Shown: positions 1-64,000 of the stretch, in pieces
Layout: every line of letters begins with the position of its first letter
Position numbering within the stretch: the first letter of the stretch is position 1
Virus record (IMG/VR): IMGVR_UViG_3300005466_000024
Location: 1-64,000 of that record
Direction: 5' to 3' (one strand)
Length of the DNA: 64,000 nucleotides
Source: a virus
The notes under the pieces: model-generated
The model's input: the letters and a program-made list of their open reading frames with translations, nothing else
What the model was told of the DNA's origin: nothing
Database searches by the model: none
Program-made: the position numbers and the translations under genes

Positions 1-348
1 GGTGACCAGGTAGGCGCGCCGCTCCTCTTCCAGGGCGGCCGCCGACAGCACCTTGTTGTCGGCACCTCCCGCACGGTTCATCATGAACACACCACCGAAG
101 CTGCCCAGCATCATGATGGGGAGGAAAAGTCCCATCCCCATCATGGGGCCGCTGCGCATGGCCGGGTTGGAGAACCAGAACCCCATGACGGCCATCACGG
201 CGGCCACCATGATCACCGGGAAGACGACCTGGCCCTTGCTCAGCGGGAGTTTGCGAGGTGCAAGAGGGGGGTCGGGCACGAACGCCTCTCCCCCATCGAA
301 TTTCGGCGGGGTCGCCCGCCGCGCGGCATTGAATCGGATGGTCGACAC
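1..348 (-). CDS. eccC: ESX/type VII secretion FtsK-SpoIIIE ATPase EccC, N-terminal part (runs off window edge)
   Basis: Not in the ORF track; translated by hand from GTG at 348: MSTTIRFNAARRATPPKFDGGEAFVPDPPLAP...two Met/Gly-rich TM helices (VFPVIMVAAVMAVMGFW; MMGMGLFLPIMMLGSFGGVFMM)...ALEEERRAYLVT. This is the typical EccC N-terminus and it starts 1 nt after the eccB stop. Confidence 0.8.
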   Translation of the reverse strand, partial: MSTIRFNAARRATPPKFDGGEAFVPDPPLAPRKLPLSKGQVVFPVIMVAAVMAVMGFWFSNPAMRSGPMMGMGLFLPIMMLGSFGGVFMMNRAGGADNKVLSAAALEEERRAYLVT

Positions 349-349
349 G

Positions 350-1840
350 TCATCCCCCCTTGGTCGTCTTGGTCGGCAGTACCGCGGTGTCCGCGGGACT
401 GTGCAGGGTCAGGGCGGCCTGCTTGGACAGTTCGGGACCGGCGGGCCACACCTGCAGCGCCCACCATGGGGCAGGCCGCACCGTCGAGGCCGTCAACCCC
501 AGGGCTGAGAGGCTGTCGTCGTCGAACGGCACTCCGTAGCGCGCCCCGCTGGGGGCGATGAGCCACATCGCGCCGCGAGCGGGTGAGTCCAGTGCCCCGC
601 CGGTGCTGGTGACGAACGTGGTCGCCTCTGCCCCGACGAGCACCTGGTCGGCCTGTACGCCGCCGCCCCCGCCCACCAGTTTCACCAGGCTGGCCTGCTG
701 GTCGGCGCCGATGGGCAGGCCCCGTCCCGATACCACGGTGAACCGGGCTTGCCGTTCGGTCTGGCTCCACTGCCAGGCCGCGCACGTCACGGGTCGACTG
801 GCCGGGTCGATGAGGTGTACCGGGTTGTGCGGGTAGTGGTCGATGTCGAGGTCGTGACGGGCGGGGATCTTGGCCAGCTGGTCGGGGGCGAGGTACGGCG
901 GCGCGGGCTGGCCGTAGGAGTCGTGTCCGCGCAGCATCGCTGCGGTCACCGGGGACACCTCCTGCACCCCGTCACCGAGGACGACGTAGAAGCGATCGGC
1001 TCCGGCGGCCACGTCGCGACCGGCGAGTACCGCACCGACGGGGACGTGCAGTCCGAATTCGGGCGGTGCGGGCTGACCCGCACCGGGTACGGTCGGCACG
1101 GTCAACGGATGTTCGGCGGGTAGCGCGTCGTACAGCGGTTGCGACATCGGCGGCACTGGGGCACCGGGGCGAATGCCCAGTGCGGTGGTGACCACGCCGT
1201 CGGTGAGGTCCACCGGCATCCGGACGCCGCCGATGACCAGGTAGGTCTGGGGTCCGTGGCCGGAGTCGTAGGCCAGCAGCAGGGCGTCGTCGGTGCCGAG
1301 TTCGCCTGCTGCGGCACTGAAGGTCAGCTGCCCGTCGATGCCGGTCACCTCGGGACCACCCCCGACGGTGGTGGGGGCGGTGTCGCACACCGCCCACCGG
1401 GATACCTGCGGCGACAACGTGGCGGGGGCCTCGATGGGTGCGCCGATGATGCCCACTGGCTCGCCCTTGGGCCATTTGGCGATCTCGCCGGGCGAGACGA
1501 AGGTGGGGGTGTCGGGGGAGCCTGCGATCAGCCGTGCGGACACCAGGTTCAGCGCTGGGTGCAGCCGGTGGTCGATGACGATGTAGAGGGCACCGGTGCT
1601 GCGGTCGGCGATGATCTTCGAGGAGTCCCCGATCACGCCGGCGGGCCGGAACCATCCGTAGACGAGCGCCCCGACCAGGGTCACGACGCCCAGCACCACC
1701 GACACCAGCAACATGGTGCGGTGCCAGTAGCTCGGGTTGGGGTCCATGCGCACGGATCGACGCAGGAACGCGAATGCGAGACGGCGACGCACGAACCAAT
1801 GCCCGGAAACCTGCGTCTTACTCGCCAAACGGAATGGCAC
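350..1840 (-). CDS. eccB: Type VII secretion membrane protein EccB (ESX-2/ESX-P-like)
   Basis: 496 aa; N-term SKTQVSGHWFVRRRL...RSVRM, single TM, then RPAG-IGDS-IIADRSTGALY-IDHRLHPALNLVSARL...GIIGAP...WAVCDT, closely following the EccB2 pattern; C-term APWWALQVWPAGPELSKQAAL. Confidence 0.93.
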   Translation of the reverse strand: MPFRLASKTQVSGHWFVRRRLAFAFLRRSVRMDPNPSYWHRTMLLVSVVLGVVTLVGALVYGWFRPAGVIGDSSKIIADRSTGALYIVIDHRLHPALNLVSARLIAGSPDTPTFVSPGEIAKWPKGEPVGIIGAPIEAPATLSPQVSRWAVCDTAPTTVGGGPEVTGIDGQLTFSAAAGELGTDDALLLAYDSGHGPQTYLVIGGVRMPVDLTDGVVTTALGIRPGAPVPPMSQPLYDALPAEHPLTVPTVPGAGQPAPPEFGLHVPVGAVLAGRDVAAGADRFYVVLGDGVQEVSPVTAAMLRGHDSYGQPAPPYLAPDQLAKIPARHDLDIDHYPHNPVHLIDPASRPVTCAAWQWSQTERQARFTVVSGRGLPIGADQQASLVKLVGGGGGVQADQVLVGAEATTFVTSTGGALDSPARGAMWLIAPSGARYGVPFDDDSLSALGLTASTVRPAPWWALQVWPAGPELSKQAALTLHSPADTAVLPTKTTKGG

Positions 1841-1896
1841 GGTCCGACGGTACCCCTTGTCGCTGTAGGACCGCTATCTGACTCGCCGAAACTACC

Positions 1897-2328
1897 CTAA
1901 CGGTGTCTCGAGTGGTCGGTCCCGAGACGGCTCTGGTCACCTGGGCACCACTTTCCGTGGATCTCCTCGTCCGTCGGATGCCAATGTGGGTCCATCGCCG
2001 CCTTGAGTAGGGTGAGGAAGACACTGGCCGTCATCACCACATACTGGTCACCAGGTTGTCTCTTGCCCCTACGCTTGACCACCGCGATCCCGGCCAACGA
2101 GGCGTCGTTGACCGATTCCTTCTCGGCCTCACGAATCGCCTCGGCCAGGTCATAGCTCTTGAGGTTCTTGCACTCGATGGTCAGCGCGTGGCCGTGAATG
2201 TGAAAGTTGCCGATGTCACCACGGTCGCGCACGCCAGTCTTCACCCGGCGATCGATGAGGTGGGACCACTGATCCTTGAACCAGTCGGCCATTACCCGTT
2301 CGAAATCTGGACCCTTCCTATTGGTCAT
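1897..2328 (-). CDS. Holliday junction resolvase, Hjc/PD-(D/E)XK type
   Basis: Probable start ATG 2328 (ATGA overlap with upstream stop); 143 aa, NRKGPDFER...DRGDI...TIECKN...GIAVVKRRG motif set. Confidence 0.75.
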   Translation of the reverse strand: MTNRKGPDFERVMADWFKDQWSHLIDRRVKTGVRDRGDIGNFHIHGHALTIECKNLKSYDLAEAIREAEKESVNDASLAGIAVVKRRGKRQPGDQYVVMTASVFLTLLKAAMDPHWHPTDEEIHGKWCPGDQSRLGTDHSRHR

Positions 2329-3365
2329 GAACCGACCTCTGGACGCAGCCAGCACTGGAACCGCGCGGGACACCGATTCATGGTGATCGAATCGGGTGAG
2401 CAGCAGTGTCTGGGCGGGGTGTCCCTGGCGATGCAGTCCATGACGTAATCGAATTTGGCGTAGGTTTCCTCGACCAGTGCGGTGTTCACCGGCTGATAGA
2501 ACTCCTTGAATTCGAACGGCATCCCCATACAGAACAACAGCAACACATAGTGGTCCTTGCCGTAGTTCACGGCCGCCAGGGATCCCTGGGCGTCCCACTC
2601 CGGTTTGACTTCGTTCTGGGTACGGAAGTTGTACGGGTTCTGGCCCTTCATCTCCACCACGAGTTGCCCAACCGTAGGGTGGTCGACGATGAAGTCGATG
2701 CGGCCCCGGATCTTGTGGATCTCATCGACGTAGGACCATTCGATGTTCTCCGGGCGCACTATCTTGGCCATCTCCATCTTGGTCTGCACGATCGCGTGCG
2801 CCGCCACGTGCATACTCAGCAGCATGTGGTCCTTGGCCAGCCGCCGTTCGGGCACCATCAAATCCCGGGTGGCGGGGTGCATGCGGTAGTACAGCTCTCG
2901 TGCCCCCATCAGGGGGTGCACCGACGGGTGGAAGTACCCAGGCCGTGGTGTGTGCTTCTTCGTGTTGACCCGGATGATGTATTCGTCCGGCCACTCGTCG
3001 GCGGTCAGTTCGTTTTCCAACATCGGCACGATCAGCTCGCGCCGTTCCATCCTCTTGAGGACGTTGCCCCAGGGTCCAGCCTCGACTGCGGTCACTGCGG
3101 TCCTCCTCGCCTCGATCGGCACAGCCCTCTCGCGCATGTGTCGCGCATGGGTTTTGAAGCTGCCGGGAACACCCGGCCACGTCCCCGCGTCCTCTGGGTC
3201 GGGCAGCTCGGGATGGGCCAGGGCCCACTCGTACAGGTCGACCAGCAGCATGCCTGCACCCTGGCTGCGGACGGTCCAGCTGCAGCAGCGCTGGCCACTC
3301 GTCACCGTCCAGCCGCTGCCACTGGGGACGACGGCCCATTTGCGGGTATGGATGGCGTTGCTCAC
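2325..3365 (-). CDS. Cas4-like PD-(D/E)XK exonuclease (phage type)
   Basis: HPSVHP...RGRIDFIVD...VVEMKG...Q motif and C-terminal Cys cluster HCCSPDSITMNRCPARFQCW; next to RecA. Confidence 0.7.
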   Translation of the reverse strand: MSNAIHTRKWAVVPSGSGWTVTSGQRCCSWTVRSQGAGMLLVDLYEWALAHPELPDPEDAGTWPGVPGSFKTHARHMRERAVPIEARRTAVTAVEAGPWGNVLKRMERRELIVPMLENELTADEWPDEYIIRVNTKKHTPRPGYFHPSVHPLMGARELYYRMHPATRDLMVPERRLAKDHMLLSMHVAAHAIVQTKMEMAKIVRPENIEWSYVDEIHKIRGRIDFIVDHPTVGQLVVEMKGQNPYNFRTQNEVKPEWDAQGSLAAVNYGKDHYVLLLFCMGMPFEFKEFYQPVNTALVEETYAKFDYVMDCIARDTPPRHCCSPDSITMNRCPARFQCWLRPEVGS

Positions 3366-3715
3366 GGTGCGTCTTTCGCCCGTTGCACGATCTCCACGAA
3401 GTCATCCAACAGCAGGACTACGACATCCAGCGGCGACTCGCCGGACGGTTCCAGCCGAATCGGCATGACGAACCGCCGACCCGTGCCGGCCGCGGTGCGG
3501 GCCCACTGCCGCAGCAGCTTGGCTTGCAGTGGGAACGAGCCGTGCGTCGTGTGCTTGCACTCGGCCTGCAGCGGGAACCGGTTGTCGATGAGGTCGTTGT
3601 CGACGCAGTCACCGGGGGAGTGCCAGCGCGCCCCGGAGTTGGGGGTGGCGTCCAGGCCCAGGAGGGCCTGGACATCCTGCTCGAAGCGCTTCCAGGCCGC
3701 GATCCCGCCCTTCAC
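3362..3715 (-). CDS. Second Hjc-like PD-(D/E)XK resolvase/nuclease
   Basis: 117 aa; AWKRFEQDV...TPNSGA...PGD...LQAECKHT pattern; coupled to recA by overlap. Confidence 0.6.
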   Translation of the reverse strand: MKGGIAAWKRFEQDVQALLGLDATPNSGARWHSPGDCVDNDLIDNRFPLQAECKHTTHGSFPLQAKLLRQWARTAAGTGRRFVMPIRLEPSGESPLDVVVLLLDDFVEIVQRAKDAP

Positions 3716-4869
3716 GGGAGGGAGAGTTCTTCCATCGCGCGCTGCAGGACGTTGGGCCCGAACGGTGACCCATCGAGGTCGGTGACTGCATCGTCGGTGA
3801 CCGGGGCGATTACCGACATCGCCCGTTCGGTACGCAGCACCGCCGAGATCTCCTCGAAGAGGGCGCGATACACGACGGGATCGCTCCTGACCACCTCGAC
3901 GAGCCGATCCTTGCCCTGAACCTTGTGCTCGCCCTTCTTGTCGGGGCCGGGCAGGGCGCGGTGGTGATACCAGCCGCCACTGAACTTGATGACCTCGACA
4001 ATGATGCCCAGCCGCACGATTTCCTCGAGCTGGTCGATCCCGAACCCGTACTGTTCGGTCGCCACGGTGTACATCCGCCAGAAGGCCTCCCGGCCTTCGA
4101 TGCCCCCGACCTGATTCTTGACGACCCGGCCCACGACTTCGGTGCCGACTTCGACGGTTTCACCGTCGACCTTGGCCTGGAACTTCGCGGGCCGCTCCCT
4201 GATGAGAATGCGCAACGAGCAATGGTGCCGCCAGGCGTTGCCGCCCACGGTCACATAGCGGTGGTATCCGTCCTGATCGACCCGCAGTTGGTTGATCCCC
4301 ATCGTGCAGCACTCGTACCGGTTGGAATGATTGCCGGCCACGCGGGCGAACTCGCTGATCAGCCTCGCCGCGTCACGACCACCACCGGACACCTCGGCAC
4401 TGCGTTCGGTGACCCGTTTGGGGATGCCACCCGCAATCGAGTCGTACAGAACGAAGCAAACGTGCCCGGAACTTACGAACTCCCGGTAGGTGTCCGTGGC
4501 TTTTTCGATATCGGCCGGATAGTGCGGGATGAATCGCTCCATGCGCTCGGGCCCGAGGAGCTGCTCGACGCGGTCCATGGGGGTCTTGCCCTCCGTGTCG
4601 ATGTACAGGCCGTAACGGTCGGGATAGGCGTCCAGGAAGTTGCGCATCGCAGTCAGGGCCAGGGTCGTCTTGCCCGCGGATTCCGAACCGAACAACTCGA
4701 CCACCCGGTCGGCGGGTAGGCCGCCGCCGCCGATGGCCAGGTCCAGCGCGAGGGATCCCGAGGAGACGCGCGGGCGCTTCGGAACCTCGGCGGCGGTCAT
4801 GATGGATCCGGGGCCCTGCGCTTTCTGCACGGCCGCGATCAGCTTCGCCACGTCCTTGTTGGCCATCAC
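3712..4869 (-). CDS. recA: RecA-like recombinase
   Basis: [36 protein letters not shown] (Walker A), YDSIA (Walker B), [24 protein letters not shown]. Start at GTG 4869 or ATG 4866, overlapping the dnaE stop. Confidence 0.93.
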   Translation of the reverse strand: [385 protein letters not shown]

Positions 4870-7800
4870 ACTTTCCTTTTCGATGCCAGGTTGTCCAGGC
4901 GGACCAGCTCCACTAGCCGTGCCCCTCGCCCGTCCTTGCGGCACTCACACGCCACGGGCGCACCGAGGCTGATCATGCCCTTGACCTGGGTCCACTCGCG
5001 GGGGAAGGCGGTGAACTCGAAGTCCGATTCGGCAAACCTTACCGTCACGAACGCCATTTCCTGGCCAGCCTGGAACCCACTCTTGATGGCGTGTCGCGTC
5101 ACCTTGGTCACCTGCCCGGCGATGGTCAACCGGGCCCCGGTGTCGGCGTCATCGATGTCGGCGGGGTCGTAGATCACCTCTCCCTCGAGCAAGGACAGGT
5201 AGGACTCCAGCGGGTCCACTGTGATGTGCCGACCACACAGCTCCTGTTCGATCCCGTAGATGACGGCGGGGTCGGTGAAATCGGGTATCTCGATGTGGCT
5301 CCCCGGCATCGCCAGGCGTCGCTCCACGATCGCCGCCAGTTTCTCGGGATTGGTGCGGGTGCTCTCGGCGAGATCCCGGGTGACCATGTGGTACTCGTAC
5401 TGGCGCAACAGTTCGGCCCGGTCACCGAGGGAATCCAGTGCCCCCACCTTGATGAGGTTGACGATCACGGTCTTGTTGGCACCCTTGCCCGCAGTCGCCA
5501 GGTAGTCCTGCAGGGACCGGTAGGGGCGCCCCGCGACGATGTCGCGGGCGCTCGCCGCGGCGATGCCGCGCAACGCATCGAGTCCGTAGCGGATGGAGTC
5601 GTCGGTGATGGTGAACTTCTGTCCAGACAGGTTCACGTCGGGCGGCAGTACGGCCAGACCCATTCGCCGCGCCTCGCGAATGTACTCGGGGGTGTTGGCG
5701 GGATCGCTGACGAGCAACCCCATCACGAATTCTGCGGCATAGTGGTGCTTGGGCCAGATCTCCCAGTACCCGGTCATCGCATAGCCGGTGGCGTGTGCGT
5801 GGCCGAACGCGTAGCGTCCACTGGCTTCGATCGATGTCCAGATCTTCTCGATGACCTTCAGCGCCGCATCGCGTTGGAAGTCGCCGCCATCGGGTGGGCC
5901 ACCGAAGAGTGCAGTGAACTCGGTGTTGGCCAGACAGCCCGCGGCGAACTCCTCCCACATCGCCTTGATCTTGTCCATGTACTTCTTGCCCAGCGCCTTG
6001 CGCAGGTCGTCGGCCTCGTCGGCGGAGAATCCGGCCAGGTCACGGGAGGCCCGCATCATTTGTTCCTGATAGACCAGCACACCGTGGGTGTCGGCGGTGA
6101 TCGGCTCCATCAGCGGATGGTCGTAGGTGGTGGATTCCACGCCGGCCCGACGCCGCAGGAACCTTTCGGTCAGTCCCGCGTCCTTGACGCCGGGCCGGAT
6201 GATGCTGATCAGCAGCGCCAGGTCCTCGATGCTGGTGGGCTTGAGTTCGATGGCGGTGCGGGTGGTCCCCGCAGTCAGCTGGAAGATGCCGGTGGTGCGC
6301 CCGCGATGGATCTGGGGCCACACCGCCGGGTCGTGTTCGGGTAATGCCTCCCAGTCGATGTCGACTCCGTGTCGTTCCCGGATCAGGCGTTTCGTTACCT
6401 CGAGAGTGTCGAGGTTGCGCAGGCCGAGCAGGTCGAACTTCACCCCACCCAGCTCTTCGACCTCGAGCATGTCGAACTGGGTGGTGACGACCTCTTTCGC
6501 GGTTCCGTGGTGACGGGTGCGCATTGGGATCCGTCCCAGCAACGGATCCTTGTTCATCAACACCCCGGAGGGGTGCTTGCCGGACTGGCGGGCGATACCC
6601 ACCAGGAGGCCCAGCAGGCGGAACAGTTCGGCGTGTTTGTGCGCCCATGGGGCCAGATCGCCGCCCTTCTCCTGCAGGATCTCGTCCCACCGGACCTCGT
6701 CGCCCTTGTCGCCGGCATGCTCGCCGCGCGCCTCCATGGCACTGGCGGCCAACTTGGTGGCCTTGTCGATGATCTTGCTCATCGCTTCGACGTCCGCTTG
6801 TGGCACCTTCTGGCGCCCCATCGCACGGGCCAGGTCGCGCAACATGGCCTTGGGGGCGTTGCGGGTGATGGTGCCGATGGTGCAGACGTGGTCGTGGCCC
6901 CAGCGCGCTCCCAGGTACTTCACCATGTCACCCAGCCTCGACTGGGGGAAGTCGATGTCGATGTCGGGTGGGCTCTTCCGGGCGGGGGTCAGGAACCGCT
7001 CGAACAGCAGGCCATAACGGATCGGGTCGATGGCGGTGATACCGAGCAGCCAGGTCACCAGGGAACCACCTGCCGACCCGCGGCCGGGGCCGACCCCGAT
7101 CGGCTCTTTGTGTGGCCCCTTGACGTACTGTGCCCAGCTGCCGGTTTTGGCGGCCCTCACCATGTCTTCATCGACACAGAAGTAGCCGCAGTTATGGACC
7201 CGAATTCCCTCGGCGACATACGTCGGATCACCATCAACCGACAAGTTGTAAACCAACCCGCTGTAGTGACGACTCGTCACACCTTTGACCCGCACCCACC
7301 ACCTGTCACCATCACGACGGGCACCATATGGAGCCTTCTTGCGCTCTTCCTGCCAACAAACCCGATACTTCTGCCGATCCAGCCAACGGTAGGAGATTTC
7401 CGTCGCCCATATCCCCGTGCGCAGAAGAATCTGTCGTAACTGAAACGCCAGTACCGGATTGCAGGTGTCGACGATCTTCCTGCCGTTCGCTTTCGTTGTG
7501 CCGTCCCCGTCGAACCACCCATCGACAAACGCCCGCAACGACTCCGATGACAACGACATCAGCCATGGGCTGAGTCGTTTCTCGTAGACCCCCGTCCCAA
7601 CCACCTCTGACAGGAATAACGCCAACGGATGGTTTGTGACTATGTGCAGCAAGCCCTTGTGGTTTGGGGCTCCCGCCCATGTCTTAGCGTATGTACGCAG
7701 CTCGCCCATCCCCAATTCCCGCAGACAGGAGGCTAGTCGATCACGAATCGCCATTTCGTCACGATGAAGGGTCCACCCCACCTGACCTGGACATGTCGAT

Positions 7801-9428
7801 GAATCGGGGTCATACAGATGACCCTCTGCCACCCACAGACCGACCACGTACATGAGTGCTGGGGACGGCATCAATTTGTCGGGTGCCCAACCCTTGGATC
7901 GACGCGCGCTTTTCCACCGACCGAGGACCACCTTGGTGAACCCCTCGCCTGATGGCGATACCCACCATCCCCGATCTAACGCCAATCCGAGCAAATCGAA
8001 CGGGCTGTCGACGCCCTCAGGCGCATCAACAGCCACCTCATCGCCGCGCCTAAACCTCCCCAGTTCCTGCCATCCACTAGGAGTCAGGACAGGATGTTCT
8101 TTGGTGCCAGACAGTTTGCGATACGAACCTGCGACAGCTATTTCCGCCAACTGCTCCTCTACGGGCCTGCTGGACACTCGCGCAACTCGCTGCTGTCCCG
8201 CCCTGGTCTCCACGTAGTCACCCGGCCGGATCGTCCCTATCGCCCGCAGTCCCTGCGCTGTGCTGACCTGCGTGCCCGGTGGAAAACAGAAACCCTTGTC
8301 GATGATGAGCTGGCATTCGCTCTCCGCGCGCTGTAGGTAGCGTTCCTGATCGAGGCCACCATCGATCACCTTGCGTTTGAATCCTTCGGTGACGAGGTCG
8401 AGGAATTTCTCGATGTCGTCGTGGTCGTTGCCGGTGAAGCTGGGCATTCCCAGGGTGGGCCGGATTTCGGCCACGCAGGTCTGCGCGATCTGCCACGACA
8501 TGTCTATCGCCCGTTCCACGTGCGGGGCGTCGATGCCGTGCCGGCCCATCCAGTAGTAGAGCTCCTGGTCGCCCATCAGGTGGTCGGCCTTCTGGCCCTC
8601 GGGCAGCTGGTCACCCTTGTTGCCGGTGTTGATCCGCCACACCATGTCCTTGAGTTCCCACTCCTCCGGACGGGTGTGGTGGGCGTCGTTGACGACGACC
8701 TGCGGGATCCCCAGCTCGGTCGCCAACCGCAGCTTGGCCCGATTGAACTCGGATGCCAGCGCATTGGCTTGTGCGGTGCACATTTTGGTGTCGAGGAACT
8801 TGATCTCGTCGTCGGTGCGGGGGTTCATGAACTGCCAGGTGTGCAACTCGGAGAAAAACCGGTCACCGAACACGGCCAACAGCCGCCCGTAGATCTGGCG
8901 GGCCTCCTCCTCATCGCCGCGCACCAGGATCGCTCGCGCCAATTCCGTGAGCAAGCACCCGTCCGAAGCCCACAGGCCGTCGCGATAGTGCCGTAGCAGC
9001 TCGAGGTCGGCCAGTGGCTTCTTGTGGAAGTACTTGCGCTGGTAGGCCACCGACGACAGCGCCCACAGGTTGGCCAGTCCTTGCTGGGATGCGGCGATCA
9101 ACGTGATGTGGGAATTGGGGACTTCCTTTTTCTGCGCAATGTCATCGACGTAATATCCTTCCATCCCGAATATCGGGTGGACACCCTCGGCAATACAGGC
9201 TTTCTGGAATGCATAGTGTTGATTGCACTCACCGTGGTCGGACAAACCAATGGCCGCTTGCCCCAATTCCCGGGCACGCTTGGCGATCGAGGTGACGGGG
9301 GAGTACCCGTCCAGAAAGCTGCCCTCACTATGCACGTGATAGTTGACGAAATGGCTGGCCAGGGAAGCTTCTTCGCGCCTGCGCAGTTCCAGCGCAGCAT
9401 TGAAGTCGATGATTCTGGCATCGCCCAT
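4866..9428 (-). CDS. dnaE: DNA polymerase III alpha subunit (DnaE) containing an intein
   Basis: PHP motifs HVHSEGSFLDG, SDHG, NDAHH; GPGRGSAGGS, FERFL, PDIDIDF catalytic motif, KFDLLGL, C-terminal OB fold (MAFVTV). Confidence 0.95.
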   Translation of the reverse strand: MGDARIIDFNAALELRRREEASLASHFVNYHVHSEGSFLDGYSPVTSIAKRARELGQAAIGLSDHGECNQHYAFQKACIAEGVHPIFGMEGYYVDDIAQKKEVPNSHITLIAASQQGLANLWALSSVAYQRKYFHKKPLADLELLRHYRDGLWASDGCLLTELARAILVRGDEEEARQIYGRLLAVFGDRFFSELHTWQFMNPRTDDEIKFLDTKMCTAQANALASEFNRAKLRLATELGIPQVVVNDAHHTRPEEWELKDMVWRINTGNKGDQLPEGQKADHLMGDQELYYWMGRHGIDAPHVERAIDMSWQIAQTCVAEIRPTLGMPSFTGNDHDDIEKFLDLVTEGFKRKVIDGGLDQERYLQRAESECQLIIDKGFCFPPGTQVSTAQGLRAIGTIRPGDYVETRAGQQRVARVSSRPVEEQLAEIAVAGSYRKLSGTKEHPVLTPSGWQELGRFRRGDEVAVDAPEGVDSPFDLLGLALDRGWWVSPSGEGFTKVVLGRWKSARRSKGWAPDKLMPSPALMYVVGLWVAEGHLYDPDSSTCPGQVGWTLHRDEMAIRDRLASCLRELGMGELRTYAKTWAGAPNHKGLLHIVTNHPLALFLSEVVGTGVYEKRLSPWLMSLSSESLRAFVDGWFDGDGTTKANGRKIVDTCNPVLAFQLRQILLRTGIWATEISYRWLDRQKYRVCWQEERKKAPYGARRDGDRWWVRVKGVTSRHYSGLVYNLSVDGDPTYVAEGIRVHNCGYFCVDEDMVRAAKTGSWAQYVKGPHKEPIGVGPGRGSAGGSLVTWLLGITAIDPIRYGLLFERFLTPARKSPPDIDIDFPQSRLGDMVKYLGARWGHDHVCTIGTITRNAPKAMLRDLARAMGRQKVPQADVEAMSKIIDKATKLAASAMEARGEHAGDKGDEVRWDEILQEKGGDLAPWAHKHAELFRLLGLLVGIARQSGKHPSGVLMNKDPLLGRIPMRTRHHGTAKEVVTTQFDMLEVEELGGVKFDLLGLRNLDTLEVTKRLIRERHGVDIDWEALPEHDPAVWPQIHRGRTTGIFQLTAGTTRTAIELKPTSIEDLALLISIIRPGVKDAGLTERFLRRRAGVESTTYDHPLMEPITADTHGVLVYQEQMMRASRDLAGFSADEADDLRKALGKKYMDKIKAMWEEFAAGCLANTEFTALFGGPPDGGDFQRDAALKVIEKIWTSIEASGRYAFGHAHATGYAMTGYWEIWPKHHYAAEFVMGLLVSDPANTPEYIREARRMGLAVLPPDVNLSGQKFTITDDSIRYGLDALRGIAAASARDIVAGRPYRSLQDYLATAGKGANKTVIVNLIKVGALDSLGDRAELLRQYEYHMVTRDLAESTRTNPEKLAAIVERRLAMPGSHIEIPDFTDPAVIYGIEQELCGRHITVDPLESYLSLLEGEVIYDPADIDDADTGARLTIAGQVTKVTRHAIKSGFQAGQEMAFVTVRFAESDFEFTAFPREWTQVKGMISLGAPVACECRKDGRGARLVELVRLDNLASKRKV
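7191..8288 (-). mobile_element. Intein with LAGLIDADG homing endonuclease (366 aa) in DnaE
   Basis: Starts CFPPGTQV, ends VYNLSVDGDPTYVAEGIRVHN followed by extein Cys; LAGLIDADG blocks YVVGLWVAEGH and FVDGWFDGDG; one hand-counted 60-mer is 55% GC, below flanks. Confidence 0.93.
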
Positions 9429-9455
9429 GCGGCATCAAACCTTCGGTCCAAATCC

Positions 9456-9492
9456 GATTCCGGGGCCAAACATCCCACTTGGCCCCGGAATC
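9456..9492. promoter_or_regulatory. Perfect 14-bp inverted repeat upstream of dnaE
   Basis: GATTCCGGGGCCAA (9456-9469), 9-nt loop, TTGGCCCCGGAATC (9479-9492); no U-tract. Confidence 0.6.
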
Positions 9493-9542
9493 AGCCTCGT
9501 AACGGGCATCGCCCGTGTCCCGGTGGGGTCGGGTAGGAGGTT

Positions 9543-10823
9543 CTACCCCTTCGCTCGGCTCTCCAACCGTTCCCTCAGTGTGCCGTATTCGGTCTTGCCC
9601 GGCCCTACCACCTGGGCCTCATTGGCCGGTGCGCCCGCAGTCGGTGCGGACGAGGCCGGTGCGGATGGCGGTGGTGCGGACGAGGCCGGTGGCGTGGTCA
9701 CTGGGTCGGGGTTGTGGGTGGTTGCGGCGTGGAACTCGCCGTAACCGGTGTTACCGAGCCCGGCGGGAGCGTTGCCGAACCCGCCAGCCACGGAACCGGC
9801 GGTAGCAACGGGAGCCACCACCGGTCCCGCGTACTGCGGCGGGGGTGCGTACTGGGGTGGCGGTGGTGGGGCGTACTGCTGCGGTGGCGGCGGTGGGGCG
9901 TACTGCTGTTGTGGGGCGTACTGCTGCGGCGGCGGTGGCGGCGCGTACTGCTGTTGTGGGGCGTACTGCGGCGGGGGTGCGTACTGCTGGGGGGCGCCTC
10001 CGGCCCCAGCGGGAATGTTGTCGAGGTTCAACCACTTCCTGATCCACTGCTCGCTGCCGAAATAGTCGGCCCAGTCGTCCAGCGTGCGCGGGCAGAAGAG
10101 GAACCGCTGAGGATCCTCGTTGTTCCACGGCGGCCGACTCTGGCCGGGGGGCACATGCTGATCACACTGATAGCCGTAGAACTGCTCGACGGTGCCAGGG
10201 TCGCGCAGCGCATCAATGGCCGGGAAGGGCACCATCGAATAGTCCTTCTGCCCGGTACGGATGATCTCTATGTCGTAGGTACACGGATCCCCGTAGCGAC
10301 GGGCAATACCCGCGATGTGCGACCAGAAGTTGCTCTCGGACTGCTGCACGAGTCCGAACAGTCGGGCTGGCAACTGCTGGTTCTCGACCGTCTCGTAGTA
10401 CTCGTCATCGACCACCTCCGTCTGCGCCCCGGTCGTCCCTGCAACGAGGCGTTCCTTGCGCACTACCGCGATACCAATGGTCTGTTCGCGCGTCTCCGGT
10501 TCCTTGAGTGCATTCGAACCGTATTCCCTCATCATGCCGATGGTGGAGCCAACGGCAGCGGCGGCGGCCCGGTACTTCGCGACAAGATCCCCCCTGCGCG
10601 GGTCGAAGATGAACGTACGGACGGACCCGTCGTTGCAGATGACGCCGTTGTAGAAGTGGGCGGTGATGAAGTGGTCGCTGTGATGCACGAAGCGGATGAT
10701 CTTCTTCTCGCCGGGCTTCCACTTCATGCCGCGCAGGGAACCGCCCCCGCCGGTGCCGACACTGGCCGCGCGCTCCTTACCGCGCTCCACGGCCTCCTGC
10801 ATTGCTGCCAAACCTGTCTTCAT
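9543..10823 (-). CDS. Probable phage ssDNA-binding protein with Pro/Gln/Tyr low-complexity tail
   Basis: Between primase and DnaE; KKIIRF, YDIEIIRTG...DYS pattern reminiscent of gp32-like SSBs; APPPPPQQY/APQQQY repeats; strong RBS. Confidence 0.5.
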   Translation of the reverse strand: MKTGLAAMQEAVERGKERAASVGTGGGGSLRGMKWKPGEKKIIRFVHHSDHFITAHFYNGVICNDGSVRTFIFDPRRGDLVAKYRAAAAAVGSTIGMMREYGSNALKEPETREQTIGIAVVRKERLVAGTTGAQTEVVDDEYYETVENQQLPARLFGLVQQSESNFWSHIAGIARRYGDPCTYDIEIIRTGQKDYSMVPFPAIDALRDPGTVEQFYGYQCDQHVPPGQSRPPWNNEDPQRFLFCPRTLDDWADYFGSEQWIRKWLNLDNIPAGAGGAPQQYAPPPQYAPQQQYAPPPPPQQYAPQQQYAPPPPPQQYAPPPPPQYAPPPQYAGPVVAPVATAGSVAGGFGNAPAGLGNTGYGEFHAATTHNPDPVTTPPASSAPPPSAPASSAPTAGAPANEAQVVGPGKTEYGTLRERLESRAKG

Positions 10824-10838
10824 TTTTTGTTTTTCCTT

Positions 10839-10931
10839 CTGTGCTACCGGGATACAGGTGCTGGATTGATCTGGTGTGTGCTGTGCTACTGGGCTACAGG
10901 TGCTGGATTGATCTGGTGTGTGCTGTGCTAC
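10839..10931. repeat. 42-bp tandem repeat, about 2.2 copies, upstream of SSB-like gene
   Basis: CTGTGCTACYGGGMTACAGGTGCTGGATTGATCTGGTGTGTG at 10839-10880 and 10881-10922 (2 mismatches), plus partial CTGTGCTAC at 10923-10931. Confidence 0.9.
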
Positions 10932-10981
10932 TTGCAGTGTAGATGCGATCTGCGCATTGTGACCTGATTATGGGTCCTGTT

Positions 10982-11242
10982 TTACACGCACCTCTTCTCT
11001 GCGGGGACGGCTGGGTGCCCGGTCAGACTGGCTCGTTTGGTGTCGAGTCGACGGCACTGGCACTCCTGTAGTTCTTGGTGGCGGACCCACCGGTCGCCCT
11101 GCTCTGCCTGTAGTTTCTCGCGCAGCGGGGACCTGTCGGCAAGGAGCACGACTTTACCCTGGGGGTGTGACGCGTCTGGCGCGAAACGCCGCACGTGATA
11201 GCCGTCCGGCAATGTCTCGATCACGGGGTCCGTCTCGCCCAT
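10982..11242 (-). CDS. Hypothetical protein (86 aa)
   Basis: RBS GAGGGAG; co-oriented directly downstream of primase. Confidence 0.55.
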   Translation of the reverse strand: MGETDPVIETLPDGYHVRRFAPDASHPQGKVVLLADRSPLREKLQAEQGDRWVRHQELQECQCRRLDTKRASLTGHPAVPAEKRCV

Positions 11243-11260
11243 GGGGATTTCTCCCTCGAA

Positions 11261-12337
11261 CTACCGCCGATATCGTTCGGCTCGAGCATATTCTGCCATC
11301 CGGACGGTAGCCGGTATGGCTGACAGCAGTTTAGCCTGCACCTGCTCCGGCGCGTCGCAATCACCGAGGTCCCTGTCCGTGTCGGGGATGACGACTCCGA
11401 TGATGTCGGGCCCGCGTTGATAGAGCCGTTCCAGTAGCTGGCGCACACCCTTCTCGCCGGCGGGACCGGAATCGAACCACAGGATGATGTGCCGGAAACC
11501 GCGTCGCAGCAGCAGTTCGGCCTGTCGCGCACTGGTCTTGGCGCCCCACGTGGACACGGTGTTGGGGAATCCAAGGCTGACGGCCTTGGCCACGCTCATC
11601 GGGGACTCCACGACCACGACCCGGCCACCGGTCACGTTGTCGAGGTTGAAGATGGTTTCCGATTTCGGGAAACCCGCCGCGTTGAGGTACTTCGGGCCGG
11701 GCGGCACCGTGCCCGGCCACCGTCCGGGCCGATCGGGAATGGCACGCTTCTGCCAGCCCACCAGCCGCCCCTCGTGGAACGCGGGGAACACCACCCGGTT
11801 GGCCTGCGGATCGTAACCGATCCGCAGCCGCCGACAGGTTTCGGGATCGATCCCACGCTCCTCGTACAGATAGGGGTGGATCGCATCCCAGTTGTCGAGG
11901 ATGCGTTCGGAGTAGCACGCCATCTCAAGGGGGGCACCGGGCCCGGCGAGTATCCGTTCTGCCTTGGCCCGGAAGTCGTCGATGTCGGTGGCGGCAGCGG
12001 TGAAGAACTGCCCGACATGGGGCAACACGTCGGTCAGTTCCTGGTCGTGCAGCTTGGCCAGCAAGTGCAGCAGGTCACCACTCCACCCACCGGACCTGCA
12101 GTGATATAGCTTCTTCTCCAGGTTCAGCGACGCGCTCGGATGTGCGTCACCGTTGGTGTGGTGCGGTTCGACCCGGTCGATGAGGCAGGAGTGCCGGATC
12201 TCGGTGGTCCCGTCGTCGCCGAACCCCTCCGTACAGTTCTCGGCGTGGTACTTCTCGAGGATCGCGCGTCCGTCGATGTGTTGTAGGTATTGGCGATACA
12301 TGCTGCGGTGCAGCATGTCCTGTAGCCCGGTTTTCAT
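11261..12337 (-). CDS. dnaG: DNA primase (CHC2-like Zn finger plus TOPRIM)
   Basis: HSCL...H...PSASLNLEKKLYHC; VVFP; KYLN; VVVVESPMSV; ILWFDSGPAGEKG; DLGD. Confidence 0.85.
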   Translation of the reverse strand: MKTGLQDMLHRSMYRQYLQHIDGRAILEKYHAENCTEGFGDDGTTEIRHSCLIDRVEPHHTNGDAHPSASLNLEKKLYHCRSGGWSGDLLHLLAKLHDQELTDVLPHVGQFFTAAATDIDDFRAKAERILAGPGAPLEMACYSERILDNWDAIHPYLYEERGIDPETCRRLRIGYDPQANRVVFPAFHEGRLVGWQKRAIPDRPGRWPGTVPPGPKYLNAAGFPKSETIFNLDNVTGGRVVVVESPMSVAKAVSLGFPNTVSTWGAKTSARQAELLLRRGFRHIILWFDSGPAGEKGVRQLLERLYQRGPDIIGVVIPDTDRDLGDCDAPEQVQAKLLSAIPATVRMAEYARAERYRR

Positions 12338-12501
12338 GGTCCGGACAGCCTTTCCTTCAGTCTTTCGATGAGCATGTCGTTGAAGTGCGCCACCCGCTGG
12401 CCGGCGGTTTCAGCGTCCACCACACCCTCGGCCACGACGTCTTCGACGGCCTTCATCCCTGGGCAGGGCGCGCCTACTTCGACGAGATCGTCACTCGGCA
12501 C
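12334..12501 (-). CDS. Small hypothetical protein (55 aa)
   Basis: GTG 12501 just after the upstream stop; MPSDDLVEVGAPCPGM...; overlaps primase start. Confidence 0.45.
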   Translation of the reverse strand: MPSDDLVEVGAPCPGMKAVEDVVAEGVVDAETAGQRVAHFNDMLIERLKERLSGP

Positions 12502-12505
12502 GCCC

Positions 12506-13246
12506 TCACCTCCCTGGATAGCCGTCGGGGTAGAACGCGCAGGGCCCGCAGTGTCGGCGCCCTCCCGCATCGAACGTGTAGTAGTTGCCGCACCTGTTGC
12601 AGCACTTGCTGGCCACCATCGTGTTGGTCGTGACGGTGTACGTGTCGGTGGCGGCAATGGACAGTTGTGCATCGCCGCGGACTTCGATCCTGGCCACCGG
12701 GTCCATGTCCCGCCACACCGTCACCTCGGTCACCCTCGGTTCGATGAGGGGAAAGTAGGATCCGGCGGGCTGGGGGTTGGCGTTGAGCACGGCGGGGTAG
12801 TGCTGGTGCGGGGGGATGCCCCGGCCCTCGGCGGTGTAGCGGTGCATGAATACGTCGCAGTACATCCACATGTTCGCGTCGCCGGCGAAGGCCGTCCGCA
12901 TTTCCCGCCACACGTCGGGCACTGCGGCGATCAGCCGGGCATCGAATTTCACCAGTCCGAAGGGCGCGCAGCGGTCGGCGGCGCAGTCGATACCGGCGTC
13001 GTAGCCGAAGAAGCACCACGGTTCGCGGCAGGCCACCAGTTCCTCGATCGCTCCCGGCCAGGGCACGATGTCGTGTTCGAGGGAGATGAAGGTCTCCCCT
13101 TCGTCCCAGCGGGCCTGGAAGTACTCGGCGTAGGCCGCTCTGTCACCGGACACGTCCACGTAGTGGATGGGGTGTTTCTGGTGTGCCAGGAACACCCGTG
13201 TGGCCTCGCGCACATGGGTGTGCGGGACGTACACGGGTACCGTCAT
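12506..13246 (-). CDS. Glycosyltransferase-like (GT-A) protein with C-terminal CxxC...CxxC
   Basis: ATG 13246 overlaps dnaB stop (ATGA); FISLEHDIVP matches the FE(H/Q)DMI motif of the GT-like genes at 47845 and 48536; CNRC...CGPC zinc ribbon. Confidence 0.5.
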   Translation of the reverse strand: MTVPVYVPHTHVREATRVFLAHQKHPIHYVDVSGDRAAYAEYFQARWDEGETFISLEHDIVPWPGAIEELVACREPWCFFGYDAGIDCAADRCAPFGLVKFDARLIAAVPDVWREMRTAFAGDANMWMYCDVFMHRYTAEGRGIPPHQHYPAVLNANPQPAGSYFPLIEPRVTEVTVWRDMDPVARIEVRGDAQLSIAATDTYTVTTNTMVASKCCNRCGNYYTFDAGGRRHCGPCAFYPDGYPGR

Positions 13247-14604
13247 CGCGAGTCGCCGGGGTAGATCCTGCCATCGATGGCCATCTGGGTCATGCCCCGC
13301 AGCTGCCACTTCAGCATCCATTTGGCGGTGGCGCAGCGGCGCGCCCCCAGGATGGTCATCCTCATCATCTCGTTGTCGTATTCCTGGTCGGTACGCGAAA
13401 TGCCGAGCAGAATGTCGGCTTCCCGTTCGACCTCGGCGGCGTCGGCGAACGATTCGATGGTCAGCTCGGTGTCCCCGCGACGGGCCTGTACCGCGAGGAA
13501 GCAGGGGATCTCCATGCCGGGTCGGCTGATCTCGTCGTGCAGGTTCTTCAGAATCGAGGCGTATTGTTCCTTGCGGTTGGGGGTGGTGTGCCCGGCCTCC
13601 ATGTGACTGAGCTGGTCGATGAGCATATAGTCGCAACCGGCCTGGCGTGCCCGTGCACACAGGTGCGCCGGTGTGCGCTCACCCCGTTCGGGCCGCTCGA
13701 TCAGCAGGCCCCCGCAGTCGCGCAGGATCTCCTGCGTCTCGTACAGCGTCTGTTCCTCGTCGGGAAACAGACGCCCCTTGGACAACCGATCGTAGGACAC
13801 CCCGGACAGAATCGCATCGGCACGGTCCTGCATGTCGCCCAGCGACACCTCCAGGCTGTAGACGATCGGTTTGTGCCCCTTGCTGACGGCGTTGAGTGCC
13901 GCGTTGAGCAGCATGAACGTCTTCCCTGTCTTTGCCATCGCCCCGACCACCGCCAGTTCGCCGGGCAGCAGGCTGCCGGTGTGAAAGTCCAACTCATCGA
14001 AGCCCAGCGTCACCCCCAGTCCCTGGGGGTTCTCCCGGCGCTTGGCGTAGCGTTCGCGGCGTTCGGCGATGGTGTCGGCCATGTTGACCCGGCTCAGCCG
14101 GGCCACCGTCGATTCCTTGAGCGCAAAACCAGCTGTCGTGAGGGTGTGCAGTGTGCCCTCGGGATCCTCGACCAGTGTGGTCAGTGACCCCATCACCACG
14201 TCCTGGAGTTGGCGTCGCAGGAACCGGCGTTTGATCTCCCCCGCAAGCCAGGTGGTGGACTCCTCGACGGCGGTCGGCAGCACCAGCCCAGAGAATTCGG
14301 TGGCCAGTACCAGTGCGGTGGGGGCGGCGGTCTTGGCGTTCTCCAGCCAGTAGGCCGTGGTGAAGTGGTACACGGCCTGGGTCAGCGGTTCGATGAAGTG
14401 CTCGGCGCGCAGTCCGATGTCCCAGGCCTTGCCGATCTCCTCGGGCACGAACAGCCGCCCCAGTAGGCACCGTTCGACATCGAGTGGTTGTTCGGTCAGG
14501 GGGCTGGCCCACACCTGCCCGGCAAGGTCGACCTGACCGGCGGCTGCCTCGACCGGCGCTCCATTCAGCGGCGGCGCCCCGAGGCGTCGCCCCAGCTCCG
14601 CCAC
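13243..14604 (-). CDS. dnaB: DnaB-like replicative helicase
   Basis: GVTLGFDELD...LLPGELAVVGAMAKTGKT (Walker A), YSLEVS, IDQLSHM (Walker B), AVQARR, EREADI. Confidence 0.9.
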   Translation of the reverse strand: MAELGRRLGAPPLNGAPVEAAAGQVDLAGQVWASPLTEQPLDVERCLLGRLFVPEEIGKAWDIGLRAEHFIEPLTQAVYHFTTAYWLENAKTAAPTALVLATEFSGLVLPTAVEESTTWLAGEIKRRFLRRQLQDVVMGSLTTLVEDPEGTLHTLTTAGFALKESTVARLSRVNMADTIAERRERYAKRRENPQGLGVTLGFDELDFHTGSLLPGELAVVGAMAKTGKTFMLLNAALNAVSKGHKPIVYSLEVSLGDMQDRADAILSGVSYDRLSKGRLFPDEEQTLYETQEILRDCGGLLIERPERGERTPAHLCARARQAGCDYMLIDQLSHMEAGHTTPNRKEQYASILKNLHDEISRPGMEIPCFLAVQARRGDTELTIESFADAAEVEREADILLGISRTDQEYDNEMMRMTILGARRCATAKWMLKWQLRGMTQMAIDGRIYPGDSR

Positions 14605-14610
14605 TGCGGA

Positions 14611-15048
14611 TCAGTCCGTGTCTCGTTTGTGCCGACTGGATGGCGGCGCGGGCAGCACGTGGTGCAACAGCTCGGTTTGGCCCCGCTCCACCCGGTCGAT
14701 GATTTCCAGGTAGGCCTTCATCTCAAGTTCGGTCAGGTCGTGACGGCGGTAGCGCGCCAGCGCAATGTCGCGAATGTCCTCAAGGGTGAACCGGCGTTCC
14801 TTGCGGGCCCCGTGCCGCTTGGGCGCGATGGCGCTGCCGTCGGCACGCGTCCACGGCGCCGCGACGAACACCCCATCGGAGCGCTGCTTCTTGCGCAGCC
14901 CCCAGTGCACCCACGTGGGAGCCCTGCCGAAGAACTCCGCCACTTCGGGAGTGGTGTAGGTCTTGACCAGATCCGCCGGCCACTCCCCTACGTCATGATC
15001 ATGAACGTCATGAATTTGTGCGCTCACCACACTCATCACCTCACCCAC
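14611..15048 (-). CDS. Helix-turn-helix DNA-binding protein (MerR/Xis-like)
   Basis: YTTPEVAEFFGRAPTWVHW helix-turn-helix and RRFTLEDIRDI wing. Confidence 0.65.
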   Translation of the reverse strand: MGEVMSVVSAQIHDVHDHDVGEWPADLVKTYTTPEVAEFFGRAPTWVHWGLRKKQRSDGVFVAAPWTRADGSAIAPKRHGARKERRFTLEDIRDIALARYRRHDLTELEMKAYLEIIDRVERGQTELLHHVLPAPPSSRHKRDTD

Positions 15049-15520
15049 TAGACCCTTCTACCCCGTACTGCGTCTGCACGTGCACCCGCAGTTCCATGAG
15101 CAGTTTCCCGAGCCAGTTCTCCCCGGGGGTCGCCTGGTGTTCCGGACACCGGCAGTCGCCCCAGAACTGGTCGTGCCATGTGTTGCCCTCGATCAGTGTC
15201 GCGTCGCCGGTTTGCGCCAGTCGGCGGCCCAACTCCGGATGTTGTTCGAACTTGGCCCTCAGTACTTCTGCCATGGCGCGGGTGCGCATGTCCTCCCAGT
15301 CGCCCACCAACTTCACCTGCCGCCCGCGGCGCTTGGCCTCCCCGGCGCTGGGCGCCGACGCGATGTAGTGCTCGTCGGCGGCACTGGTGGCTTTCAGGCT
15401 CTGGAACGCATGCTCGGCGGTGGCGCAGACGAAGCCGTCGTCCAGCACCGTCAACGGGCTGGGATGGAAGTTGCTCAGGAACGCGTACGCCCCGCGGAAC
15501 TCATCGATCACAGTGGTCAC
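15041..15520 (-). CDS. NADAR (YbiA-like) family hydrolase
   Basis: FLSNFHPSP, TAEHAFQSLK, AKRRGR, AKFEQH, LIEGN-WHDQFWG, GENWLGKLLMELR: all hallmark NADAR motifs. Confidence 0.9.
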   Translation of the reverse strand: MTTVIDEFRGAYAFLSNFHPSPLTVLDDGFVCATAEHAFQSLKATSAADEHYIASAPSAGEAKRRGRQVKLVGDWEDMRTRAMAEVLRAKFEQHPELGRRLAQTGDATLIEGNTWHDQFWGDCRCPEHQATPGENWLGKLLMELRVHVQTQYGVEGSSG

Positions 15521-16251
15521 GTCTGCTCTTGGGCCGGGTAGTAGTTGTGCACGGCGAGCTTGGGGGTCTTCGTCTCGCCGGGGATCAGGCAGTCGGCCCC
15601 CACGTCCAGCAGTGCGGGATCACGCCGGGCCAGTGCGAAGAACTTGTCCAGGTTGAAGACGTATTCCCGGTGGGCGGGCACCGGCGGGGGTGTGTACTCC
15701 TCGTACTCGATGACGTCGCAGACCTGTTCCCAGCGCTCCCCCAGGGCCTGCGCCAGCATCTCCTCGTCGAAGTGCGGCGTGGTGCGCCCGCAGCCCTGCC
15801 GGGCGAATCGCTTGCCCAGCGCCGGGGCCGGCAGGTCGCCGTTGGTGTTCTCCGGATCCTTGACACCCTGCTCGCGCAGCTTTGTGGTGATGGCGGCGAA
15901 CAGCACCTCACGAACCATTTCGGCGCGGGCCTTGAGCAGTGCATCGAGGTTGGCGCGGCCGAGGTGCTCGCGCATCAGTGCCTCGATGCGTTCGTCGGTC
16001 AGCTCGGGGTCGTCGGGGGTGACCTGGTTCTTGAAGATCAGGTCGATGAGTTCGACTGCCTCTTCCTGCAGGTCCATGAACGCCGCCTGGTCGAGCGTTT
16101 CGATGGTCTTGCGGTGGGCGGCCTTGCGAGCGGCGGCGGTGTCGGTGCGACCGGCGGCGACCTGCTTGACTGCGCGCTCCTCCAGCAGCGCCAGCATCGT
16201 CTCGCGCTTCTCGTCCGTCACCAGCTCGAACGACTCGCTCATGGCGTCCAT
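15517..16251 (-). CDS. Hypothetical phage protein (244 aa)
   Basis: Coupled to NADAR by overlap; RBS GAAGGGAG; AT-rich promoter-like sequence upstream (16260-16295). Confidence 0.7.
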   Translation of the reverse strand: MDAMSESFELVTDEKRETMLALLEERAVKQVAAGRTDTAAARKAAHRKTIETLDQAAFMDLQEEAVELIDLIFKNQVTPDDPELTDERIEALMREHLGRANLDALLKARAEMVREVLFAAITTKLREQGVKDPENTNGDLPAPALGKRFARQGCGRTTPHFDEEMLAQALGERWEQVCDVIEYEEYTPPPVPAHREYVFNLDKFFALARRDPALLDVGADCLIPGETKTPKLAVHNYYPAQEQT

Positions 16252-16323
16252 CTCCCTTCGGATACTTATCCTACAGCATAGCTATAGTAACCGATGAGAT
16301 CGGGTCTTGGGCGTGTCGCGGCA

Positions 16324-16620
16324 TCACTCGCCGCGGCGGGCCTGCTCCAGCCTCTCGCGCGACTTGCAGATCAGATCCTCCAGGACGCTGTTCCCGACCA
16401 CCGTCATCGCCCCGTAGCGCAATACGACCTCGTCCTCGCTGGGGACCCCGTTCCAGGTGGCGCTGACCTCGGTGCCCAGTTTCAGCCAGTCGGTCGTCTG
16501 GCCGGTGGCGGGATCGATCACGCTGATGGTGCCCCCCACCCGGATACTCAGTTGGAACTTCTCGACTTCCGGCTCGGCCCGCACTTCGGGTACCCGTGGC
16601 CCATCATCATAGCTGCTCAT
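16324..16620 (-). CDS. Hypothetical protein (98 aa)
   Basis: Part of a chain of overlapping minus-strand ORFs with phage-like composition. Confidence 0.6.
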   Translation of the reverse strand: MSSYDDGPRVPEVRAEPEVEKFQLSIRVGGTISVIDPATGQTTDWLKLGTEVSATWNGVPSEDEVVLRYGAMTVVGNSVLEDLICKSRERLEQARRGE

Positions 16621-16987
16621 TCCGTACCGCCGCGCTTTCCTGGAGTTCGCCGATCTTCAAGAGAAGCGAGTCCTCCATGAGTCGTCGCTCGATGGGTGTT
16701 AATCGCTCCTGTAATTCCCGCCCATAATACCAGTGCTCAATGAGCACGACGAGCATCTGTCCCAGGAAGTGCGCGGTTATCCGGCCCCACCGTTCCTCCG
16801 TCGTAGCCAGCGCCGCCCGCAGTGCTTCATCGACGGCGGCATCCCCGCCCATCTGCCGTTCGGCGTGCTCTGCCCAGGTTTCGAGGAACGCCCGAAACGC
16901 TGCATTGCGCGCCGCGGCGAGTTCGGTGTCCCCGCCACTCAGCTCGGCGCACAGCTGCTGCCACGATTCCTCCGAGGCGACCCTCAC
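16607..16987 (-). CDS. Hypothetical protein (126 aa)
   Basis: Overlaps neighbours on both sides; helical and acidic. Confidence 0.6.
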   Translation of the reverse strand: MRVASEESWQQLCAELSGGDTELAAARNAAFRAFLETWAEHAERQMGGDAAVDEALRAALATTEERWGRITAHFLGQMLVVLIEHWYYGRELQERLTPIERRLMEDSLLLKIGELQESAAVRNEQL

Positions 16988-17211
16988 CGACCCCGCTCCC
17001 GCTCACGCCGCCACCGCTCCTGCAGGTCGCACGCCTCGACCATGTCGTTCCATATCCCCTGGGCATGCCCCAGCCCGATCCCGCTGCACGCCAGTGAGGC
17101 CAGCACGAACCCCACCACGACCCACTGCAGGCCGAAACCGTTGCCCACGGCGGCCACACTGGCCAGCGCCACCGCGCACCAGCTCCATTTCTGGATGCCG
17201 CCGTCGTCCAT
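16984..17211 (-). CDS. Small two-TM membrane protein (75 aa)
   Basis: Two hydrophobic segments followed by a charged C-terminus. Confidence 0.55.
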   Translation of the reverse strand: MDDGGIQKWSWCAVALASVAAVGNGFGLQWVVVGFVLASLACSGIGLGHAQGIWNDMVEACDLQERWRRERERGR

Positions 17212-17448
17212 CTAGAGCTCGCCGACCCCGTCCCACGCCTGCGCCGCCAGCACCGCGTTGACGAACGCCTGTTCCATGCTGGTGCCGCTGTGGCCGAAGT
17301 AGCAGAACGCAGCATCGATGCACTGGTGTGCCCGGTCCGACCGCACCACCCGCCAGTTGTATACCATCCGCAGCACGTCGATACAGCGGTGTCCGCCGTC
17401 ACAGTCCCTGACGTGGAAACCGCCGTCGATCGGCTCCAGGTTCCTCAA
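17212..17448 (-). CDS. Hypothetical protein (78 aa)
   Basis: Abuts neighbours; MRNLEPIDGGFHVRDC... Confidence 0.55.
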   Translation of the reverse strand: MRNLEPIDGGFHVRDCDGGHRCIDVLRMVYNWRVVRSDRAHQCIDAAFCYFGHSGTSMEQAFVNAVLAAQAWDGVGEL

Positions 17449-17675
17449 CCGTAGGTGCCCGTGATGTACGCCACGATATTCCTCGTCAGACTGCGCTGAC
17501 GCGCCGATGCCTCTCGACGCAGTAGTTCATCGACGTCTTCGCCGATGCCCCGCCGGTGCTCCCACTCGATGATCCGGCACTGCCGCGCGCGTTCCTGTTC
17601 ATCGAGCTCCTCGGACTCCAGCACCGCCAACCGGTTCGTCCTGAGCTGTTCCCGATCCGCCAGACTGCGATCCAT
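17445..17675 (-). CDS. Hypothetical protein (76 aa)
   Basis: Probable start ATG 17675 (MDRSLADREQ...) with upstream GAGGGG; overlaps next gene. Confidence 0.5.
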   Translation of the reverse strand: MDRSLADREQLRTNRLAVLESEELDEQERARQCRIIEWEHRRGIGEDVDELLRREASARQRSLTRNIVAYITGTYG

Positions 17676-18067
17676 GACCCCTCGCCGACTCCGATGACTT
17701 CTCGCTGCCGGGCACACCCCTGCGGGGGTGCCCGCCGCCCCAGTCTGACAGACCCGCCGTGAAATCGGCTCGGGACCCTCCGGCGTGCTGCGGACAGAGA
17801 TCGGGCCTTGCCGGAAATGACCTCCCGGCCCGACCTCCCTTTTGCCTCCCACCGCGTGTCATCCCCGCGCCTTGTGACCCCCTGTCTTACTGCGACAAGG
17901 GGCTTCGGTCACCTTGACCCATGCCTCGCGAGGCCCACGGGTGGCTGCCGGTTCAGCGCTTGACGGTAGTGGTAGTCCAACCAGGCCGTGCCAGGTACCT
18001 GGCCAGTGCATACCGGAGGCAGTTGGTTTTCGACGGATTGCCCAAAGAACGTCGTCCATTACCAAAC

Positions 18068-18182
18068 GTCATCAGGGTCTTGTGTAGCGCTTCCTTATGC
18101 CGCTACAATTCGATAAAACAGTAGGTGGTTCCGACCCTGATGGTCTGTGATGGAAAGCCCCGGCGGCAACCGGGGCTTCTTC
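18068..18182. ncRNA. Candidate structured RNA in the divergent intergenic region
   Basis: Nested stems 18070-18079/18133-18142 and 18083-18089/18101-18107, followed by hairpin 18155-18178. Confidence 0.35.
18155..18178. terminator. Terminator-like hairpin
   Basis: AAGCCCCGG-CGGCAA-CCGGGGCTT followed by CTTC; A-rich on the 5' side. Confidence 0.5.
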
Positions 18183-18303
18183 AGTTGTAAGGAAAAATCA
18201 CACCACTGTGATCCTCGCCATGTCAAGAAATGCCGTGTCCCGCCCGGCCCGTGTCCGACCCGGTCGTTAAGCTGGCCTCGACGACCAGCGGAAAGGCTCG
18301 CGG

Positions 18304-20175
18304 ATGGTGGCACCGACGCCGACACGCGAAGCGTTGTCGGCGGTCGGCAATCTCGAATCCGCCCTCGCCGGCGTCGATCTCGACACCCTGGTCGTCGTCG
18401 AGCAATCCCCGTACTTCCCCGGCGTGCTGGTGTTCCAGCCGCCCGGCGAGGTGTGGGGTGCTCAGGCGTTCCTGCGTCGCTACGGTCACGATCCCGCCTG
18501 GGTCAGTCGGTTCCTGGTGCTCAACGAGGCGTTCATGCTCAGGGCCTTCGTCGATGTCCTCGAACGTGACGGTTGGACGGTGGTGTTCGGCCCTTCGGCC
18601 GCCCCGATCCTCGCCGCCTACGAGCGCTGGGACCGCCCCATCGACATCGAGGGATTCCGCTGCCCCCATGACGGCCAGCTGCATCCGTTCCAGCATTTCA
18701 TGGTGCGCCGCGCGTTGGAGCGCGCCGAGGCCGACACTACCGCCGGACGGCTCACGGTGCCGGGTTGGTGCGCGGGCGCGGGGAAGACGGCGGTGTTCGC
18801 TCCCGCTGGCGCTCAGGAGTTGGCCAATCGCGGCCAAATCGATCTGGTGCTGGCCTTCACCCTGATGCACCACAAGGTCAACCTGGTGCGCTACTTCACC
18901 GAAGCCACCACACTGACGGCGGTCGTCAACGACGGCGACAAGAAGCGTCGCCGCGCCGGCTACCGGCAGGCGCGGACCGCTGCCGGCGAGGTCGACGTCT
19001 TCAGCTTGAACTACGACAAGGCCCGCCACGACTACGACGAACTCAGCGAGATCACCCGCGGTCGGCGCGTGTTGTTCGTGTTCGATGAGGTTCAGTACGT
19101 GCTCAACGCCGAGGTCGAGAACCGTTCCCGGCTGGCGCTCAACGACCTGATCGCCGGATGTCACGCCATCGTCTGGCCCATGACGGCCTCGATCGTGGAC
19201 TCCAGTCCGTTGCGCTACCACAACCTGTTCGACCTCGCCCAGGGCGACAACCCCCTGGGTGGGCGCAACGACTTCATCGCCCGCTACGCCCGGTCGGTGA
19301 AGACCCGCGACGTGAAGCCCAAACGCGGCGGCAACTACACGGTCATCGACTACGACTGGGATTTCCCCACCCTGCACGAGGTGCGCCACCGCGTCGCCGA
19401 TCGGGTCCAGAACGCCCGCAAGTCCGATCCCGGTGTGCGCGAGGTGTTCCCGCCGTTGCAGGTGGAGTGGGTGCCCATCCAGATGAGTCCCGAGGATCGT
19501 GAACTCTACGAGGCCGTGGACCATCTCGCCGAGCTGGCCAAGGAGGCCGAGGAGGACACCGGCCCCTACACGCTCATGCGGCGCTACATCTGCAACACCC
19601 CCGAGGCCTTGTTGCATTCGTGCTCCCCGGTGGCCGCCGCGCTGCGGGACGCCTATCCGCACCTCGTGACCAGTGCCCACAGCGCCAAGCTGGCGTACTT
19701 CCTCGATCAGGTGGAGTCGATCGCCGAGGCCGGGGACAAGGTGGTCGCCTTTACCAAGTGGACGAACCTCGGGCTGCAAATGGTGCATCGCGAACTCGAG
19801 CGCCGCAAGATCCGCCACGTCGTGCACTTCGGGGCCGGCCAGAGTTCGCGCGAACGCCAGTGGGCCCAGGACCGGTTCAAGGGCGACGACAAGATCACCT
19901 TGTTCCTGTCGAGCGACGCCGGTGCCGAGGCCCTCAATCTCCAGGAGGCCCGATACTGCATCAATTACGAGCCGCCGTACTCGTATCAGAAGCTGATGCA
20001 ACGTATCAATCGGATCCACCGCGCCGACTCCCAGCATGCGGGACTGACGGCCTACGTCTACTGCACCGAGAACAGCATCGAAGAGCGTGCCCGCGATGTG
20101 TGCGAGGAGCGCCGCCAGCTGGCCGAGGCGACGCTGGGCACGAGTGAAACGCTGGAGCTGGCCGAACACCTCTGA
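18304..20175 (+). CDS. SNF2-family (SF2) helicase
   Basis: GAGKT (I), NYD, VFDEVQY (II), MTAS (III), KVVAF...HFG, FLSSDAGAEALNLQ (V), QRINRIHR (VI). Confidence 0.9.
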   Translation: MVAPTPTREALSAVGNLESALAGVDLDTLVVVEQSPYFPGVLVFQPPGEVWGAQAFLRRYGHDPAWVSRFLVLNEAFMLRAFVDVLERDGWTVVFGPSAAPILAAYERWDRPIDIEGFRCPHDGQLHPFQHFMVRRALERAEADTTAGRLTVPGWCAGAGKTAVFAPAGAQELANRGQIDLVLAFTLMHHKVNLVRYFTEATTLTAVVNDGDKKRRRAGYRQARTAAGEVDVFSLNYDKARHDYDELSEITRGRRVLFVFDEVQYVLNAEVENRSRLALNDLIAGCHAIVWPMTASIVDSSPLRYHNLFDLAQGDNPLGGRNDFIARYARSVKTRDVKPKRGGNYTVIDYDWDFPTLHEVRHRVADRVQNARKSDPGVREVFPPLQVEWVPIQMSPEDRELYEAVDHLAELAKEAEEDTGPYTLMRRYICNTPEALLHSCSPVAAALRDAYPHLVTSAHSAKLAYFLDQVESIAEAGDKVVAFTKWTNLGLQMVHRELERRKIRHVVHFGAGQSSRERQWAQDRFKGDDKITLFLSSDAGAEALNLQEARYCINYEPPYSYQKLMQRINRIHRADSQHAGLTAYVYCTENSIEERARDVCEERRQLAEATLGTSETLELAEHL

Positions 20176-20562
20176 TCAGCGCGCAGCCGCCAGTTCTTCA
20201 TTCAGTTCGTCCTCGTACTGGCCGTTTTCGTCGTCCAGCAGTCGCCGGTAGATCTCATCGACCCTGGCCCGGAAGGTGGCAGGATCACCGGAGCGTAGTT
20301 CCGGTGATCGCCCATCGATCACCTCGGTGGCCAACTGGGCCAGTCGCAGTCGGCGCTGACGCCGTTCTTCCTGCGTCTCTGGTTGCCACAGCAGCAGTGC
20401 CGATAGCGGCACGAGGGCGGCCTGGTACATGACGTGGCTGCCTGCCTGCGCCCAGCCGAGGTCGAATTTTTCCATGGCCCCCGCCGAGCCCCCGGCCTTG
20501 ATGATGGCCCCGCACGGCAGTGCCTCCAGCTGGTCGAGCCTGGTGATCTCGATGTACTTCAT
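20176..20562 (-). CDS. Hypothetical protein (128 aa)
   Basis: Probable start ATG 20562 (MKYIEITRLDQ...), ATGA overlap; stop abuts the SNF2 stop. Confidence 0.6.
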   Translation of the reverse strand: MKYIEITRLDQLEALPCGAIIKAGGSAGAMEKFDLGWAQAGSHVMYQAALVPLSALLLWQPETQEERRQRRLRLAQLATEVIDGRSPELRSGDPATFRARVDEIYRRLLDDENGQYEDELNEELAAAR

Positions 20563-20810
20563 CCTTCGTCCTTCACGTAGACGTGGTCCACCGTCCTGCG
20601 GAACAGCTCCCAGCCGTCGGACTCCGTCCCGGGGCGTCCGCGCGCTACCCACACCTGGTGTTCGCGATCCCACTTGCCGGGTTTCTGCAGGTAGTAGAAG
20701 ATGTCGTCCCCGTACTCCTCGTCGGGGTTGACCAGTAGACCGGCCCGATAGAGTACCTCGCCGAACGCGACGATCTCCTGGTAGTCGGTGGTCCATGATG
20801 TCTCGGTCAT
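20559..20810 (-). CDS. Hypothetical protein (83 aa)
   Basis: RBS GAGGAG; coupled to the next gene. Confidence 0.6.
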   Translation of the reverse strand: MTETSWTTDYQEIVAFGEVLYRAGLLVNPDEEYGDDIFYYLQKPGKWDREHQVWVARGRPGTESDGWELFRRTVDHVYVKDEG

Positions 20811-20822
20811 GATCGCGTCTCC

Positions 20823-21194
20823 TCACTTGTCCAGATAGGCCAGGCAGCCGTCGCGCACGGCATCCGGATCCCACCACGACGGCTCGTTGTCGTGATTCGT
20901 ACCCCAATCGATCAGCCAGTACTGCGCGGCCCCGTCGCATTCCTGCACCTCGGACAGATCCCACCGCGCCGTCCAATCGGGTGCCCATGACGTGGGCGGC
21001 AGTATCACGTGCGCCCAGTCCCAGGCGTGGGGTCCGATCTCGTTGTAGCCCGTCTGATAGGACTGGGAGTCGTGGTAGCTACTCGCCATGTGGAGGTTGA
21101 CGAGACCGGCGACGGCCGTGATGGCGAGTGCGGCCGTCGCCACCAGTGTGATGACCAGTGTGCGTGCTGAATGCTCGGGCTTCATGGTGGTCAT
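20823..21194 (-). CDS. Membrane-anchored/secreted hypothetical protein (123 aa)
   Basis: N-terminal hydrophobic helix, Trp/Asp-rich ectodomain with two Cys; RBS GAAAGG. Confidence 0.6.
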   Translation of the reverse strand: MTTMKPEHSARTLVITLVATAALAITAVAGLVNLHMASSYHDSQSYQTGYNEIGPHAWDWAHVILPPTSWAPDWTARWDLSEVQECDGAAQYWLIDWGTNHDNEPSWWDPDAVRDGCLAYLDK

Positions 21195-21304
21195 TGTCTA
21201 CCTTTCCACTTACTGCAACACACTTGCTCACGCAATTGTTTCCTACCCCTTATACCCCCTGGTTATCTCCTCCCTGTACTGGTTTGCGTGATAGAGTTCC
21301 CGAC

Positions 21305-22762
21305 ATGCTCTCCGGTATCGGAAACCCGAAGCCCACCGATGAACAGCAGGCCATTATCGAGGCCGCCCGTGAGGGCGGCCACGTGGCCATCCAGGCCGGC
21401 GCGGGTACGGGCAAGACGTCCACCTTGCAGATGGTGGCCGATGCGCTGCCCACCGATGCCCTTTACGTGGCCTACAACCGCGCCATCGCCGATGACGCGG
21501 CGATGCGGTTCCCACGCCACGTGACTTGCCGCACCGCCCATTCGCTCGCGATGCGCGAGGTCGGCAAGGACTACCGCCACCGCCTCAACGGCCCGCGGCG
21601 CACCAATCGGGAGATCGCCCAGATGATGGGCCTGCGCTGGCTCGAGGTGACCTCCGACATCAGGTTGTCGCCTGCGCAGGTGGCCCGCATCGTCATGGAC
21701 ACCGTTCGCCGGTTCTGTTTCTCCGCCGACGAGCACCTGTCCGATTTCCACGTGCCGCTGCAACCCAAGATCACCGGCACCGCTCATCGCGCCATGGCGA
21801 AGGCCGTGGCACCGCTGGCCACCAAGTACTGGAACGACGTGATCGACCACAACGGCACGCTGCCCTATACCCACGATTTTTATCTCAAGACCTGGGCCTT
21901 GACGAAACCTATCCTGCCGGTCGACGTGATCTTTTTGGATGAGGGCCAAGACGCTAACCCAGTGATTGCTGCCCTGGTCGAAAACCAGTCGCACGCTCAG
22001 CAAATCGTTGTTGGTGACGCCTGCCAGCAACTCTATAGCTGGCGAGGGGCCTCCGATGTGTTGTCGACCTGGCCGGGGGCCCGCCAACTCTACCTGTCGC
22101 AGTCCTGGCGCTTTGGGGAGGCCATCGCAGAAGAGGCCAACAAGTGGCTGTCCCTGCTGCCCACGTCGCTGGAGTTGACCGGCAATCCGGCCATCACGTC
22201 GCGCCTGGCGGTTCTGGAAACTCCCACTGCGGTGTTGTGCCGTACCAACGCGGGGGCGATGGACATGGTGATGGCGTTCCTGGACGCCGGGGAGAAGGTG
22301 GCCATGGTGGGCGGCGGAACTGCCTTGTGCCAGCTGGCCGAGGCCGCGAAGACGTTGATGGCCGGGCAGCGTACCGGTCATCCGGAGCTGTACACCTTCC
22401 GCAGCTGGGAGGACGTCCGCGACTATGTCGGTACCGACGGCTCCGGCGATGACCTGCGGGCGTTCGTCAACCTGATCGAAACGCACGGCCCCGACGCGAT
22501 CATCCGCGCCACCAAGGCCCTGACCGATGAGTTCCACGCCACCACGGTGGTGTCGACGGTTCATCGCGCGAAAGGGCGTCAGTGGCCCACTGTGTGTGTG
22601 GGTGACGATTTCTTTGGCCCTGATGACGATGGCCACCTGTCCTCGGCCGAGACGATGGTGGGTTATGTCGCGGTCACCCGGGCGCAGGAGGTTCTCGACC
22701 GAACCGGGCTGGCCTGGATCGACGATTACGTCGACCGTCTCACCTCAGATACGACGGAGTGA
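21305..22762 (+). CDS. UvrD/Rep-like SF1 helicase
   Basis: PTDEQ, AGAGTGKT, FLDEGQD, VGD-CQQLYSWRGA, LSQSWRFG, LCRTNA, STVHRAKG, YVAVTRA; probable start ATG 21305. Confidence 0.9.
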   Translation: MLSGIGNPKPTDEQQAIIEAAREGGHVAIQAGAGTGKTSTLQMVADALPTDALYVAYNRAIADDAAMRFPRHVTCRTAHSLAMREVGKDYRHRLNGPRRTNREIAQMMGLRWLEVTSDIRLSPAQVARIVMDTVRRFCFSADEHLSDFHVPLQPKITGTAHRAMAKAVAPLATKYWNDVIDHNGTLPYTHDFYLKTWALTKPILPVDVIFLDEGQDANPVIAALVENQSHAQQIVVGDACQQLYSWRGASDVLSTWPGARQLYLSQSWRFGEAIAEEANKWLSLLPTSLELTGNPAITSRLAVLETPTAVLCRTNAGAMDMVMAFLDAGEKVAMVGGGTALCQLAEAAKTLMAGQRTGHPELYTFRSWEDVRDYVGTDGSGDDLRAFVNLIETHGPDAIIRATKALTDEFHATTVVSTVHRAKGRQWPTVCVGDDFFGPDDDGHLSSAETMVGYVAVTRAQEVLDRTGLAWIDDYVDRLTSDTTE

Positions 22763-25700
22763 GCTGGCACGAGTACACCCAGACCTTGGGCGACAGGATC
22801 CTGGCCTGGACGACCATCTCGTTGACCGGGGCCGTGGTGGACACGATGGCGGCGGCCTGCGACGAGTAGGCCAGGGGGGTGACGTCGTGCAGGAACGCGC
22901 TGGCGCCACCGAGTTGGATGAAGTAGCGCACGTGGGCCACCTCGCACCATAGGTCGGAGAGATACAGCTCGTCGACGTCGTCGCCCGAGAGCACCAGCTC
23001 CACGGTGTAAACCTGGTTGGACGAGTCGGGGATCTCGAACCAGTTGCTGCTGGCCTGCTGCCAGTAACCGACGGCCGGCGCGAGACTCTGTTCGTAGATG
23101 TACACTCCGTCGAACATGCGACGCAGCCGCAGGGTGATCTGGTTGTCATTGGCGAGAGGTTTGAGCCAGGTCGCATTGATGCGCGCCAGCCCGTTGGAGA
23201 TGAAGTTCGTCCACTGCCGAACCTTGACACCGGCTTCCTCACCGCCGACCGCCCGCCGGAAGTGCAGTACCCGCTGACCCTGGTAGGTGCGGTTGGGGTC
23301 GACGTCGATGGCGACCAGCTGGCGTCGCTCACCCCAGGCGGTGGCGGCATCGCCCCACGTGGCGAAGGTGTCGCCCCATGTTCCGCTGGGAATGGAGTCG
23401 GGAATGGTGGTGGTGTAGTAGGCCAGGGCGCTCGAGGAGATGTTGGTGTCGGCCGGGTCGAGCTGCGCCCACATCGAGTCGGAGCGCACGCTGCCCGAAT
23501 CGGATAGCGCCGCGGTGACCTTGGTGAAGGTGGACGTGGTGATGAAGTCCTTGTAGATGGTGGCGTCCACGGTGTCCCCGGAATTCATCCTCAGGAAGTC
23601 GAACCATGCCGTACCCGAGGTGGCGTGACTGCTGACGATGAACGCCACCTGGGCGCCGTCCACCCCGTCGGGCACCGTCCAGGTGCCCGACATGGTGACG
23701 TAGTCGTTCTGGCTGCTGGAGCTGGATGTGGGGGTTCCGCCGGTCGTCAGCGCGCCCTTTCCCGACAGGGTGGTGCCCATCTTGAACTGCTTGGCGACTG
23801 CGCTCACCGTCAGTCTGCCCCGTCCGGCCGCTGCATCGGCGACCCCGAATTGCGGTTTGGCCACGGCGCTCAATGCGCCGTGGCCAGCCGTGTAAATGGG
23901 TACGTTCCACGCGCCCGATCCGGCGCGCCACGATCTGATGGTGGTCAGCTGTCCGTGGCCGCCGACCGTGGCGGGTAGCCGATATTGGGTGATGACGGCG
24001 GTGGCGGTGAGGACGCCTCGGCCGCCGAGGGCTGCGGTCACCTCGTTCATGGTCATGGGGATCCCGGCGCGTATCAGCATCGGGGGTGCCATCGAACTGT
24101 CCGAGATCACGGTGGTGCGCACCACGGTGTCCCCGGACAGTTCGACGACTGCCATCTGCAGGGCCTGCTGGCCGGTGTCGACGACCAGGTCTTCCCAGCG
24201 CACCGCTGCGGTGAAGTCGATTACGTCACCAGGGGTTAGATCCTGGCTGGCTCCGACTGCGACGATGTGCGGGGAGACCAGGACGGCCTGCGTCCCGTTG
24301 GCGGTGGCCTTCGCGGCGCCGGGGTACATGTAACCACTGAACTGTGAGCCGTCCCAGCTCCAGTCCCCGGATGCTACTGTCCAGTCCCCCAGCCCGAGAT
24401 CGAAGTCGGCGTTGTCCATCGAGAAGATTTTGCCGGCCGTGGAGATCGGGCCGGTGTCGAGTGTCCGGATGTTGTCGAACACCCACTGCGAGGGGTCGTA
24501 GCTGCTGAAGATGAAGCTGACGGGGTCCTGGTTGGCGATGTAGGTGGTGGCCAGTGCCTGGATTTCGCGCACCCCGGCGAAGTAGGCCAGGCCTGCGTCC
24601 ACTGTCACGGTGCGGGTGTCGTAGCGGTGGATGCTGGTGGTGGTGAACCGGTACCGGGTTTCGAGTGTGCGCTTGCGGGCGGTCACCACCTGGGTGGCGG
24701 CGGTGATGCCGTTCATCACCGCGGCCGCCATTTTCAGGGTGCCACCGGGGAACACCCACCAATCCTGACCCTGGATCGGCAGTGACGGCGGGATCGCGGT
24801 GGCGGTGCCCAGCGGTCCGGTGGGGAACGAGGCGCTCAGCGCCCCACTGACCGGGTCAAGTACCGAGGATACGTTCTGCACGACCGTCGTCCGGTTGATC
24901 TCGTTGATCGCGTGGTTGGCCAGTGTGCCCGCGTCCATCATGGGTCGCCGGTACACCCACGGCGAGCCGGCCTCGGTGCGGGTGGAGGTGGTGATCGAGG
25001 TTTGTGCCGTGCCCGGCAGCGATCCGGTTACGAATCCCTGCCCGGCGGTCACCGTGACGGTTTGGGTAACCGGGGTGAATGCGGTGGACAGTGCCCGCTG
25101 CACGGTGGACGGGTTGAGCCAGTTGACGCTGCCGCTGCCGATGCCCTGCAGCACCCCCGCCCCCACGTTCAACAGTCCCGACACGATGCCGAGCAGGCCG
25201 GGGTTGGCCCTGGCCTGCAGGGTGGCCTGCGCGGTCACCGTCATCGGGAACACGAGGTAGGACGTCGTGATGCCGGTGTCGTACACCGGGTAGGGTTCCT
25301 CGGTCAGGTTCGAGAATTCGCATTTGAGGTATTTCATGCGGATGGCTTGCGGCAAGAACAACCGGCCCTTCTGGGTGACGTAGTTCACCCATACCGGCGT
25401 CCAGGTCTTGGTCTCGTAGATCGATTCGTGGGTGCCCCCGGTGCCGTACTGCTGCAGTGTCCACGCGGAGGCGTAGATCGCGTTGTCCAGCGTGGTGGAG
25501 GGGATGGTGCCGTCCGGGTTCGGGATCACCGGCGCGGGGAACGTGTACACGGTCGGGTTGGCCTGAAAGGCCGTTTGCCCCGCCGCGACGTCCTCCATCT
25601 TGATGATGTGGGCACTGAAGGTGCCACGGAAGTCGGTGAACCCTGCCTCCCCATCGAGGGTGATCAGTGCCGGCAGGTCGTCGGGGGTCGCCGTCAGCGA

Positions 25701-27620
25701 CCCCACGACGGTGCCGTCGCGGGTGGTCACTGACATGGTCACGGTGTCCTCGTCGATCACGCCGGAGGCGGCGTAACTCCAGCCGACCACGATGCGCAGC
25801 GTCCGGTACTGCTGGAACGGCGGCGACAGCGGTACCGAATAGGTTTGCGTCGCAGTCCCATTGGTGAGTTCCAGGGTGATTTCGCCCGCCCCGGCGTCGT
25901 AGAAGATCTTCGGCCAGTACTGGTCCTCGGACGGCGGGTGTGCGGTGCCGGTGGTGACGATTCCGACCTTGACGGTGGGAGCCGGATCGGTGCCGGTCAG
26001 TGCGCTGATTCCCGACATCACCGGGATCGGCTGCTGGCCGAGTGCGCCGCGGAAGGTTACCGTCCACGGCCCGCCGTCGTCACCGACGACCAGGACGTCA
26101 CCCACCCCGATACCGGGGAGGGCCTCCAGCGCGGCGACCATGTCGGCGCTGGAGGCGTCGTGGGCCAGGGCAGCGGTGATCTCGCCCTCGAAGTCCAGTG
26201 CGAAGGTGCCGCCGGTGGCGTCACCGACGATGGTGACGCTCTGCACGGCGTCCACGCCGGGGGTGACGCCGAACAGGACGGGGTTCTGCGGGGGTGCACC
26301 ACCCTGGCCACCGGCGCTGACGGTGTCCACGGTCACGGTGCCGCCCGACGACAGCGACGCGGCTGCCCCCATGGTGGCCAACTCCAGCCCACCCAGGCTG
26401 TTCTGGAAGGTCACCACCCAGGTGCCACCGGCGCCGCCCTGTACGCGTACGTTTCCGGCCCCGATGGCGGGCAGCGCCTCGAGCGCGCTCTGTACCTGGG
26501 CGGCGGTGGCCAGACGGGCGATGGGGTCGGTGACCTCACTGGCGTAGGTGAGGGTGAAGGTGCCGGTGGCGTTGGCAGGGGACACTGCGACGGTCTGTAC
26601 GGCGTTGGTGGCGACTGCAGCGAAATCCGGCGTCCATTCGATGCCGATCCACAGGTTCTGGCTCACCATGGGCCCCAGCGCCAGCGGGAACTGGTAGCTG
26701 CAGGTGCCACCGAAATCACTGGTGTCGATCAGCCCGACGCCCGACGTCCAGCGGGTGTCGTCCTCGAAGTCCGGGGCCAACGATTGCGGGGACAATTTGA
26801 GTGACCCGACGGTGTCGTCGTTGCTGTAGTAGAGGTTCAACGTCTGGTTGACGTAGACCGGGTCGAGATAGAAGGCGTCCACCAGTTGCGGGTCGCCGTC
26901 CATGGTGCGCAGGTCGAGGTAGAGGTTGACCACGGCGGCCGGATCGGGCTGCGGGGCGCTGCGCCAGAACGTGTTGGGGTTGTCATCGATGGCCTTGGCG
27001 GCGTTCCAGTCCTTGATGTAGGCGCTGATGACGTTGCCGAGGGTGTCCTGGGTGTCGACCAGCGGCATCTTGCCGTTGGCCCGGTCGTAGACGTCGCGGC
27101 GCAGCAGCAGGTTCTGCACCCCGACCACGTACGGTGCGGTGCCCACGGTGGGGTCGTAGATCCGGGTGAACCGTAGTTGTACACCCTTGGCGATGATCGG
27201 GTAGATCTGGCTCCGGTAGGTATACCAGCTCCCTTGCGTGGACGTGGACAGGGTGACGCTGACCGGCATGCGCGCGGTGTTGAGCATCTGGCACCAGTTG
27301 TTCTGCGGATCCTGATACCACGCTTCGATGCGGCAGGACACCCGCAACGCCATGAAGCTCAGCTGCGACAGCGACAACGGCTGCTTGAAGATCGCGGTGA
27401 GCACCTCGGTGGTGCCGTCGTTGCCGGGCCGCGGCTGGGAGAACCACTGCCGGTTAGTGGCGCTGCCGCCGGACACGATCGGCTGGTTGGGGGCGCCGGG
27501 GTGCGCGACGATGACTTCTTCGATGAGGTTGGCCAGGCCCAGCGGGATGGAGAAGTCGTAGTACATTCCCGTGACGGCGTTCGTCCGGGTGGAGCCAACG
27601 GCGGTGAACGGCGAGGTCAC
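22740..27620 (-). CDS. Large minor tail/baseplate protein (1626 aa), probable receptor-binding
   Basis: Last gene of the baseplate operon; discoidin-like AKAIDDNPNTFW, two copies of a VQTV...GGTF-L...ALEALP-IG domain, CBM-like C-terminal domain. Confidence 0.75.
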   Translation of the reverse strand: MTSPFTAVGSTRTNAVTGMYYDFSIPLGLANLIEEVIVAHPGAPNQPIVSGGSATNRQWFSQPRPGNDGTTEVLTAIFKQPLSLSQLSFMALRVSCRIEAWYQDPQNNWCQMLNTARMPVSVTLSTSTQGSWYTYRSQIYPIIAKGVQLRFTRIYDPTVGTAPYVVGVQNLLLRRDVYDRANGKMPLVDTQDTLGNVISAYIKDWNAAKAIDDNPNTFWRSAPQPDPAAVVNLYLDLRTMDGDPQLVDAFYLDPVYVNQTLNLYYSNDDTVGSLKLSPQSLAPDFEDDTRWTSGVGLIDTSDFGGTCSYQFPLALGPMVSQNLWIGIEWTPDFAAVATNAVQTVAVSPANATGTFTLTYASEVTDPIARLATAAQVQSALEALPAIGAGNVRVQGGAGGTWVVTFQNSLGGLELATMGAAASLSSGGTVTVDTVSAGGQGGAPPQNPVLFGVTPGVDAVQSVTIVGDATGGTFALDFEGEITAALAHDASSADMVAALEALPGIGVGDVLVVGDDGGPWTVTFRGALGQQPIPVMSGISALTGTDPAPTVKVGIVTTGTAHPPSEDQYWPKIFYDAGAGEITLELTNGTATQTYSVPLSPPFQQYRTLRIVVGWSYAASGVIDEDTVTMSVTTRDGTVVGSLTATPDDLPALITLDGEAGFTDFRGTFSAHIIKMEDVAAGQTAFQANPTVYTFPAPVIPNPDGTIPSTTLDNAIYASAWTLQQYGTGGTHESIYETKTWTPVWVNYVTQKGRLFLPQAIRMKYLKCEFSNLTEEPYPVYDTGITTSYLVFPMTVTAQATLQARANPGLLGIVSGLLNVGAGVLQGIGSGSVNWLNPSTVQRALSTAFTPVTQTVTVTAGQGFVTGSLPGTAQTSITTSTRTEAGSPWVYRRPMMDAGTLANHAINEINRTTVVQNVSSVLDPVSGALSASFPTGPLGTATAIPPSLPIQGQDWWVFPGGTLKMAAAVMNGITAATQVVTARKRTLETRYRFTTTSIHRYDTRTVTVDAGLAYFAGVREIQALATTYIANQDPVSFIFSSYDPSQWVFDNIRTLDTGPISTAGKIFSMDNADFDLGLGDWTVASGDWSWDGSQFSGYMYPGAAKATANGTQAVLVSPHIVAVGASQDLTPGDVIDFTAAVRWEDLVVDTGQQALQMAVVELSGDTVVRTTVISDSSMAPPMLIRAGIPMTMNEVTAALGGRGVLTATAVITQYRLPATVGGHGQLTTIRSWRAGSGAWNVPIYTAGHGALSAVAKPQFGVADAAAGRGRLTVSAVAKQFKMGTTLSGKGALTTGGTPTSSSSSQNDYVTMSGTWTVPDGVDGAQVAFIVSSHATSGTAWFDFLRMNSGDTVDATIYKDFITTSTFTKVTAALSDSGSVRSDSMWAQLDPADTNISSSALAYYTTTIPDSIPSGTWGDTFATWGDAATAWGERRQLVAIDVDPNRTYQGQRVLHFRRAVGGEEAGVKVRQWTNFISNGLARINATWLKPLANDNQITLRLRRMFDGVYIYEQSLAPAVGYWQQASSNWFEIPDSSNQVYTVELVLSGDDVDELYLSDLWCEVAHVRYFIQLGGASAFLHDVTPLAYSSQAAAIVSTTAPVNEMVVQARILSPKVWVYSCQLTPSYLR

Positions 27621-27649
27621 ACCCTTTCCGCCGCCGCCCTCTGCTTAGC

Positions 27650-28996
27650 TCACCTTACGAATATGTGCGGATCCCTCAGGTTGAACGTGTTGGGGCGTTG
27701 CCGACGCCGGGTGAGCGAGGTGCTGACGGTGGAGTCCCGGGCCGGCGCGGTGGTGGCTACCGCGTAGTCGGGGTAGAAGGTGAACATCACCTGGCTGGGG
27801 GCGCTCACCGGCAATTTGTAGTGGAAGGCATCGGCGATGCCGCCGATGCCGAGGATCCGTTCGATCTCGTGGGTGATCCACTCGAGCTGGGAATCCCACG
27901 CGAAGTGGTAGGGGGTGCCGTCGGGGTTCAGGGCCGGCGCCTGGGCCGGATGAATGCCGTACTTGCCGCCGGGGAAATTGCCGGGGCAGTCGCACAGCTC
28001 GTAGGTTTTCCATTCGGTGTACTGCTCGAAGGTCTGGTACACCGAATAGTTCTGTTCGGTCTTCACCGTGCCGTCTGGTTGCAGGGTGCCGTAGGTCACG
28101 GCATCGATCTGCGAGCGCGGATCCCCATACAGGTAGTACTGGCTGTACTCCTGGGTAGCGTTGAACGCCGCCGTGGGCGCCACCTGTGGTGTGGTCTGCG
28201 CGCGGAACAGCCATTGCTCACTGGGCAGTAGGTCGATCGGCAATAGCTGCGGCGGCGGCATCTGGGAGAGCACCGGGGTGGCGGTGACCAGTCGTTCCAC
28301 CTGGAAGTAGGTGGAGTCCGCTGTCGCGGTGGCTACCGGGACCGGTGTCTGTACCGCCAGCCCCTGCGTGTCCACGGTGATGATGGCGTCGATCGGGCTC
28401 ATCCGGTCGAGCATGTCGCGCAGCAGCCGCATCTCGATGGGCTCGAGGGTTTCCTTGTGTGGTTTGACGACGATTTCGTTACGCGCGCTGACCGGCGCGC
28501 GCCCCAGGTTCGCGCCGAGGCCCCAGTTGTCGGTGTAGCGCCATATCTCGAACAGGTCGCAGTCCACCGCGATGGCGGCGTTGACGCAGGTGCGGATCCC
28601 GGTGGGGGTGCCGCCCTGCGAGCAGGCGATGAAGTACTGCTTGACCCGGTCGCGGTACCAGGCGTCCTTGACGCGGACTTCGTCCCACTGATCGCTGGTG
28701 AGCAGGTCGACGGTCGGGTTGTAGGGGTAGGACTCGGCGGGACTGCGTGACAGGAAGCCGATCTGCCCGAAGATGTAGTCGAGGTCGTGGAAGTACAGTG
28801 TCTCCATCGCCCCGGCCATCCGCGCCAACAGGATCTCGTTGATCAGCGCGCCGGCCCCGGTGGTGCCGCACAAGGCGTCCACGATCTTGTAGAGGATGGT
28901 GCCCGCCGTGCCGGTGTACACCGAGGGGTCGCAGTGCGCGAGGCGCTGCGTCGTCGACATCGGCGGGATGAGCGGGAAGGGGCTTTGATCAGCCAC
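27650..28996 (-). CDS. Baseplate wedge protein (P2 gpI-like position)
   Basis: Follows baseplate J; DLDYIFG...GGTPTGIRTCV...NEIVVKP pattern typical of wedge subunits. Confidence 0.6.
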   Translation of the reverse strand: MADQSPFPLIPPMSTTQRLAHCDPSVYTGTAGTILYKIVDALCGTTGAGALINEILLARMAGAMETLYFHDLDYIFGQIGFLSRSPAESYPYNPTVDLLTSDQWDEVRVKDAWYRDRVKQYFIACSQGGTPTGIRTCVNAAIAVDCDLFEIWRYTDNWGLGANLGRAPVSARNEIVVKPHKETLEPIEMRLLRDMLDRMSPIDAIITVDTQGLAVQTPVPVATATADSTYFQVERLVTATPVLSQMPPPQLLPIDLLPSEQWLFRAQTTPQVAPTAAFNATQEYSQYYLYGDPRSQIDAVTYGTLQPDGTVKTEQNYSVYQTFEQYTEWKTYELCDCPGNFPGGKYGIHPAQAPALNPDGTPYHFAWDSQLEWITHEIERILGIGGIADAFHYKLPVSAPSQVMFTFYPDYAVATTAPARDSTVSTSLTRRRQRPNTFNLRDPHIFVR

Positions 28997-29378
28997 GACT
29001 TATCCCCCCTGCCGCCGCGGGACGGTAAATGTACTCATCACCCTCCCAGTCATCGGGATCGGCGACGACATGGCTGTGGGGCACACTCCGTTGCAGCACC
29101 CTGCCCGTTCCGGCGTAGTCCTTCGCGAGCTGTTTGTTCGTGGTGACGAAATCGCCCGGAACGATCCCCTTCTGACCCCACGGTGCGCCCCGATAAATGA
29201 CGACCGGCTCGTCGGCCTGGACGCCACGCAGTTTGTCCAGCGTGAGTAGGTGCGGACTGATCGGGCCCGTCCGCGAGGATGGGTCGTAGTCGACGAATAG
29301 GCCACCCGTCGGATTGACGCTTTCCAATGTTGGATGCCACGCGGCCACTCGTTCGCGGGCCGTCAGGATCCTGCGCAT
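28989..29378 (-). CDS. ADP-ribosyltransferase-fold protein with MRRILTARERVAAWH leader (129 aa)
   Basis: Start ATG 29378 (TGATG overlap with baseplate J); VVIYRG...PGDFVTTNKQLAKDY...EGDEYIY resembles R-S/T-E ART strands. Confidence 0.55.
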   Translation of the reverse strand: MRRILTARERVAAWHPTLESVNPTGGLFVDYDPSSRTGPISPHLLTLDKLRGVQADEPVVIYRGAPWGQKGIVPGDFVTTNKQLAKDYAGTGRVLQRSVPHSHVVADPDDWEGDEYIYRPAAAGGISRG

Positions 29379-31135
29379 CAGGGTGCTGCCTTGCGGGTGA
29401 TGATGACGTCCTGGAACACGGCCAGCGCATTGTCGGAGACCTTGAAGTCGTCGGTTTCGATGGTTTGCGGGGACGGGTCTGTGGGGTTGGCGAACACTTC
29501 GATGCCGTAGTCGGTGGAGTCGTCGGCCGAGGTGGTCAGCCGCACGTCGAGCACGCCGAGCACCTGCTGCACCGCCAGACAGATCCCGGCGACCTTGAGC
29601 TGGGGTCCGAACCCCAGGCCTTGGAAGTAGGTTTGCAGCTGGGTGCGGATCGCCGAGTTGGTGATCGCCACCGAGTAGGAGCGGTCGTATTCGACGCACA
29701 GGCAGACCACCAGGTACGACCAGGCCGCCTGGTGGACCATCACGTCGGTGCAGACCTGTTTGGAGGTGTCGACGATCGCCTGCAGCAGTTCCGGCACCTG
29801 GTTGTAGGTGTAGGTCAGGGTCAGTTCGGTGCCGTTGGCCGGGCCGGCGCCCGTCCATTCGATGCCGGAGGTTTCCGCTGGGCCACCGGCGAGCAGGGTG
29901 GTGTCGGCGAGCAGGAAATAGTGTGTGCCCTGGGCGTAGACGGTGACGCCGCTGGTGATGGTGGCCGGGAAGCTGACTATCGGCACCGAACCCAGCCGCA
30001 TGAACCGGTTGGTGGCCGAGGGGGTGCCCGCCGACCCGACCCGGCGAAACTTGCCGGTGTAGTAGGGCGACGCCGAGGAGGCCGACAGCGCCGTGGAGGT
30101 CACCACGGTTTGTTCGGTGACGGTGACCGGGGTGACACCGTCGGTGAACACGTCGACCTTGTTGGTGATGCCGTTGGGCGGGTCGTTGCGGGAGCTGCGG
30201 GTGGTGTAGGAAAATTCGAGGTCGACGACCTGGCCGACCATGTTGGCCAGCGCACCGGTGGAGATGGTGGTGAACACCGGGGACACCCCGGCGGACAGGT
30301 TGTAGTCGTCGATGTCGGAGTAGAACACCTCGCTTTCCTGTCCCAGGTCGGTGAAGCAGCTGCTCATCCCGCCCCACGCGTATTTCACGTCCTGGGTGAC
30401 CGGCAGCGTCAGGGTGGTGGCGGGTACTTCGATCTGGGTGGTGTACAGCGTGGTGGGCCCGAACACGGTGACCCGGCTGACGGTGTTGTTCTGCAGCGCA
30501 ATCGCCCGGTACCAGTCACTGGTCCCGGCGATGTTGCGCAGCAGGGTGGCCTTGAAGCGCATCCGCAGTTCGGCGTCGGTTTCCACGTCGACCCCTCCGC
30601 TCATGGCGGCGAGGTTGGTGACGGTGGCCGTCGCCAGGGTGGAGCCCAGCGAGGTGATGGAGCCCGGCGGCACATTGCCGACGGTGCCCACTGTGGTGCA
30701 CTGCACGGGGATGTCGATCGAATAGGATCCGGCGGTCAGCACCACCGCCTGGGTGGAGGCGAAGTACAGGGCGGCGCTGGCGCCGGGGACGGCGGTGTTG
30801 GTGTAGAACTGGGTGCCCAGGGACACGTTCTGGTCGCTCGCCGAGGTGGTGGACAGCGTCATTCGCACGACACCTTTGGCGGCCTTTCCCGCCAATCTTC
30901 CGTACCCGAATATCCCGACGAATTGTTCCAGCTCCAATCCGGACTTGTTCTCGATATCCAGTAGCGATCCCACCAGGTATTGGTCGACGTAGGCCGCACT
31001 GATTGCCTCTGCACAGGCATCGATGATTTTTCGTTCGGGGGTGCCCAATTCGCAGGACAGCCCTGGACAGGTGGTGGCCAGGGTGGCGATGATCTGGGAG
31101 GAGATTTCTGCCGGGGTCTTGCTCGACCTACTCAC
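29378..31135 (-). CDS. Baseplate J-like protein
   Basis: GTPERKIIDA, GLELEQF...GRLAGKAAKG, VGNVPPGSIT, VTN...GGVDVETDAELRMR. Confidence 0.88.
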   Translation of the reverse strand: MSRSSKTPAEISSQIIATLATTCPGLSCELGTPERKIIDACAEAISAAYVDQYLVGSLLDIENKSGLELEQFVGIFGYGRLAGKAAKGVVRMTLSTTSASDQNVSLGTQFYTNTAVPGASAALYFASTQAVVLTAGSYSIDIPVQCTTVGTVGNVPPGSITSLGSTLATATVTNLAAMSGGVDVETDAELRMRFKATLLRNIAGTSDWYRAIALQNNTVSRVTVFGPTTLYTTQIEVPATTLTLPVTQDVKYAWGGMSSCFTDLGQESEVFYSDIDDYNLSAGVSPVFTTISTGALANMVGQVVDLEFSYTTRSSRNDPPNGITNKVDVFTDGVTPVTVTEQTVVTSTALSASSASPYYTGKFRRVGSAGTPSATNRFMRLGSVPIVSFPATITSGVTVYAQGTHYFLLADTTLLAGGPAETSGIEWTGAGPANGTELTLTYTYNQVPELLQAIVDTSKQVCTDVMVHQAAWSYLVVCLCVEYDRSYSVAITNSAIRTQLQTYFQGLGFGPQLKVAGICLAVQQVLGVLDVRLTTSADDSTDYGIEVFANPTDPSPQTIETDDFKVSDNALAVFQDVIITRKAAP

Positions 31136-31188
31136 CTCCCTCTGTGGGAGGAGTCCCTATGGGACTCCTCGCCTTTTTAGGGGCGAGG
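31135..31188 (-). promoter_or_regulatory. Three overlapping alternative hairpins over the baseplate J translation start
   Basis: CCTCGCC/GGCGAGG (31167-31188), GAGGAGTCCC/GGGACTCCTC (31148-31170), CCTCCC/GGGAGG (31135-31151). Confidence 0.55.
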
Positions 31189-31191
31189 GGT

Positions 31192-31620
31192 TCAGGCGGT
31201 GCTCTGGCTGGCGGTCACGGTGGCCTGCTGGCCGGCGGCGCTGGTCACCGACACCGCCGCAGTCACCGTGTCGTAGCTGATGGTGGCGCTGACGTCGTTG
31301 ATCGAGTACAGCAGTTCGGCGAGGCTGTAGAGCTGCGGGTTCGCGGTGAAGCCCAGCTGTTGCACCCGCTGGTAGTTCGCCAGCACCCGCAGCACCTCGT
31401 TCTGCATGGTGACGGAGGTGGCCGGGTTGATGACGGAGCCGATGTAGGCTTCCAGGGTGCTTCCCATGGCGGGGTGGAAGCGGTCCCCGCCGTAGCTCTC
31501 CAAAATCCACAGCTGTAGATCCTGGGCCAATTTGGGTGTGCCGGAGACGATCGCCAACTGCGAACCCAGCAGGCTGAGATCCCCGTTCTGCACGGCGAGT
31601 GAGAAGGTCACGTGCACCAC
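31192..31620 (-). CDS. gp25-like baseplate wedge protein
   Basis: GDL...VSGTPKLAQDL...GGDRFHPAMGS; canonical position before J (alternative start GTG 31611). Confidence 0.8.
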   Translation of the reverse strand: MVHVTFSLAVQNGDLSLLGSQLAIVSGTPKLAQDLQLWILESYGGDRFHPAMGSTLEAYIGSVINPATSVTMQNEVLRVLANYQRVQQLGFTANPQLYSLAELLYSINDVSATISYDTVTAAVSVTSAAGQQATVTASQSTA

Positions 31621-31645
31621 CGTTTCGTGTTGTGCGTGTCACCCT

Positions 31646-32953
31646 TTACTGCCACTGCAGCAGCGTGTACCCGGCTCCGCCGTTGCTGCCCTGGCCATTG
31701 GAGTCGCCTCCGGCGCCGCCACCGCCCCCGGCCCCGGCGGTGGCCCCGTCACCTCCGGGGGCGCCCGCATTGCCGCCGCCGGGTTGACCGGCCGCCCCGG
31801 AGCCGCCGCCGCCGGCGTTTCCCAGCGCCGCCGCGCCACCGGCGGCACCGTTACCACTGCCGCCGGTTTGCTGTGCTCCACCAGTGGCGGTGGCCGAGTC
31901 GCCGCCCGCGCCACTGGTGTTCAAGTTGTGGGCACCGCTGGAGTCGCGACCGCCCCCACCACCACCGCCGGGGCCCTCCAGGCCGAGGCTGTCGAAGCCC
32001 GCCACCCCGCTGCCGTTGGTGCCGTTGGTGTTGTTGCCACCGGCCCCACCGGCCCTGCCGTTGGTGGCCGTGTCGGCGGTGAATCCGGTTGCCGTGGTGG
32101 TGCCTCCGGCACCACCGGCCGGTCGGGTGGCGGTGTTCGTTCCGGCGGTGCCGTGGCCGCCGCCACCGGCCGTGGCCACGATGGTGCCCGAGGTGAATGA
32201 GCTGTTGCCGCCGTTGGTGGTGGCCGTCCCCGCAGTCCCGACGGTTACCGAGTACGTCGAGCCGAGCAGGCTCACGCTCTCCCATCCGGTGTCGAGATAG
32301 GCGCCACCACCCCCGCCGGCACCGCCCGCTTCGGCGTTGAAGGCTGCCGCGCCACCTGCTCCACCGCCCCCGCCACCGCCGATGGCGACGAACCGCCACA
32401 GCGTCGCCCCGGCGGGCACGGTGACATTGGTGCGGGAGGTGTTGATCTCGCTGCGTATTACGGTCACTCTGCCGGTACCGGTCAGTGACGCGGCCCGGGT
32501 GAACTTGGCGAATGCCGCGACGGTGAGTCGTCCGGCCCCTGCCCTGGACGCGGTCACGGAGAACCGTGCGTAGCTGGCGGGGGTGAGGGTTCCGTGTCCA
32601 CTCGCCGCTCCCGGCAACCGGAACTGTGTCGCCACGGCGGTGGCGGTGAGTCGGCCCGTACCGATGGTGGTGCTGTTCGCACCGGCCCCCAGCACACACC
32701 GGCCACCCAGGGCCGCGGATACGAACCGGACGGCGCGTGTCGTTGCCATGATCGTTCCCCGGCCACGCAGGACAGGGGTGATCCGTATCAGGCTCATGTA
32801 CGCACTCGCCGTCAGGGTTCCCTCGCCCGTACACGTCCCGGCCACTGCCGAACCCGAGGGCCACACCTGGATGTCGCCCAGGTAGATCGCGAACACGACG
32901 GTTTCGCCCAGGTAGGCCGCAGTGATCGGGACGGCCCCGTCGTAGGCGCCCAT
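31646..32953 (-). CDS. Gly-rich minor tail/fibre protein (435 aa)
   Basis: N-term ITAAYLG...AIYLG-QVWP, GxGxLTATA repeats, then WRFVAIGGGGGGG glycine-rich domain. Confidence 0.7.
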   Translation of the reverse strand: MGAYDGAVPITAAYLGETVVFAIYLGDIQVWPSGSAVAGTCTGEGTLTASAYMSLIRITPVLRGRGTIMATTRAVRFVSAALGGRCVLGAGANSTTIGTGRLTATAVATQFRLPGAASGHGTLTPASYARFSVTASRAGAGRLTVAAFAKFTRAASLTGTGRVTVIRSEINTSRTNVTVPAGATLWRFVAIGGGGGGGAGGAAAFNAEAGGAGGGGGAYLDTGWESVSLLGSTYSVTVGTAGTATTNGGNSSFTSGTIVATAGGGGHGTAGTNTATRPAGGAGGTTTATGFTADTATNGRAGGAGGNNTNGTNGSGVAGFDSLGLEGPGGGGGGGRDSSGAHNLNTSGAGGDSATATGGAQQTGGSGNGAAGGAAALGNAGGGGSGAAGQPGGGNAGAPGGDGATAGAGGGGGAGGDSNGQGSNGGAGYTLLQWQ

Positions 32954-32961
32954 GCCCTTTC

Positions 32962-33486
32962 TCAGGTCACGATGTAGAGGGTGTCGGGATCCTTGGGGTC
33001 GATGGCCGTGTATTGCGCTGCGCTGCCCCGCCAGATGCGCAGCCGGCCCGTGGTGGTGATGACACCGCGCCAGGCGACCCCGTCGCTGACGACGGGGTCG
33101 CCGTCGTACGCCAGCGCCCCGGCATCGACGGTGGCGGGATTGGGCAGGTCGGCGGGCAGCCGCAGCGGGGCGTTGGCGTTGACCTGTGTGCCGTTGAGTT
33201 CCAGCGGGCCGGAGGAGCCGACGTGCACCTGGCCCTGCACGGCGTCGGTGAGTAGTTCGGGGGCGTTGGTCTGCAGTTTGCGGTCCAGCCGGTAGAAGCC
33301 CATGTCGGCGCGCTCGATCATCCAGCTTTCGCCCACCGCCGGGGTGATGACGCTGGCCCCGATGTGGTAGGACAGGTCGATCGGCACCGTGACATGGGTG
33401 CGGGTCATGCCGTCGGCCTTGCGGTTGGCCAGGTCTACTGCGGTGATCTGCACCACCCGCGCGGTTTGGGGGGTGGGCATGCTCAT
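32962..33486 (-). CDS. Baseplate spike (gpV-like OB) / minor tail protein
   Basis: ARVVQITAVD...TPAVGESWMIER OB-like N-term; C-term IWRGSAAQY-AI-PKDPDTLYIVT typical of actinophage tail genes; follows the hub. Confidence 0.55.
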   Translation of the reverse strand: MSMPTPQTARVVQITAVDLANRKADGMTRTHVTVPIDLSYHIGASVITPAVGESWMIERADMGFYRLDRKLQTNAPELLTDAVQGQVHVGSSGPLELNGTQVNANAPLRLPADLPNPATVDAGALAYDGDPVVSDGVAWRGVITTTGRLRIWRGSAAQYTAIDPKDPDTLYIVT

Positions 33487-33487
33487 G

Positions 33488-36454
33488 TCACTGCCCGCCC
33501 ATCGTGACGGTGCTGGAGGTGCCCGCGTTGTCGAAGCCACCCAGCCCGGCCATGATGTTGGTCTGGTCGGGATTGAGCAGCCCGGTACCGGTGTTGGCCA
33601 TCCTGTTCAGCGCACCGGGCACCGAGGGCGCCATGATCACCGCGTCGGTGGTGAAGCCGTGCTCGTAATCGAAGGTATGCGTCACCTCGCTGACGTATAC
33701 CTGCAGGTTGTGATTTTTCAACACCACCCGCATACCGGGGAACAATTCCGGCAAGAATGTGAATTGGACGGCAGTCTGGAATTGTTGTGCCCATTTCTCC
33801 ATGAAGATCTGGCAGGCCAACAGGAACTCGAGTTCGTGACTGCCGGCGAGCATGGAGGTGTCGGTGAAGGGCCGCACCCCGAATCGAGCCTCGATCTGCG
33901 CCGCGGTCATCTGCCCGATGTCGAGGGTGGGCAGGATCTTGGTGAGCCGCTCGAACAGCCAGGTCTGTTCGATGGTGGCCACCCCTGCGGTGTCCAGCCA
34001 GCCCAGCAGCGGATCCCAGTTCGACACCACCGGCGCCGGGTAGCCGTTGACGTAGACGTGGGTGGTGAGCTGGTCGTCGGACAGATCGAGGTGGACGTCC
34101 TTGAGTTCGATGTCCTCCAGGGAAACCACGGCGGGTTTGCCGTCGATGCCGAAGTAGTCCGGGTAGTACGCGATGAACGAGCCGTCGGGACCGGACGCGA
34201 AGTTGCGCAGCGAACCGCGGCAGACCCGGTTGACCATGCTCATCAGTGGTTGGCAGTCGATGTATTCCTTGAACGGCTCGGCGGCCAGCAGCGGCGCGAT
34301 CTCGTCGGCGAAGGATCCCGGCACGAACTCGTAGTAGAACAGGTTGGTGGCGATCGGTTCGTTGTTGGTGCCGCCCACCCCGGTGGCGCCCGAGCCGGGC
34401 GGCAGACCCGGCCCGGCCAGCATCGGGTCGGTCCGCGGGGAAGCGGGGTTGGGGCCACCGTTCTGGGCGACCTGGCAGATCGCGCACGCGTTGAGATCCC
34501 AGTACAGCGTGTTCACGTGCACCCCGGCCCCAGCCTGCCCACCCGATTCGATGATCTGTCCCCCGCCGAGCCACATCACCACGTGGTCGCGGGCGGGGCT
34601 GACGATCAAGTCCCCGCGGCGGATGTTCGACGGCGGCACCAGCGGCAGGCTGCTGGCCATCGCCTGAGTGGTGCGTGGCAGGGCGATCCCGATGGACCGG
34701 TAGGCGTACACCATCAGTCCACTACAGTCAAAGCTGTTGGGGCCGGTGGCCCCCCACACATAGGGTTTGCCGATCTGGGCCATCGCGGTCTGTACCGCGC
34801 CCTCGGAGTCCGGGTTGGGTTTGACGCCCAGGTCGGCGCCGCCGGTGGAGATCGTCGCCGCAGCGCTGCCGCCGATGCTGGGCACGCCCAGGCCGCCGGG
34901 GCTCAGTGAGCCGGGGTTCACCGACACCGGTGAGTTGGCGGCGGGTCCGATCACGCTGCTGGGCAGTCCCGCCGCACCGGCCACGCTGGACACCGCGGAG
35001 GACACCGGGTTGGCGGCGACCGTGGAGGCGGCGGCGTTCTGCGGGGCGCGGATCGCCTGAACCTGCTGGGTGGCCCACGGGATGGCGGCATCGACTTTGG
35101 CGGCGTAGCCGGTGGGGTCGCTGGCCCGCTGGACCGTCCAGGCCGCCATCCCCGGATCGGAGTTGCGCCAGTCGACCGTGGCGAGCCGGTCGAAGAACAT
35201 GCCCGCCGCCTGTTTGGGGTTCATCCTCTGGCTTACCGTCCCCCAGTTGGCGCCGTTGATTTGCTGGAAGATGCCGCAGCTGGTGCCGTCGAAGCCGGGG
35301 CCGTCGTTGGGCAGGAAGTTGGCCGAGTCGGGGACGGCGGGGTTGTAGAGGTTGCGGATGGTGACACCGCCGCCGGTTTCCACCGCGGCGGTGGCCACCC
35401 CGATGATGGCGGCATCGTTGTGCTGGACGAACGTGTTGTAGTTGACCTGCGTTTGCTGCGCGTTTTGGGCCATCTGCCGGGTGGCGGCGTCACGGGAGGC
35501 CAGGCCCTCGGTGCCGCCCTGCGCCAGGTTCGAGGACAGGGTGAGGTCGACGGTGGTGGGGCCCAGACCCCGTTCGTCGCAGGCCGCGACGATCTGCTGC
35601 ACGTAGAACGGTGACCCGATGCCGGGCGGCCCGGGATCCCCGGCCGCACTCGAATAGCCCGCGTACTGCTGGGGCGGCCCGGAGGTGTTGCCCACCCCCA
35701 TCAGGTTCTTGAATGCGTTCACCTGGGCCTGATTGGCGCTGCTCTGCGATTCCACCTGTGACTGCAGGAACGTCAGGAAGGTGATCGGGAAGTTCTGGAT
35801 GTGGACATCGCTTCGGTTCCACCCACCCACCTTCATGAGGAGCGCCTGCAGCAGCGATCCCAGCCCACTGTCGAAGGGGGTTTGCCCGTCTCCGGCGACC
35901 AGGGTGCCGGGGGTGAACTGGTTGAAGATGGCCTGGCTTTGTGGCAGTGACGGGTTCCACTGGGTGAACATCAGCCGCTTGAGTGTGCAGGTCGCCTTGA
36001 ACTGCGCCATGCCCTGGTAGAGGTGCTGGTAGGGCACGTTGTCGAGGTAGCCGGAGAACACCTGTTGCCAGGTGATCCGTTTGAGGAACACGGTGACCCG
36101 GTCCATGCGCTCGAACATCCCGTTGTAGCGCAGATCCTTGTTGGCCAGCATGAAGAACAGCGTCGAGGCGCTGTTCTCCTTGCGGATGACCTGGCCACGG
36201 ACCACGTCCTTGGAGACGTCGTACTGGGCGCTGCCGTGCGCGATGAGGATGCGCACGGCCGGCGCGTACACCAGTGTCTGCATGTTCTGCGGCGGGGTGA
36301 GCGCGTTGATGCCGAAGTTGGGGGTGGTCATCCCGGTGCTGCTCGGGTTGGCCGACCTGATGGTGGGGCCTCCCGCACCAGGGCCGATGAGCGGCCCGCC
36401 TTGCGGATTGGGGGTGGTTCCCAGCCCCCCTGCTCCTGGTCCGAAGATCGTCAC
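33488..36454 (-). CDS. Baseplate hub with inserted lysozyme-like and NlpC/P60 peptidoglycan hydrolase domains (988 aa)
   Basis: Hub-like N and C termini (ELFPGMRV...YVSEVTHTFD); AVETG...GIFQQ...WG...RMNP; AQIGKPYVWGATGPNSFDCSGL...DHV. Confidence 0.8.
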   Translation of the reverse strand: MTIFGPGAGGLGTTPNPQGGPLIGPGAGGPTIRSANPSSTGMTTPNFGINALTPPQNMQTLVYAPAVRILIAHGSAQYDVSKDVVRGQVIRKENSASTLFFMLANKDLRYNGMFERMDRVTVFLKRITWQQVFSGYLDNVPYQHLYQGMAQFKATCTLKRLMFTQWNPSLPQSQAIFNQFTPGTLVAGDGQTPFDSGLGSLLQALLMKVGGWNRSDVHIQNFPITFLTFLQSQVESQSSANQAQVNAFKNLMGVGNTSGPPQQYAGYSSAAGDPGPPGIGSPFYVQQIVAACDERGLGPTTVDLTLSSNLAQGGTEGLASRDAATRQMAQNAQQTQVNYNTFVQHNDAAIIGVATAAVETGGGVTIRNLYNPAVPDSANFLPNDGPGFDGTSCGIFQQINGANWGTVSQRMNPKQAAGMFFDRLATVDWRNSDPGMAAWTVQRASDPTGYAAKVDAAIPWATQQVQAIRAPQNAAASTVAANPVSSAVSSVAGAAGLPSSVIGPAANSPVSVNPGSLSPGGLGVPSIGGSAAATISTGGADLGVKPNPDSEGAVQTAMAQIGKPYVWGATGPNSFDCSGLMVYAYRSIGIALPRTTQAMASSLPLVPPSNIRRGDLIVSPARDHVVMWLGGGQIIESGGQAGAGVHVNTLYWDLNACAICQVAQNGGPNPASPRTDPMLAGPGLPPGSGATGVGGTNNEPIATNLFYYEFVPGSFADEIAPLLAAEPFKEYIDCQPLMSMVNRVCRGSLRNFASGPDGSFIAYYPDYFGIDGKPAVVSLEDIELKDVHLDLSDDQLTTHVYVNGYPAPVVSNWDPLLGWLDTAGVATIEQTWLFERLTKILPTLDIGQMTAAQIEARFGVRPFTDTSMLAGSHELEFLLACQIFMEKWAQQFQTAVQFTFLPELFPGMRVVLKNHNLQVYVSEVTHTFDYEHGFTTDAVIMAPSVPGALNRMANTGTGLLNPDQTNIMAGLGGFDNAGTSSTVTMGGQ

Positions 36455-36456
36455 CG

Positions 36457-37095
36457 CTATCCTCCGGGCCCGAAGATGGATCCCTGCGGCTGGGGCACCC
36501 CGATCGGCACGAGGCCTGCCCCTGCCGGTCCGATCAGTGGTGCACCCGGGGGAAGTGGTGTCGCCGGCAGCGAGGCGCCGTTGCCGAACAGGTTGAGCAG
36601 GCCGTCGAGTATCCCCAGGGGTGCGCTGAGCACCCCGTCGGGCATGCCCAGCCCGAAGATCGTCATCCAGTTGCTGGCGATGGAGGCGATGTTGGTGGTG
36701 GTGGCGACCATCGAGGACAGCAGGCTGATCTCGAGTTTGGCGCGGGGCGCGACGTTGGCCCGCTGCCCGCCGGCCCGGAACGTTTTGATGGTGCCGGTCC
36801 AGTTCATGATGTTGCGTTCCGGCCAGTACAACACCACACCCACCGAGGTGCTGTCGGCGGATTGGGCGGCGATCTGGTTGGCCCGGGCGAATTGCTGGAA
36901 GTGCTCGAAGTCGTTTTCGTTGGCGAAGACGATGTCGAATTCGGCTTCGGGCTGGTTGACCTTGACTGGGAAGTGCTGTGTCAGTGTGCGGGTCTGCACG
37001 CTGGTGATGCTCGCCGCGATGGGGGCGGTGAACGCGGTGCAGTTCAGCGCGTAGGTGGTGCCCAGCTCCCGGCTGGTCACCCGTAATTTACTCAT
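36457..37095 (-). CDS. Baseplate/tail protein (212 aa)
   Basis: Probable start ATG 37095 (ATGA overlap); between tube initiator and hub. Confidence 0.6.
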   Translation of the reverse strand: MSKLRVTSRELGTTYALNCTAFTAPIAASITSVQTRTLTQHFPVKVNQPEAEFDIVFANENDFEHFQQFARANQIAAQSADSTSVGVVLYWPERNIMNWTGTIKTFRAGGQRANVAPRAKLEISLLSSMVATTTNIASIASNWMTIFGLGMPDGVLSAPLGILDGLLNLFGNGASLPATPLPPGAPLIGPAGAGLVPIGVPQPQGSIFGPGG

Positions 37096-37274
37096 GGTGC
37101 CTGCGGTGACGGTCCGGGTGAGGACGGCAGCTGCAGTGGCACCACCGTTTCGGGTGGGTTGTACACCAGTCCCCACTGGTAGGAGAAGCACAACCCGTTC
37201 ATGTCGACCTCGGGGGTGACGCCGCGCAGTTTGATCGGCATGGAGATGGGTCCGTTGCTTACGAAATCGGTCAT
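37092..37274 (-). CDS. Small tail-region protein (about 60 aa)
   Basis: MTDFVSNGPISMP...; RBS GAGGAGG; coupled to the next gene. Confidence 0.5.
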   Translation of the reverse strand: MTDFVSNGPISMPIKLRGVTPEVDMNGLCFSYQWGLVYNPPETVVPLQLPSSPGPSPQAP

Positions 37275-37302
37275 CGCTGGCCTCCTCACCCTTTTCCTGG
37301 GT

Positions 37303-38094
37303 TCAGATGAAGCCGCCGATCACTGGGATGGTGTTGAGGGCGGTGCCGAGTCCTCCGAGTCCGGAGGAGTTCAGCAGGCTGCCCAGCCCGGTGGGGCTGA
37401 TGACCCCGGCGCCGCCGCTGATGATGTTGTCCAGTCCGGGGATGGAGGACACCATGTTGGTGATGTTGGCGGGGACGTCGGTCGGTGACATCCAGGTGGG
37501 CGACTGGTGGGCGGCGCCGTCGCCGGGCAGGCTCTTGCGGTAGGTGGTGGCGGCGGTGCCCACGTCGCGGGCCAGGGTGGCGAGTTCGTTGGCGATGGAC
37601 AGCGCGCTCATCGTCCCAGACACGTCTTCCTGCACTTTGAATGTCAGGGCGATTTCCCGGACGGTGCTGTTGAATCCGTCGGCGAACGGCACGGACTGGG
37701 CGAACACGGCCATTCGCCAGTTGCGGGTGGTGTAGGTGAAGTTGCCGGGTTTGCCGTTGCGCTGCGCGATCATGAAGTCCTTCATGAACTCCACCACCTG
37801 CTGGTAGTACGGCCAGCGTCCGCGCCCGCAGTCGACCTTGATGACCAGGTCGTCGATGCGGGTGCCCAGGATCTGCACCACCCGGCCTCCGTAGGTTTGT
37901 TCGACGTTGGTCAGCAGCGTGTAGGACCACCACACCGAGTTGGGATTCGTGCGGAACACCAGGGTGTTGCCCCCGTAGGACAGGCTGGCCAGGCCGCGGT
38001 GGCTGTTGGGGGAGAGCTGGTTGGCCTGGCTGGCGCCCGCCGACCGTGGGGTCGCGGGGACGGCCGTGGAGTAGCCCTGGATGCCGGCGGTCAT
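37303..38094 (-). CDS. Tail tube initiator/baseplate protein (263 aa)
   Basis: ATG 38094 overlaps tape-measure stop; LVFRTNPNSV-WSY...VEQTYGG-VVQILG pattern; canonical position. Confidence 0.6.
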   Translation of the reverse strand: MTAGIQGYSTAVPATPRSAGASQANQLSPNSHRGLASLSYGGNTLVFRTNPNSVWWSYTLLTNVEQTYGGRVVQILGTRIDDLVIKVDCGRGRWPYYQQVVEFMKDFMIAQRNGKPGNFTYTTRNWRMAVFAQSVPFADGFNSTVREIALTFKVQEDVSGTMSALSIANELATLARDVGTAATTYRKSLPGDGAAHQSPTWMSPTDVPANITNMVSSIPGLDNIISGGAGVISPTGLGSLLNSSGLGGLGTALNTIPVIGGFI

Positions 38095-40298
38095 CGTCGC
38101 GGTCCCCCGTAGCCGGGCGGCGGGTTGTTGGGGGCCATCACGTTGCCGTTGCCGTCGGTGGCGCCCGCGTTGGCGGCCTGTTCGTGCGGAGTGAGCTGGA
38201 TCGTCTGCGGGGTGCTCAGCAGTTTGCGTGCTTCCGGTGTGAGCCCGATGGTGACCTGCCCGGACACGTTGGTGGTGCCGCCCGCTGCGCTGCTCGGGGC
38301 CGTTGGTCCTTCGGCCAGTGTGTAGCCGCGGCCGTCCTTCTGGGTGGCAGGGCGCCACGTGTACTGGTTGTTGATGAGTTTTTCGACCTGGTCACGATTC
38401 TTGCGGTCGAACTTGATCGGTTTGCCGGATTCATCGAGGACGGTGATGCCGCCCTTGTCGTCGTAAGCCGCCAGTACCTGGTCGAGCGCCGCGTTGTGGT
38501 AGCCGACCTGTTCGTCCTGCGAGGATCCCAGTCCCAGCAGCCCGGGGATCTTTTTCAGTTCGTCCCACACCGTCGGCCCCGAATCGCGTTGTGCGGCACT
38601 GACCCGCGAGGTGGGGGCCCGGTATTCCAGTTTTTGCTGCTGCTTTTGGGTGTCCTGGATGCCCTGGGTAAAGGGGTCGGTGCCCTCGATGGTGTACTGG
38701 TGGAAATAGGCCTTCACCTGGGCGGCGTCGTTCGCCCAGGGCACTCCTTGGGCGCGCAGTCGCATCTGCCACAGCACCAGCGCGTTGTAGTAGGCCGCCG
38801 TCCCTTCGGCGGGGCGCCCGGCCTGGGTCCAGTATTGTGTCGCCCAGCCTTTGATGACGTTGGACGAGGCTTGCACCATGTCCGTGCCGCCGACCATGAA
38901 CGGCAGTGCCCCCGGCAGCACGCCCGGCGGCACCTGCAGCCCTCCCTGGTATTGCAGGAAGGGTAGGTTCTGTGGTTGCAGCATGGATTGGACGAGCTGC
39001 TGGCCGGTGCCCTGCAGTCCTTGCACGTTGTTGACGTTGGCCGCCGCCATCGCCATCTGGGCGGCCTGCGCCCCGGGCATTCCGGCGTTGATCCCCGCCG
39101 CCGAGGTGGCCGCGAACCCCTTGATGAGGTCGGGCAGGCTGGTGGCCCCGGCTTTCGACAGTTCCTGCAGGTCGCGCAGGTTGGTGTTGAGTCCGTTCAG
39201 CGACTGGCCGCCCTCGTTGACGTTCTTGCGCAGCAGCTCGAACGACGACGAGATGTCCATGTTCATGTCCTTGAGGTTCTGCGCGACGAACCCGGTGATC
39301 GTGTCGAATTCCCGGCCCGTGTAGCCTTCCCGCAGCCCCTGCTGGACGATTTGCCGGGCCTGTTCGTTGGTGATGAACGGGTTGGCGGCCATGGCGCGGA
39401 TCGACGTCTCGTAGCCGAGACCTTCCCCGACGCCGCCGCCGCGGATCGACCCCATCGCGCGGGCACCTTGGATGGCTTCGCCGGTGCGCTGGAACAGGCC
39501 GTAGCCCAGCGCCGCCGCGCCGAGTCCCGTCCCGATGGGCCCCAGCGCCTTCATCACCCCGCCGAGACCCCCGCCGAAGCCCAGGGCGTCGATGAGTCCA
39601 CCGCCGCCGCCTTCCGCCCCGCCGGGAACTCGTCCCGCAGCCCGGCGGGTGGCCTGTTCGGCGGGCCCCACCGCCTGCTGGGTCGCCGGCGACATTCCCG
39701 AGACGGCGCGTCGCGCCGTCTCCCCTTCGGCACCCCCGTATTCGCTGAGTACCTGTTCTGCGATGCCGCGGCCCCCGAGCTGCCCGCGCAGCGCCTGTTC
39801 GCGGTTGCTGATCCGCTGGGTCGCCGCGGTCAGACCTTCCTCGGTGGGGGTGGTAACGTCGCCGCTGCGCACCCATCCGGATGCCGCCATCTTGTTGATG
39901 TAGGCCCGCGGGTTGGTCTCGCGCAGTTCGTTGAGCATTTCCTGGGCTTCGGGGGCGGAGGCGGGTGTGCGGCCCATTCCCATCCCGGCGGTGGTTCCGG
40001 CGAATGGGCTGACGTACTGGGGTGGGGCGTTGAGCTGCGGCTGGCCCGTCGTCTGGGCGGCACTGAGGTTGCGTATGGCGGCGGCGGCTCGGTCGGCGGC
40101 GCCGGCCTGGGCCTCCAGCATTTTCACGAAGCTGTCCTGGGACCGGCTGGCGGCCTCGGTGGAGGTCCGCAGCAGGTTGACCTCCTGGACGAGGGTCCGG
40201 ATCCCGGTGACGGCGTCGCCGGGGATGTCCATCGACAGCCGCAACGTGACGAAGTCGTCCCCCTGTTGGAAGGGGCTGCTGCCTCCGGGGGTGGTCAA
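38091..40298 (-). CDS. Tape measure protein (735 aa)
   Basis: Ala/Gly/Gln-rich and helical; directly after the frameshifted chaperone pair. Confidence 0.8.
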   Translation of the reverse strand: MTTPGGSSPFQQGDDFVTLRLSMDIPGDAVTGIRTLVQEVNLLRTSTEAASRSQDSFVKMLEAQAGAADRAAAAIRNLSAAQTTGQPQLNAPPQYVSPFAGTTAGMGMGRTPASAPEAQEMLNELRETNPRAYINKMAASGWVRSGDVTTPTEEGLTAATQRISNREQALRGQLGGRGIAEQVLSEYGGAEGETARRAVSGMSPATQQAVGPAEQATRRAAGRVPGGAEGGGGGLIDALGFGGGLGGVMKALGPIGTGLGAAALGYGLFQRTGEAIQGARAMGSIRGGGVGEGLGYETSIRAMAANPFITNEQARQIVQQGLREGYTGREFDTITGFVAQNLKDMNMDISSSFELLRKNVNEGGQSLNGLNTNLRDLQELSKAGATSLPDLIKGFAATSAAGINAGMPGAQAAQMAMAAANVNNVQGLQGTGQQLVQSMLQPQNLPFLQYQGGLQVPPGVLPGALPFMVGGTDMVQASSNVIKGWATQYWTQAGRPAEGTAAYYNALVLWQMRLRAQGVPWANDAAQVKAYFHQYTIEGTDPFTQGIQDTQKQQQKLEYRAPTSRVSAAQRDSGPTVWDELKKIPGLLGLGSSQDEQVGYHNAALDQVLAAYDDKGGITVLDESGKPIKFDRKNRDQVEKLINNQYTWRPATQKDGRGYTLAEGPTAPSSAAGGTTNVSGQVTIGLTPEARKLLSTPQTIQLTPHEQAANAGATDGNGNVMAPNNPPPGYGGPRR

Positions 40299-40336
40299 CG
40301 CGGTCTCCTCGCTGGGTCACCTATTCCAGCGGGGAT

Positions 40337-40738
40337 TTACTGCCAGGGGCTCCAGTCCTGCCAGTACTCCCCCGCGCCGCCCGGCATGGCGCCCCCGTTG
40401 GCGGTGTGTTTCTCACCGTGGACCACCGCTGACGCGTACCACTGGTCGAGCGATTCGACGTTGGTGACCGGCCGGTCGCGTCCTTCTGCCCCTTCCAGGC
40501 CGAGCGCGGCGCGCATTTCGCCCTCGTAGAGTTGCGCCCAGCGTTCCGGGGACAGGTGGAAGGCCTGGTCCTTGACTTCCTCGCGGCGATCGGTCTGTTG
40601 GATGCGCCGGTCCATGTAGATCCAGTACAGCAGCGCCCAGCGTTGGAATCGGTTGAGGCTGCGTTGGTGCAGGAGGCCCTGTTCGTGGGCCAGACGGACC
40701 AGGACTTCGCTGACCTCGTCTAGCCGTCGGCTTTTCCC
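40337..40738 (-). CDS. Tail assembly chaperone, -1 frameshift extension (GT part)
   Basis: The -1 frame is open from slippery site GGGAAAA (40738-40732) as GKSRRLDEVSEV...WQDWSPWQ to TAA 40337. Confidence 0.75.
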   Translation of the reverse strand, partial: GKSRRLDEVSEVLVRLAHEQGLLHQRSLNRFQRWALLYWIYMDRRIQQTDRREEVKDQAFHLSPERWAQLYEGEMRAALGLEGAEGRDRPVTNVESLDQWYASAVVHGEKHTANGGAMPGGAGEYWQDWSPWQ

Positions 40739-41265
40739 AGTTTCTGGGCCAGTTCGTAGAATTCGGCGTCGAGCTTGAGGATTTCGCCGTAGATCTGGGT
40801 GATGACCACCGGGTAGTAGCGCCGCAGCGCGGCGACCTTCTCGGCGTAGAGCTCGTCGTCGGTGAGTTGGCGCAGCGGGGTGACCAGGTCGGTGCCGTCG
40901 ATGCTGCGCACCCCGGCCGCGCACACCGCCAGTTGGTAGGCACGCTGCTCGGCGGGCGGGGCACCGAGAAATTCCTTGCAGAACAACCCGACCCGCAGGT
41001 CGTCGTCGGTGGTGAGGTTGGTGATGGCCACGGTGTGGCCCATCACCGAGATCGTTTTGTTGCGCCGCCCCACGGTGAGCAGGGTGTTGAACAGCGTCCG
41101 TTCCTCGTCGGTGAGTTCGGTGATGCCGTCGTCCCGGGTTTCCTCGTCCTGCGTTTCGCTGTCCGCAATGCGCCGGCGGGTTTCGGTGACCGGCGCCGGG
41201 GCGATCAGCGGGGGGTCTTCCCCTAGGTCGGGGTCGGCTACGATGATGCGCTGTTGCGGCATCAT
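40720..41265 (-). CDS. Tail assembly chaperone (G part, 181 aa)
   Basis: ATG 41265 (ATGA overlap); ends LGKADG* with G GGA AAA slippery heptamer four codons before the stop. Confidence 0.8.
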   Translation of the reverse strand: MMPQQRIIVADPDLGEDPPLIAPAPVTETRRRIADSETQDEETRDDGITELTDEERTLFNTLLTVGRRNKTISVMGHTVAITNLTTDDDLRVGLFCKEFLGAPPAEQRAYQLAVCAAGVRSIDGTDLVTPLRQLTDDELYAEKVAALRRYYPVVITQIYGEILKLDAEFYELAQKLGKADG

Positions 41266-41945
41266 GGGCGCTGCTCGCGGTGTGCGCTCCGGTGGTGCCC
41301 GGGTCGGCCGCAGTGGCCGCACACCTCGTGGGAGGCCACCGTCTGGCGTTCCTCGGGGGGCAGCATGTTCGGGTTGCTGACCTGCTGGCTGGGCGGTGTT
41401 TTCTCCCGGGGTGGCGCCAGTTTCCTGGGGACTTTGTCCTTGGCCTCCTGCGCCACGTCGACGATCTGGTCGCCGGGCAGTTGGCCGGGCCACCCCGCCC
41501 AGGGATCCACGATGGCCTCGAGCCGGCGCGCCTCGTGGAATTCGTCGTCACCGCGGCCCGGGAGGTAGATCGGGGTGCCGAACGGGTGCGGGGCGTCGCC
41601 GTGGAAGTCGGGGTGCGGGCCGGGTTCCTCGCCGGGGTCGTGTTCGGGGGGTGGTCCCCAGTTGTAGCCGGATTCCTCGTCCTCGAGTGCCCGCTCGTGC
41701 TGCTCGTCGTCTTCCGGGGCGTATTCGTACTCGCGCAGCCATTCGTTCCAGTCGCCGTGGCCCCTGCTGGGTTCGCGGTGGTAGGCGGTGTCGTTCGGGT
41801 CGGCCGCCGCCCAGTTCAGCAGTCCGGCGTGGATCCGTTTACCGCCCAGCAGGGCATCGAACTCGGGGCTCGGGGCCCCGGTCATGCTGCGGGGATTCTG
41901 GTCGGGGGCACCCCACCATTGTTCGGCTTGCCGCTGCACGCGCAT
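41262..41945 (-). CDS. Acidic His/Pro-rich hypothetical protein with C-terminal zinc-knuckle-like motif
   Basis: RBS GGAAGGAG; CGHCGRPGHHRSAH at the C-terminus. Confidence 0.65.
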   Translation of the reverse strand: MRVQRQAEQWWGAPDQNPRSMTGAPSPEFDALLGGKRIHAGLLNWAAADPNDTAYHREPSRGHGDWNEWLREYEYAPEDDEQHERALEDEESGYNWGPPPEHDPGEEPGPHPDFHGDAPHPFGTPIYLPGRGDDEFHEARRLEAIVDPWAGWPGQLPGDQIVDVAQEAKDKVPRKLAPPREKTPPSQQVSNPNMLPPEERQTVASHEVCGHCGRPGHHRSAHREQRP

Positions 41946-41969
41946 CTGCGGCTCCTTCCCTTCACCCCT

Positions 41970-43538
41970 TCAGATTCGCCGTGCATATCGGGGGGACAGT
42001 GGGACGGGCTGTGCGCGTTCCTCGACGACCGCACGCATGAATCCGGCCTCTCCGGATGCCACTGAATACCGTTGGGCCAGCCGGGAGTTGGTACGCCCGG
42101 CACCCTGCCCGATCCAGCGCCGGGTCTTCCAGTTGCGTCCGGGCCGCAGATGCCACAGATGACAGATGTCGTTGGAGGTCACCTCGTGCAAAGCGTATAG
42201 CGTGTCCAATGATTTGAGGAACGAGATGTCCTCCCCGCCCCATCCCGAAAAGCGGGGGTCCATTCCGCCGGTCAGCCAGAATGCTTCGGCGGGCATCATC
42301 TGTGCCAGTGCCCCATACAGGTAGCCGTAATTCACGGTGGCCGTTCCGCCGGGTTCCAGCCACTCCTGCCGGGGTGGGGAGGGGACGGCGTACGGCTGGG
42401 CCGGGTCGGTGGTCAGTAAGTCGATGGTGTACTCCTCGGAGAGGCGGTAGAGCCGCCGGTAGGGGACGTACCAGAGTTTGCGCCCGGCGGCCAGGGCCTC
42501 CTCGATGCTGTCCGCGCATTGCTGGATGACATGGGCATCGAGGTAGGCGTCGGCGTCGAGGATGAGCAGGATCCTCCCCCGGGCGCGTTCAGCGGCCCAG
42601 TTCACTGATCGGCACTTGCTGTAGGGCCAGGAGCCGTCGTGGCCGACGATGATCTCCGCATGGGGTAGTTGCTGCTGCCAGTGCTGCGACAGCCATGCCC
42701 ATACTCGTTCGCGGTGCTCGGTGTCCTCCTTGTCGTGCCGGTAGGGTACGAGCACCGACAGTTGCGGGCGCCGGCCCTTCTTGCGGGGCGGCAGGATCGT
42801 TGGGGGTTCGATGGTGGCGCGTGGTGGTGTCGTGCCGGTCGCGGTGGCCAGCGCGGCGCGCAGTTGTTCGCGGACCTCCTCGACGCGCGCGTAGGGGGCA
42901 CGCCAGAACTCCCCGAAGCTGGGGTCGGTGTCGTAGATCGAGGCGTAGTCGCGGTACTTGAAGTCGCCGCCCTCCTTGTCCGCACTGGGGAACAGTTCGG
43001 CGCGGCGTGGGATGCCGAAGGAGTCCGCGACGACGAGGCCGTGCAGGCTGGAGGACACGACTCGTTTACAGCTGGCGATCTCGGTGATCACCTCCCCCGG
43101 GGGTCGGCGCACGTCGATGATGTGGCCGTAGGGGAAGCGTTGCGCGAGTTTCTGGTCGCTCCAGTGTGGGATCACGCCGAGGTCGTATTTGGCCACGGTC
43201 TGCGGCACCCACTTGGAAGCGAGTAGGCCGGGATCCCCGAGTACCACCGAGGTGGGGACACCGCGCACGCGGGCGGCCGACAGCCGCCCGCGCAGTGCGA
43301 TCACGTTGGCCGCCGACAGGTCGACCTCGGAGTTCTCCCGCAGTTTGCCGGCTCCGCACACGGTGCCCGTCCAGCCCGGCGGGAGGTGTTCGAGGACCGA
43401 GCCGACGAGTACCAGGTCGGCCTGCGCGGGCGGCGCCCAGGTGCACTCGACGCCGAGGCGGGCCAGGATCCAGTTGTTCAGCTCGTCACCGAAGTTGTGC
43501 AGCGGAGGCCGCCGCCACCCGTAAACAGCACGGGGCAT
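41970..43538 (-). CDS. Polysaccharide pyruvyltransferase fused to GT2-type glycosyltransferase
   Basis: N: NFGDELN, GSVL, ALRGRLS, GDPGLL, GVIPHW, SSSLHGLVVADSFGIP. C: SVLVPYR, WAAERA, ILDADAY (DxD), GGMDPRFSGWGGED, HLWH. Confidence 0.85.
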   Translation of the reverse strand: MPRAVYGWRRPPLHNFGDELNNWILARLGVECTWAPPAQADLVLVGSVLEHLPPGWTGTVCGAGKLRENSEVDLSAANVIALRGRLSAARVRGVPTSVVLGDPGLLASKWVPQTVAKYDLGVIPHWSDQKLAQRFPYGHIIDVRRPPGEVITEIASCKRVVSSSLHGLVVADSFGIPRRAELFPSADKEGGDFKYRDYASIYDTDPSFGEFWRAPYARVEEVREQLRAALATATGTTPPRATIEPPTILPPRKKGRRPQLSVLVPYRHDKEDTEHRERVWAWLSQHWQQQLPHAEIIVGHDGSWPYSKCRSVNWAAERARGRILLILDADAYLDAHVIQQCADSIEEALAAGRKLWYVPYRRLYRLSEEYTIDLLTTDPAQPYAVPSPPRQEWLEPGGTATVNYGYLYGALAQMMPAEAFWLTGGMDPRFSGWGGEDISFLKSLDTLYALHEVTSNDICHLWHLRPGRNWKTRRWIGQGAGRTNSRLAQRYSVASGEAGFMRAVVEERAQPVPLSPRYARRI

Positions 43539-43681
43539 GTCACCCCCTTCAAAGATGGGCTTGAAGCCTCACCCCTTTAGGGGGCCGGAACTCGCCTCCT
43601 GTTATGGCTTGCGGTACCCCTTGCACAGGAATCCCATAGCTAACTCCCGTGGGTCTCTTTTGGAAGTCCTAGCAAACCTCT

Positions 43682-43687
43682 ATTATA
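43682..43687 (-). promoter_or_regulatory. Consensus -10 hexamer (TATAAT) upstream of the pyruvyltransferase-GT gene
   Basis: Perfect TATAAT in an AT-rich 170-bp gap after the tail tube gene; no clear -35. Confidence 0.4.
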
Positions 43688-43709
43688 CCTATTTGTGCTG
43701 CTCAGACCC

Positions 43710-44180
43710 TCAGACTGGAGTAGTGTAGCAATACTGTACCGTAATGGTTTTGGGCAGTGTCAGGGTACCGATATTGATGTTTTCACCGGCATCGATATCG
43801 GTAATTACGACGTTGTGATAAACCACGGCGCGCATGATTCCAGTGGGGGACTGGATGACCTTTTGCATGGTGACGGTGCCCATGTTCACCTGGGCTTTGA
43901 GCACATCCAGAAGATTGGATGTGCCGGCGAGGCCGGGCAGCCGTGCCCACACCGGTTCGTTCCACAGTTCGTAGAAGGTCAGGCGCAGCGTACCCACCCC
44001 GACCGCCATGGCGGTGACGATCTCGAGGGGCACGGGTTCGTCGATGGGCTGTACGGCCTGGGCGGTGGCTACGGGGGTGGGTGGGGTGTCCTGGATGACC
44101 TGCAGGTAGGCCAGTCGGATGCCCTGGAACAGCATCGTCGTGAATCCGGATCCCCCTACGCGAGTGGCTGATGCGACCAC
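43710..44180 (-). CDS. Tail tube protein
   Basis: 156 aa beta-rich protein downstream of the sheath; GTLRLTFYELWN; strong RBS. Confidence 0.75.
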   Translation of the reverse strand: MVASATRVGGSGFTTMLFQGIRLAYLQVIQDTPPTPVATAQAVQPIDEPVPLEIVTAMAVGVGTLRLTFYELWNEPVWARLPGLAGTSNLLDVLKAQVNMGTVTMQKVIQSPTGIMRAVVYHNVVITDIDAGENINIGTLTLPKTITVQYCYTTPV

Positions 44181-44250
44181 TGGCGCTCACCTCCCTACGC
44201 TCGGGGGGAGGGGCCTGACCCGCCCCGCTCACCCCTTTTGGGCGCAGGGC

Positions 44251-44523
44251 TTATGTGGGTCGCAGGTAGGCGACGGTGCTGGAGCCGGTGGCGACGATGC
44301 CGTAGAGCGACTCGTTGGATCCGGCCGAACCGGGGACACTGAGGGGGGTGGTCATACTGGCGGGCAGTGACGGGCCGCCGGTGGCGCCGGTGGCGGTGAC
44401 CTTGGGGCCACCGAGTACCACGGCGGTCGAGCCGGTGTTCTGGACGAGCACCCCGTAACCCTCGGCTCCCATGTGGCAGATGAGTGTCGGGGTGGTGGTG
44501 ACGGTGACGACGCCGGAGATCAC
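44251..44523 (-). CDS. Small virion protein (90 aa)
   Basis: Between sheath and tube; VLVQNTGSTAVVLGG...SLYGI beta-sandwich-like pattern. Confidence 0.6.
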   Translation of the reverse strand: MISGVVTVTTTPTLICHMGAEGYGVLVQNTGSTAVVLGGPKVTATGATGGPSLPASMTTPLSVPGSAGSNESLYGIVATGSSTVAYLRPT

Positions 44524-44543
44524 ACCCTTTCGGTGTGGGGTTC

Positions 44544-46127
44544 CTAGATCGTCGACCTCAACGTGTTCGCGCTACCACCGAAATCGTTCACCGAACTGCT
44601 GGTCGGCGCGGTGATGGTGCCGGATGTCGTGGCGGTGACCTGTCCGGCGTTGGTGATGTTGGCGACGTTGCCGGTGTTGCCCTGGGTGCGGGTGTCGCCG
44701 GTGGTGAGGTCGATGGCGAAGGTGCACACGATGTAGTTCAGCGGCATCGCGGGCAGCCACCCGAACGAGGCCTCCAGTACGTCGGGGTTGGTGAGCAGCT
44801 GGCGCACTTTGAGGCCCTGGTAGTCGACGATCAGTCCGTCGCGGATGAGGCTCTGCAGGGCGGCCTCGACCGTGGATTTGACGTTGACCAGGGTGAATGG
44901 GTAGATGGGCTGCCCGATGAGACCGGCGGCATCGAGGTAGTCCCGCAGCCGGTACACCATGGCGTCCTGCTGACCGATGATGGACCATTCCCGGTGCAGC
45001 AGGTCGGTGGGGTCGGTGGTGACACCGTGGCGCATCCGGATCTGCAGTCGCCGGGTGACCTCGACGACGGCCAATCCGTTCTGGGACTCGAGGTTCTTCT
45101 CGCCCTCGTCCTGGACGACGCCGACACCGGTCCAGCCGGTGGGGCGTTTGTAGGTGAGCGGCTGCGCCCAACTCATGGCCATCACCATGCCGGCATAGCT
45201 GGCGGCCATGAATTGGCCGCCCAGCTGGATGGAGTTGTTCAGTTCGGGGGCGTAGTAGGTGAAGGTGTCCGGACTGATCAGCATGACGCGCTGGTCGGCG
45301 AGTTCCTCGGCGTCGATGATGCGCTGGCTGGACGGTACCGGGGTGGTGGTGCCGTCGAGACCCAGGATGGCGCGGCGTTCGTAGCGGTTGGCGCTCTGGG
45401 CGTTGACGTGCTCGTCGACGAGTTGCTGCAGCGGCTGCATGGAGCCGTTGGCGGGCACCACGATCGCCACCTGTGCCTGGTTGGCGAGTTTGTCCAGGGC
45501 GTTGGAGTAGTCCAGGACGGTGGGGCTGGACGGGTTGGCCGGGTTGACGGCCACACAGACGACCTGGTAGGCCCCGTTGAGGAAGCAGAACTTGGCGGCC
45601 AGGGTGAGTTCGCTCTGGATTTGGCCGGTGGTGGTGTTGAACGGTGCCCCGTAGGCGGCCTGGACGTCGGCGTAGTCGTAGAAGATGTACGGGTTGAAGT
45701 AGTCGGACGGGGTGTACTGGTACTGGGTTTGCACGGTGTCGCCGGGTTCGATGTGCCCGCCGTCGATGACCCGGCTGAGCGCGTACAGCGCGGTGTTGGC
45801 GATGACCGAGCCGCCCACCTGCACGACGGTGTAGTCGGTGCCCTCGGCATAGAGCGCCCCGGTGTTGGGGTTGACCACGATCAGGGTGTCGGTGTTGATG
45901 CCCGGCTGGCTCAGGGTGCGGTTGACCGCCGGGGTGGTCAGCGACGTGTCGGGGTTGATCAGTACCGACTCGACGAATTTGCGGTATCCGATCGTCATCC
46001 CGAACAGTCCGACCGCGGTGGGTTGGCTGGAGTTGACGACCAGCAGCGGCCCCTGGATGGCCTGGGTGTAGACCCCGGGCGGCAGGTACTTGGAGAAGTC
46101 GATCGCCTGAACGCTGCTGCTTGCCAT
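44544..46127 (-). CDS. Contractile tail sheath protein
   Basis: YLPPGVYTQ start, AKFCFLNGA, ERRAILG, QPLTYK, GLAVVE, IRMRHGVTT, PLNYI; start ATG 46127. Confidence 0.9.
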   Translation of the reverse strand: MASSSVQAIDFSKYLPPGVYTQAIQGPLLVVNSSQPTAVGLFGMTIGYRKFVESVLINPDTSLTTPAVNRTLSQPGINTDTLIVVNPNTGALYAEGTDYTVVQVGGSVIANTALYALSRVIDGGHIEPGDTVQTQYQYTPSDYFNPYIFYDYADVQAAYGAPFNTTTGQIQSELTLAAKFCFLNGAYQVVCVAVNPANPSSPTVLDYSNALDKLANQAQVAIVVPANGSMQPLQQLVDEHVNAQSANRYERRAILGLDGTTTPVPSSQRIIDAEELADQRVMLISPDTFTYYAPELNNSIQLGGQFMAASYAGMVMAMSWAQPLTYKRPTGWTGVGVVQDEGEKNLESQNGLAVVEVTRRLQIRMRHGVTTDPTDLLHREWSIIGQQDAMVYRLRDYLDAAGLIGQPIYPFTLVNVKSTVEAALQSLIRDGLIVDYQGLKVRQLLTNPDVLEASFGWLPAMPLNYIVCTFAIDLTTGDTRTQGNTGNVANITNAGQVTATTSGTITAPTSSSVNDFGGSANTLRSTI

Positions 46128-46175
46128 GGTTTCCTCCTGCACCGCGCCCTCTGCCCCTTCTGGGGGCGGCGCGGA

Positions 46176-46997
46176 TCACAGGGGCCGGGGATTCGTGGCG
46201 GGCGGGTCGTTCGGGAGGCGGTACGGGTTGCTGCTCGAGCCGGCCGGGATCGCGGGCAGTGTCTCCCGGTCGAGGTCGATGTGGGCGAGCTCGTAGTACC
46301 CCTCGTGCGTGAACTTGACGTTGAACTGTCCGAGCAGGTCGAAGCTGTAGGAATCCTCGTAGGCGAGCACGTCGGGCTGCCACGGCACCCCGGGGGTGAC
46401 GTTCTGGCCGCCCGGGTAGATGGTGTCGTGCAGCAGAGTCATCTTCACGTAGGGGTTCTCGTCGAGCGCGTTCATCAGGGTGCGGTAGCGGCGGGTGTCC
46501 TGGCCGGGTTGGGTGACGATGTAGGCGTCGGGGGTGCGGGCGAACGCCAGGTTCATGATGATCGCGTCGGCGAGCCGGTCGCGGGCCAGGCTGCTCAGGG
46601 CGACGATCGCCAACGTCACCCGGCCCTGGAAGGTCCATTCCTGGATCGGGCACCAGGCGCCGTTCTCCTTGACCATCAGTTCCTGGCCGATGCCGGCGCG
46701 GCCCAGGCTCGACGGCGAGAACTGCACCCACACCCCGGGGTACTGGCTTTCCTGCAGCGGATATTCGAGGTCGATGTAGACGGCCTGGCCGTCGATGCGC
46801 AGGTCCATTCCGGATAGGGCGTCGCGCAGCGCAGTGACCACGGCGCGTTTCACCGACTCGATCAGGCCGCCCTCGGATTTGGGCAGTGTCTGGGTGATGT
46901 CGTAGGCCGGGTTGGGGTCGCCGGGTTCGAAGAACCCGTCGGCGGCGGTCGGTTCGCCGGTGTGCTCCCCGACGGTGAGGAACGGTTCGTCGGTCAT
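46176..46997 (-). CDS. Tail terminator/completion protein (273 aa)
   Basis: Immediately before the sheath; YPLQESQYPGVWVQF...LAIVALSSLARDRLADAI; ATGA overlap. Confidence 0.6.
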   Translation of the reverse strand: MTDEPFLTVGEHTGEPTAADGFFEPGDPNPAYDITQTLPKSEGGLIESVKRAVVTALRDALSGMDLRIDGQAVYIDLEYPLQESQYPGVWVQFSPSSLGRAGIGQELMVKENGAWCPIQEWTFQGRVTLAIVALSSLARDRLADAIIMNLAFARTPDAYIVTQPGQDTRRYRTLMNALDENPYVKMTLLHDTIYPGGQNVTPGVPWQPDVLAYEDSYSFDLLGQFNVKFTHEGYYELAHIDLDRETLPAIPAGSSSNPYRLPNDPPATNPRPL

Positions 46998-47458
46998 TCG
47001 ATGGCACCCTGCCGCAGCATGGCGACCACCTGCTGTTTGAGTTGCGGCTGCAGCTCCTCGACGGCCTGGATGATGGCTTTCTCCATGAAGCCGCGCGCCG
47101 GTAGCCCGGGGTGGCGCCATTTCTGATCACGCCACACCCGCCCGACATGCGGGATGTTCACCCAGCCGGGTTGACCGGGTTCCTTTCCGCGCCGAATATG
47201 TGGCCCGTCGCCTTGCTTACAGGAAAGTGGAATGACCCGGCCCTCTACCCACCACATGATGAACGGTTTGATACCGCGCTCTTGATGCAGCAGGTATTTC
47301 TGGGAGGTTTTGATGCCGACGCGGCCTTCGCCGGGCAGTGGGGACAGCGCCGACAGCGATTTGTCGGACCACCCGAAGTTTCTCATGGACTCGTTCGCCA
47401 GCTGCACGGCGCGGGCCGAGATCCGTGCACACATGTCGGCCGGGACGGAAACCTTCAT
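46994..47458 (-). CDS. Neck/head-tail protein (gp10-like)
   Basis: YLLHQERG-KPF...HPGLPARGFM pattern; position before the terminator. Confidence 0.6.
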   Translation of the reverse strand: MKVSVPADMCARISARAVQLANESMRNFGWSDKSLSALSPLPGEGRVGIKTSQKYLLHQERGIKPFIMWWVEGRVIPLSCKQGDGPHIRRGKEPGQPGWVNIPHVGRVWRDQKWRHPGLPARGFMEKAIIQAVEELQPQLKQQVVAMLRQGAIE

Positions 47459-47467
47459 CTCACCCTT

Positions 47468-47848
47468 TCAGGTGGGCCGGCGCGGCAGCGCGGCCGACCG
47501 CGGCAGGTAACTCACGTTCTGAATTGGTTCCACGTCGATGAGTCCGGCCCGGTCGAACACGATGGGCTGGTCGAGCTTGGTCGCACCCATCATCATGTGC
47601 CGGATCGGCCCGTGGCAGAACACGAACCAGGTGTAGACGCCCTTGGGGGCGAACACCTGCGCGCTGCCCACGATTTCCCCGTCGGGTTGGGCTGTCCACC
47701 AGATCTGCCCGCGGCTGTAGTTGACGTCCTCGTAGGGTTCGTGCTCGGGCACCGGGCCGGGCCCGGGATCGTCGCTGGCCACGCCGACGTACGTGGGCCA
47801 TACCAGGGCACCCAACACACCCTGCAGGCCGGGAATCGGTTCACTCAC
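47468..47848 (-). CDS. Hypothetical virion-operon protein (126 aa)
   Basis: Coupled to the upstream GT-like gene; YxRGQIxW motif. Confidence 0.6.
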   Translation of the reverse strand: MSEPIPGLQGVLGALVWPTYVGVASDDPGPGPVPEHEPYEDVNYSRGQIWWTAQPDGEIVGSAQVFAPKGVYTWFVFCHGPIRHMMMGATKLDQPIVFDRAGLIDVEPIQNVSYLPRSAALPRRPT

Positions 47849-48543
47849 ATGACCTGCACCTCATCGGGGAGTTCCCCGTTGCGCATGGCCTGCTCCCAGG
47901 TGAGGGGTTCGTTCTCGGCGAGTGCCTCTTGACTGTGCGGGTATCCGATCGGAGTGAGGGTGAGGTGCCCGCACCCGATGCCAGAGTCCACCCAGATGGA
48001 GAATCCCTGCTTCTTCGCCTCGTTGCAGAAGTGCAGGTCGTGCCCCACGAACGGGGGCAGTGGGTTCCACATCGGGATGTCGGGATCCCAGTTCTCGAAG
48101 ACGCGCCGGTGGATGCTGGTCAACCCCATCGCGACCCCGTCGACCGGGTAGAGCGCGGGGTGTTCCACCATGTTCTTGACGATGTCGCGGGTCAGTGGGG
48201 AGAACCGTGGCTTATCGACCTGCATCCACGCCATGACGTGGTGGGGCCAGTCGTGTTTGAAGTACAGGGAGCCGACGATGTCGAGGTCGTCACTGTAGTC
48301 GGCGATCCGGGTGAACGCATTTACCGGGGCGATCATGTCCTGCTCGAAGAACACCAGCCGATCCCATTCCGGGCAGTGCTGGAACGCCATGCTGACCAGG
48401 GTCTGCATGGCGACCGGCAGGTAGACCCCTTCGGTGGCGACGTTGCCGACCAAGGGGGCCTTGTCCATCTTGAGCCAGTTGAAAAAGAAACTCACAGGAA
48501 TGTGCCGGTACATGGGGAAGGCAACGACCAGCTTGTTACTCAT
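47845..48543 (-). CDS. Glycosyltransferase-like protein (GT-A), paralogue 2
   Basis: FFEQDMI, DIVGSLYF, VDGVAMGLTSIHR-VF, GHDLHFC, WVDSGIGCGH. Confidence 0.7.
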   Translation of the reverse strand: MSNKLVVAFPMYRHIPVSFFFNWLKMDKAPLVGNVATEGVYLPVAMQTLVSMAFQHCPEWDRLVFFEQDMIAPVNAFTRIADYSDDLDIVGSLYFKHDWPHHVMAWMQVDKPRFSPLTRDIVKNMVEHPALYPVDGVAMGLTSIHRRVFENWDPDIPMWNPLPPFVGHDLHFCNEAKKQGFSIWVDSGIGCGHLTLTPIGYPHSQEALAENEPLTWEQAMRNGELPDEVQVM

Positions 48544-49282
48544 GGTAGGTGCACTCCAGGTTGGTGTCGGCGCCCGCCCAGGCGGGCGCCGGCTCGGCGG
48601 TCACCGTGGCCCGCGCCAGGTGCTCGGTGATGGCCCGCTCCCAGGTGGGTGGCTCCACCTCGGCCAGTGCCCGCTGGCTGTCCTCGTAGCCGATCGACAC
48701 CTGGGTCAGGTGTCCGCAGCCGATTCCGCTGTCCACGAACACGTGCCAGCCCTGCAGCTTGGCCTGGTGGCAGAAGTGCATGTCGTGGGCGACGTGCGGG
48801 GGCTGCGGCATCCACATCTGCACTGCGGGATCCCAGTCCTCGAGGACGTGGCGGGCGATGCTGGTGAAACCAGTGGACACCCCGTCGACCTCGTAGAGGC
48901 CGGGGTTCTCCTTGAGCATGCGGACCGCGGCGGCGGTCAGCGGGGAGAAGTTCGGGTAGCCGACCTGCATGCACACGTTCACGTGGTGCGGGGGTTCGTG
49001 CCCGAAGTACAGCGAGCCGACGATGTCGTGTTCGTGGCCGTAGGCCGCAATCCGGGTGAAGGCATTGACCGGTGGGATCATGTCGTGTTCGAAGATGACC
49101 ACTCGGTCCCACTCGTCGTTCTGCAGCGCCTCCTTGGTCATCATCTCCAGCGCCAGCGGCAGGTAGGCCCCGTCGGTTTCCAGGTGCCCGACGACCGGCT
49201 CCTTCTCCATGGCCAGGAAGTTGAAGAACCATGCCACCGGTAGCTGCCGGTAGAACGGGAAAAGCACCAACAATTTCTGCAT
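48536..49282 (-). CDS. Glycosyltransferase-like protein (GT-A), paralogue 1
   Basis: Start ATG 49282; FEHDMI, DIVGSLYF, VDGVSTGFTSIAR, AHDMHFC, FVDSGIGCGH; aligns end to end with the next gene. Confidence 0.7.
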   Translation of the reverse strand: MQKLLVLFPFYRQLPVAWFFNFLAMEKEPVVGHLETDGAYLPLALEMMTKEALQNDEWDRVVIFEHDMIPPVNAFTRIAAYGHEHDIVGSLYFGHEPPHHVNVCMQVGYPNFSPLTAAAVRMLKENPGLYEVDGVSTGFTSIARHVLEDWDPAVQMWMPQPPHVAHDMHFCHQAKLQGWHVFVDSGIGCGHLTQVSIGYEDSQRALAEVEPPTWERAITEHLARATVTAEPAPAWAGADTNLECTYHE

Positions 49283-49370
49283 AACTACCCCCTGATAGTC
49301 GTTCGAGAACGCAGCGTGAACACGTCCACACCCTTTAGGCTCTTCAGCGAGACACGGAAGAGAGCCCCCT

Positions 49371-49532
49371 ATGACGTCAGCTGGCAAGCCGGTGCGCTGC
49401 GAAGTCAGCGCCGAGGACCACACCTGGTGCCTGACGCACAACTGCAAGGTCACCGACCCGCAGCATCCGAGGGACTTCGAGGGCTATGTGCGTCGCACCG
49501 GCTATGTGCGTCGCACCGATAACCACACCTGA
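49371..49532 (+). CDS. Small ORF (53 aa) with Cys/His cluster and duplicated GYVRRT
   Basis: Below the ORF-track cutoff; MTSAGKPVRCEVSAEDHTWCLTHNCKVTDPQHPRDFEGYVRRTGYVRRTDNHT; purine-rich RBS; in-frame 18-bp tandem duplication at 49482-49517. Confidence 0.45.
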   Translation: MTSAGKPVRCEVSAEDHTWCLTHNCKVTDPQHPRDFEGYVRRTGYVRRTDNHT

Positions 49533-49628
49533 GATGCACCCGTAATCAGGCACGGTAAATGCCCCTTGACTACTGGATTGGGGGGGTAGCGTCAGTTCGG
49601 CACAGCCGTTCGAGGAAAGGACCCCACC

Positions 49629-50120
49629 ATGACACAGTCCACTACCCTCCTGGTTACTCCCGCCATCGCTGGAGCCGCACTTGCTGCACTGGTCGGGCTG
49701 GGCACGCCCACCGCCTCGGCCGCGCCAGGGGCCGCCGTCAACGTCAGCGGTATCGGTGTGAGCGTGGGTGACGCCACCGCCAATGCCAGCTTCGGCAATG
49801 CCGCTGCGGCGTTCAACGGCGGCAACGCCAGCGCGACCGGCGGCCTCGGCAACGTCGCACTCGCCAGTGGCACGAAGAGCGTGTCCACGATCAACGGTGG
49901 CTTCTTCAACGCCGCCGTCGCCAGTGGCGACAACAGCACGGCCCGTGTGGACGGCGGCAGCGGCAATGTTGTATTCGCGGGCCGGAACTCCGGTAGTGAG
50001 GTCGCCAAGGGAGCCAGTCTCAACGCCATCGCCAACTTCTGCAACAACGGCTCCAATATCGTGAGTGCGCAGTCCGCGCGCATCATCGTCAGCCCCGGCA
50101 CCACTGCCTGCAAACCCTAG
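49629..50120 (+). CDS. Secreted Ala/Gly/Asn-repeat protein (163 aa), moron-like
   Basis: Sec signal ending TASA; about five 14-15 aa G(F/L)xNxAxAxxG repeats; two C-terminal Cys; RBS GAGGAAAGGA; opposite strand to the virion operon. Confidence 0.75.
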   Translation: MTQSTTLLVTPAIAGAALAALVGLGTPTASAAPGAAVNVSGIGVSVGDATANASFGNAAAAFNGGNASATGGLGNVALASGTKSVSTINGGFFNAAVASGDNSTARVDGGSGNVVFAGRNSGSEVAKGASLNAIANFCNNGSNIVSAQSARIIVSPGTTACKP

Positions 50121-50137
50121 GATCCCTCCCCGATGGA

Positions 50138-50168
50138 AAGCCCCAGGCTGGAGACCAGCCTGGGGCTT
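50138..50168. terminator. Probable bidirectional terminator
   Basis: 13-bp stem AAGCCCCAGGCTG/CAGCCTGGGGCTT between convergent genes. Confidence 0.65.
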
Positions 50169-50185
50169 CTTCCCATGGCCGGTAG

Positions 50186-51358
50186 CTATGCTGCGACGGG
50201 TGGTCGCCAGTCGGCCAGGTTGCCGCTGGCGGCGCGGCTCTTGTTGCAGGACTGGCAGCTGGGCACCAGGTTCTCCCGGCAGTTGTTCGAGGGGTCGCCG
50301 TCGATGTGGTCGACGTGGATGCCCGTGATGCCACCCCAGGTCAGGGTCGCCTCCCCGCCGTGCCAGTGGCACGCGTGGGGACCGGGCCCGATGGCATCGT
50401 AGAGCACCATACGGTGCTCTGGAATCTGGCCGGACTTGTCGGCTATGGGATGATTCGGCCGATAGAGGTAGATGTAGGCATACCGATACTTCTTTTGGCG
50501 ATGCAATGCCCGCAAGCAGGTTCGACATTGCCGCCATCCTGTGTTGGGATTGACGTACGTGTTCTCGGCCGTATATTCGTGGCCCTGTGCGCATTGTGTT
50601 TTGGCGGCATTACCGCCGTCCGTCCCACCACGATAACCATTGATGGCCTGGGTCACCGCCTCTAGGTGCCGCGGGTTCACGCACCGTTTGTTCTTGCAGA
50701 GGTGATCGAGCACCATCCCCTTCGGAATCGGACCAACGATCTGCTCCCACACGAAGCGATGCGCCATGTAGCGCTTGTCTGCCCCGTCCTGGATGAACCC
50801 GTGGCCCTGCCTCTTGTAGATCGGGCCGGTCCAGTTCCAGCACGGCGTGTCGAAGCCCTCAGGGATCGCGCCGACGACATAGCTGCCTTTCCATCGCTCG
50901 GCGGCTGGCGTGTGGTCCTTCAACGCCACCGTCACGTCGCCGTGCCGACGCATCCTTGCCCGATGCTTCTCGCAGTACAGCTTGCTGGTCTTGCGCTCCT
51001 CGCTGCACCCCTCGACTGTGCAGAATCGTCCCGGCTGCGGCCCCGGATGTGGTGTGACGACGGTGGGATCGCCGTAGGCCTTCCACCGCTGGTAGTGCTT
51101 GGTGCAATAGCCCTTTGCCCGCGCTTCGCGCGGGCAGGGCTCATCCTCACCCTCTTCGATAACCCCGCAGAACACCTTGACACTCTCGGTGGGTTCCAGA
51201 GGTGACCAGCCGGCTACCACCTTGCTGATCAAGGCCTGGCTGACACCGAACTGTGCGGCGAGCGCCGTCTGTCGCGTCCCCTGGGCATACAGTCGACGAA
51301 CTTCGTCGGTTTGCTCTCGACTTAGCTTGGCACGGCTCCGACGCCCCTCAGTCTCCAT
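50186..51358 (-). CDS. HNH homing endonuclease with two HNH domains and N-terminal HTH
   Basis: HTH (QTALAAQFGVSQALIS), two Cys/His YC-KH repeats, HNH1 (AHR...LDHLCKNKRCVNPRHL), HNH2 (EHR...VDHIDGDPSNNCRENL...CQSCN). Confidence 0.85.
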   Translation of the reverse strand: METEGRRSRAKLSREQTDEVRRLYAQGTRQTALAAQFGVSQALISKVVAGWSPLEPTESVKVFCGVIEEGEDEPCPREARAKGYCTKHYQRWKAYGDPTVVTPHPGPQPGRFCTVEGCSEERKTSKLYCEKHRARMRRHGDVTVALKDHTPAAERWKGSYVVGAIPEGFDTPCWNWTGPIYKRQGHGFIQDGADKRYMAHRFVWEQIVGPIPKGMVLDHLCKNKRCVNPRHLEAVTQAINGYRGGTDGGNAAKTQCAQGHEYTAENTYVNPNTGWRQCRTCLRALHRQKKYRYAYIYLYRPNHPIADKSGQIPEHRMVLYDAIGPGPHACHWHGGEATLTWGGITGIHVDHIDGDPSNNCRENLVPSCQSCNKSRAASGNLADWRPPVAA

Positions 51359-51413
51359 GCAGCCGAGACTATCACACTTGCTGTGATACGTTCAACTAAC
51401 TATGAATTGCCTG

Positions 51414-51761
51414 CTAGGTCATCGTGAAGGTCGGTGTGACCACGATTTGACCTTGGGCCCCCATGACCACTGAGGTGATGGTGTTGTTGTCGTAGTGGTT
51501 GTTGCCGGAGCTGGCTGAGGCGAGTAGCACGTAGGTGTAGGTGGCGGCGGCGACGTCGATGGTGACGGCCGAGCCGTTGACCACTCCGCCGGAGGCGGAG
51601 CCCCAGGTGGTGTTCTTCCTTGCGTATGCGGGGGAGCCGCCGGTGGCTTCGTTGGATGGTGTGGAGCTGGTGCCGGGGTTGCCGGTGGCCAGGCCGACCC
51701 ACGATCCGTAGCCCTTGTACGTGGTGGCCATGTTGTTGAGGGTGTCGGTTTCGATGACCAT
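51414..51761 (-). CDS. Small minor tail/fibre-associated protein (115 aa)
   Basis: GLATGNPG...NEATGGSPAYARK...W pattern common in actinophage tail genes. Confidence 0.65.
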   Translation of the reverse strand: MVIETDTLNNMATTYKGYGSWVGLATGNPGTSSTPSNEATGGSPAYARKNTTWGSASGGVVNGSAVTIDVAAATYTYVLLASASSGNNHYDNNTITSVVMGAQGQIVVTPTFTMT

Positions 51762-51805
51762 GGGATTCCTCTCCCGAAGCGCGCGGGGACCTTCTCCCTT
51801 TAGGG

Positions 51806-52090
51806 GTGCGATACGATCCGGGCGTGTCTCCGCAGGATTTGCAGCGGCTTGCGCCGGTTGCCGCTCAGTTCGTCACCGGTGCCCCCGATGCCGCCGCGCA
51901 GATGGTGGGTTTGACGATCAACGTGCCCGGTTACGCGCAGCTGGCGCTGCAGGTTCTCGATCAGTCTCAGGTGGCCGAGACGGGGGTGAGTGTGCAGCTC
52001 ACCATCGATCAGATCTCCTTGGCCGATATGGCTGGTCTGCGCGATTCGATCAGCGCGGAGATCGCCCGGCTGACCACCGGGCAGGGGTGA
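51806..52090 (+). CDS. Hypothetical protein (94 aa)
   Basis: TGATG-coupled to the methyltransferase. Confidence 0.55.
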   Translation: MRYDPGVSPQDLQRLAPVAAQFVTGAPDAAAQMVGLTINVPGYAQLALQVLDQSQVAETGVSVQLTIDQISLADMAGLRDSISAEIARLTTGQG

Positions 52091-52824
52091 TGGCGCGCGA
52101 CTCGCTCAACGAGATCGCGTTGCGCCGTCACACGGACAAGAGTTCGGCCGGCCACAATTACTGTCCGATCTACGAGCGGTTGTTCGCCCATCTGCGGGAT
52201 AAACCGGTGGCCCTGCTCGAGTTGGGGGTGTTCGAGGGCGCCAGTCTGCGGACCTGGGCCGAGTACTTCACCCACCCGGACACCAGGATCGTCGGTATCG
52301 ATATCGACCTGGGTGTCGGCAACCATGCCGCGCAGCCGTTGTGGGGCCGCTACTACGGTTCCTATCAGCCGTTGCGCCAGTGCTACGGCCCACCACCGCC
52401 GGGTATCGCCACCTATCTGGGGGATCAGGCGGCGGTGCCCGCCGGGTTGACCGGCTGGCATCCCGACATCGTCATCGACGATGCCTCCCATGTTTCGTCC
52501 AAGACGATCGCTTCGTTCAAGACCTGGTTCCCGCTCCTGCGTCCTGGCGGCCTGTACGCCGTGGAGGATGTGAACACCTCCTACGACGTGCGGTGGGGGG
52601 CCGACGAGTCCAGTGCGGATCCGGACCGCCCGCCGCGGCCCGGCGGCCAGACGGCCATGCAGTTCCTGCGTCGGCTGGCCGATGAGGTGCAGGCCCAGAT
52701 ACCACAATCGGAGCATGTCGACCTCATTCGTCTTGCCCCGGAATACCATCTGGGATTCGATATCGACCGGTTGTGCTTTTATCCGAACATGGTTGTCGCC
52801 CACAAACGAGACACTGGTATTTGA
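52090..52824 (+). CDS. Class I SAM-dependent (sugar O-)methyltransferase
   Basis: TDK...HNY...YERLF, LLELGVFEGASL-TW, GIDID, DIVIDDASH, LRPGGLYAVEDV-TSY, matching MycE/ElmM-like deoxysugar O-methyltransferases. Confidence 0.8.
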   Translation: MARDSLNEIALRRHTDKSSAGHNYCPIYERLFAHLRDKPVALLELGVFEGASLRTWAEYFTHPDTRIVGIDIDLGVGNHAAQPLWGRYYGSYQPLRQCYGPPPPGIATYLGDQAAVPAGLTGWHPDIVIDDASHVSSKTIASFKTWFPLLRPGGLYAVEDVNTSYDVRWGADESSADPDRPPRPGGQTAMQFLRRLADEVQAQIPQSEHVDLIRLAPEYHLGFDIDRLCFYPNMVVAHKRDTGI

Positions 52825-52828
52825 GTTA

Positions 52829-55800
52829 TCAGAACATCGCGAAGAACTGTCCGGACAGCGCGAGTACCCTTTCGTCGGCCAGGGCCGACAGGGTACCGGT
52901 ACCCGACAGTGTGCCCGCGCTGGCGGCGCCGAGGCTGGCGACGGCCACCAGGGTGCCCGTGCCGCCGATGACGGTGACACAGACGTACCTGGGGATGGGG
53001 ATGGCGGTCAGGGTGCCCGCGCCGAGGACGGTTGCCGCGGTGGTGGTGATCGCCGCTACGGTGGCGCTGAGCCCGCCGGTGCCGGACAGGTCGGCCGATT
53101 GGGCAACGGAGGCGGCCGTCGAGGCCGTCAGTGTGCCGTGGCCCTGCCATTGGCCCGTTTGCAGGATTCTGGCGACCGTGTTCGCCGTCAGTTGACCGGT
53201 TCCGTCCAGCGCAGCGGTTTCCGGGAATTTCGCGCTCGCGGACGCAGTCAGGGTGCCCGTGCCGGTGGTGGCTGCTGTGGTGTGGATGGAGAACATCCGG
53301 GCGGTGCCCGTCAGGGCACCGTGTCCGGTGAATTGGCCGGTGGTTCCCGAGGAACCCAGGGTGGCTGCTGTCAGGGCACCGTTGCCGCGCAGCACGGCCG
53401 ACCTGGTGAACTGGGCCGACCCGGTGGCGGTGAGCCTGCCGGTGCCGGACAGCGATGCGGGCGCAGTGATGCTGTAGAGCGTGGCGGTGGCGGTCAGTGC
53501 GCCCCGGCCGCTCAGGGTCGCTGGGCGCAGGTACCGTTCGTTCCCGGTGGCCGTCAGTTTTCCGGTGCCGGAGAGCGTCGCGGCAACCCGGATCTGGAAC
53601 ATCGTGGCCGTGGCGGTCAGTGTGCCGCGGCCCCCGAGTGCTGCGGTCCTGGCGAGCCGGGCGAACGCGGTGGCCGTCAGCTCCCCGTCGCCGCCGAATG
53701 CTGCGGTGGCCTGGATCTGGAACATTTGTGCGGTCGCGGTCAACGCGCCGTGGCCTGCGGGGGTGCACACCCGGTTGAATCCCGACTGGACCAGGTTCGT
53801 GAACGTGCCGCGACCGCTCAGTGGGGCAGCGAGGGTGAATTTGGTGGCGGCGGCCGTTACCGTCAGGGTGCCGTGTCCGGTGACGGCTGCGGTGACGGCG
53901 AACTTGCTCGAGGTCGTCGCCGTGAGTGTTCCGGTGCCCTGCAACGTGACAGTTGCGCGGATCTGGTACATCCGTGCGGTCGCGGTCAGCTGGCCGGTGC
54001 CGGGCAGTCCTGCCGTCCGGGAGTATTTCGGGTAGGCCGCTGCGGTTAGGGCACCGTTGCCGCGCAGCGGTGCGGTGATCGTGAATCGGGTGGCTGCTGC
54101 CGCCGCCGTTAGGGCACCGTTGCCGTTCGGTGCGAAGGTTCGCGTGAAGCTGGCATGGGCCGTCGCGGTCAGTCGTCCGGTTCCCGGGAGCACCGCCGCC
54201 GACTGGATCCGATACATGACGGCGGTCGCCGTGAACTGTCCGGTGCCCTTGATCCCCGCTGCGGCGGGGATCTTGGCGTAGACCGTTGCCGTGAGTCTGC
54301 CGATGCCGGTCAGGGGTGCTGTGACCAGGAATTTGGCGGTACCGGTCGCGGTCAACGTCCCGCGTCCGGCCAGCGCCGCCGCCAGCGTGAACTGTTTGGC
54401 CACCGCTGTCGCGGTCAGCCGGCCCGTGCCGGCGAACATGGCGGCGACCGCGAATCGGGCGGTGGCCGTGGCGGTCAGCGTGCCGCGGCCGGTCAGTGGT
54501 GCGTTCAGTGTGAACTTGGTGGCGGCGGCGGTGACCGTCAACCGGCCCGTACCGGCCAGCGTGGCAGTCGCAGCGAACTTGGCGGTAGCGGTCGCGGTGA
54601 GCCGCCCGGTGCCCTTCAACGGCGCGGTAAGGGTGAACTTGGTGGCGGTGGCGGCGGCAGCGAGTCGCCCGATACCGGTGGTGGGTGCGGTGCTGGCGAA
54701 CTTCGCGAACGCCGTGGAGGTGAGTCGCCCCGTCCCCTTCAGTGGCGTGGTGAGGACGAACTGTGTGGCTGCTGCCGTAGCGGTCAGCGTGCCTCGACCG
54801 TTCAACGCGGCAGTACGGGCGAATTTCGGTGCGGTGGTTGCCGACAGGATCCCTGTTCCTCGCAGGTTGCCGGTGACCGCAAAGATCTGTTTGGTGGTGG
54901 CGCTCAGTACGCCGTGACCGGTCGGGTTGCCGGTCGCGAATTCGCGTTCGATGACGGTCGCGGTGAGTCTGCCGGTGCCTGCCAGGGATGCGGCGACCGC
55001 GAATCGGGCGGTAGCCGTGGCGGTGAGGATTCCGCGCCCGCCCAGTGCTGCCGTGAGTGTGAACCTGGTGGCCGCCGCGGTCGCGGTCAATCGGCCCGTA
55101 CCGGCCAGTGCGGCGGTCCTGGTGAACTTGGCGGTGGCCGTAGCGGTCAGTGCACCGGTACCCCTCAGTGGTGCGCTGAAAGTGAATTTGGTGGCCACCG
55201 CGGTCGCGGTGAGCCTGCCGGTGCCCTTCAGGGCAACGGTCGCAGCGAACTTGGCGGTACCGGTTGCGGTGAGCCGCCCGGTGCCGGACAGCGGCGCGGT
55301 AAGGGTGAACTTGGTGGCCGTGGCGGTGGCCGTCAACCGGCCCGTACCAGCCAGCGTGGCGGTCGCCGCGAACTTGGCCAGTGTGGTGGCAGTCAAGCCG
55401 CCGGTGCCGGTGAAGCTCGCGGTGCGTGATGCGGGCCCCCCGGCCGACGCCGTCGCGGTGAGCTGGCCGTGGCCGACCATGTCGCCCGCGAACATCCACT
55501 GCATGAGCGTGTATGCGGCGCCGCCCGTGCCGCCCGCAGTGGTGGCAGAGGTATTGCCGCCACCACCGCCTGCGCCAGCTCCTTGGGCGCCGCCATTGCC
55601 ACCTGTGCCTCCTGTGCCGCCGTTGCGGCCGCCACCACCGCCACCGCCGCCACCGGGATTGCCGGAGCTGGCCGTGGTACCGGCACCACCATTGGTTCCG
55701 CTGGTGGTACCGCCGGTGCCACCGCCCGCCACGGAGGACGCGCCACCGTTCGCGCCGGCGCCCGCGGTACCGAGCTGCTGTCCACCACCGCCGCCACCAC

Positions 55801-56287
55801 CGGCGGCTTGCTGCCCGGTGGCGGCGGACGGCACGGTCGGCAAACTACTGCTGCCGCCGAAACCGGCGGTACCGGAGACCCCGGTTGTCGTGGTGGCGCC
55901 ACTGATGCCACTGGCCGTCGCCGTGCCCCCAGTGCCCGCCGTACCGGCCACATTGGAGGCGCCGTTGCCGCCCTTGTTGCCGCCGTTGGCGGTGATGGTC
56001 ACCGACCCGCTGGTGAATCGCGACAACGCGCCGTTGGTTTGCGACGCGCCGCCGCTGCCCACCGTCACCGAGTACGTGGACCCGAGCGTCGACACCGACT
56101 GCCAGCCGGTGTCGACGTATCCGGCGCCGCCGCCACCGCCACCACCGCAGCAGTTGCCGACACCGAGGTTGATGCCCGTACCGCCACCCCCGCCGCCGCC
56201 GTACGCGGTGAATCGCCATTGCAGGGCCCCCGTAGGAACCGCGACGTTGCTGCGAGTGACGTTGACTTCGCTGGTGGTGACCGTCAT
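52829..56287 (-). CDS. Long repeat fibre protein (1152 aa): Gly-rich head plus about 45 alternating 19/20-aa repeats
   Basis: Consensus (A/T)KFxxTAxLxGxGxLTATA; Thr/Ala-rich; within the virion operon. Confidence 0.8.
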   Translation of the reverse strand: MTVTTSEVNVTRSNVAVPTGALQWRFTAYGGGGGGGTGINLGVGNCCGGGGGGGAGYVDTGWQSVSTLGSTYSVTVGSGGASQTNGALSRFTSGSVTITANGGNKGGNGASNVAGTAGTGGTATASGISGATTTTGVSGTAGFGGSSSLPTVPSAATGQQAAGGGGGGGQQLGTAGAGANGGASSVAGGGTGGTTSGTNGGAGTTASSGNPGGGGGGGGGRNGGTGGTGGNGGAQGAGAGGGGGNTSATTAGGTGGAAYTLMQWMFAGDMVGHGQLTATASAGGPASRTASFTGTGGLTATTLAKFAATATLAGTGRLTATATATKFTLTAPLSGTGRLTATGTAKFAATVALKGTGRLTATAVATKFTFSAPLRGTGALTATATAKFTRTAALAGTGRLTATAAATRFTLTAALGGRGILTATATARFAVAASLAGTGRLTATVIEREFATGNPTGHGVLSATTKQIFAVTGNLRGTGILSATTAPKFARTAALNGRGTLTATAAATQFVLTTPLKGTGRLTSTAFAKFASTAPTTGIGRLAAAATATKFTLTAPLKGTGRLTATATAKFAATATLAGTGRLTVTAAATKFTLNAPLTGRGTLTATATARFAVAAMFAGTGRLTATAVAKQFTLAAALAGRGTLTATGTAKFLVTAPLTGIGRLTATVYAKIPAAAGIKGTGQFTATAVMYRIQSAAVLPGTGRLTATAHASFTRTFAPNGNGALTAAAAATRFTITAPLRGNGALTAAAYPKYSRTAGLPGTGQLTATARMYQIRATVTLQGTGTLTATTSSKFAVTAAVTGHGTLTVTAAATKFTLAAPLSGRGTFTNLVQSGFNRVCTPAGHGALTATAQMFQIQATAAFGGDGELTATAFARLARTAALGGRGTLTATATMFQIRVAATLSGTGKLTATGNERYLRPATLSGRGALTATATLYSITAPASLSGTGRLTATGSAQFTRSAVLRGNGALTAATLGSSGTTGQFTGHGALTGTARMFSIHTTAATTGTGTLTASASAKFPETAALDGTGQLTANTVARILQTGQWQGHGTLTASTAASVAQSADLSGTGGLSATVAAITTTAATVLGAGTLTAIPIPRYVCVTVIGGTGTLVAVASLGAASAGTLSGTGTLSALADERVLALSGQFFAMF

Positions 56288-56294
56288 CTACGGG

Positions 56295-56768
56295 TCACCC
56301 CACTGACGGGCGGATCGCCCCCACGGGGTCCACGGCCAGGCAGAAGAACACCGACTCGGCCGCATCGAACACCAGCCCGACGTGGTGGATCCTGCCGGGG
56401 CGGGTGACCCCCAGCAGTTGGGCCACCCCGGAGTCGCGGAACCACACGGGATCCCAGGTGATCTGCTGGGGGCTGCCGTTGTCGCTGATGCGCATCATCA
56501 ACCGGTGGTGGTCGGGGGGACTGCCGGTGGCCGACACGTACATGGCGGTGTCCTGGTTGGTGACGTTGAATGCGTCGTAGGCGCCGGCGTCGATGGTCAG
56601 GGTCGGTGTGCTGCGTTCTTCCCCCACCCGGGAGGTGGGGGCGAACAGCTCGAGGAGGGCCTCGATCCAGCCTCGAGTGGCGGCGTCGTCGTCGTGGGTG
56701 GGGTCGGCGACGTGCTGGGCGCGCCCACCCACCAGATCCACGCCCCCGTAGATCTTCTTCGCCGCCAT
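56295..56768 (-). CDS. Virion structural protein (157 aa)
   Basis: Strong RBS; DPTHDDDAATRGW resembles the DA(A/V)NKxYVD fibre motif; beta-rich C-terminus. Confidence 0.6.
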   Translation of the reverse strand: MAAKKIYGGVDLVGGRAQHVADPTHDDDAATRGWIEALLELFAPTSRVGEERSTPTLTIDAGAYDAFNVTNQDTAMYVSATGSPPDHHRLMMRISDNGSPQQITWDPVWFRDSGVAQLLGVTRPGRIHHVGLVFDAAESVFFCLAVDPVGAIRPSVG

Positions 56769-56793
56769 CGTGTCCTCCCTCGATGGGAGGCAC

Positions 56794-57633
56794 CTAGACC
56801 AGTTCGGCCCTTCCTGCCACCGGCTGCCCGAATGTGACCACCACCGTGTCGGGGGCCGGGTAGGACACCGGTGCCTCCACCCCTTCTCCGTTCACGATCA
56901 GGGCCACCGACGGGTAGTGGTCGAGGGGGTGCACGATGATCCACGGGTCGGCGGGGGTGGGCTGCTCGAAGGTGTAGCTGTCCGGCTCGGTGGCCCCCGC
57001 CGGTACCAGTACCACCCGCTGATCGGGCGGCACGACGACGACTGGGCCGGTGATGTTCACGGGTGTGCTGAAGTCCACCCCGAGCACCGGGTACGAGCAG
57101 ATCGGCAGGGTGGGGGCCAGTTTGCTGATGATGGCGCGCTGACCGATGACGTCCCAGCGTTCCTGCCCGAACCGGGTGCCGGTGCGCAGGCTGTCGCGGG
57201 TGACGGCCTGCACCCCGTAGAACCCCTCGAGTTCGGTGGCCCGCCCATTGGCGTCCCACTGCCGTACCCGGATGATGAAGTCGTGTTCGACGAGCAGCGG
57301 GTACCACTCGAACTGCGCTTCGCGGGAATCGGCCGCCCATATGCCCTGTTTGAGGAACTGCTCGGAGACGATGTGGTCGGCGAACAGGCCGTGGACCCGG
57401 CGCACATCCTTGATCGGCGGGTACATGGTGGTGCCGTAGCAGACCGAACATTCCCCGTCGGTGCTGGAGTACACGTCATCGTTACAGGCCGGGCAGCGCG
57501 GCGTGTCCTTGTCGATCTCGGGACGGGCCATGGACAGCAGTACGCACTGCTCGCCGGCCATCACCAGGGAGTCACGCACGTCCTGGCGGGTCGTCCGAAT
57601 ACAATAATCCTCAACCGATTTGATGGCGGTCAT
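56794..57633 (-). CDS. Head closure/neck protein with CxxC...CxxC insert (279 aa)
   Basis: Start ATG 57633 (TGATG overlap); CPAC...CSVCYGT; C-term WIIVHPLDHYPSV domain. Confidence 0.6.
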   Translation of the reverse strand: MTAIKSVEDYCIRTTRQDVRDSLVMAGEQCVLLSMARPEIDKDTPRCPACNDDVYSSTDGECSVCYGTTMYPPIKDVRRVHGLFADHIVSEQFLKQGIWAADSREAQFEWYPLLVEHDFIIRVRQWDANGRATELEGFYGVQAVTRDSLRTGTRFGQERWDVIGQRAIISKLAPTLPICSYPVLGVDFSTPVNITGPVVVVPPDQRVVLVPAGATEPDSYTFEQPTPADPWIIVHPLDHYPSVALIVNGEGVEAPVSYPAPDTVVVTFGQPVAGRAELV

Positions 57634-58628
57634 CAGCCCTCCCCCGCCGAGCGGATCTTCTCCACGATGCGGGCTTTGTCGGTCACCCAACCCTCCCGGG
57701 CGTCGCCGTTCCAGGGCCACGGCCCGCGGTGGGGCTCGACCCGGTACAGGAAAGCCTGTCCGTGATCCCTCACGAGGTACTTCATCCAGTCGTCCGAATG
57801 CGTGAGGTCATGCTCGACCCACGTCCAGTGAGCCCGGTTGTCCAATCCGCCGTGGTACGGCGCATCGAGCCATGGCGCCTTGCCCTTGCGGGCGTCCAGT
57901 ACGGTACCGACCGGCAGGTCGTGGAAAGTAGCGTGATACCAGTCCACACCGACCGGGGTCGGGTCCGGGGGGTGGTCGCGGTAGCGTTGCTGCCAGCCAC
58001 GCTCGTCGTAGGCGTCCTGCGGGCCCAGGAAGTGGCCCTCGGACCCCTCGGGGTCGGTGCGATCGTCGAGGAGGAAGCCGGGTTCGCGCCACACGTCGGG
58101 GTCGCGGGGTGCGGCTACTCGGTGCGCGTGCCACGCGGCGACCCTCTCCCCGGCGATCGGAATTTCCAGCCAATCGTCGGGATGCTGCCGACGTATCCGA
58201 ATCGACTGGGGATTGACCCCATCCTTGCCCCTGAATCGGTAGTACTGACCCATCCATGGCTCGGCAGCGCTCGTATCACCGTCACCGGAAACAATCACCT
58301 GGTAGTGGGCCTTGGGATCCACGTTATTAGGGCCGACACCATAGGTGAGCTTATGGGTCGAGAACCTCTCGGCAGATTTGGGATCGGGAGTCCACCACTC
58401 CCCTAATCCCTTAGTTCCCAAATGGTTGAGTAGGTTCGGAGCCAAGGACAGATCCGACTTCCCGCCAAGAGCCGACTCCAATTGAGCAACGAGGTTGGGG
58501 GGCATATCTTCTCGCCGCAAAGCAATACCGCGATGCAAACGAGTAGGTGGACCACCATCCGGAACGAGTTGAGACATCCCCTGATGCCACACCGCCACCC
58601 TCTCGCGGGCCGTGAGGATGCGTCTCAT
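57633..58628 (-). CDS. Two-domain ART-fold protein with MRRILTARERVAVWH leader and internal GERVAAWH repeat (331 aa)
   Basis: Domain 1: LHRG...GEWWTPDPKSAERF. Domain 2: WYHAT-LPVGTVL...FLYRVEP...VTDKARIV, resembling the Arr rifampin ART. Start ATG 58628 overlaps upstream stop. Confidence 0.55.
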   Translation of the reverse strand: MRRILTARERVAVWHQGMSQLVPDGGPPTRLHRGIALRREDMPPNLVAQLESALGGKSDLSLAPNLLNHLGTKGLGEWWTPDPKSAERFSTHKLTYGVGPNNVDPKAHYQVIVSGDGDTSAAEPWMGQYYRFRGKDGVNPQSIRIRRQHPDDWLEIPIAGERVAAWHAHRVAAPRDPDVWREPGFLLDDRTDPEGSEGHFLGPQDAYDERGWQQRYRDHPPDPTPVGVDWYHATFHDLPVGTVLDARKGKAPWLDAPYHGGLDNRAHWTWVEHDLTHSDDWMKYLVRDHGQAFLYRVEPHRGPWPWNGDAREGWVTDKARIVEKIRSAGEG

Positions 58629-59605
58629 CGGGGCCACTGCGATCCCCAGCTGATGGCCGGTGCCGCCGGGTAGAACCGCCACGCGCGGACAGCCGATGCG
58701 TAAGTTCCGCTGACGAACAGACCACGGGCGCCGCCGCCGTAGATGCCGCCGGCCACCAGCAGTGAGCCGCGTCCCATGCCGAGCAGTTTGCGCTTGGCCA
58801 TCTTGACCATCTTGACCCACTCCGGATATTCCTGGGCCAGGATTTGCGCCCACCGCTGCGAGTAGGCGGTGCGGTCGGTGTAGGTGACGTTCATGTTGGG
58901 GCGGGCCGGGATTTCGACGTAGGAGTCGCGCAGATGCCGGATCACCTCCAGGTAGGTGCCGACCACCTCGAGGCCCGCGAAGCTCGACGGTGGCGGGTTG
59001 GTGAGGTTCCAGTCCATGACGGGGAAGCCGGTGACGCTCATCCGGGTGGTGGCGATGCCCATCAGTTGGCTGATGCGTTCGCTGTCGAAGTGGGTTTGGA
59101 ACTCGTCCATCAGGTGGGGGCCACCCTCGGCGCTGTCGTAGAGATCGCCGAACATCCAGTTGACCTGCTCGACGACGAGCTTGTGCGCGTCGTCGAGGGT
59201 GTCGTAGATCGGCATCTGGTTGAGCACCTGCAGGTGGTCCAGGAAGGTCAGCAGCGTGCCGTTGACCTGGTAGGTCCATTGGGCGGTGAGCACGCCGCGC
59301 TGTCCGGTGAACTGGGGGCCGATCGGCATGTCGTACATGCCGGTGTCGACCCGGTTGATGCCGTCGGTGGTGTCGAGTACCAGGGTGCCCAGTGGGTCGT
59401 TGGTGGGTTGTACCTCCAGGGTGGGGTCCAGGTAGTACAGCTGGACGCGCAGGGTGCCGGGGTCGGCGTCCACCGCGGTGCCGTCGGGTTTGCGGATGTT
59501 CAGGGCGATGTATCCGTACCCGTTTTGGGATACGAATTTCCGCACCACGGATTGATCTTTGATCTTGGGAGAAAACACACCGATCCCAGACGGCTCAATT
59601 GCCAT
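58625..59605 (-). CDS. Neck/head-tail adaptor protein (326 aa)
   Basis: Ig-like N-terminus plus helical adaptor-like C-terminus (YSQRWAQIL...KRKLL); position upstream of head closure. Confidence 0.6.
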   Translation of the reverse strand: MAIEPSGIGVFSPKIKDQSVVRKFVSQNGYGYIALNIRKPDGTAVDADPGTLRVQLYYLDPTLEVQPTNDPLGTLVLDTTDGINRVDTGMYDMPIGPQFTGQRGVLTAQWTYQVNGTLLTFLDHLQVLNQMPIYDTLDDAHKLVVEQVNWMFGDLYDSAEGGPHLMDEFQTHFDSERISQLMGIATTRMSVTGFPVMDWNLTNPPPSSFAGLEVVGTYLEVIRHLRDSYVEIPARPNMNVTYTDRTAYSQRWAQILAQEYPEWVKMVKMAKRKLLGMGRGSLLVAGGIYGGGARGLFVSGTYASAVRAWRFYPAAPAISWGSQWPR

Positions 59606-59626
59606 GTCGAATCACCGGCCTACTTG

Positions 59627-60601
59627 TCACGGGCACAGGAACACCAATTCCAGGTGGTTGATCTGCTTCTCGGCAGAACTGGTGTCGTACCACAGCCAGG
59701 ACGGGTTGGAGCCGTTGTGCTTGGTGGTCAGCCGCAGGACGTCGTTGGCCTGGAAGCGGTACCAGAAGTTGATGTTGTTGCTCTGGGCGAAACCGGGGGT
59801 GTAGGAGAAGCCGCGCACGAATTCCCAGTCGTTGCGGGCCACGTCGGTGCCGTTGACGGTGATCCCGATCATCGAGTGGTCGTGGAAGGTGCGGGCGGGA
59901 TCCCAGTGGATGCGGGCCTGCAGGTGGTAGAGCCCCGGTTCGTCGATGACGATGTCGGTGTTGTTGACGGTGAAGTCCACCCGCGGGAAGAACAGTCTTT
60001 CCAGCAGGTTGGTGAACCAGCAGGTGTATCGGGTGTTGACCGGAACCTGCTGCACGGCCCGCGACTCTGCCCGCAGAATCGGCACGCTGGTGAGCGGTAC
60101 CAGCTGCCAGAACAGTCCGGTGGCCCCGGGCGGGTCCATCCACATCCTGGTGGCCAGGGTGTCGGTTTCGAAGATCAGCATGCCGGGGAACGGGCTGGCG
60201 GGACGGGTGGTGGATGTGCAGATGATGTAGGGGCGGTGCAGGATGTCGGGGCGGGTGGCGTTCCAGTCCAGTTGCAGATCCCCGGGCGCGGCCTGGTTGG
60301 AGTTGCGCCCAAGGGTGTGGTGCAGCGCGCCTTGCCCGGTGTCGGTGTCGGGGGATTGGTGGGTGTTGGCCTGCGCCAGTTTGGCGGTGGGCCACAGCCC
60401 CAGCCCGGAGGGGTCGGTGCCGGAGTGGTCGTGGGCCAGCGGGGCGGTGTGGGTCTCCAGTGCCATGACCGCCGCGCCGATGTCCTCGTGGCTTTCGTCG
60501 TGGTTGCGGTCGGAGTCGCCGGCCTCCGACAGTGAGGTGAACTCCGGCGCGCTCGGGGTGCTGAAGGTGTCGATCCCCGAACCGGGATACACGATGCCCA
60601 T
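59627..60601 (-). CDS. Virion structural protein (324 aa)
   Basis: AHDHSG, GALHHTLG...QAAPGD, TRPASPFPGMLIFETDT motifs typical of actinophage fibre/collar proteins; C1q/TNF-like C-terminal beta domain. Confidence 0.65.
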   Translation of the reverse strand: MGIVYPGSGIDTFSTPSAPEFTSLSEAGDSDRNHDESHEDIGAAVMALETHTAPLAHDHSGTDPSGLGLWPTAKLAQANTHQSPDTDTGQGALHHTLGRNSNQAAPGDLQLDWNATRPDILHRPYIICTSTTRPASPFPGMLIFETDTLATRMWMDPPGATGLFWQLVPLTSVPILRAESRAVQQVPVNTRYTCWFTNLLERLFFPRVDFTVNNTDIVIDEPGLYHLQARIHWDPARTFHDHSMIGITVNGTDVARNDWEFVRGFSYTPGFAQSNNINFWYRFQANDVLRLTTKHNGSNPSWLWYDTSSAEKQINHLELVFLCP

Positions 60602-60664
60602 GGGTCCGCCTTGCTGTCGCCGGGGGACCCGCGGCGGGCCGCGGGTCCCTCTCCGATTCCTCCC

Positions 60665-61390
60665 TTACGGGGTCGGCAGCACGCCGCCCCATGCGGTACC
60701 GGGCGTCTTGGGGCCGACTGCCGTCGAGTCGTAGAAGTCCTTCACCGGGTCGAAGTTCTTGGTGGTGGGGCACACCAGGGCTCCGACGGTGCCCTTGGTG
60801 GAGGCGCCGGTGTTGACGGCTACCTGCGGGCTCAGTGCCCCCAGCGCCGGGTTCCCGCTCGTGGTCACCGCGACGTCGATGGAGGGGTCGGTGCCGCCGG
60901 TCAGGCCGGTGGAGCCGACGAACGTGTTGGGCAGCCAGTCGGCGGCGATGGGGATGGTGATGACGCTGTTGGCCAGCGAGCCGGCGAAGGTCACGATCCA
61001 GGGGCCGCCGTTGGGGCCGCTGACCGTGACACCGCTGGAGCCGATGGCGGGCAGCGCGCGCAGCGCGCTCTGCATCGATGCGTTGCTGGCGTTGTAGGAC
61101 AGCGGGGTGGTGGCAGCGTCACCGAACACCAGGTAGAACTGACCGCCGGTGGGCGAACCCTTGACGGTGATGGTTTCGACCTCGCTCTGGGCGGCCACGT
61201 TGGTCCAGCCGACGGCATGGGCGTCGGCGGTGACGGCGTTCTCGGCGCTGATGCCGGTGGCCGGCGGGGTGGCCAGCACGTCGAGCACGGTGTTGTTCTC
61301 GTTGCCGCTGATGTTGGCTCCGAAGCCTGGCGGCGCACCCGCACTGTAATGCCGCGTCTGGAAGCTGCCGGAGAAGATAGGGCTGGTCAT
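60665..61390 (-). CDS. Putative capsid decoration protein (241 aa)
   Basis: Contains the EVETITV...GGQF-L...ALRALPAIG...GGPWIVTF domain also present twice in the 1626-aa tail protein. Confidence 0.6.
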   Translation of the reverse strand: MTSPIFSGSFQTRHYSAGAPPGFGANISGNENNTVLDVLATPPATGISAENAVTADAHAVGWTNVAAQSEVETITVKGSPTGGQFYLVFGDAATTPLSYNASNASMQSALRALPAIGSSGVTVSGPNGGPWIVTFAGSLANSVITIPIAADWLPNTFVGSTGLTGGTDPSIDVAVTTSGNPALGALSPQVAVNTGASTKGTVGALVCPTTKNFDPVKDFYDSTAVGPKTPGTAWGGVLPTP

Positions 61391-61421
61391 GTGGGTTTCC
61401 TCTCAGTGCTGGTCGGCGCGC

Positions 61422-61643
61422 TTACAGTCCCCACGGGGTGGGTCCGGATTGCCACCGCGACCCCGATCCGGTCTGGGCGCTGGGGGTCGGGGCGTAGTTG
61501 GGGGGCACCGCCATACCCTTCAGCGCGCTGCTGACGGTGGGGTCGAAGCCGGGGGTGCCCACCGGGAGGTTGTGCTGGCGGGTCTGGCCGAGGAGTTTCC
61601 ACCACGCGTTGTGCTGCGGGGTGACCGGCAGTGGTGCAGTCAT
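61422..61643 (-). CDS. Small putative capsid-accessory protein (73 aa)
   Basis: RBS AAGGAG; shares QTR...G-PGF with the 241-aa protein. Confidence 0.55.
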   Translation of the reverse strand: MTAPLPVTPQHNAWWKLLGQTRQHNLPVGTPGFDPTVSSALKGMAVPPNYAPTPSAQTGSGSRWQSGPTPWGL

Positions 61644-61658
61644 GATCGTTTCTCCTTG

Positions 61659-61823
61659 TCAGCTCGGTTTGATGGCCATGCAGTCGAGCACGGTGAATTT
61701 GCTGGGATCGAAGTACCTGGAGCCCGGTTCGATGTTGGGTTGCCGTATCAGGCAGCCGTTCTGGTACATCGTGACCATGTCGTCGGTCATCCAGTCCGTT
61801 CCCCACCGCAGCGCAGCGGCCAT
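61659..61823 (-). CDS. Small hypothetical protein (54 aa)
   Basis: Not in track; MAAALRWGTDWMTDDMVTMYQNGCLIRQPNIEPGSRYFDPSKFTVLDCMAIKPS; TGATG-coupled. Confidence 0.5.
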   Translation of the reverse strand: MAAALRWGTDWMTDDMVTMYQNGCLIRQPNIEPGSRYFDPSKFTVLDCMAIKPS

Positions 61824-62068
61824 CAGTCGACCCAGCCGTTGACGGGTTCGGGGTACACCCAGGTGCCCGCTGCTGCGGCGTTGCTGAACGCGTCGATGGC
61901 GTTCTCGGCGACGATGCCGCCCGCAGGCGGGTTGGCCAGGTAGTCCAGCGGCGTGGTGTGTCCGACGAACAGCCGGTCCGGAGGCCAGCCACCCATGAAT
62001 TGGCGCTTCTGCTGGGCTGCGGTGTACCAGACGGGGAGCGGGCCCGCGACGGGCGGGGTGTCGGCCAT
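61823..62068 (-). CDS. Small putative capsid-accessory protein (81 aa)
   Basis: Start ATG 62068 (TGATG); LDYLANPPAGGIVAENAI homologous to the 241-aa protein. Confidence 0.6.
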   Translation of the reverse strand: MADTPPVAGPLPVWYTAAQQKRQFMGGWPPDRLFVGHTTPLDYLANPPAGGIVAENAIDAFSNAAAAGTWVYPEPVNGWVD

Positions 62069-62727
62069 CAGCTGATTCCCTTCTGCGGTGTGTTCACCTG
62101 AGGCTTGGTGAACCTCCAGGTGCTGGTGCCGTCCGGGGCGACGTCCTGGGTGGCCACGAACAGGTGGGTCATGTCGACGTGTTCGTCGCACAGCGGCGGC
62201 ACGCCGCCGCGGTCGTCGGTGGCGGACTGGATGACCCGGCCACCGATGATCACCCCGGTCTTGGGATCCACCCGGCCGCACTGCAGGCAGGGCTTCTCGA
62301 CGAGTGCCCTGCTGACGTTGGAGGTGTTGACCGTGATGGTCGGTTCGACCGGCTTGCCCTCGTTGTTGATCGGGCGCCCGGAGTTCATGATCTCCACCAA
62401 CCGGTCTTCGGGGGCCTTGACGTGCTGGTTCATCAGCAGCGTGATCTCGTCCTCCATCCCCGGGTCGGCGGACACCGTCAGGGCCTGGCGCATCCACAGC
62501 CGTTGGAAGCCGCGCACCTCCAGGCATTCCTTGGGCAGGGAGGCGATGGAGTCCATCTCGCCGGCCGGGGCGAGTTCCAGGCTGATGCGGGTGGCCATCG
62601 GTCCGGCGCCGATGACGGTGTGGATGTGCACCTGGTTGCGCGTGTTGTTGCGCACGAACAGCGGCCCGTCGTGGCGGCGCAGTTCGGGCAGCGTCTGGGG
62701 ATTGGAGGTCTTCTCCGGCACGGTCAT
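62068..62727 (-). CDS. Conserved-looking head-region protein (219 aa)
   Basis: First gene of the late block; LFVRNNT...LERPAG-like beta motif (LELAPAG), C-terminal CxxC...C-H Zn motif; start ATG 62727. Confidence 0.65.
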   Translation of the reverse strand: MTVPEKTSNPQTLPELRRHDGPLFVRNNTRNQVHIHTVIGAGPMATRISLELAPAGEMDSIASLPKECLEVRGFQRLWMRQALTVSADPGMEDEITLLMNQHVKAPEDRLVEIMNSGRPINNEGKPVEPTITVNTSNVSRALVEKPCLQCGRVDPKTGVIIGGRVIQSATDDRGGVPPLCDEHVDMTHLFVATQDVAPDGTSTWRFTKPQVNTPQKGIS

Positions 62728-62873
62728 CGCGACCACCCTTTGTTGGCGGCGCTCACGCTGCGGGGTTCCCTTCCCGGCTACAGCGCGCTACCTACCCTTT
62801 ACGGGGGCCGGGCAAAGGGGAACCCCGCCACTACAGCTAGGGAGGCTAAAGCGGCGGGGTTCCGATCAGGGGG

Positions 62874-63143
62874 TTATTCGCCCGCGGGCTCGAGGAGGGG
62901 GACGTGCTCGGCCCCGTGGGCATCGATGTGGACTACAACGGGGTTGGTGAGTCGCAGGCCGGGGTCGGCGAGCACCTCGTCCAGGAACGATTCCAGGCAC
63001 AGGGGGCAGCACTGCACGATGATCCGCTGGGTGCGGTCGGCATCGAGTACTGCCATCAGGGGCATGTCCAACGCCTCGGCGAACGCCTCGGCCCCCCTGA
63101 CCGCTTCGCGTTCGGCCAGCGTCACCAGATAACTGTTCATCAT
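62874..63143 (-). CDS. Hypothetical protein (89 aa)
   Basis: RBS GGGAGGGAG; probable start ATG 63143; CCPLC motif. Confidence 0.5.
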   Translation of the reverse strand: MMNSYLVTLAEREAVRGAEAFAEALDMPLMAVLDADRTQRIIVQCCPLCLESFLDEVLADPGLRLTNPVVVHIDAHGAEHVPLLEPAGE

Positions 63144-63271
63144 TTCGTCTCCCTCCCTTCCCCGGTCAGTTGAAATCGACAGCGTCACAACAATTCTAGG
63201 GATCAGGCCCCGGAAAATCAAAGATGGGGCTGTGATATTCCCCCACAGCCTTTCCCGATTAAACGCCCCGA

Positions 63272-63445
63272 TTACCCCTGATCGGTGCGTATCTGCGGTT
63301 GGTGGCCGGGCGCCGGATACACCTGGACCGTCATCTGGTCGTCGCCGGTGACGTTCACGCACACCTCACTGGTGGTTCCGTCGCGGTGCAGTGCCGAGGT
63401 CCACTGGCTCTCGCCGGACCGGATCACCCGGGTCTCATGCGTCAT
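63272..63445 (-). CDS. Small hypothetical protein (57 aa)
   Basis: Not in track; MTHETRVIRSGESQW...; RBS AAGGGA just after the lsr2 stop. Confidence 0.45.
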   Translation of the reverse strand: MTHETRVIRSGESQWTSALHRDGTTSEVCVNVTGDDQMTVQVYPAPGHQPQIRTDQG

Positions 63446-63473
63446 TGCCCGGGATCCCTTACTGCGTGGTCCA

Positions 63474-63803
63474 TCAGCCGACTGCGACCACGGGCTGGCG
63501 TTGCGCCGCCTCGTAGGCGTCGTTCACCTGCTTGGGGATGCGCCCCCGGTTGCGCACGATGTACCCGTTCTTCCTGGCCCATTCGCGGACCACGTCGAGG
63601 TCCACCTTGTCGGCGGCGGCTTTCTTGTCGCTCTTGCCGACGACGCGCGAGTGCCGCAGCCACTTCTCCATGTCCTTGTCGAAGAGTGCCTTGTTGGCGT
63701 TCGTCAGGTCGATCTCGCGACGTTCACCGTCGTAGGTGAATCGCCAGGTGCCGTCGGCGAGGTTGCCGTCGATATCGTCGATCAGCATCTTTTGTTCCAT
63801 CAC
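63474..63803 (-). CDS. lsr2: Lsr2 family nucleoid-associated protein
   Basis: LIDDIDG...F-YDG...EIDL (dimerisation domain) and VREWARKNGY-V--RGRIP...AY (AT-hook-like DNA-binding domain). Confidence 0.93.
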   Translation of the reverse strand: MMEQKMLIDDIDGNLADGTWRFTYDGERREIDLTNANKALFDKDMEKWLRHSRVVGKSDKKAAADKVDLDVVREWARKNGYIVRNRGRIPKQVNDAYEAAQRQPVVAVG

Positions 63804-64000
63804 GGCCTCTCGGTTGCGTTATCCGCTATTTGGGACAATGATATAGAGCCGGGGATTGGGGATCAAGCTGACCGCCACACCCACACCCTATTTCCACAAT
63901 CATAGATTCGCACATACCCCAACAGGTGCATGATCCTCGGGTTCATTCTTCATTTTGGGTTTGGTAACGGGTCGGTACTTCTGCCTCGTTGGCCCTGACC

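Follow-up and report, generated by a model that had tools for sequence, protein, structure and literature searches.

ESX systems are central to the biology of mycobacteria, and plasmids are thought to have disseminated them. In the case of pRAW, eccC and a virB4-like gene are both required for conjugation (PMC4173767). The known mycobacterial phage-plasmids are siphoviruses of ~53 kb that carry partition systems only (PMC7969092), and conjugative megaplasmids with whole, intact prophages (“Hodors,” >300 kb) have been described from gut Bacillota, where they use a classical T4SS (bioRxiv 2026, PMC12934698). Phrappuccino (cluster AA), the cluster C myophages (Myrna and Catera), and Gordonia phage Skog have genomes of 136 to 165 kb without ESX, T4SS, or relaxase genes. 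The DNA analyzed here, a window of 64 kb that forms the beginning of an incomplete 180.7-kb IMG/VR contig, joins a phage backbone of this last kind to an ESX locus.

The joint between a phage nuclease gene and eccB

The features around the joint and along the phage side of the window are as follows:

1-348, minus strand: 5′ part of eccCa (first 116 codons), truncated by the contig end; TIGR03924 positions 3-84, E = 5e-8
350-1840, minus strand: full eccB (496 aa), first gene of a predicted ESX-P-type T7SS/T4SS conjugation block; PF05108, E = 3e-134; TIGR03919, 468 bits (cut-off, 154)
1841-1896, no strand: phage-to-plasmid joint, a 56-bp spacer, identical in a strain ~2% diverged
1897-2328, minus strand: Hjc-like/PD-(D/E)XK nuclease (143 aa), last phage gene before the joint; phrog_244 (“RusA-like Holliday junction resolvase”), E = 2e-23
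2325-3365, minus strand: phage exonuclease; phrog_2506, E = 4e-59; 40% identical to the Skog exonuclease
3362-3715, minus strand: phage Holliday junction resolvase; phrog_2002, E = 1.5e-25
3712-4944, minus strand: RecA/UvsX-like recombinase; PF00154; 42-44% identical to those of Skog and cluster C phages
4866-9428, minus strand: DnaE-type DNA polymerase III alpha with intein; Pfam PHP, DNA_pol3_alpha, Hint_2, Intein_splicing, and LAGLIDADG_3
9543-14604, minus strand: SSB, primase, and DnaB helicase (phage replication arm); Pfam/PHROG; order as in Skog and Phrappuccino
22740-47120, minus strand: tail module with minor tail protein, baseplate wedge, virion proteins, tape measure, tail tube homologue, and tail sheath; PHROG

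The preliminary description of this DNA had placed eccB and the start of eccC 56 bp past the last phage gene and on the same strand, which was confirmed by Pfam, TIGR03919, TIGR03924, and the coordinates. For EccB, an exact protein match was found in metagenomes through a 465-aa gene call, and none for the 496-aa or 492-aa forms. In the product of 1897-2328, inspection by eye shows FE...D...ECK, a motif found typically in Hjc/PD-(D/E)XK nucleases; the protein had no match in Pfam and no sequence match in the PDB. A simple scan of the 56-bp spacer for promoter- and terminator-like sites came back empty, and RNA folding there is not unusual (z = -1.1).

It had also been noted that tRNA, integrase, att-like repeats, and a compositional break are absent, and the searches upheld this. 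There is no tRNA in the 64-kb window, no tyrosine or serine recombinase across the 180.7-kb contig, and no integrase in that contig or in the Pfam annotations of the contigs covering the missing part. No repeat longer than 13 bp and no att-like repeat is common to both phage/plasmid boundaries, and the GC content shows no break (65.6% in the phage part versus 66.2% in the plasmid part). An att site at 1841-1896, which the preliminary description had named as evidence against its reading, was not found. A tRNA-Gly called by ARAGORN at the right end of the contig was taken as false, as it lies inside a Pro/Gly-rich coding region.

The stretch from the Hjc-like gene through eccB to eccC is spanned by seven contigs with DNA from seven samples (ENA and JGI) at ~100% identity, or 98.4% in one diverged strain. 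Two further contigs, one of them from Logan, are listed as spanning it without DNA. Between the two strains sharing the identical joint, 107 synonymous and 40 nonsynonymous changes separate the ESX genes (pN/pS 0.13), and 15 and 2, respectively, separate the three phage genes by the joint (pN/pS 0.04). The ESX genes are thus shown to have stayed under purifying selection after phage and plasmid were joined.

A circular map of the whole element

Both ends of the 180.7-kb contig are read through, at 98.4-100% identity, by more than 40 contigs from ~10 rhizosphere metagenome samples. The walk outward from the eccB end arrived at the opposite end of the same contig, and the map closed at 243,381 bp, a circle stitched from short-read contigs of several samples, probably from related field sites, and not from any single long read; every contig tiles on it. 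Circularity, which the preliminary description had put forward as a check, was therefore found for one 243-kb circle, and no chromosomal gene was met on this map walking in both directions. We rejected a full circle formed by the 180.7-kb contig itself, whose own circular junction does not continue eccC. The IMG/VR contig misses 62.7 kb with the rest of the ESX system and the conjugation genes. That a record scored as 100% complete is without 26% of its replicon, including nearly all the conjugation genes, is a caution for virus catalogues.

The left flank had been predicted to hold the rest of the ESX operon, T4SS-like genes, and a relaxase, and all were found on the read-through contigs. Outward from the joint, the order is eccB, eccCa, eccCb, PE, PPE, esx, esx, EspG, a MinD-like ATPase, EccD, MycP, EccE, VirD4-like, Ku, TcpC-like, VirB4-like, EccA, and MobF. 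The eccC gene is split into a 372-aa EccCa-N protein (TIGR03924 positions 3-325) and a 1,021-aa EccCb (positions 359-669; 524 bits on TIGR03925, cut-off 346.55), both complete on three metagenome contigs. EccD (TIGR03920, 218 bits), MycP (TIGR03921, 348 bits), and EccE (TIGR03923, 130.5 bits), all outside the window, scored above their cut-offs. EccA aligned over positions 4-554 of the 557 of TIGR03922 with 377.5 bits, below the cut-off of 466.65, and has precomputed Pfam matches to T7SS_EccA1_N and AAA; PE, PPE, and EspG also have precomputed Pfam matches. The two esx proteins of ~98 aa reached only 13.7 and 19.9 bits on WXG100 (cut-off, 27.3) and are 57-58% identical to the esx pair of plasmid NZ_CP092424.2, one of which is annotated as WXG100.

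Among the transfer genes, the MobF relaxase (1,920 aa) scored 227.9 bits on NF041492 (cut-off, 100) and is 56% identical to a mycobacterial MobF. The VirB4-like ATPase (AAA_10, 90.6 bits) and the VirD4-like ATPase (TraG-D_C, 29.7 bits; T4SS-DNA_transf, 27.8 bits) exceeded the cut-offs and are 66% and 62% identical, respectively, to plasmid homologues. The TcpC-like protein stayed below the cut-off of PF12642 (19.1 bits against 27) and is 53% identical to the product of a plasmid gene annotated “conjugal transfer protein.” When parA and rep genes were sought as suggested, a ParB-like nuclease-domain protein and the MinD-like ATPase inside the ESX locus were the only candidates, and no plasmid Rep or ParA/ParB pair was recognized. 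The ESX block also contains genes for Endo VII and HNH proteins, of the homing-endonuclease type and variable between strains. Repeated contig breaks occur within eccCa and within a PPE-like gene rich in Pro and Gly.

Plasmid and phage relatives of the two parts

In the tree, EccB groups with the plasmid-borne ESX-P EccBs, apart from chromosomal ESX-5 (62-69% identity to plasmid EccBs versus ~39% to ESX-5). The EccB phylogeny proposed earlier thus falls on the side of the ESX-P plasmids, with no clustering with chromosomal ESX-5. EccB and MobF have their best matches in the same mycobacterial plasmids, although the EccB of pRAW itself is only 38% identical. The nearest sequenced pRAW-class (ESX-P) relative is plasmid unnamed1 of Mycobacterium lentiflavum ATCC 51985 (NZ_CP092424.2), with 66.7% identity in EccB and a collinear block at 52-67% amino acid identity. 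The shared order begins with DUF4226, EspC-like, PPE-like, and YbaB genes, continues to eccB, the split eccC, PE, PPE, the esx pair, and espG, and ends with the MinD-like ATPase, eccD, mycP, eccE, VirD4-like, TcpC-like, VirB4-like, and eccA genes, with mobF on the opposite strand. Even the unusual division of EccC into 372 and 1,021 aa is shared. Unlike this plasmid, the element has Ku, Endo VII, and HNH genes inserted in the block and has no homologue of its annotated ParA gene. The annotation of NZ_CP092424.2 shows no Rep gene either, in the stretch from 70 to 220 kb that we examined.

The only EccB match among phage records was “Mycobacterium phage Adler” (KC960489 and KF981876), which is also recorded as a phage and has genes for EccB, EccC, and EccA as well as VirB4-like and relaxase-like genes. 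However, its EccB is only 33% identical to the one described here; the record is flagged UNVERIFIED_ORG, and its 95.7-kb circle carries ParA and partition genes, with no virion gene annotated in the 85.5 kb examined and none in common with our element. Adler looks like an ESX-P plasmid rather than a phage.

The phage part shares a circularly collinear backbone with Phrappuccino, the cluster C myophages, and Skog, including the replication-arm order DnaB, primase, SSB, DnaE, RecA, resolvase, and exonuclease. Identities to this group are 57% for the portal, 59% for the sheath, 62% for the baseplate wedge, 54% for DnaE, and 72% and 65% for the major and minor capsid proteins, the last two to those of Phrappuccino, with its 136-kb genome. 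The proteins of the tail module are 49-76% identical to Phrappuccino homologues. The capsid, portal, and terminase genes for which the right flank was to be checked are all present at full length, together with protease, minor capsid, sheath, tube, tape measure, baseplate, and lysin genes (PHROG and Phrappuccino homologues). With its HK97-type capsid protein, this is the gene set of a myovirus-type tailed phage (Caudoviricetes). Phrappuccino has a tyrosine integrase, a repressor, and an excisionase (gp38, gp41, and gp42); this cassette is absent here, and no recognizable domains of an immunity cassette were found at the corresponding site of the element.

The insertion can be seen from both sides. 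From the phage, ~78 kb (the plasmid part and ~5 kb of genes without assignment) interrupts the Phrappuccino-collinear backbone, with the plasmid part placed between the homologues of gp125 and gp129. From the plasmid, the distance from the EspK_C-like gene to eccB is 0.85-1.45 kb in plasmid-type relatives versus ~170 kb, filled by phage DNA, here.

Window positions 1-6000 had no near-identity DNA match in the phage (50,697 records) or plasmid collections, and the same phage was not found on any plasmid in PLSDB, where the portal query gave a single weak Streptomyces match. Searches of viral contigs (with EccB, an EccB alignment, and the exonuclease), of metagenome contigs (with a pattern from the Hjc 3′ end), and of species-representative genomes (with the portal) returned no relatives, which is weak evidence of rarity, as near records possibly lie outside these searches. 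The combination of a complete contractile-tailed phage with a complete T7SS/T4SS conjugation module and relaxase was not found in the phage and plasmid collections searched.

Lifestyle of the element and alternative readings

The physical fusion of phage and plasmid is well supported, and we consider it rather probable that the window shows a stable cointegrate at one of its two joints, the cointegrate being a circular, nonintegrating replicon of ~243 kb in a soil member of the Mycobacteriaceae. It would consist of a ~170-kb myophage genome of the Phrappuccino/cluster C type lying between the EspK_C-like gene and eccB of a ~73-kb ESX-P (pRAW-class) plasmid. The cointegrate is probably conjugative. 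Both gene sets lie on the circular map of an extrachromosomal, nonintegrating replicon, and with P1, N15, SSU5, and the extrachromosomal cluster A mycobacteriophages the element shares a tailed-phage genome, a circular map, the lack of an integrase, and plasmid-derived genes. A phage-plasmid lifestyle is put forward as a hypothesis, with the difference from the known mycobacterial phage-plasmids that a full conjugation apparatus is present here and clear partition and Rep genes were not found. The earlier idea of a contractile-tailed virion and a conjugation apparatus encoded by a single replicon is supported by the position of both gene sets on one circle.

As a plasmid-like prophage, the element would persist extrachromosomally and, by the precedent of pRAW, may pass from cell to cell through the T7SS, the VirB4/VirD4/TcpC-like machinery, and the MobF relaxase; contractile-tailed virions might also be formed. 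The native upstream region of eccB is gone, and the gene now begins 56 bp past a same-strand phage gene, so transcription from the phage replication/recombination operon may run on into the ESX operon. That both routes work, with virions on the one hand and T7SS/T4SS/MobF conjugation of its own genome straight from a carrier or infected cell to neighboring mycobacteria on the other, and with the ESX operon switched on from the phage replication operon, is a possibility that we advance tentatively. Myrna, a related phage of 164.6 kb, builds a T=16 head whose interior measures 81 nm (PMC7150772), and the capsid homology suggests a capacity of ~165 kb. A head of this size would be too small for 243 kb, so virions may carry less than the whole element.

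Head size also bears on whether the element could be a true jumbo phage that packages all of its ~243 kb, with the ESX, T4SS, and relaxase genes as phage cargo and no plasmid life, which we regard as quite unlikely. Its capsid genes are close to those of 136- to 165-kb phages with T=16 heads, and a phage lacking an integrase would still be left with a plasmid state when it does not lyse its host; nor do we know of any lytic phage that profits from a relaxase-based system. On the other hand, the contig is viral by the classification of IMG/VR and CheckV, phage backbone accounts for ~70% of the element, strain-variable Endo VII and HNH genes as in the ESX block are typical of phage genomes, and the ESX genes are under purifying selection. 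During infection or lysogeny, such cargo could act, for example, in passing phage DNA from cell to cell, in secreting effectors, or in exclusion. The converse, a conjugative ESX-P plasmid with a trapped or domesticated phage that has ceased to make infectious virions and is kept as cargo or as a tailocin- or GTA-like device, would fit the single insertion upstream of eccB seen from the plasmid, the lack of any excision machinery found, a total size above the likely head capacity, and the precedent of the Hodors (PMC12934698). We think it rather unlikely, given that none of the examined virion, lysis, or replication genes is truncated and all match their families strongly, that the three phage genes by the joint have a pN/pS of 0.04, and that a dead cargo of 170 kb would come at a cost and be expected to decay. 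With Hodors, the cointegrate shares a whole phage genome on one conjugative replicon and a lysogenic spread untied from infective host range. However, their prophages are a minor, excisable part, whereas the phage here makes up ~70% of the element and no excision system was found, and transfer would use a T7SS/T4SS hybrid instead of a classical T4SS.

The data are all short-read metagenome contigs, several of the samples come from related studies, and contigs do break repeatedly in eccCa and the Pro/Gly-rich PPE-like gene, as might be expected had assemblers misjoined a separate phage and plasmid from a mixed population. Yet the contigs are not broken at the joints, which lie inside long contigs from different assemblers and projects (both joints in ENA k141 and JGI contigs, the far-end joint in Logan) and share no repeat that could mislead an assembler. 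The identical joint recurs in a diverged strain, and each backbone is interrupted precisely and reciprocally, making an artefact very improbable. That the element is an ordinary prophage, integrated next to a chromosomal ESX locus, might be imagined, considering that mycobacterial chromosomes have several ESX loci and that IMG/VR records can be excised proviruses, but this reading is already contradicted and deserves hardly any credence: the circle closes with no chromosomal gene or host flank in either direction, MobF and VirB4/VirD4-like genes lie in the flank, EccB belongs with the plasmid EccBs, and integrase, tRNA, and att repeats are missing.

The cointegrate makes the spread of a phage genome by conjugation a testable question, and a phage with two routes, if true, could bypass receptor-based resistance. 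A virion and a conjugation apparatus in one replicon would blur the line between phage and plasmid beyond any known mycobacterial element, and a whole ESX machine linked to a complete tailed-phage genome is a possible new vehicle for ESX systems.

Phage/plasmid joint and closure of the circle

At the left end of the window, plasmid-type and phage genes meet as follows (window coordinates).

1-348, minus strand: first 116 codons of eccCa (TIGR03924 positions 3-84, E = 5e-8); the window starts within the gene
350-1840, minus strand: full-length eccB, 496 aa (PF05108, E = 3e-134; TIGR03919, 468 bits, cut-off 154)
1841-1896: 56-bp spacer between eccB and the phage nuclease gene
1897-2328, minus strand: nuclease gene, 143 aa (phrog_244, E = 2e-23)

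The preliminary description had eccB and the start of eccC beginning 56 bp past the last phage gene on the same strand, and the profile matches and the spacer bear this out in every detail. Beyond the nuclease gene come, in order, exonuclease, resolvase, RecA, intein-bearing DnaE, SSB, primase, and DnaB genes; this replication arm is shared with Gordonia phage Skog and Mycobacterium phage Phrappuccino. A myophage tail module fills the remainder of the window. The DnaE intein (gene at 4866-9428, minus strand; Hint_2, Intein_splicing, and LAGLIDADG_3 at aa 381-746) has a LAGLIDADG homing-endonuclease domain. A free-standing HNH endonuclease gene (390 aa; 50186-51358, minus strand) lies amid the virion genes, and at 53250-55400 clustered, diverged direct repeats of ~120 bp (65-76% identity) overlap four plus-strand ORFs with no family match, surrounded by a minus-strand structural region.

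The 180,705-bp IMG/VR contig, whose bases 1-64000 are the window, is classed as "linear" and has no FtsK/SpoIIIE domain. It was rejected as a complete circle: its end-to-end join does not continue eccC, and 62.7 kb of the replicon are absent from it despite a CheckV rating of 100% completeness. Nine other contigs, from ENA, JGI, and Logan assemblies, have the 465-aa gene call of EccB, and a tenth has a variant of 464 aa. Seven contigs from seven samples run from the phage genes past window position 1 into eccCa (372 aa), eccCb (1021 aa), and further, at 100% identity or nearly so (98.4% in one diverged strain); two further contigs of this type were listed without DNA. Circularity, raised in the preliminary description, was supported by stitching contigs through exact overlaps, which yielded a circle of 243,381 bp (the element). 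All fetched contigs, which are short-read metagenome assemblies from probably related field sites, tile on it at 98.4 to 100% identity, and across each end of the 180.7-kb contig run several contigs that come from different samples. Assemblies from several samples break within eccCa (window position 1) and within a Pro/Gly-rich PPE-like gene (contig position 180705); none breaks at the two phage/plasmid joints, namely, the spacer and the EspK_C-like side near the far end of the contig. ARAGORN made two odd tRNA-like calls on the contig, one with a four-base anticodon (141882-141958) and one of 97 nt within a coding region (180538-180634), probably false.

Gene content of the two parts

Successive look-ups of overlapping contigs gave the following gene order past eccB.

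First run: eccCa, eccCb, a 90-aa ORF, PE, PPE, two ~98-aa Esx-like genes, EspG, a MinD/CbiA-like ATPase, EccD, MycP
Next: Endonuclease VII gene, EccE, VirD4/TraG-like protein (473 aa)
Next: Ku, TcpC-like protein (313 aa), VirB4-like AAA_10 ATPase (950 aa), a 721-aa protein, EccA
Past EccA, opposite strand: TrwC/MobF relaxase (1920 aa)
Then ~23 kb of mostly unknown genes: ParB-like-domain protein, PAPS reductases, DUF3560, WhiB, HTH protein, a strong phrog_1362 member
Last: DUF4226, EspC-like, PPE-like, and YbaB/DUF2710 genes, at the far end of the 180.7-kb contig

The pe, ppe, espG, eccD, mycP, eccE, and eccA genes, an esx-like pair, the VirB4- and VirD4-like genes, and the relaxase, for which the preliminary description had proposed searching the left flank, were encountered there. 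For parA/rep, the search recognised neither a Rep gene nor a ParA/ParB pair, only the ParB-like-domain protein and, inside the ESX locus, the MinD/CbiA-like ATPase. EccB, EccCb, EccD, the mycosin, EccE, and MobF scored above NCBIfam cut-offs, EccA aligned end to end with a score under its cut-off, the VirB4- and VirD4-like proteins passed Pfam cut-offs, and the TcpC-like protein and the WXG100 pair were sub-threshold in Pfam. EccB and MobF are both most similar to proteins of one set of mycobacterial plasmids (M. lentiflavum, the M. pseudoshottsii/ulcerans/liflandii group, M. aubagnense, and M. chubuense), and throughout the block gene order follows that of the M. lentiflavum plasmid NZ_CP092424.2, at 52 to 67% amino acid identity. 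The block and this plasmid share an unusual EccC split (contig L011, 1896-6069) into 372 aa, the N-half of EccCa, and 1021 aa, the C-half of EccCa plus all of EccCb; the split of ESX-1 EccC differs. In a maximum-likelihood tree EccB nests, as plasmid-type rather than chromosomal, in the mycobacterial plasmid cluster (support 100/99), well apart from ESX-5, and its terminal branch is the longest in the clade. The gene set is that of the pRAW-class plasmids, in which conjugation requires both eccC and the virB4-like gene (PMC4173767).

A Ku homologue (262 aa; L011 18544-19332) lies between the VirD4-like and TcpC-like genes, a position where the M. lentiflavum plasmid has none. Ku-encoding mycobacteriophages are said to circularise via host NHEJ.

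On the phage side, capsid, portal, and terminase genes, which the preliminary description had proposed seeking on the right flank, are all present at full length, as are the protease, sheath, tube, tape measure, baseplate, endolysin, and lysin B homologue (37% over 83 aa). Identity to Phrappuccino is 57% for the portal, 72% for the major capsid protein, and 65% for the minor capsid protein. These intact genes suggest that virions may be formed.

Origin and age of the fusion

The phage genes of the element are circularly collinear with Phrappuccino. There, gp129-gp132 directly follow the exonuclease/endonuclease genes, whereas their homologues here lie at contig 163.6-166.8 kb, so that, from the phage side, ~78 kb of foreign DNA interrupt one site. 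From the plasmid side, an EspK_C-like gene lies 0.85 to 1.45 kb upstream of eccB in three metagenomic relatives, whose EccB proteins are 62-65% identical, and one 64-kb relative contig has DUF4226, EspC-like, PPE-like, YbaB, EspK_C, eccB, and eccC in a single run; in the element, ~170 kb separate the EspK_C-like gene (contig 171737-173872) from eccB. Such reciprocal single insertions are the expected product of a single crossover between two circles. As the preliminary description had it, neither tRNA, integrase, att-like repeat, nor compositional break marks the fusion: the 64-kb window has no tRNA, neither the contig nor, by Pfam annotation, the gap genes encode a tyrosine or serine recombinase, no repeat >13 bp is common to both joints, and GC is 65.6% in the phage part vs 66.2% in the plasmid part. 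The element lacks the integrase/repressor/excisionase cassette that Phrappuccino has, and we saw no means of precise excision. Since eccB, cut off from its native upstream region, starts 56 bp past a same-strand phage gene, with no terminator-like site in the spacer by a simple scan, the ESX genes may plausibly be transcribed by read-through from the replication operon of the phage.

In a strain ~2% diverged (L010, JGI 3300005439) the 56-bp joint is identical, and the fusion is therefore older than the strain split. Comparison of the two strains gives 107 synonymous and 40 non-synonymous changes in the ESX genes (pN/pS 0.13) and 15 and 2 in the phage genes adjacent to the joint (pN/pS 0.04), indicating that, after the shared fusion, the ESX genes were kept under purifying selection inside the element. 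Endonuclease VII and HNH genes in the plasmid block vary in presence among strains, a phage-like feature. The former (228 aa; L011 14394-15080) lies between mycP and eccE in most strains and is missing from a JGI 3300005330 contig (L015 12874-14389), in which mycP is called at only 307 aa. A homing-endonuclease-type gene within the ESX operon is in this way polymorphic for its presence. The latter (contig L018, 13948-14358), downstream of the EspK_C-like gene, varies by sample (compared with contigs L019 and L020).

Packaging and relation to known elements

The best-supported reading is a non-integrating ~243-kb replicon of a soil mycobacterium in which the conjugation system and the virion gene set are both complete; homology points to a host in the Mycobacteriaceae, and the element would spread by conjugation as pRAW does. 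Packaging is the main doubt about this reading. The capsid genes most resemble those of 136- to 165-kb phages. Myrna, a related phage, has a T=16 head whose interior measures 81 nm (PMC7150772), and 243 kb would not fit into a head of that size. By itself, the phage segment (~170 kb) amounts to roughly one headful for a head like that of Myrna.

Among 50,697 phage records, only the two of "Mycobacterium phage Adler" (KC960489.1 and KF981876.1, flagged UNVERIFIED_ORG) have EccB. They have ESX, VirB4-like, relaxase-like, ParA, and partition genes, share only the conjugation genes with the element, have no annotated virion genes within the 85.5 kb examined, and from their gene content look like ESX-P-type plasmids, not phages. 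Among 72,556 plasmids, no carrier of the portal was found apart from one weak Streptomyces match, and EccB turned up on no other IMG/VR contig. The phage-plasmids known from mycobacteria belong to the cluster A siphoviruses, measure ~53 kb, and have partition genes only (PMC7969092); for M. avium linear plasmids with T7SS/T4SS, a 2026 paper reports no actinobacteriophage matches (PMC12803027). Our literature search found neither a phage with T7SS machinery nor a mycobacterial phage-plasmid that is conjugative; nearest in concept are the "Hodor" conjugative megaplasmids of gut Bacillota, which have excisable prophages (PMC12934698). Given these comparisons, we rate the element as a variant of the phage-plasmid, or plasmid-phage cointegrate.

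Follow-up and report, generated by a model that had tools for sequence, protein, structure and literature searches.

Two genes in the late structural region of a large phage genome, named A and B here, begin with nearly the same short peptide, which raises the question of what such a leader does for the proteins that carry it. The DNA analysed (the window) comprises bases 1–64,000 of a source record of 180,705 bp (180.7 kb; CheckV 100%, 65.6% GC). The phage is a Bxz1-like (cluster C mycobacteriophage-like) myovirus, a large actinobacteriophage with a structural module colinear with that of Mycobacterium phage Breeniome (Bixzunavirus, cluster C1). Identities to Breeniome were 75% for the major capsid protein, 58% for the baseplate J/wedge protein, and 52% for the DUF7297 protein.

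Gene A (28989..29378, minus strand; 129 aa plus stop) starts with MRRILTARERVAAWH as residues 1–15 (29334..29378, minus strand; leader profile E 4.7e-13). Gene B (57633–58628, minus strand; 331 aa) has the N-terminus MRRILTARERVAVWH, with the 15 leader residues encoded at 58584..58628 (minus strand; leader profile E 4.1e-14). A first-pass annotation of the window had described a shared leader on otherwise unrelated genes, a third partial copy (IAGERVAAWH) between the two domains of gene B, and conservation at the protein level with differing codons, and all three observations held. By BLASTP, the two proteins aligned over residues 1–26 only (E 2e-8), the remainder being unrelated; apart from this, only the internal copy was matched, the gene A leader aligning to IAGERVAAWH at residues 156–167 of gene B (E 0.02). 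This internal partial leader, IPIAGERVAAWHAHRVAA (residues 155–172; 58113..58166, minus strand), was recovered by the leader profile at E 1.4e-7 and lies in a predicted disordered linker between domain 1 and domain 2 (pLDDT <50, residues 160–197). Synonymous differences were found in six of the 15 leader codons of A and B, corresponding to ~78% nucleotide versus 93% amino acid identity, so that selection acts on the peptide. Public gene calls place the start of gene B at Met42; the conservation of the leader argues for the longer form, which includes it.

Both leader genes and the internal copy were thus confirmed, and further copies had been missed. A six-frame scan of the genome revealed two adjacent leader genes beyond the window: gene C (genome 94498–95679), the homolog of Breeniome gp104 with a DUF7178 domain (Pfam E 2e-32), and the Gly/Pro-rich gene D (genome 94121–94501). 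The pattern MRRILTa.ERVAvW[HY] stands at the start of four genes in the genome, two of these in the window, and the leader profile found exactly five strong copies in the 180.7 kb (E 4e-14 to 1e-7). Also missed at first was a diverged leader, M.RR[IV]ETQAEQWPQR, on two or three further genes, among them a gp105 homolog (genome 114668–115660) and a small gene with a ribosome-binding site (genome 88691–89011). The modular tag proposed earlier is therefore carried by four to seven genes of this genome, and related phages have it on proteins numbering in the hundreds. A gene for a 227-aa acidic, His/Pro-rich protein (41262–41945, minus strand) with a good ribosome-binding site and the start MRVQRQAEQWW was left out of this count, its resemblance to the diverged leader being faint; its positional counterpart in Breeniome is the weakly similar homolog gp128, and it is located between the tail tube and chaperone genes.

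Searches with genes A and B by tblastn and megablast gave zero matches in 50,697 phage records. Relatives surfaced only via the baseplate protein and the leader profile, the DUF7297 protein being the query by which related phages were found. A related form of 20 residues, M-x-RRI[VIL]TAREQxEMLSPWRxA, is present on one to five genes per genome in seven of eight near-complete related phages, including Mycobacterium phages Breeniome and Tonenili and Gordonia phage Skog; compared to this form, three residues of the second half are missing in the present phage. With an iterated leader profile, 20 copies were detected in 8 of 15 related phage records, every one directly after the start codon. In Breeniome, Tonenili, and G001, the leader genes follow the major capsid gene on its downstream side at 0.3–4 kb. 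Those of Breeniome, gp104 and gp105, belong to the head module (2–4 kb downstream) and are annotated as hypothetical; the first one of Tonenili and of G001 comes 0.3–0.6 kb after the capsid gene. A single one of the two leader-gene loci of Breeniome had matches in 209 phage records.

A 40-column leader profile was also compared with 5.8 billion proteins. It matched 287 protein clusters at E ≤ 10, the best 120 of them at E ≤ 1.2e-6, and the matches include Mycobacterium phages Tonenili, LinStu, and Tyke, Gordonia phage Skog, and a Mycolicibacter genome. The best match was N-terminal in 107 of the 117 best hits. The other 10 proteins also begin with the leader and contain one to three further full copies, each after a Pro/Ser/Thr linker; polyproteins with internal full copies measure 900–1375 aa, and some hold two to four full copies. 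With hundreds of related-phage proteins carrying the leader, a recent local duplication is not its source. The consensus of 133 distinct leaders was M-[ATS]-R-R-I-[VIL]-T-A-R-E-Q-[VH]-E-M-L-S-P-W-R-x-A, in which R, R, I, T, A, R, E, Q, E, M, L, P, and W each occur in >75% of the sequences. Synonymous divergence combined with amino acid conservation, and the spread of the 133 leaders across phage genera, shows at the level of sequence comparison that the peptide is under purifying selection. The sequence pattern and the synonymous variation led us to reject three other roles for the leader: RHH-type DNA binding, a Tat signal, and an element acting at the RNA level. No description of the leader was found in Pfam or in the literature searched (motif, cluster C virion proteomics); cluster C mycobacteriophages are well sampled, yet their leader-bearing genes are annotated as hypothetical.

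We see roughly even chances that the leader is a capsid-loading tag, probably cut after the Glu residue in the manner of the T4 capsid-targeting sequence (CTS). It would then be a portable N-terminal virion-loading tag of Bxz1-like actinophages, by which late-expressed effectors (ART-like, GNAT, ParB-like, DUF7178, and others) would become part of the prohead and be delivered along with the DNA. Cleavage by the head maturation protease would probably occur after the near-invariant Glu of R-R-I-[VIL]-T-A-R-E, ahead of Q or R. Internal leaders in polyproteins, including the partial copy of gene B, would serve as processing sites separating the units, and the conserved downstream half (QxEMLSPWR; RVAxWH here) may do the docking. 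The reading is favoured because the peptide is strictly N-terminal on unrelated cargo and conserved across genera, and because an A-x-E match coincides with an encoded protease and a late-operon context. Cargo of polyvalent-type classes, internal copies in linkers, and the T-even precedent argue in the same direction. By analogy, we infer packaging, cleavage, and injection of the leader proteins.

Regarding this precedent, the T-even internal proteins comprise diverse cargo in which only the targeting sequence is conserved (PMC3012670). The T4 CTS (IPI–III, Alt) and the leader have in common that a short N-terminal peptide is the sole shared part of diverse proteins (PMC3012670), as found here on otherwise unrelated proteins of one phage. 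Alt is an ART cargo as well, and a Glu at the proposed cut and an encoded prohead protease are shared with the present phage. The leader differs from the T4 CTS in being twice as long, in its conservation to either side of the putative cut, in its internal occurrence in polyproteins, and in coming from phages of an actinobacterial host. To our knowledge, the two do not resemble each other past the terminal Glu when compared by eye. By analogy, the leader would work like the T4 CTS rather than be a member of it.

A candidate for the processing enzyme is encoded just upstream of the genes for the cement and major capsid proteins. The N-terminus of this 952-aa protein (genome 65687–68545, L058:1687–4545, minus strand) matched a head maturation protease (phrog_18299, E 1e-20), with His and Ser invariant. 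Its protease domain contains a Cys-x2-Cys...Cys-x-His insert, and its long tail is highly acidic, Asp/Ser-rich, and scaffold-like. The protein had no Pfam hit and no PDB sequence homolog, the profile search against the PDB yielding zinc-finger noise only. None of these searches tied it to a Glu-specific protease family or established kinship with gp245, gp175, or T4 gp21, which weakens the cleavage reading. The prohead proteases of SPN3US and phiKZ cut at A-x-E, and N-terminal propeptides of 20 and 24 residues occur on two SPN3US substrates (PMC10052503). The first-pass annotation had pointed out this A-x-E pattern in the leader, and the larger set bears it out: A-R-E before the putative cut is near-invariant, with Ala two residues before the Glu (P3) in 127 and the Glu itself (P1) in 124 of the 133 leaders. 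The motif and the short SPN3US propeptides resemble the leader, whereas most giant-phage propeptides have 111–254 residues and no one sequence is common to the substrates.

The major capsid protein (genome 64108–65112, L058:108–1112, minus strand) is encoded just past the window and carries at residues 36–44 the motif RKL[ST][AT]xEK, conserved in 10 related genomes. As the shorter PDB homolog 6wkk gp27 begins exactly at the RKL[ST]AxEK site, the motif may be an N-terminal propeptide boundary. As a second site of the protease, it is a weak candidate, since a P8–P1' scoring matrix derived from the leaders did not rank it highly.

The alternative closest to a capsid-loading tag that is cut is a docking peptide that is not, similar to an encapsulin cargo-loading peptide or the P22 scaffold helix. 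Here, too, the proteins would be packaged, the tag would stay on, and its partner would be a conserved part of the assembly (scaffold, inner capsid surface, portal, or tail lumen). The leader is predicted to be helical, albeit with low confidence (pLDDT 55–68), and all 20 residues are conserved, 10 of them past the putative cut; this conservation (QxEMLSPWR) goes beyond the needs of a simple site and counts against the cut-site reading. Furthermore, no second protease substrate was found independently with the leader-derived P8–P1' matrix. Docking alone leaves the near-constant extreme N-terminal position and the invariant A-x-E unexplained, as well as the retention of A-G-E plus the downstream half in the flexible linker of gene B, and we consider it unlikely.

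The genomic setting is shared by the leader genes, which are located within late structural operons in the same orientation, the starts of A and B overlapping structural-gene stops. The ATG of gene A has one base in common with the stop codon of the upstream gene for a Baseplate_J-like protein (29378..31135, minus strand; homolog of Breeniome gp139), and downstream follows the gene of the DUF7297 virion structural protein (27650..28996, minus strand; homolog of gp144). The start of gene B and the stop of its upstream neighbour overlap as ATGA. This neighbour (phrog_2791; 58625..59605, minus strand) is part of the late structural operon and a homolog of Breeniome gp121, and the downstream neighbour (phrog_2806; 56794..57720, minus strand) is a homolog of gp122. 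In Breeniome, gp121 and gp122 are adjacent; in the present phage, gene B separates their homologs. The slot of gene A, from the baseplate J/wedge gene to the DUF7297 gene, is occupied in Breeniome by HNH endonuclease genes. Together with an HNH_3/HTH_7 homing-endonuclease-like gene inside the structural region of the present phage (50186–51358, minus strand), this points to hot spots for mobile insertions. Gene A is positioned in the baseplate region and gene B in the neck region, neither of them in the head module, which speaks against the capsid-loading reading.

An ART fold had been proposed earlier for all three domains downstream of the leader copies. This stood for domain 2 of gene B (Z 8.0, prob 1.0); for gene A and domain 1 of gene B, the matches were weak though coherent, and neither gene A nor gene B matched any Pfam family at E ≤ 1. 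Domain 2 (about residues 198–331; 57636..58037, minus strand) strongly resembles the Arr-like ADP-ribosyltransferase fold in its structural model. Foldseek matched Arr 2hw2 (E 4.9e-3, prob 1.00), and VIA matched Arr 9iaf (Z 8.0, rmsd 3.9, 97 residues aligned). At the profile level, Arr was reached in the PDB at E 0.35 and no family at E ≤ 1 among the Pfam Arr-ms and ART-PolyVal models, with atlas leads of 0.88–0.89. The conserved pattern of the domain is WYH...Y...Y-x-V-x-P...PWNG, in which the His of WYH and the Tyr are nearly invariant. It is like Arr (PF12120) of the H-Y-[D/E] ART clade in its fold and in the strands with WYH-x-[ST] and Y-x-V-x-P; of the catalytic residues of that clade, the acidic third one is not clearly conserved, no acidic residue being invariant in strand 5. 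Domain 2 often occurs as two to four repeats in leader-bearing polyproteins.

The cargo domain of gene A (about 105 aa; 29016..29333, minus strand) belongs to a widespread family with a minimal ART-like predicted fold. Its residues ~16–121 have 39 homologs, none of which (0/39) carries the leader of the present phage. R63 (YRG), T79 (TTN), and E115 are invariant in 20 homologs, so that catalytic residues of the R-S-E type are conserved in the family with Thr at the Ser position. The model (pLDDT 79) gave ART-fold proteins in 40 of 46 VIA rows, the best being a weak match to KptA (Z 4.4), with weak matches also to TreX, Scabin, and diphtheria toxin; the top Foldseek hits were ExoS and ART2.2 (E 0.2–0.4; ExoS E 0.19). 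These matches are coherent and weakly indicate an ART-like fold. The sole PHROGs match of gene A, a weak one to a ParB C-terminal domain, was rejected as an assignment; it can be traced to the fusion of the gene A domain to ParB-like proteins. Several gene A relatives (P0019, P0023, P0032, and P0036) have other recurrent N-terminal extensions, of the MADPxIKDLAYRG and HPRxxDGKFG types, which may be alternative loading tags of other phage groups.

Of 157 leader proteins, 23 contain domain 2, with 31 copies between them; nine have the gene A domain, and nine have domain 1. The Pfam census of 40 and 103 leader proteins yielded DUF7178 (20), GNAT, glutaredoxin, ParB_N, Zeta toxin, and DUF7251. Combinations occur as well: the gene A domain is fused to domain 2 in P0044, and P0046 unites the leader, GNAT, domain 2, and a ParB-like domain in one protein. 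The same cargo repertoire is described by Iyer et al. (2017) for polyvalent proteins, which are predicted to be packaged and injected, and for the cluster C phage Alice these authors inferred capsid deployment of its solo GNATs (PMC5512222). The common features are ARTs in single or many copies, GNAT and ParB-like domains, and a late-gene location, and the leader-bearing relatives are likewise multidomain proteins (600–1375 aa). Unlike the polyvalent proteins portrayed there, the domains of the present phage are mostly encoded by separate small genes with one tag each. The leader-bearing proteins showed no MuF anchor, and targeted term searches of PMC5512222 turned up no shared leader.

Many of these cargos are potentially toxic (ART, Zeta toxin, ParB-like), the motif is highly conserved across Mycobacterium and Gordonia phages, and internal copies are tolerated. 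This would also fit an address or partner-binding motif whose site of action is the infected cell rather than the particle, either by tethering the enzymes to a host hub (RNA polymerase, ribosome, or replisome) or by binding a phage chaperone or inhibitor that silences toxic enzymes. The N-terminal restriction is unusual for short host-binding motifs, however, and coupling to the late virion operon is the wrong time for an early host takeover unless the proteins are packaged. We judge such a cellular address to be distinctly improbable.

If the leader is a loading or processing signal, it would define the set of injected proteins and thus candidate anti-defence and host-takeover enzymes; the catalogue would comprise ART, GNAT, ParB-like, Zeta toxin, and DUF7178 proteins. 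The principle of the T4 internal proteins would extend to actinophages, and the proposal could be put to a direct test with cultured phages grown on M. smegmatis. The cargo list can be read straight from genomes and metagenomes via the leader. More tentatively, and at somewhat less than an even chance, one universal, transferable 20-residue tag may load and process a large, fast-changing enzyme arsenal, with cargo gained by cassette exchange. Such a tag would be a ready-made handle by which foreign proteins could be loaded into mycobacteriophage particles and delivered into mycobacteria.

Domain 1 of gene B covers about residues 28–158 (58155..58547, minus strand). Its coding region (58200–58574) has a GC content of 54–57% compared to 65.6% for the genome and is flanked by two leader copies; the GC content suggests a recently acquired cargo cassette. 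Relatives of the domain occur as stand-alone proteins consisting of leader and domain 1 and also within GNAT polyproteins. An ART-like fold is weakly indicated by a single structural match, to the ART-like domain of IcmQ (Z 5.6, low-confidence model), besides atlas leads. The low GC content between two leader copies is consistent with a recent swap and could be taken to mean that the leader is a functionless footprint of cassette exchange, left behind where paralogous 5' ends recombined. This is very improbable given the purifying selection that the peptide shows (synonymous divergence, 133 leaders, different phage genera), and cassette exchange itself is compatible with a functional tag.

Lastly, a secretion signal of the type VII or twin-arginine kind, which a full-length EccB gene on the phage (T7SS_ESX1_EccB, E 3e-134; 350–1840, minus strand) and the leader's M-R-R-I-L start with its RR motif might suggest, is hardly credible, as EccB is missing from all eight other leader-bearing phage genomes searched, the RR is followed by the charged T-A-R-E-R/Q instead of a hydrophobic stretch, and direct reading reveals no WXG or YxxxD/E pattern in the leader. 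The first-pass annotation had kept secretion targeting as an alternative with a T7SS next door; EccB is real, at a distance of 27 kb, near the start of the record, and the alternative is weakened by its absence from the eight genomes. ESX secretion genes are unusual on a phage, and an open frame on the minus strand (1–348) lies beside EccB.

Two further genes of the window deserve mention. A 522-aa polysaccharide pyruvyl transferase and family 2 glycosyltransferase protein is encoded within the tail gene module (41970–43538, minus strand), and no homolog was detected in the matching stretch of Breeniome. The gene at 4866–9428 (minus strand) encodes a DNA polymerase III alpha subunit with PHP, NTPase, finger, and HHH domains, split by an intein that carries a LAGLIDADG endonuclease (Hint_2, Intein_splicing, and LAGLIDADG_3 domains).

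Follow-up and report, generated by a model that had tools for sequence, protein, structure and literature searches.

A leader peptide shared by unrelated genes of a Bxz1/Phrappuccino-like soil phage opens a protein composed of two predicted ART-fold modules

Introduction

Injected phage proteins shape the first minutes of infection, and, to our knowledge, T4, P1, and a few giant phages are the only ones for which the rules of loading such proteins into particles have been worked out. The window analyzed here (64,000 nucleotides; positions 1 to 64,000 of IMG/VR record IMGVR_UViG_3300005466_000024) comes from a 181-kb phage genome from soil, which was related to mycobacteriophages Bxz1 and Phrappuccino; as to host range, this phage is classed as a Bxz1/Phrappuccino-like myovirus of Mycobacteriales. 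One of its genes encodes a protein (the double-ART protein) with two domains and with two copies of a short peptide, one ahead of each domain. The locus raises the question of what this peptide does and how two domains came to stand behind it in one polypeptide.

Results

Structure and integrity of the double-ART gene

The gene (57633..58628, minus strand) was one ORF of 331 codons plus stop and was composed of five parts on the same strand: the N-terminal leader (residues 1–16; 58581..58628), the ART-like module 1 (residues 17–157; 58158..58580), a junction with a partial second leader copy (residues 158–175; 58104..58157), a linker predicted to be disordered in the structure model (residues 176–197; 58038..58103), and the Arr/Tpt1-like minimal ART module 2 (residues 198–331; 57636..58037). 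The gene overlapped both neighbors: its ATG shared bases with the upstream stop codon (ATGA), as did its own stop codon with the downstream start (TGATG). The upstream neighbor was a conserved virion-module gene (58625..59605, minus strand; phrog_2791), Rizal gp117-like and Phrappuccino gp66-like (45% and 59% identity, respectively), while the downstream neighbor was the conserved Rizal gp118-like gene (56794..57636, minus strand; phrog_2806). In the public record, the gene is called from Met42 (P0002, 290 aa) and thereby loses the leader plus Arg33; the reading given here corrects that call by restoring both the leader and the catalytic motif that comes first.

An independent 2410-nt contig from another sample covered 57800–59700 with two differences, and the protein cluster of the double-ART gene was found on four contigs, so the fused gene was not an assembly artifact. 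The phage was present in rhizosphere sequencing runs, and a related strain departed from the gene exactly at the junction. The double-ART protein matched no Pfam family (E up to 1) and no PHROG, and a phmmer search against PDB sequences gave chance matches only. Likewise, neither the gene nor the protein had a match among 50,697 phage records in DNA and tblastn searches; since Phrappuccino gp68 was homologous in pairwise comparison, these blank searches reflect sensitivity.

Base composition across the two motif copies

The motif copies RERVAVWH and GERVAAWH were located at residues 8–15 and 160–167. The low-GC domain that the earlier note had placed between them was borne out by base counts: residues 17–157 had 56.3% GC and 58.9% GC3 and ranked within the bottom 0.4% of all 423-bp windows in the analyzed stretch, while the module 2 side (residues 176–331) had 68.8% GC and 86.5% GC3. 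Both leader copies had 83–88% GC3 (88% for the N-terminal one), and the neighboring genes had about 87%. GC3 dropped from 87% at codons 1–15 to 33% at codons 16–30 and was again 80% from codon 151 onward; the low-GC block was thus bounded by the two motif copies. A native high-GC leader ahead of lower-GC cargo was found in three phages (the present phage, L013, and Phrappuccino at gp68), and the tag stands where cargo of foreign base composition starts.

Module 1, a predicted toxin-like ART fold

Module 1 was unresolved in the whole-protein structure model, and a module-only model reached pLDDT 82. The best 50 re-aligned PDB chains were all ARTs with middling scores (Z 4.6–6.8, below 8), and module 1 is, on this modeled fold, an ART of the cholera/pertussis-toxin type (R-S-E clade). 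The three elements of that clade compared as follows: (i) Arg33 lay on strand 1, with R-G nearly invariant in the family alignment, and the cholera-toxin match, known from its end points only, placed model residues 12–146 on chain residues 1–146 and would set Arg33 on Arg7 if the start is ungapped; (ii) W-W-T (residues 78–80) formed a strand followed by a helix, with one hydroxyl residue only at the S-T-S place; and (iii) the catalytic [Q/E]-x-E before strand 5 was absent from module 1, Gln128 standing at the canonical acid. The wider family had D-x-D or E-K-E at the strand-5 site, while G-Q or G-K was found here and in the three nearest relatives; Glu123, five residues before Gln128, was kept across the module 1 subfamily.

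Module 2, a predicted remote relative of Arr

Module 2 was modeled with pLDDT 85–98, and its three top PDB fold matches were all Arr: 9iaf (Z 8.8; rmsd 2.9 over 92 residues), 9iba (Z 8.2), and 2hw2 (Z 7.7). These ranked higher than Tpt1 (Z 7.3) and the toxins (Z below 6). The module 2 family profile matched Arr only among PDB sequences, and hhalign of module 2 against genuine Arr gave 87% probability. The Arr-like pattern that the earlier note had read in the second domain agreed with fold ranking, profile search, and hhalign alike, and the reading of the product as a two-domain ART protein held in that both halves were ART-fold. As modeled, module 2 is a remote Arr relative with a minimal ART fold, having 15–17% identity to the Arr structures.

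Module 2 was compared with Arr at three residues of the latter: the NAD-site His19 on strand 1, Tyr49 on strand 2, and Asp84. His232, nearly invariant in the module 2 family, aligned with the Arr His in both hmmsearch and hhalign; Trp270, also nearly invariant, occupied the Arr Tyr position; and the alignment stopped before Asp84, for which Asn307 is a guessed candidate by spacing. The H-x-T, G-x-x-L-x-P, h-aromatic-h, and Y-x-V-E-P strands were aligned between module 2 and Arr. Arr-ms (PF12120) did not match the double-ART protein, nor did a six-frame search of the genome give any match at E up to 10; 4 of the 48 aligned relatives matched this model (best E 4.2e-5). Both modules deviate from the canonical set of catalytic residues, so either could be inactive or do different chemistry.

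Leader peptide and leader-tagged genes

The leader, predicted as a helix at residues 7–18 in the structure model, was present in the 181-kb genome as four N-terminal copies plus the internal one, with no others, and the same 15–16 residues opened three genes besides the double-ART gene. These four genes carried unrelated cargo, DUF7178 included, and were spread over the neck, baseplate, and terminase neighborhoods rather than gathered in one head module. A degenerate DNA pattern for the motifs matched the window at three sites, where 0.02 would be expected. The third of these opened another gene at 29378: gene B (28989..29378, minus strand; 129 aa), flanked by the baseplate wedge gene and by a gene for a virion structural protein. 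The gene B cargo domain was joined to a module 2 homologue in P0003, and no relationship of this cargo to module 1 was detectable. A weak Atlas lead (TM 0.50) was the sole basis for taking gene B as an ART, which is not claimed here.

Leader variants also opened Rizal gp101 and gp102 (exactly two copies in Rizal) and Phrappuccino gp67 and gp68; the cargo of Rizal gp101/gp102, in the head-gene region, was DUF7178 and an unknown domain. All four genes are annotated as hypothetical and carry the leader N-terminally, as here, differing in that they are separate genes with no fusion. Across 82 homologue clusters, the leader opened 25 and was never internal.

The leader-coding copies were only 63–81% identical, with many synonymous differences, which points to selection on the peptide. 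The motif was not taken for a Shine-Dalgarno sequence or an internal start because the three copies differed synonymously and the gene B copy was not purine-rich. One R-L-A-M-P match within the Pol III alpha gene was taken as chance.

Junction and module borders

The disordered stretch at residues 159–197 (pLDDT 30–47 in the structure model) contained the junction, which repeated the leader core and ended in R-V-A-A-P. The corresponding motif R-x-A-[A/M]-[P/W] was found at most module borders of the long relatives, in which a protein had up to six copies of module 2 and in which GNAT and ParB-like domains were also present. Neither the shared leader nor the R-x-A-M-P junction peptide appears to have been described so far.

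Variation of the slot among relatives

Rizal had nothing in the slot that separates the gp117-like gene from the gp118-like one, gp117 directly abutting gp118, and four other relatives each had different contents there: (i) Phrappuccino had two leader genes, gp67, which had no detectable relationship to module 1, and the Arr-like gp68, composed of the leader plus a module 2 homologue; (ii) L012 had a leader plus cytidylyltransferase-like gene, followed by a gene composed of the leader, a module 1-like ART, and a ParB-like domain; (iii) L015 had a gene B-type domain fused to module 2; and (iv) L011 had an unrelated gene. The locus comparison proposed in the earlier note thus recovered different leader-tagged cargo in the same slot of relatives. 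The two domains did not always occur together in a fixed order, an arrangement that would have spoken against exchange; they occurred alone, in either order, or with other partners. Relatives of module 1 with 63–70% identity were intact in other phages.

Discussion

Origin of the two-domain form

The earlier note had proposed that cargo domains are exchanged as cassettes by recombination at the leader-coding sequence. Module shuffling was supported by domain orders, partners, and slot contents, while recombination within the leader DNA itself was not, the copies being only 63–81% identical. No leader-to-leader deletion joint was present among the contigs, a result that carries no weight since assembled contigs drop rare variants. 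That lower-GC cargo follows a high-GC leader in three phages favors exchange at the leader; breakpoints located at the leader or immediately behind it would be expected to give the pattern of L013 and Phrappuccino gp68. Most likely, the lower-GC module 1 would have arrived first behind a resident leader, and two adjacent leader genes in a Phrappuccino-type layout would then have fused when one stop codon was lost together with the opening eight codons of the second leader. By analogy with that layout, such a fusion would explain the internal copy equally well.

Comparison with known systems

The closest description is that of polyvalent proteins, in which a single polypeptide combines several unrelated effector domains, with ARTs as the most frequent enzymes, often multi-copy and with GNATs next to them (Iyer et al. 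2017, PMC5512222). Their genes are placed among late virion genes, and delivery together with DNA is predicted; the word 'linker' is absent from that paper, and processing is described only via peptidase domains (PMC5512222). The double-ART protein agrees with this description in having two different ART-fold modules in one phage polypeptide, where at least two distinct effector domains are expected, and in being encoded by a gene that overlaps conserved virion-module genes on both sides; its long relatives fit the description fully. It differs in having only two modules, in matching no Pfam ART model, the polyvalent ones included, and in that module 2 is nearer Arr than the H-Y-D ART of PMC5512222. 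Compared to Arr itself (PF12120; 2hw2, 9iaf, and 9iba), module 2 is likewise a small ART of about 130 residues with Arr as its best fold match, but it falls below the Pfam threshold, has Trp in place of Tyr, is fused after the leader and another ART, and belongs to a family serving as a repeated module of phage polyproteins.

The capsid-targeting sequence of T4 is an N-terminal peptide of IPI–III and of the ART Alt, and it is cut by the gp21 prohead protease. Here, too, one short N-terminal peptide is common to several unrelated late proteins including ARTs, and the cargo loci are variable; the differences are that the sequences are dissimilar, that the phage tag also stands between modules, and that the genome yielded no gp21-like protease. 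In the MuF polymorphic toxins that temperate phages carry, as reportedly described by Jamet et al. in 2017, a constant N-terminal part takes variable C-terminal toxin domains into the capsid. Their constant MuF domain spans a few hundred residues compared to a 16–22-residue peptide here, and no MuF domain was found in the double-ART protein by Pfam or PHROG.

Proposed role and alternatives

The double-ART protein is somewhat better than evenly likely to be a two-module effector of the polyvalent-protein type that is loaded by its leader and injected. Since three other genes of this phage begin with the same tag, its probable function, as far as the sequences indicate, is to mark proteins for loading into the particle and for injection. 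The protein would be made late, together with the structural proteins, and the leader would load it into the particle by analogy with the T4 capsid-targeting sequence; cleavage at leader and junction by a phage protease may free two enzymes, which would be injected along with the phage DNA and would act on host targets at the expense of NAD+. That the leader together with R-x-A-[A/M]-[P/W] forms a load-and-cut signal, common to Bxz1-like/Phrappuccino-like actinobacterial myoviruses and to the giant polyvalent proteins of uncultured relatives, is put forward tentatively, at a little under an even chance. Pfam S77 and S78 had no match in the 181-kb genome as candidates for a prohead protease; a PHROG 'peptidase' gene without a Pfam family lay near the leader genes C and D. 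A literature search for virion proteomes of Bxz1-type or leader-bearing phages returned nothing usable.

The protein might instead be a late cytoplasmic enzyme that is not packaged, its leader being a shared regulatory, stability, or interaction peptide; the T4 enzymes ModA and ModB, or a counter-defense enzyme, provide a model for action within the producing cell, and the scatter of leader genes over neck, baseplate, and terminase regions, like the missing protease match, would suit this reading. We consider it rather doubtful, given that the genes lie inside structural operons, to which translational coupling ties them, that the same peptide recurs at borders within multi-module proteins of a type predicted to be virion-delivered, and that a sorting signal is the best fit for a peptide common to unrelated cargo.

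The main role is unlikely to be the modification of rifamycins. A rifamycin-resistance moron, in which module 2 would be a working Arr protecting the infected or lysogenic host, draws on Arr as the closest solved folds, on the aligned NAD-site His, on the 4 of 48 relatives touching Arr-ms, and on true Arr genes known in Microbacterium and Gordonia phages (PMC9503650). The lack of an Arr-ms match at E 1 to 10, the 15–17% identity, and the change of Tyr to Trp make it quite improbable; moreover, up to six copies beside GNATs in virion-type polyproteins are not the design of a drug-resistance gene, and the gene would be expressed alongside lytic structural genes.

Still less probable is a secreted polymorphic toxin whose leader serves export, e.g., via the ESX/type VII components encoded in this phage record, so that the ARTs hit competitors. 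An EccB gene was located at positions 350–1840 of the window, and variable cargo after a constant N-terminus resembles polymorphic toxins, but the leader has neither a hydrophobic core nor a WXG/YxxxD-type signal as judged by eye, its variants are present in Rizal and Phrappuccino, and the gene is followed by a conserved virion gene rather than by an immunity-like small gene. An artifact or decaying fusion (mis-assembly, or a pseudogene with a dead module 1), to which the missing canonical catalytic acid of module 1 and the divergence of the related strain at the junction might point, is hardly credible in view of the open frame, the spanning contig with two differences, the cluster on four contigs, the related strain staying in frame over 17 readable bases across its junction, and the intact module 1 relatives.

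Implications

The locus extends the ART repertoire of mycobacteriophages by two unannotated families: one Arr-like and one toxin-like with an altered active site. One short peptide tags unrelated enzymes across an actinobacterial myovirus lineage and recurs at the joints of multi-enzyme proteins. If the load-and-cut reading is true, any cargo would be pluggable behind the leader, and chosen proteins could be loaded into mycobacteriophage particles. Phrappuccino and the Bxz1-type phage Rizal are cultured phages of M. smegmatis, and the presence of the tag in them makes the idea of loading and cleavage directly testable.

Gene structure and genomic context

The gene at 57633–58628 (minus strand) was one uninterrupted frame of 331 codons, and it displayed the organization leader (residues 1–16), module 1 (a low-GC domain with ADP-ribosyltransferase [ART] fold, 17–157), junction (with a partial internal leader copy, 158–175), linker (176–197), and module 2 (an Arr-like ART domain, 198–331). 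Its start shared ATGA with the stop of the upstream gene and its stop shared TGATG with the start of the downstream gene, and thus it belonged to a tightly coupled late operon. The public gene call (P0002, 290 aa) placed the start at Met42, so that the first conserved strand was lost along with the leader; recurrence of this N-terminus on other genes favored the long start.

The 180,705-bp IMG/VR record, of which the window was the first 64 kb, was classed as a complete virus and carried a full-length type VII (ESX) secretion gene EccB at 350–1840 (minus strand; PF05108, E 3e-134). The stretch was present in rhizosphere and soil metagenomes. The upstream neighbor (phrog_2791) showed 59% identity to gp66 of Mycobacterium phage Phrappuccino, 47–50% to Gordonia myovirus proteins, and 45% to the gp117 protein of cluster C phages of the Bxz1 type, e.g., Rizal; a myovirus of Mycobacteriales was the best reading of this phage. 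Other minus-strand genes in the window included those for (i) a 1520-aa DnaE-type DNA polymerase III alpha (4866–9428), split by an intein with Hint, intein splicing, and LAGLIDADG domains at residues ~381–746; (ii) an HNH endonuclease with an N-terminal HTH, close to the tail genes (50186–51358); and (iii) a glycine-rich, minor-tail-like protein of 1152 aa (52829–56287), composed mostly of several dozen tandem ~25-residue units of the G-T-G-R-L-T-A-T-A type.

Leader peptide and junction motif

Within the phage genome, the first 26 residues recurred at 29378 as the N-terminus of gene B (28989–29378, minus strand; 129 codons). This gene was flanked by the baseplate wedge gene and a gene for a virion structural protein, with start and stop codons again overlapping at its borders. 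The genome-wide scan gave exactly four N-terminal leader copies plus one internal. The remaining two leader genes adjoined each other close upstream of the large terminase gene, outside the window (94121–95679 of the whole record G000, equivalent to L006:6122–7680; minus strand). One encoded a DUF7178 protein of 393 aa, homologues of which carry a glycosylase annotation in Gordonia phage Skog; the other encoded a Gly/Pro-rich protein of 126 aa. The DNA of the leader copies was only 63–81% identical with many synonymous sites differing, and therefore conservation acts on the peptide, not the DNA. Leader variants also began Rizal gp101 (DUF7178) and gp102, with no further copies in the Rizal genome, and Phrappuccino gp67 and gp68. 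Across homologues, a leader of either of two types was found at the N-terminus in 25 of 82 clusters, always at residues 2–5, and no internal copies were found among these 82.

The complete leader form was a ~12-residue helix followed by W-R-x-A-[A/M]-P, with which the internal copy plus R-V-A-A-P aligned residue by residue. The internal copy lay within a predicted disordered stretch (159–197, pLDDT 30–47), and the C-terminal end of a standalone relative, P0010, coincided exactly with its start point. The motif R-x-A-[A/M]-[P/W] marked most module borders, up to seven per protein, both in long homologues and in two adjoining giant ORFs (1069 aa and ~1311 aa) at 174–7312 of L005 (IMGVR_UViG_3300042907_001596, an uncultured 150-kb phage). 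These ORFs consisted of helical repeats, GNATs (four in all), and several module-2-like ARTs, with an R-x-A-M-P junction between each.

Module exchange and the variable slot

The modules are exchangeable. The all-against-library homologue search gave 86 clusters, in which module 1 was found alone behind the leader (P0008 and P0010) and within long proteins, while module 2 appeared in more than 60 architectures, with as many as six copies; both orders recurred, with module 1 first in P0072 and P0067 and module 2 first in P0040 and P0064. Close module-2 relatives (52–66% identity) differed in their N-terminal partners: a gene-B-type domain, 64% identical to gene B of this phage, in P0003; a zinc-ribbon-like segment in P0004; GNAT in P0005; and the leader only in P0006 and P0012. 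The earlier note had proposed exchangeable cargo domains, which held in that each module occurred alone, in either order, and with other partners.

The site between the gp117-like and gp118-like genes (the slot) differed in content among related phages: (i) empty in Rizal, where gp117 directly adjoined gp118; (ii) two unfused leader genes, of which the second was Arr-like, in Phrappuccino; (iii) a leader plus cytidylyltransferase-like gene, followed by a gene joining a leader to a module-1-like ART (hhalign 96%) and a ParB-like part, in L012; (iv) the P0003 fusion immediately ahead of the gp118 homologue in L015; and (v) an unrelated zinc-ribbon/NUMOD-like gene in L011. In L017, P0004 lay two genes beyond the gp118 homologue. 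On the small contig that carries standalone P0008, the following gene (L013:1682–2674) was, by eye from its translation, an apparent large terminase with an intein-like insert.

Module 1

Module 1 modelled alone gave pLDDT 82, and all of the best 50 re-aligned PDB chains were ARTs, with middling Z values (Tpt1 6.8, pertussis toxin S1 6.1, LT-IIB 6.0, Rhs toxin TreX 6.0, and cholera toxin 5.5; PARPs were also matched). In the model, Arg33 lay on strand 1 and would match cholera toxin Arg7, going by the end points of the structural match alone; W-W-T followed by a helix, with a single hydroxyl residue, occupied the S-T-S position. The acidic pair ahead of strand 5 was D-x-D in the wider family and E-K-E in L012, and it was replaced by G-Q here (G-K in the closest relatives), which makes the transferase activity of module 1 doubtful.

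Module 2

Residues 200–331, modelled with the homologue alignment, gave pLDDT 85–98. The top three Foldseek matches in PDB were the Arr structures 2hw2, 9iaf, and 9iba (probability 0.96–1.0), and re-alignment gave Z 8.8 (9iaf; rmsd 2.9, 92 residues), 8.2 (9iba), and 7.7 (2hw2) for Arr, versus 7.0–7.3 for Tpt1 and below 6 for toxin ARTs. A profile from 25 short family members matched Arr alone among 177,635 PDB sequences, weakly (E 0.26), with the H-x-T and G-x-x-L-x-P strands in register. The hhalign comparison with a genuine Arr (Mycobacterium ulcerans plasmid; 87% probability, 70 columns) paired His232 with the Arr His and Trp270 with the Arr Tyr, and matched the Y-x-V-E-P strands. Pfam Arr-ms was reached independently by 4 of 48 relatives (best E 4.2e-5), and it matched neither the focal protein nor anything else in this genome. 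Module 2 therefore counts as a distant relative of Arr, which was its top fold and aligned with it in several strands, yet it fell outside the Arr family by the curated Pfam test; the Arr likeness put forward earlier stood to that extent. A rifamycin-resistance role is possible but unlikely, given the way the module family is deployed.

Base composition and origin of the fusion

The earlier contrast between a low-GC first and a high-GC second domain was confirmed: module 1 had 56.3% GC and 58.9% GC3 (bottom 0.4% among windows of equal length) and residues 176–331 had 68.8% and 86.5%, with 83–88% GC3 in both motif copies and ~87% in adjoining genes. In 15-codon steps, GC3 fell from 87% to 33% directly past the leader and regained 80% from codon 151. 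The module-1 subfamily had 59%, 58%, and 53% GC3 in three phages (neighbors 68–87%), the leader kept the resident high GC3 in the focal phage and L013, and the Arr-like cargo of Phrappuccino gp68 showed the same contrast to its leader. The GC minimum of the window, with a value below that of module 1, was at 43441–43680 (53–55%, 423-bp windows).

A high-GC3 leader with low-GC3 cargo is the pattern expected if the break lay at the leader or immediately behind it, which indirectly favors the suggested exchange there. The DNA of the leader copies has diverged too far for them to undergo ordinary homologous recombination with each other. No leader-to-leader deletion joint was seen in the contigs. 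Module 1 DNA was only 73–75% identical to its nearest relatives, and thus its acquisition was not recent. Most simply, the internal copy is the leader of a once-separate downstream gene, as in the Phrappuccino layout, and fusion would have occurred via loss of the stop codon and ~8 codons of the downstream leader gene. The two-module fusion is genuine; a separate 2410-nt contig ran across all of it with two differences. A related strain (94–97% identical) departed at residue 172 (58115), in frame over 17 readable bases, and its alignment to the window skipped 40 nt where the gene ends (57636–57677).

Proposed role

The analysis showed the anatomy, folds, tag recurrence, and slot variability; loading, cleavage, activity, and target are proposed. 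Polyvalent proteins and capsid-targeted ARTs are already known; in the literature searched, no description appeared of the leader/junction peptide of this phage lineage, of either ART family, both of which lack annotation, or of the hypervariable slot in the neck region. Two results weigh against the role proposed below: the active sites of both modules were non-canonical, and no protease for leader/junction cutting was recognized in the genome (Pfam S77 and S78 gave no match, and a PHROG peptidase gene had no Pfam family). We infer that the focal protein is an effector of the polyvalent-protein type (PMC5512222, PMC9503650) that bears the leader as a tag and is probably delivered by the virion: it would be made late, together with the structural proteins, loaded into the virion by its leader, possibly cut at leader and junction, and, once injected, would modify host targets with NAD+.
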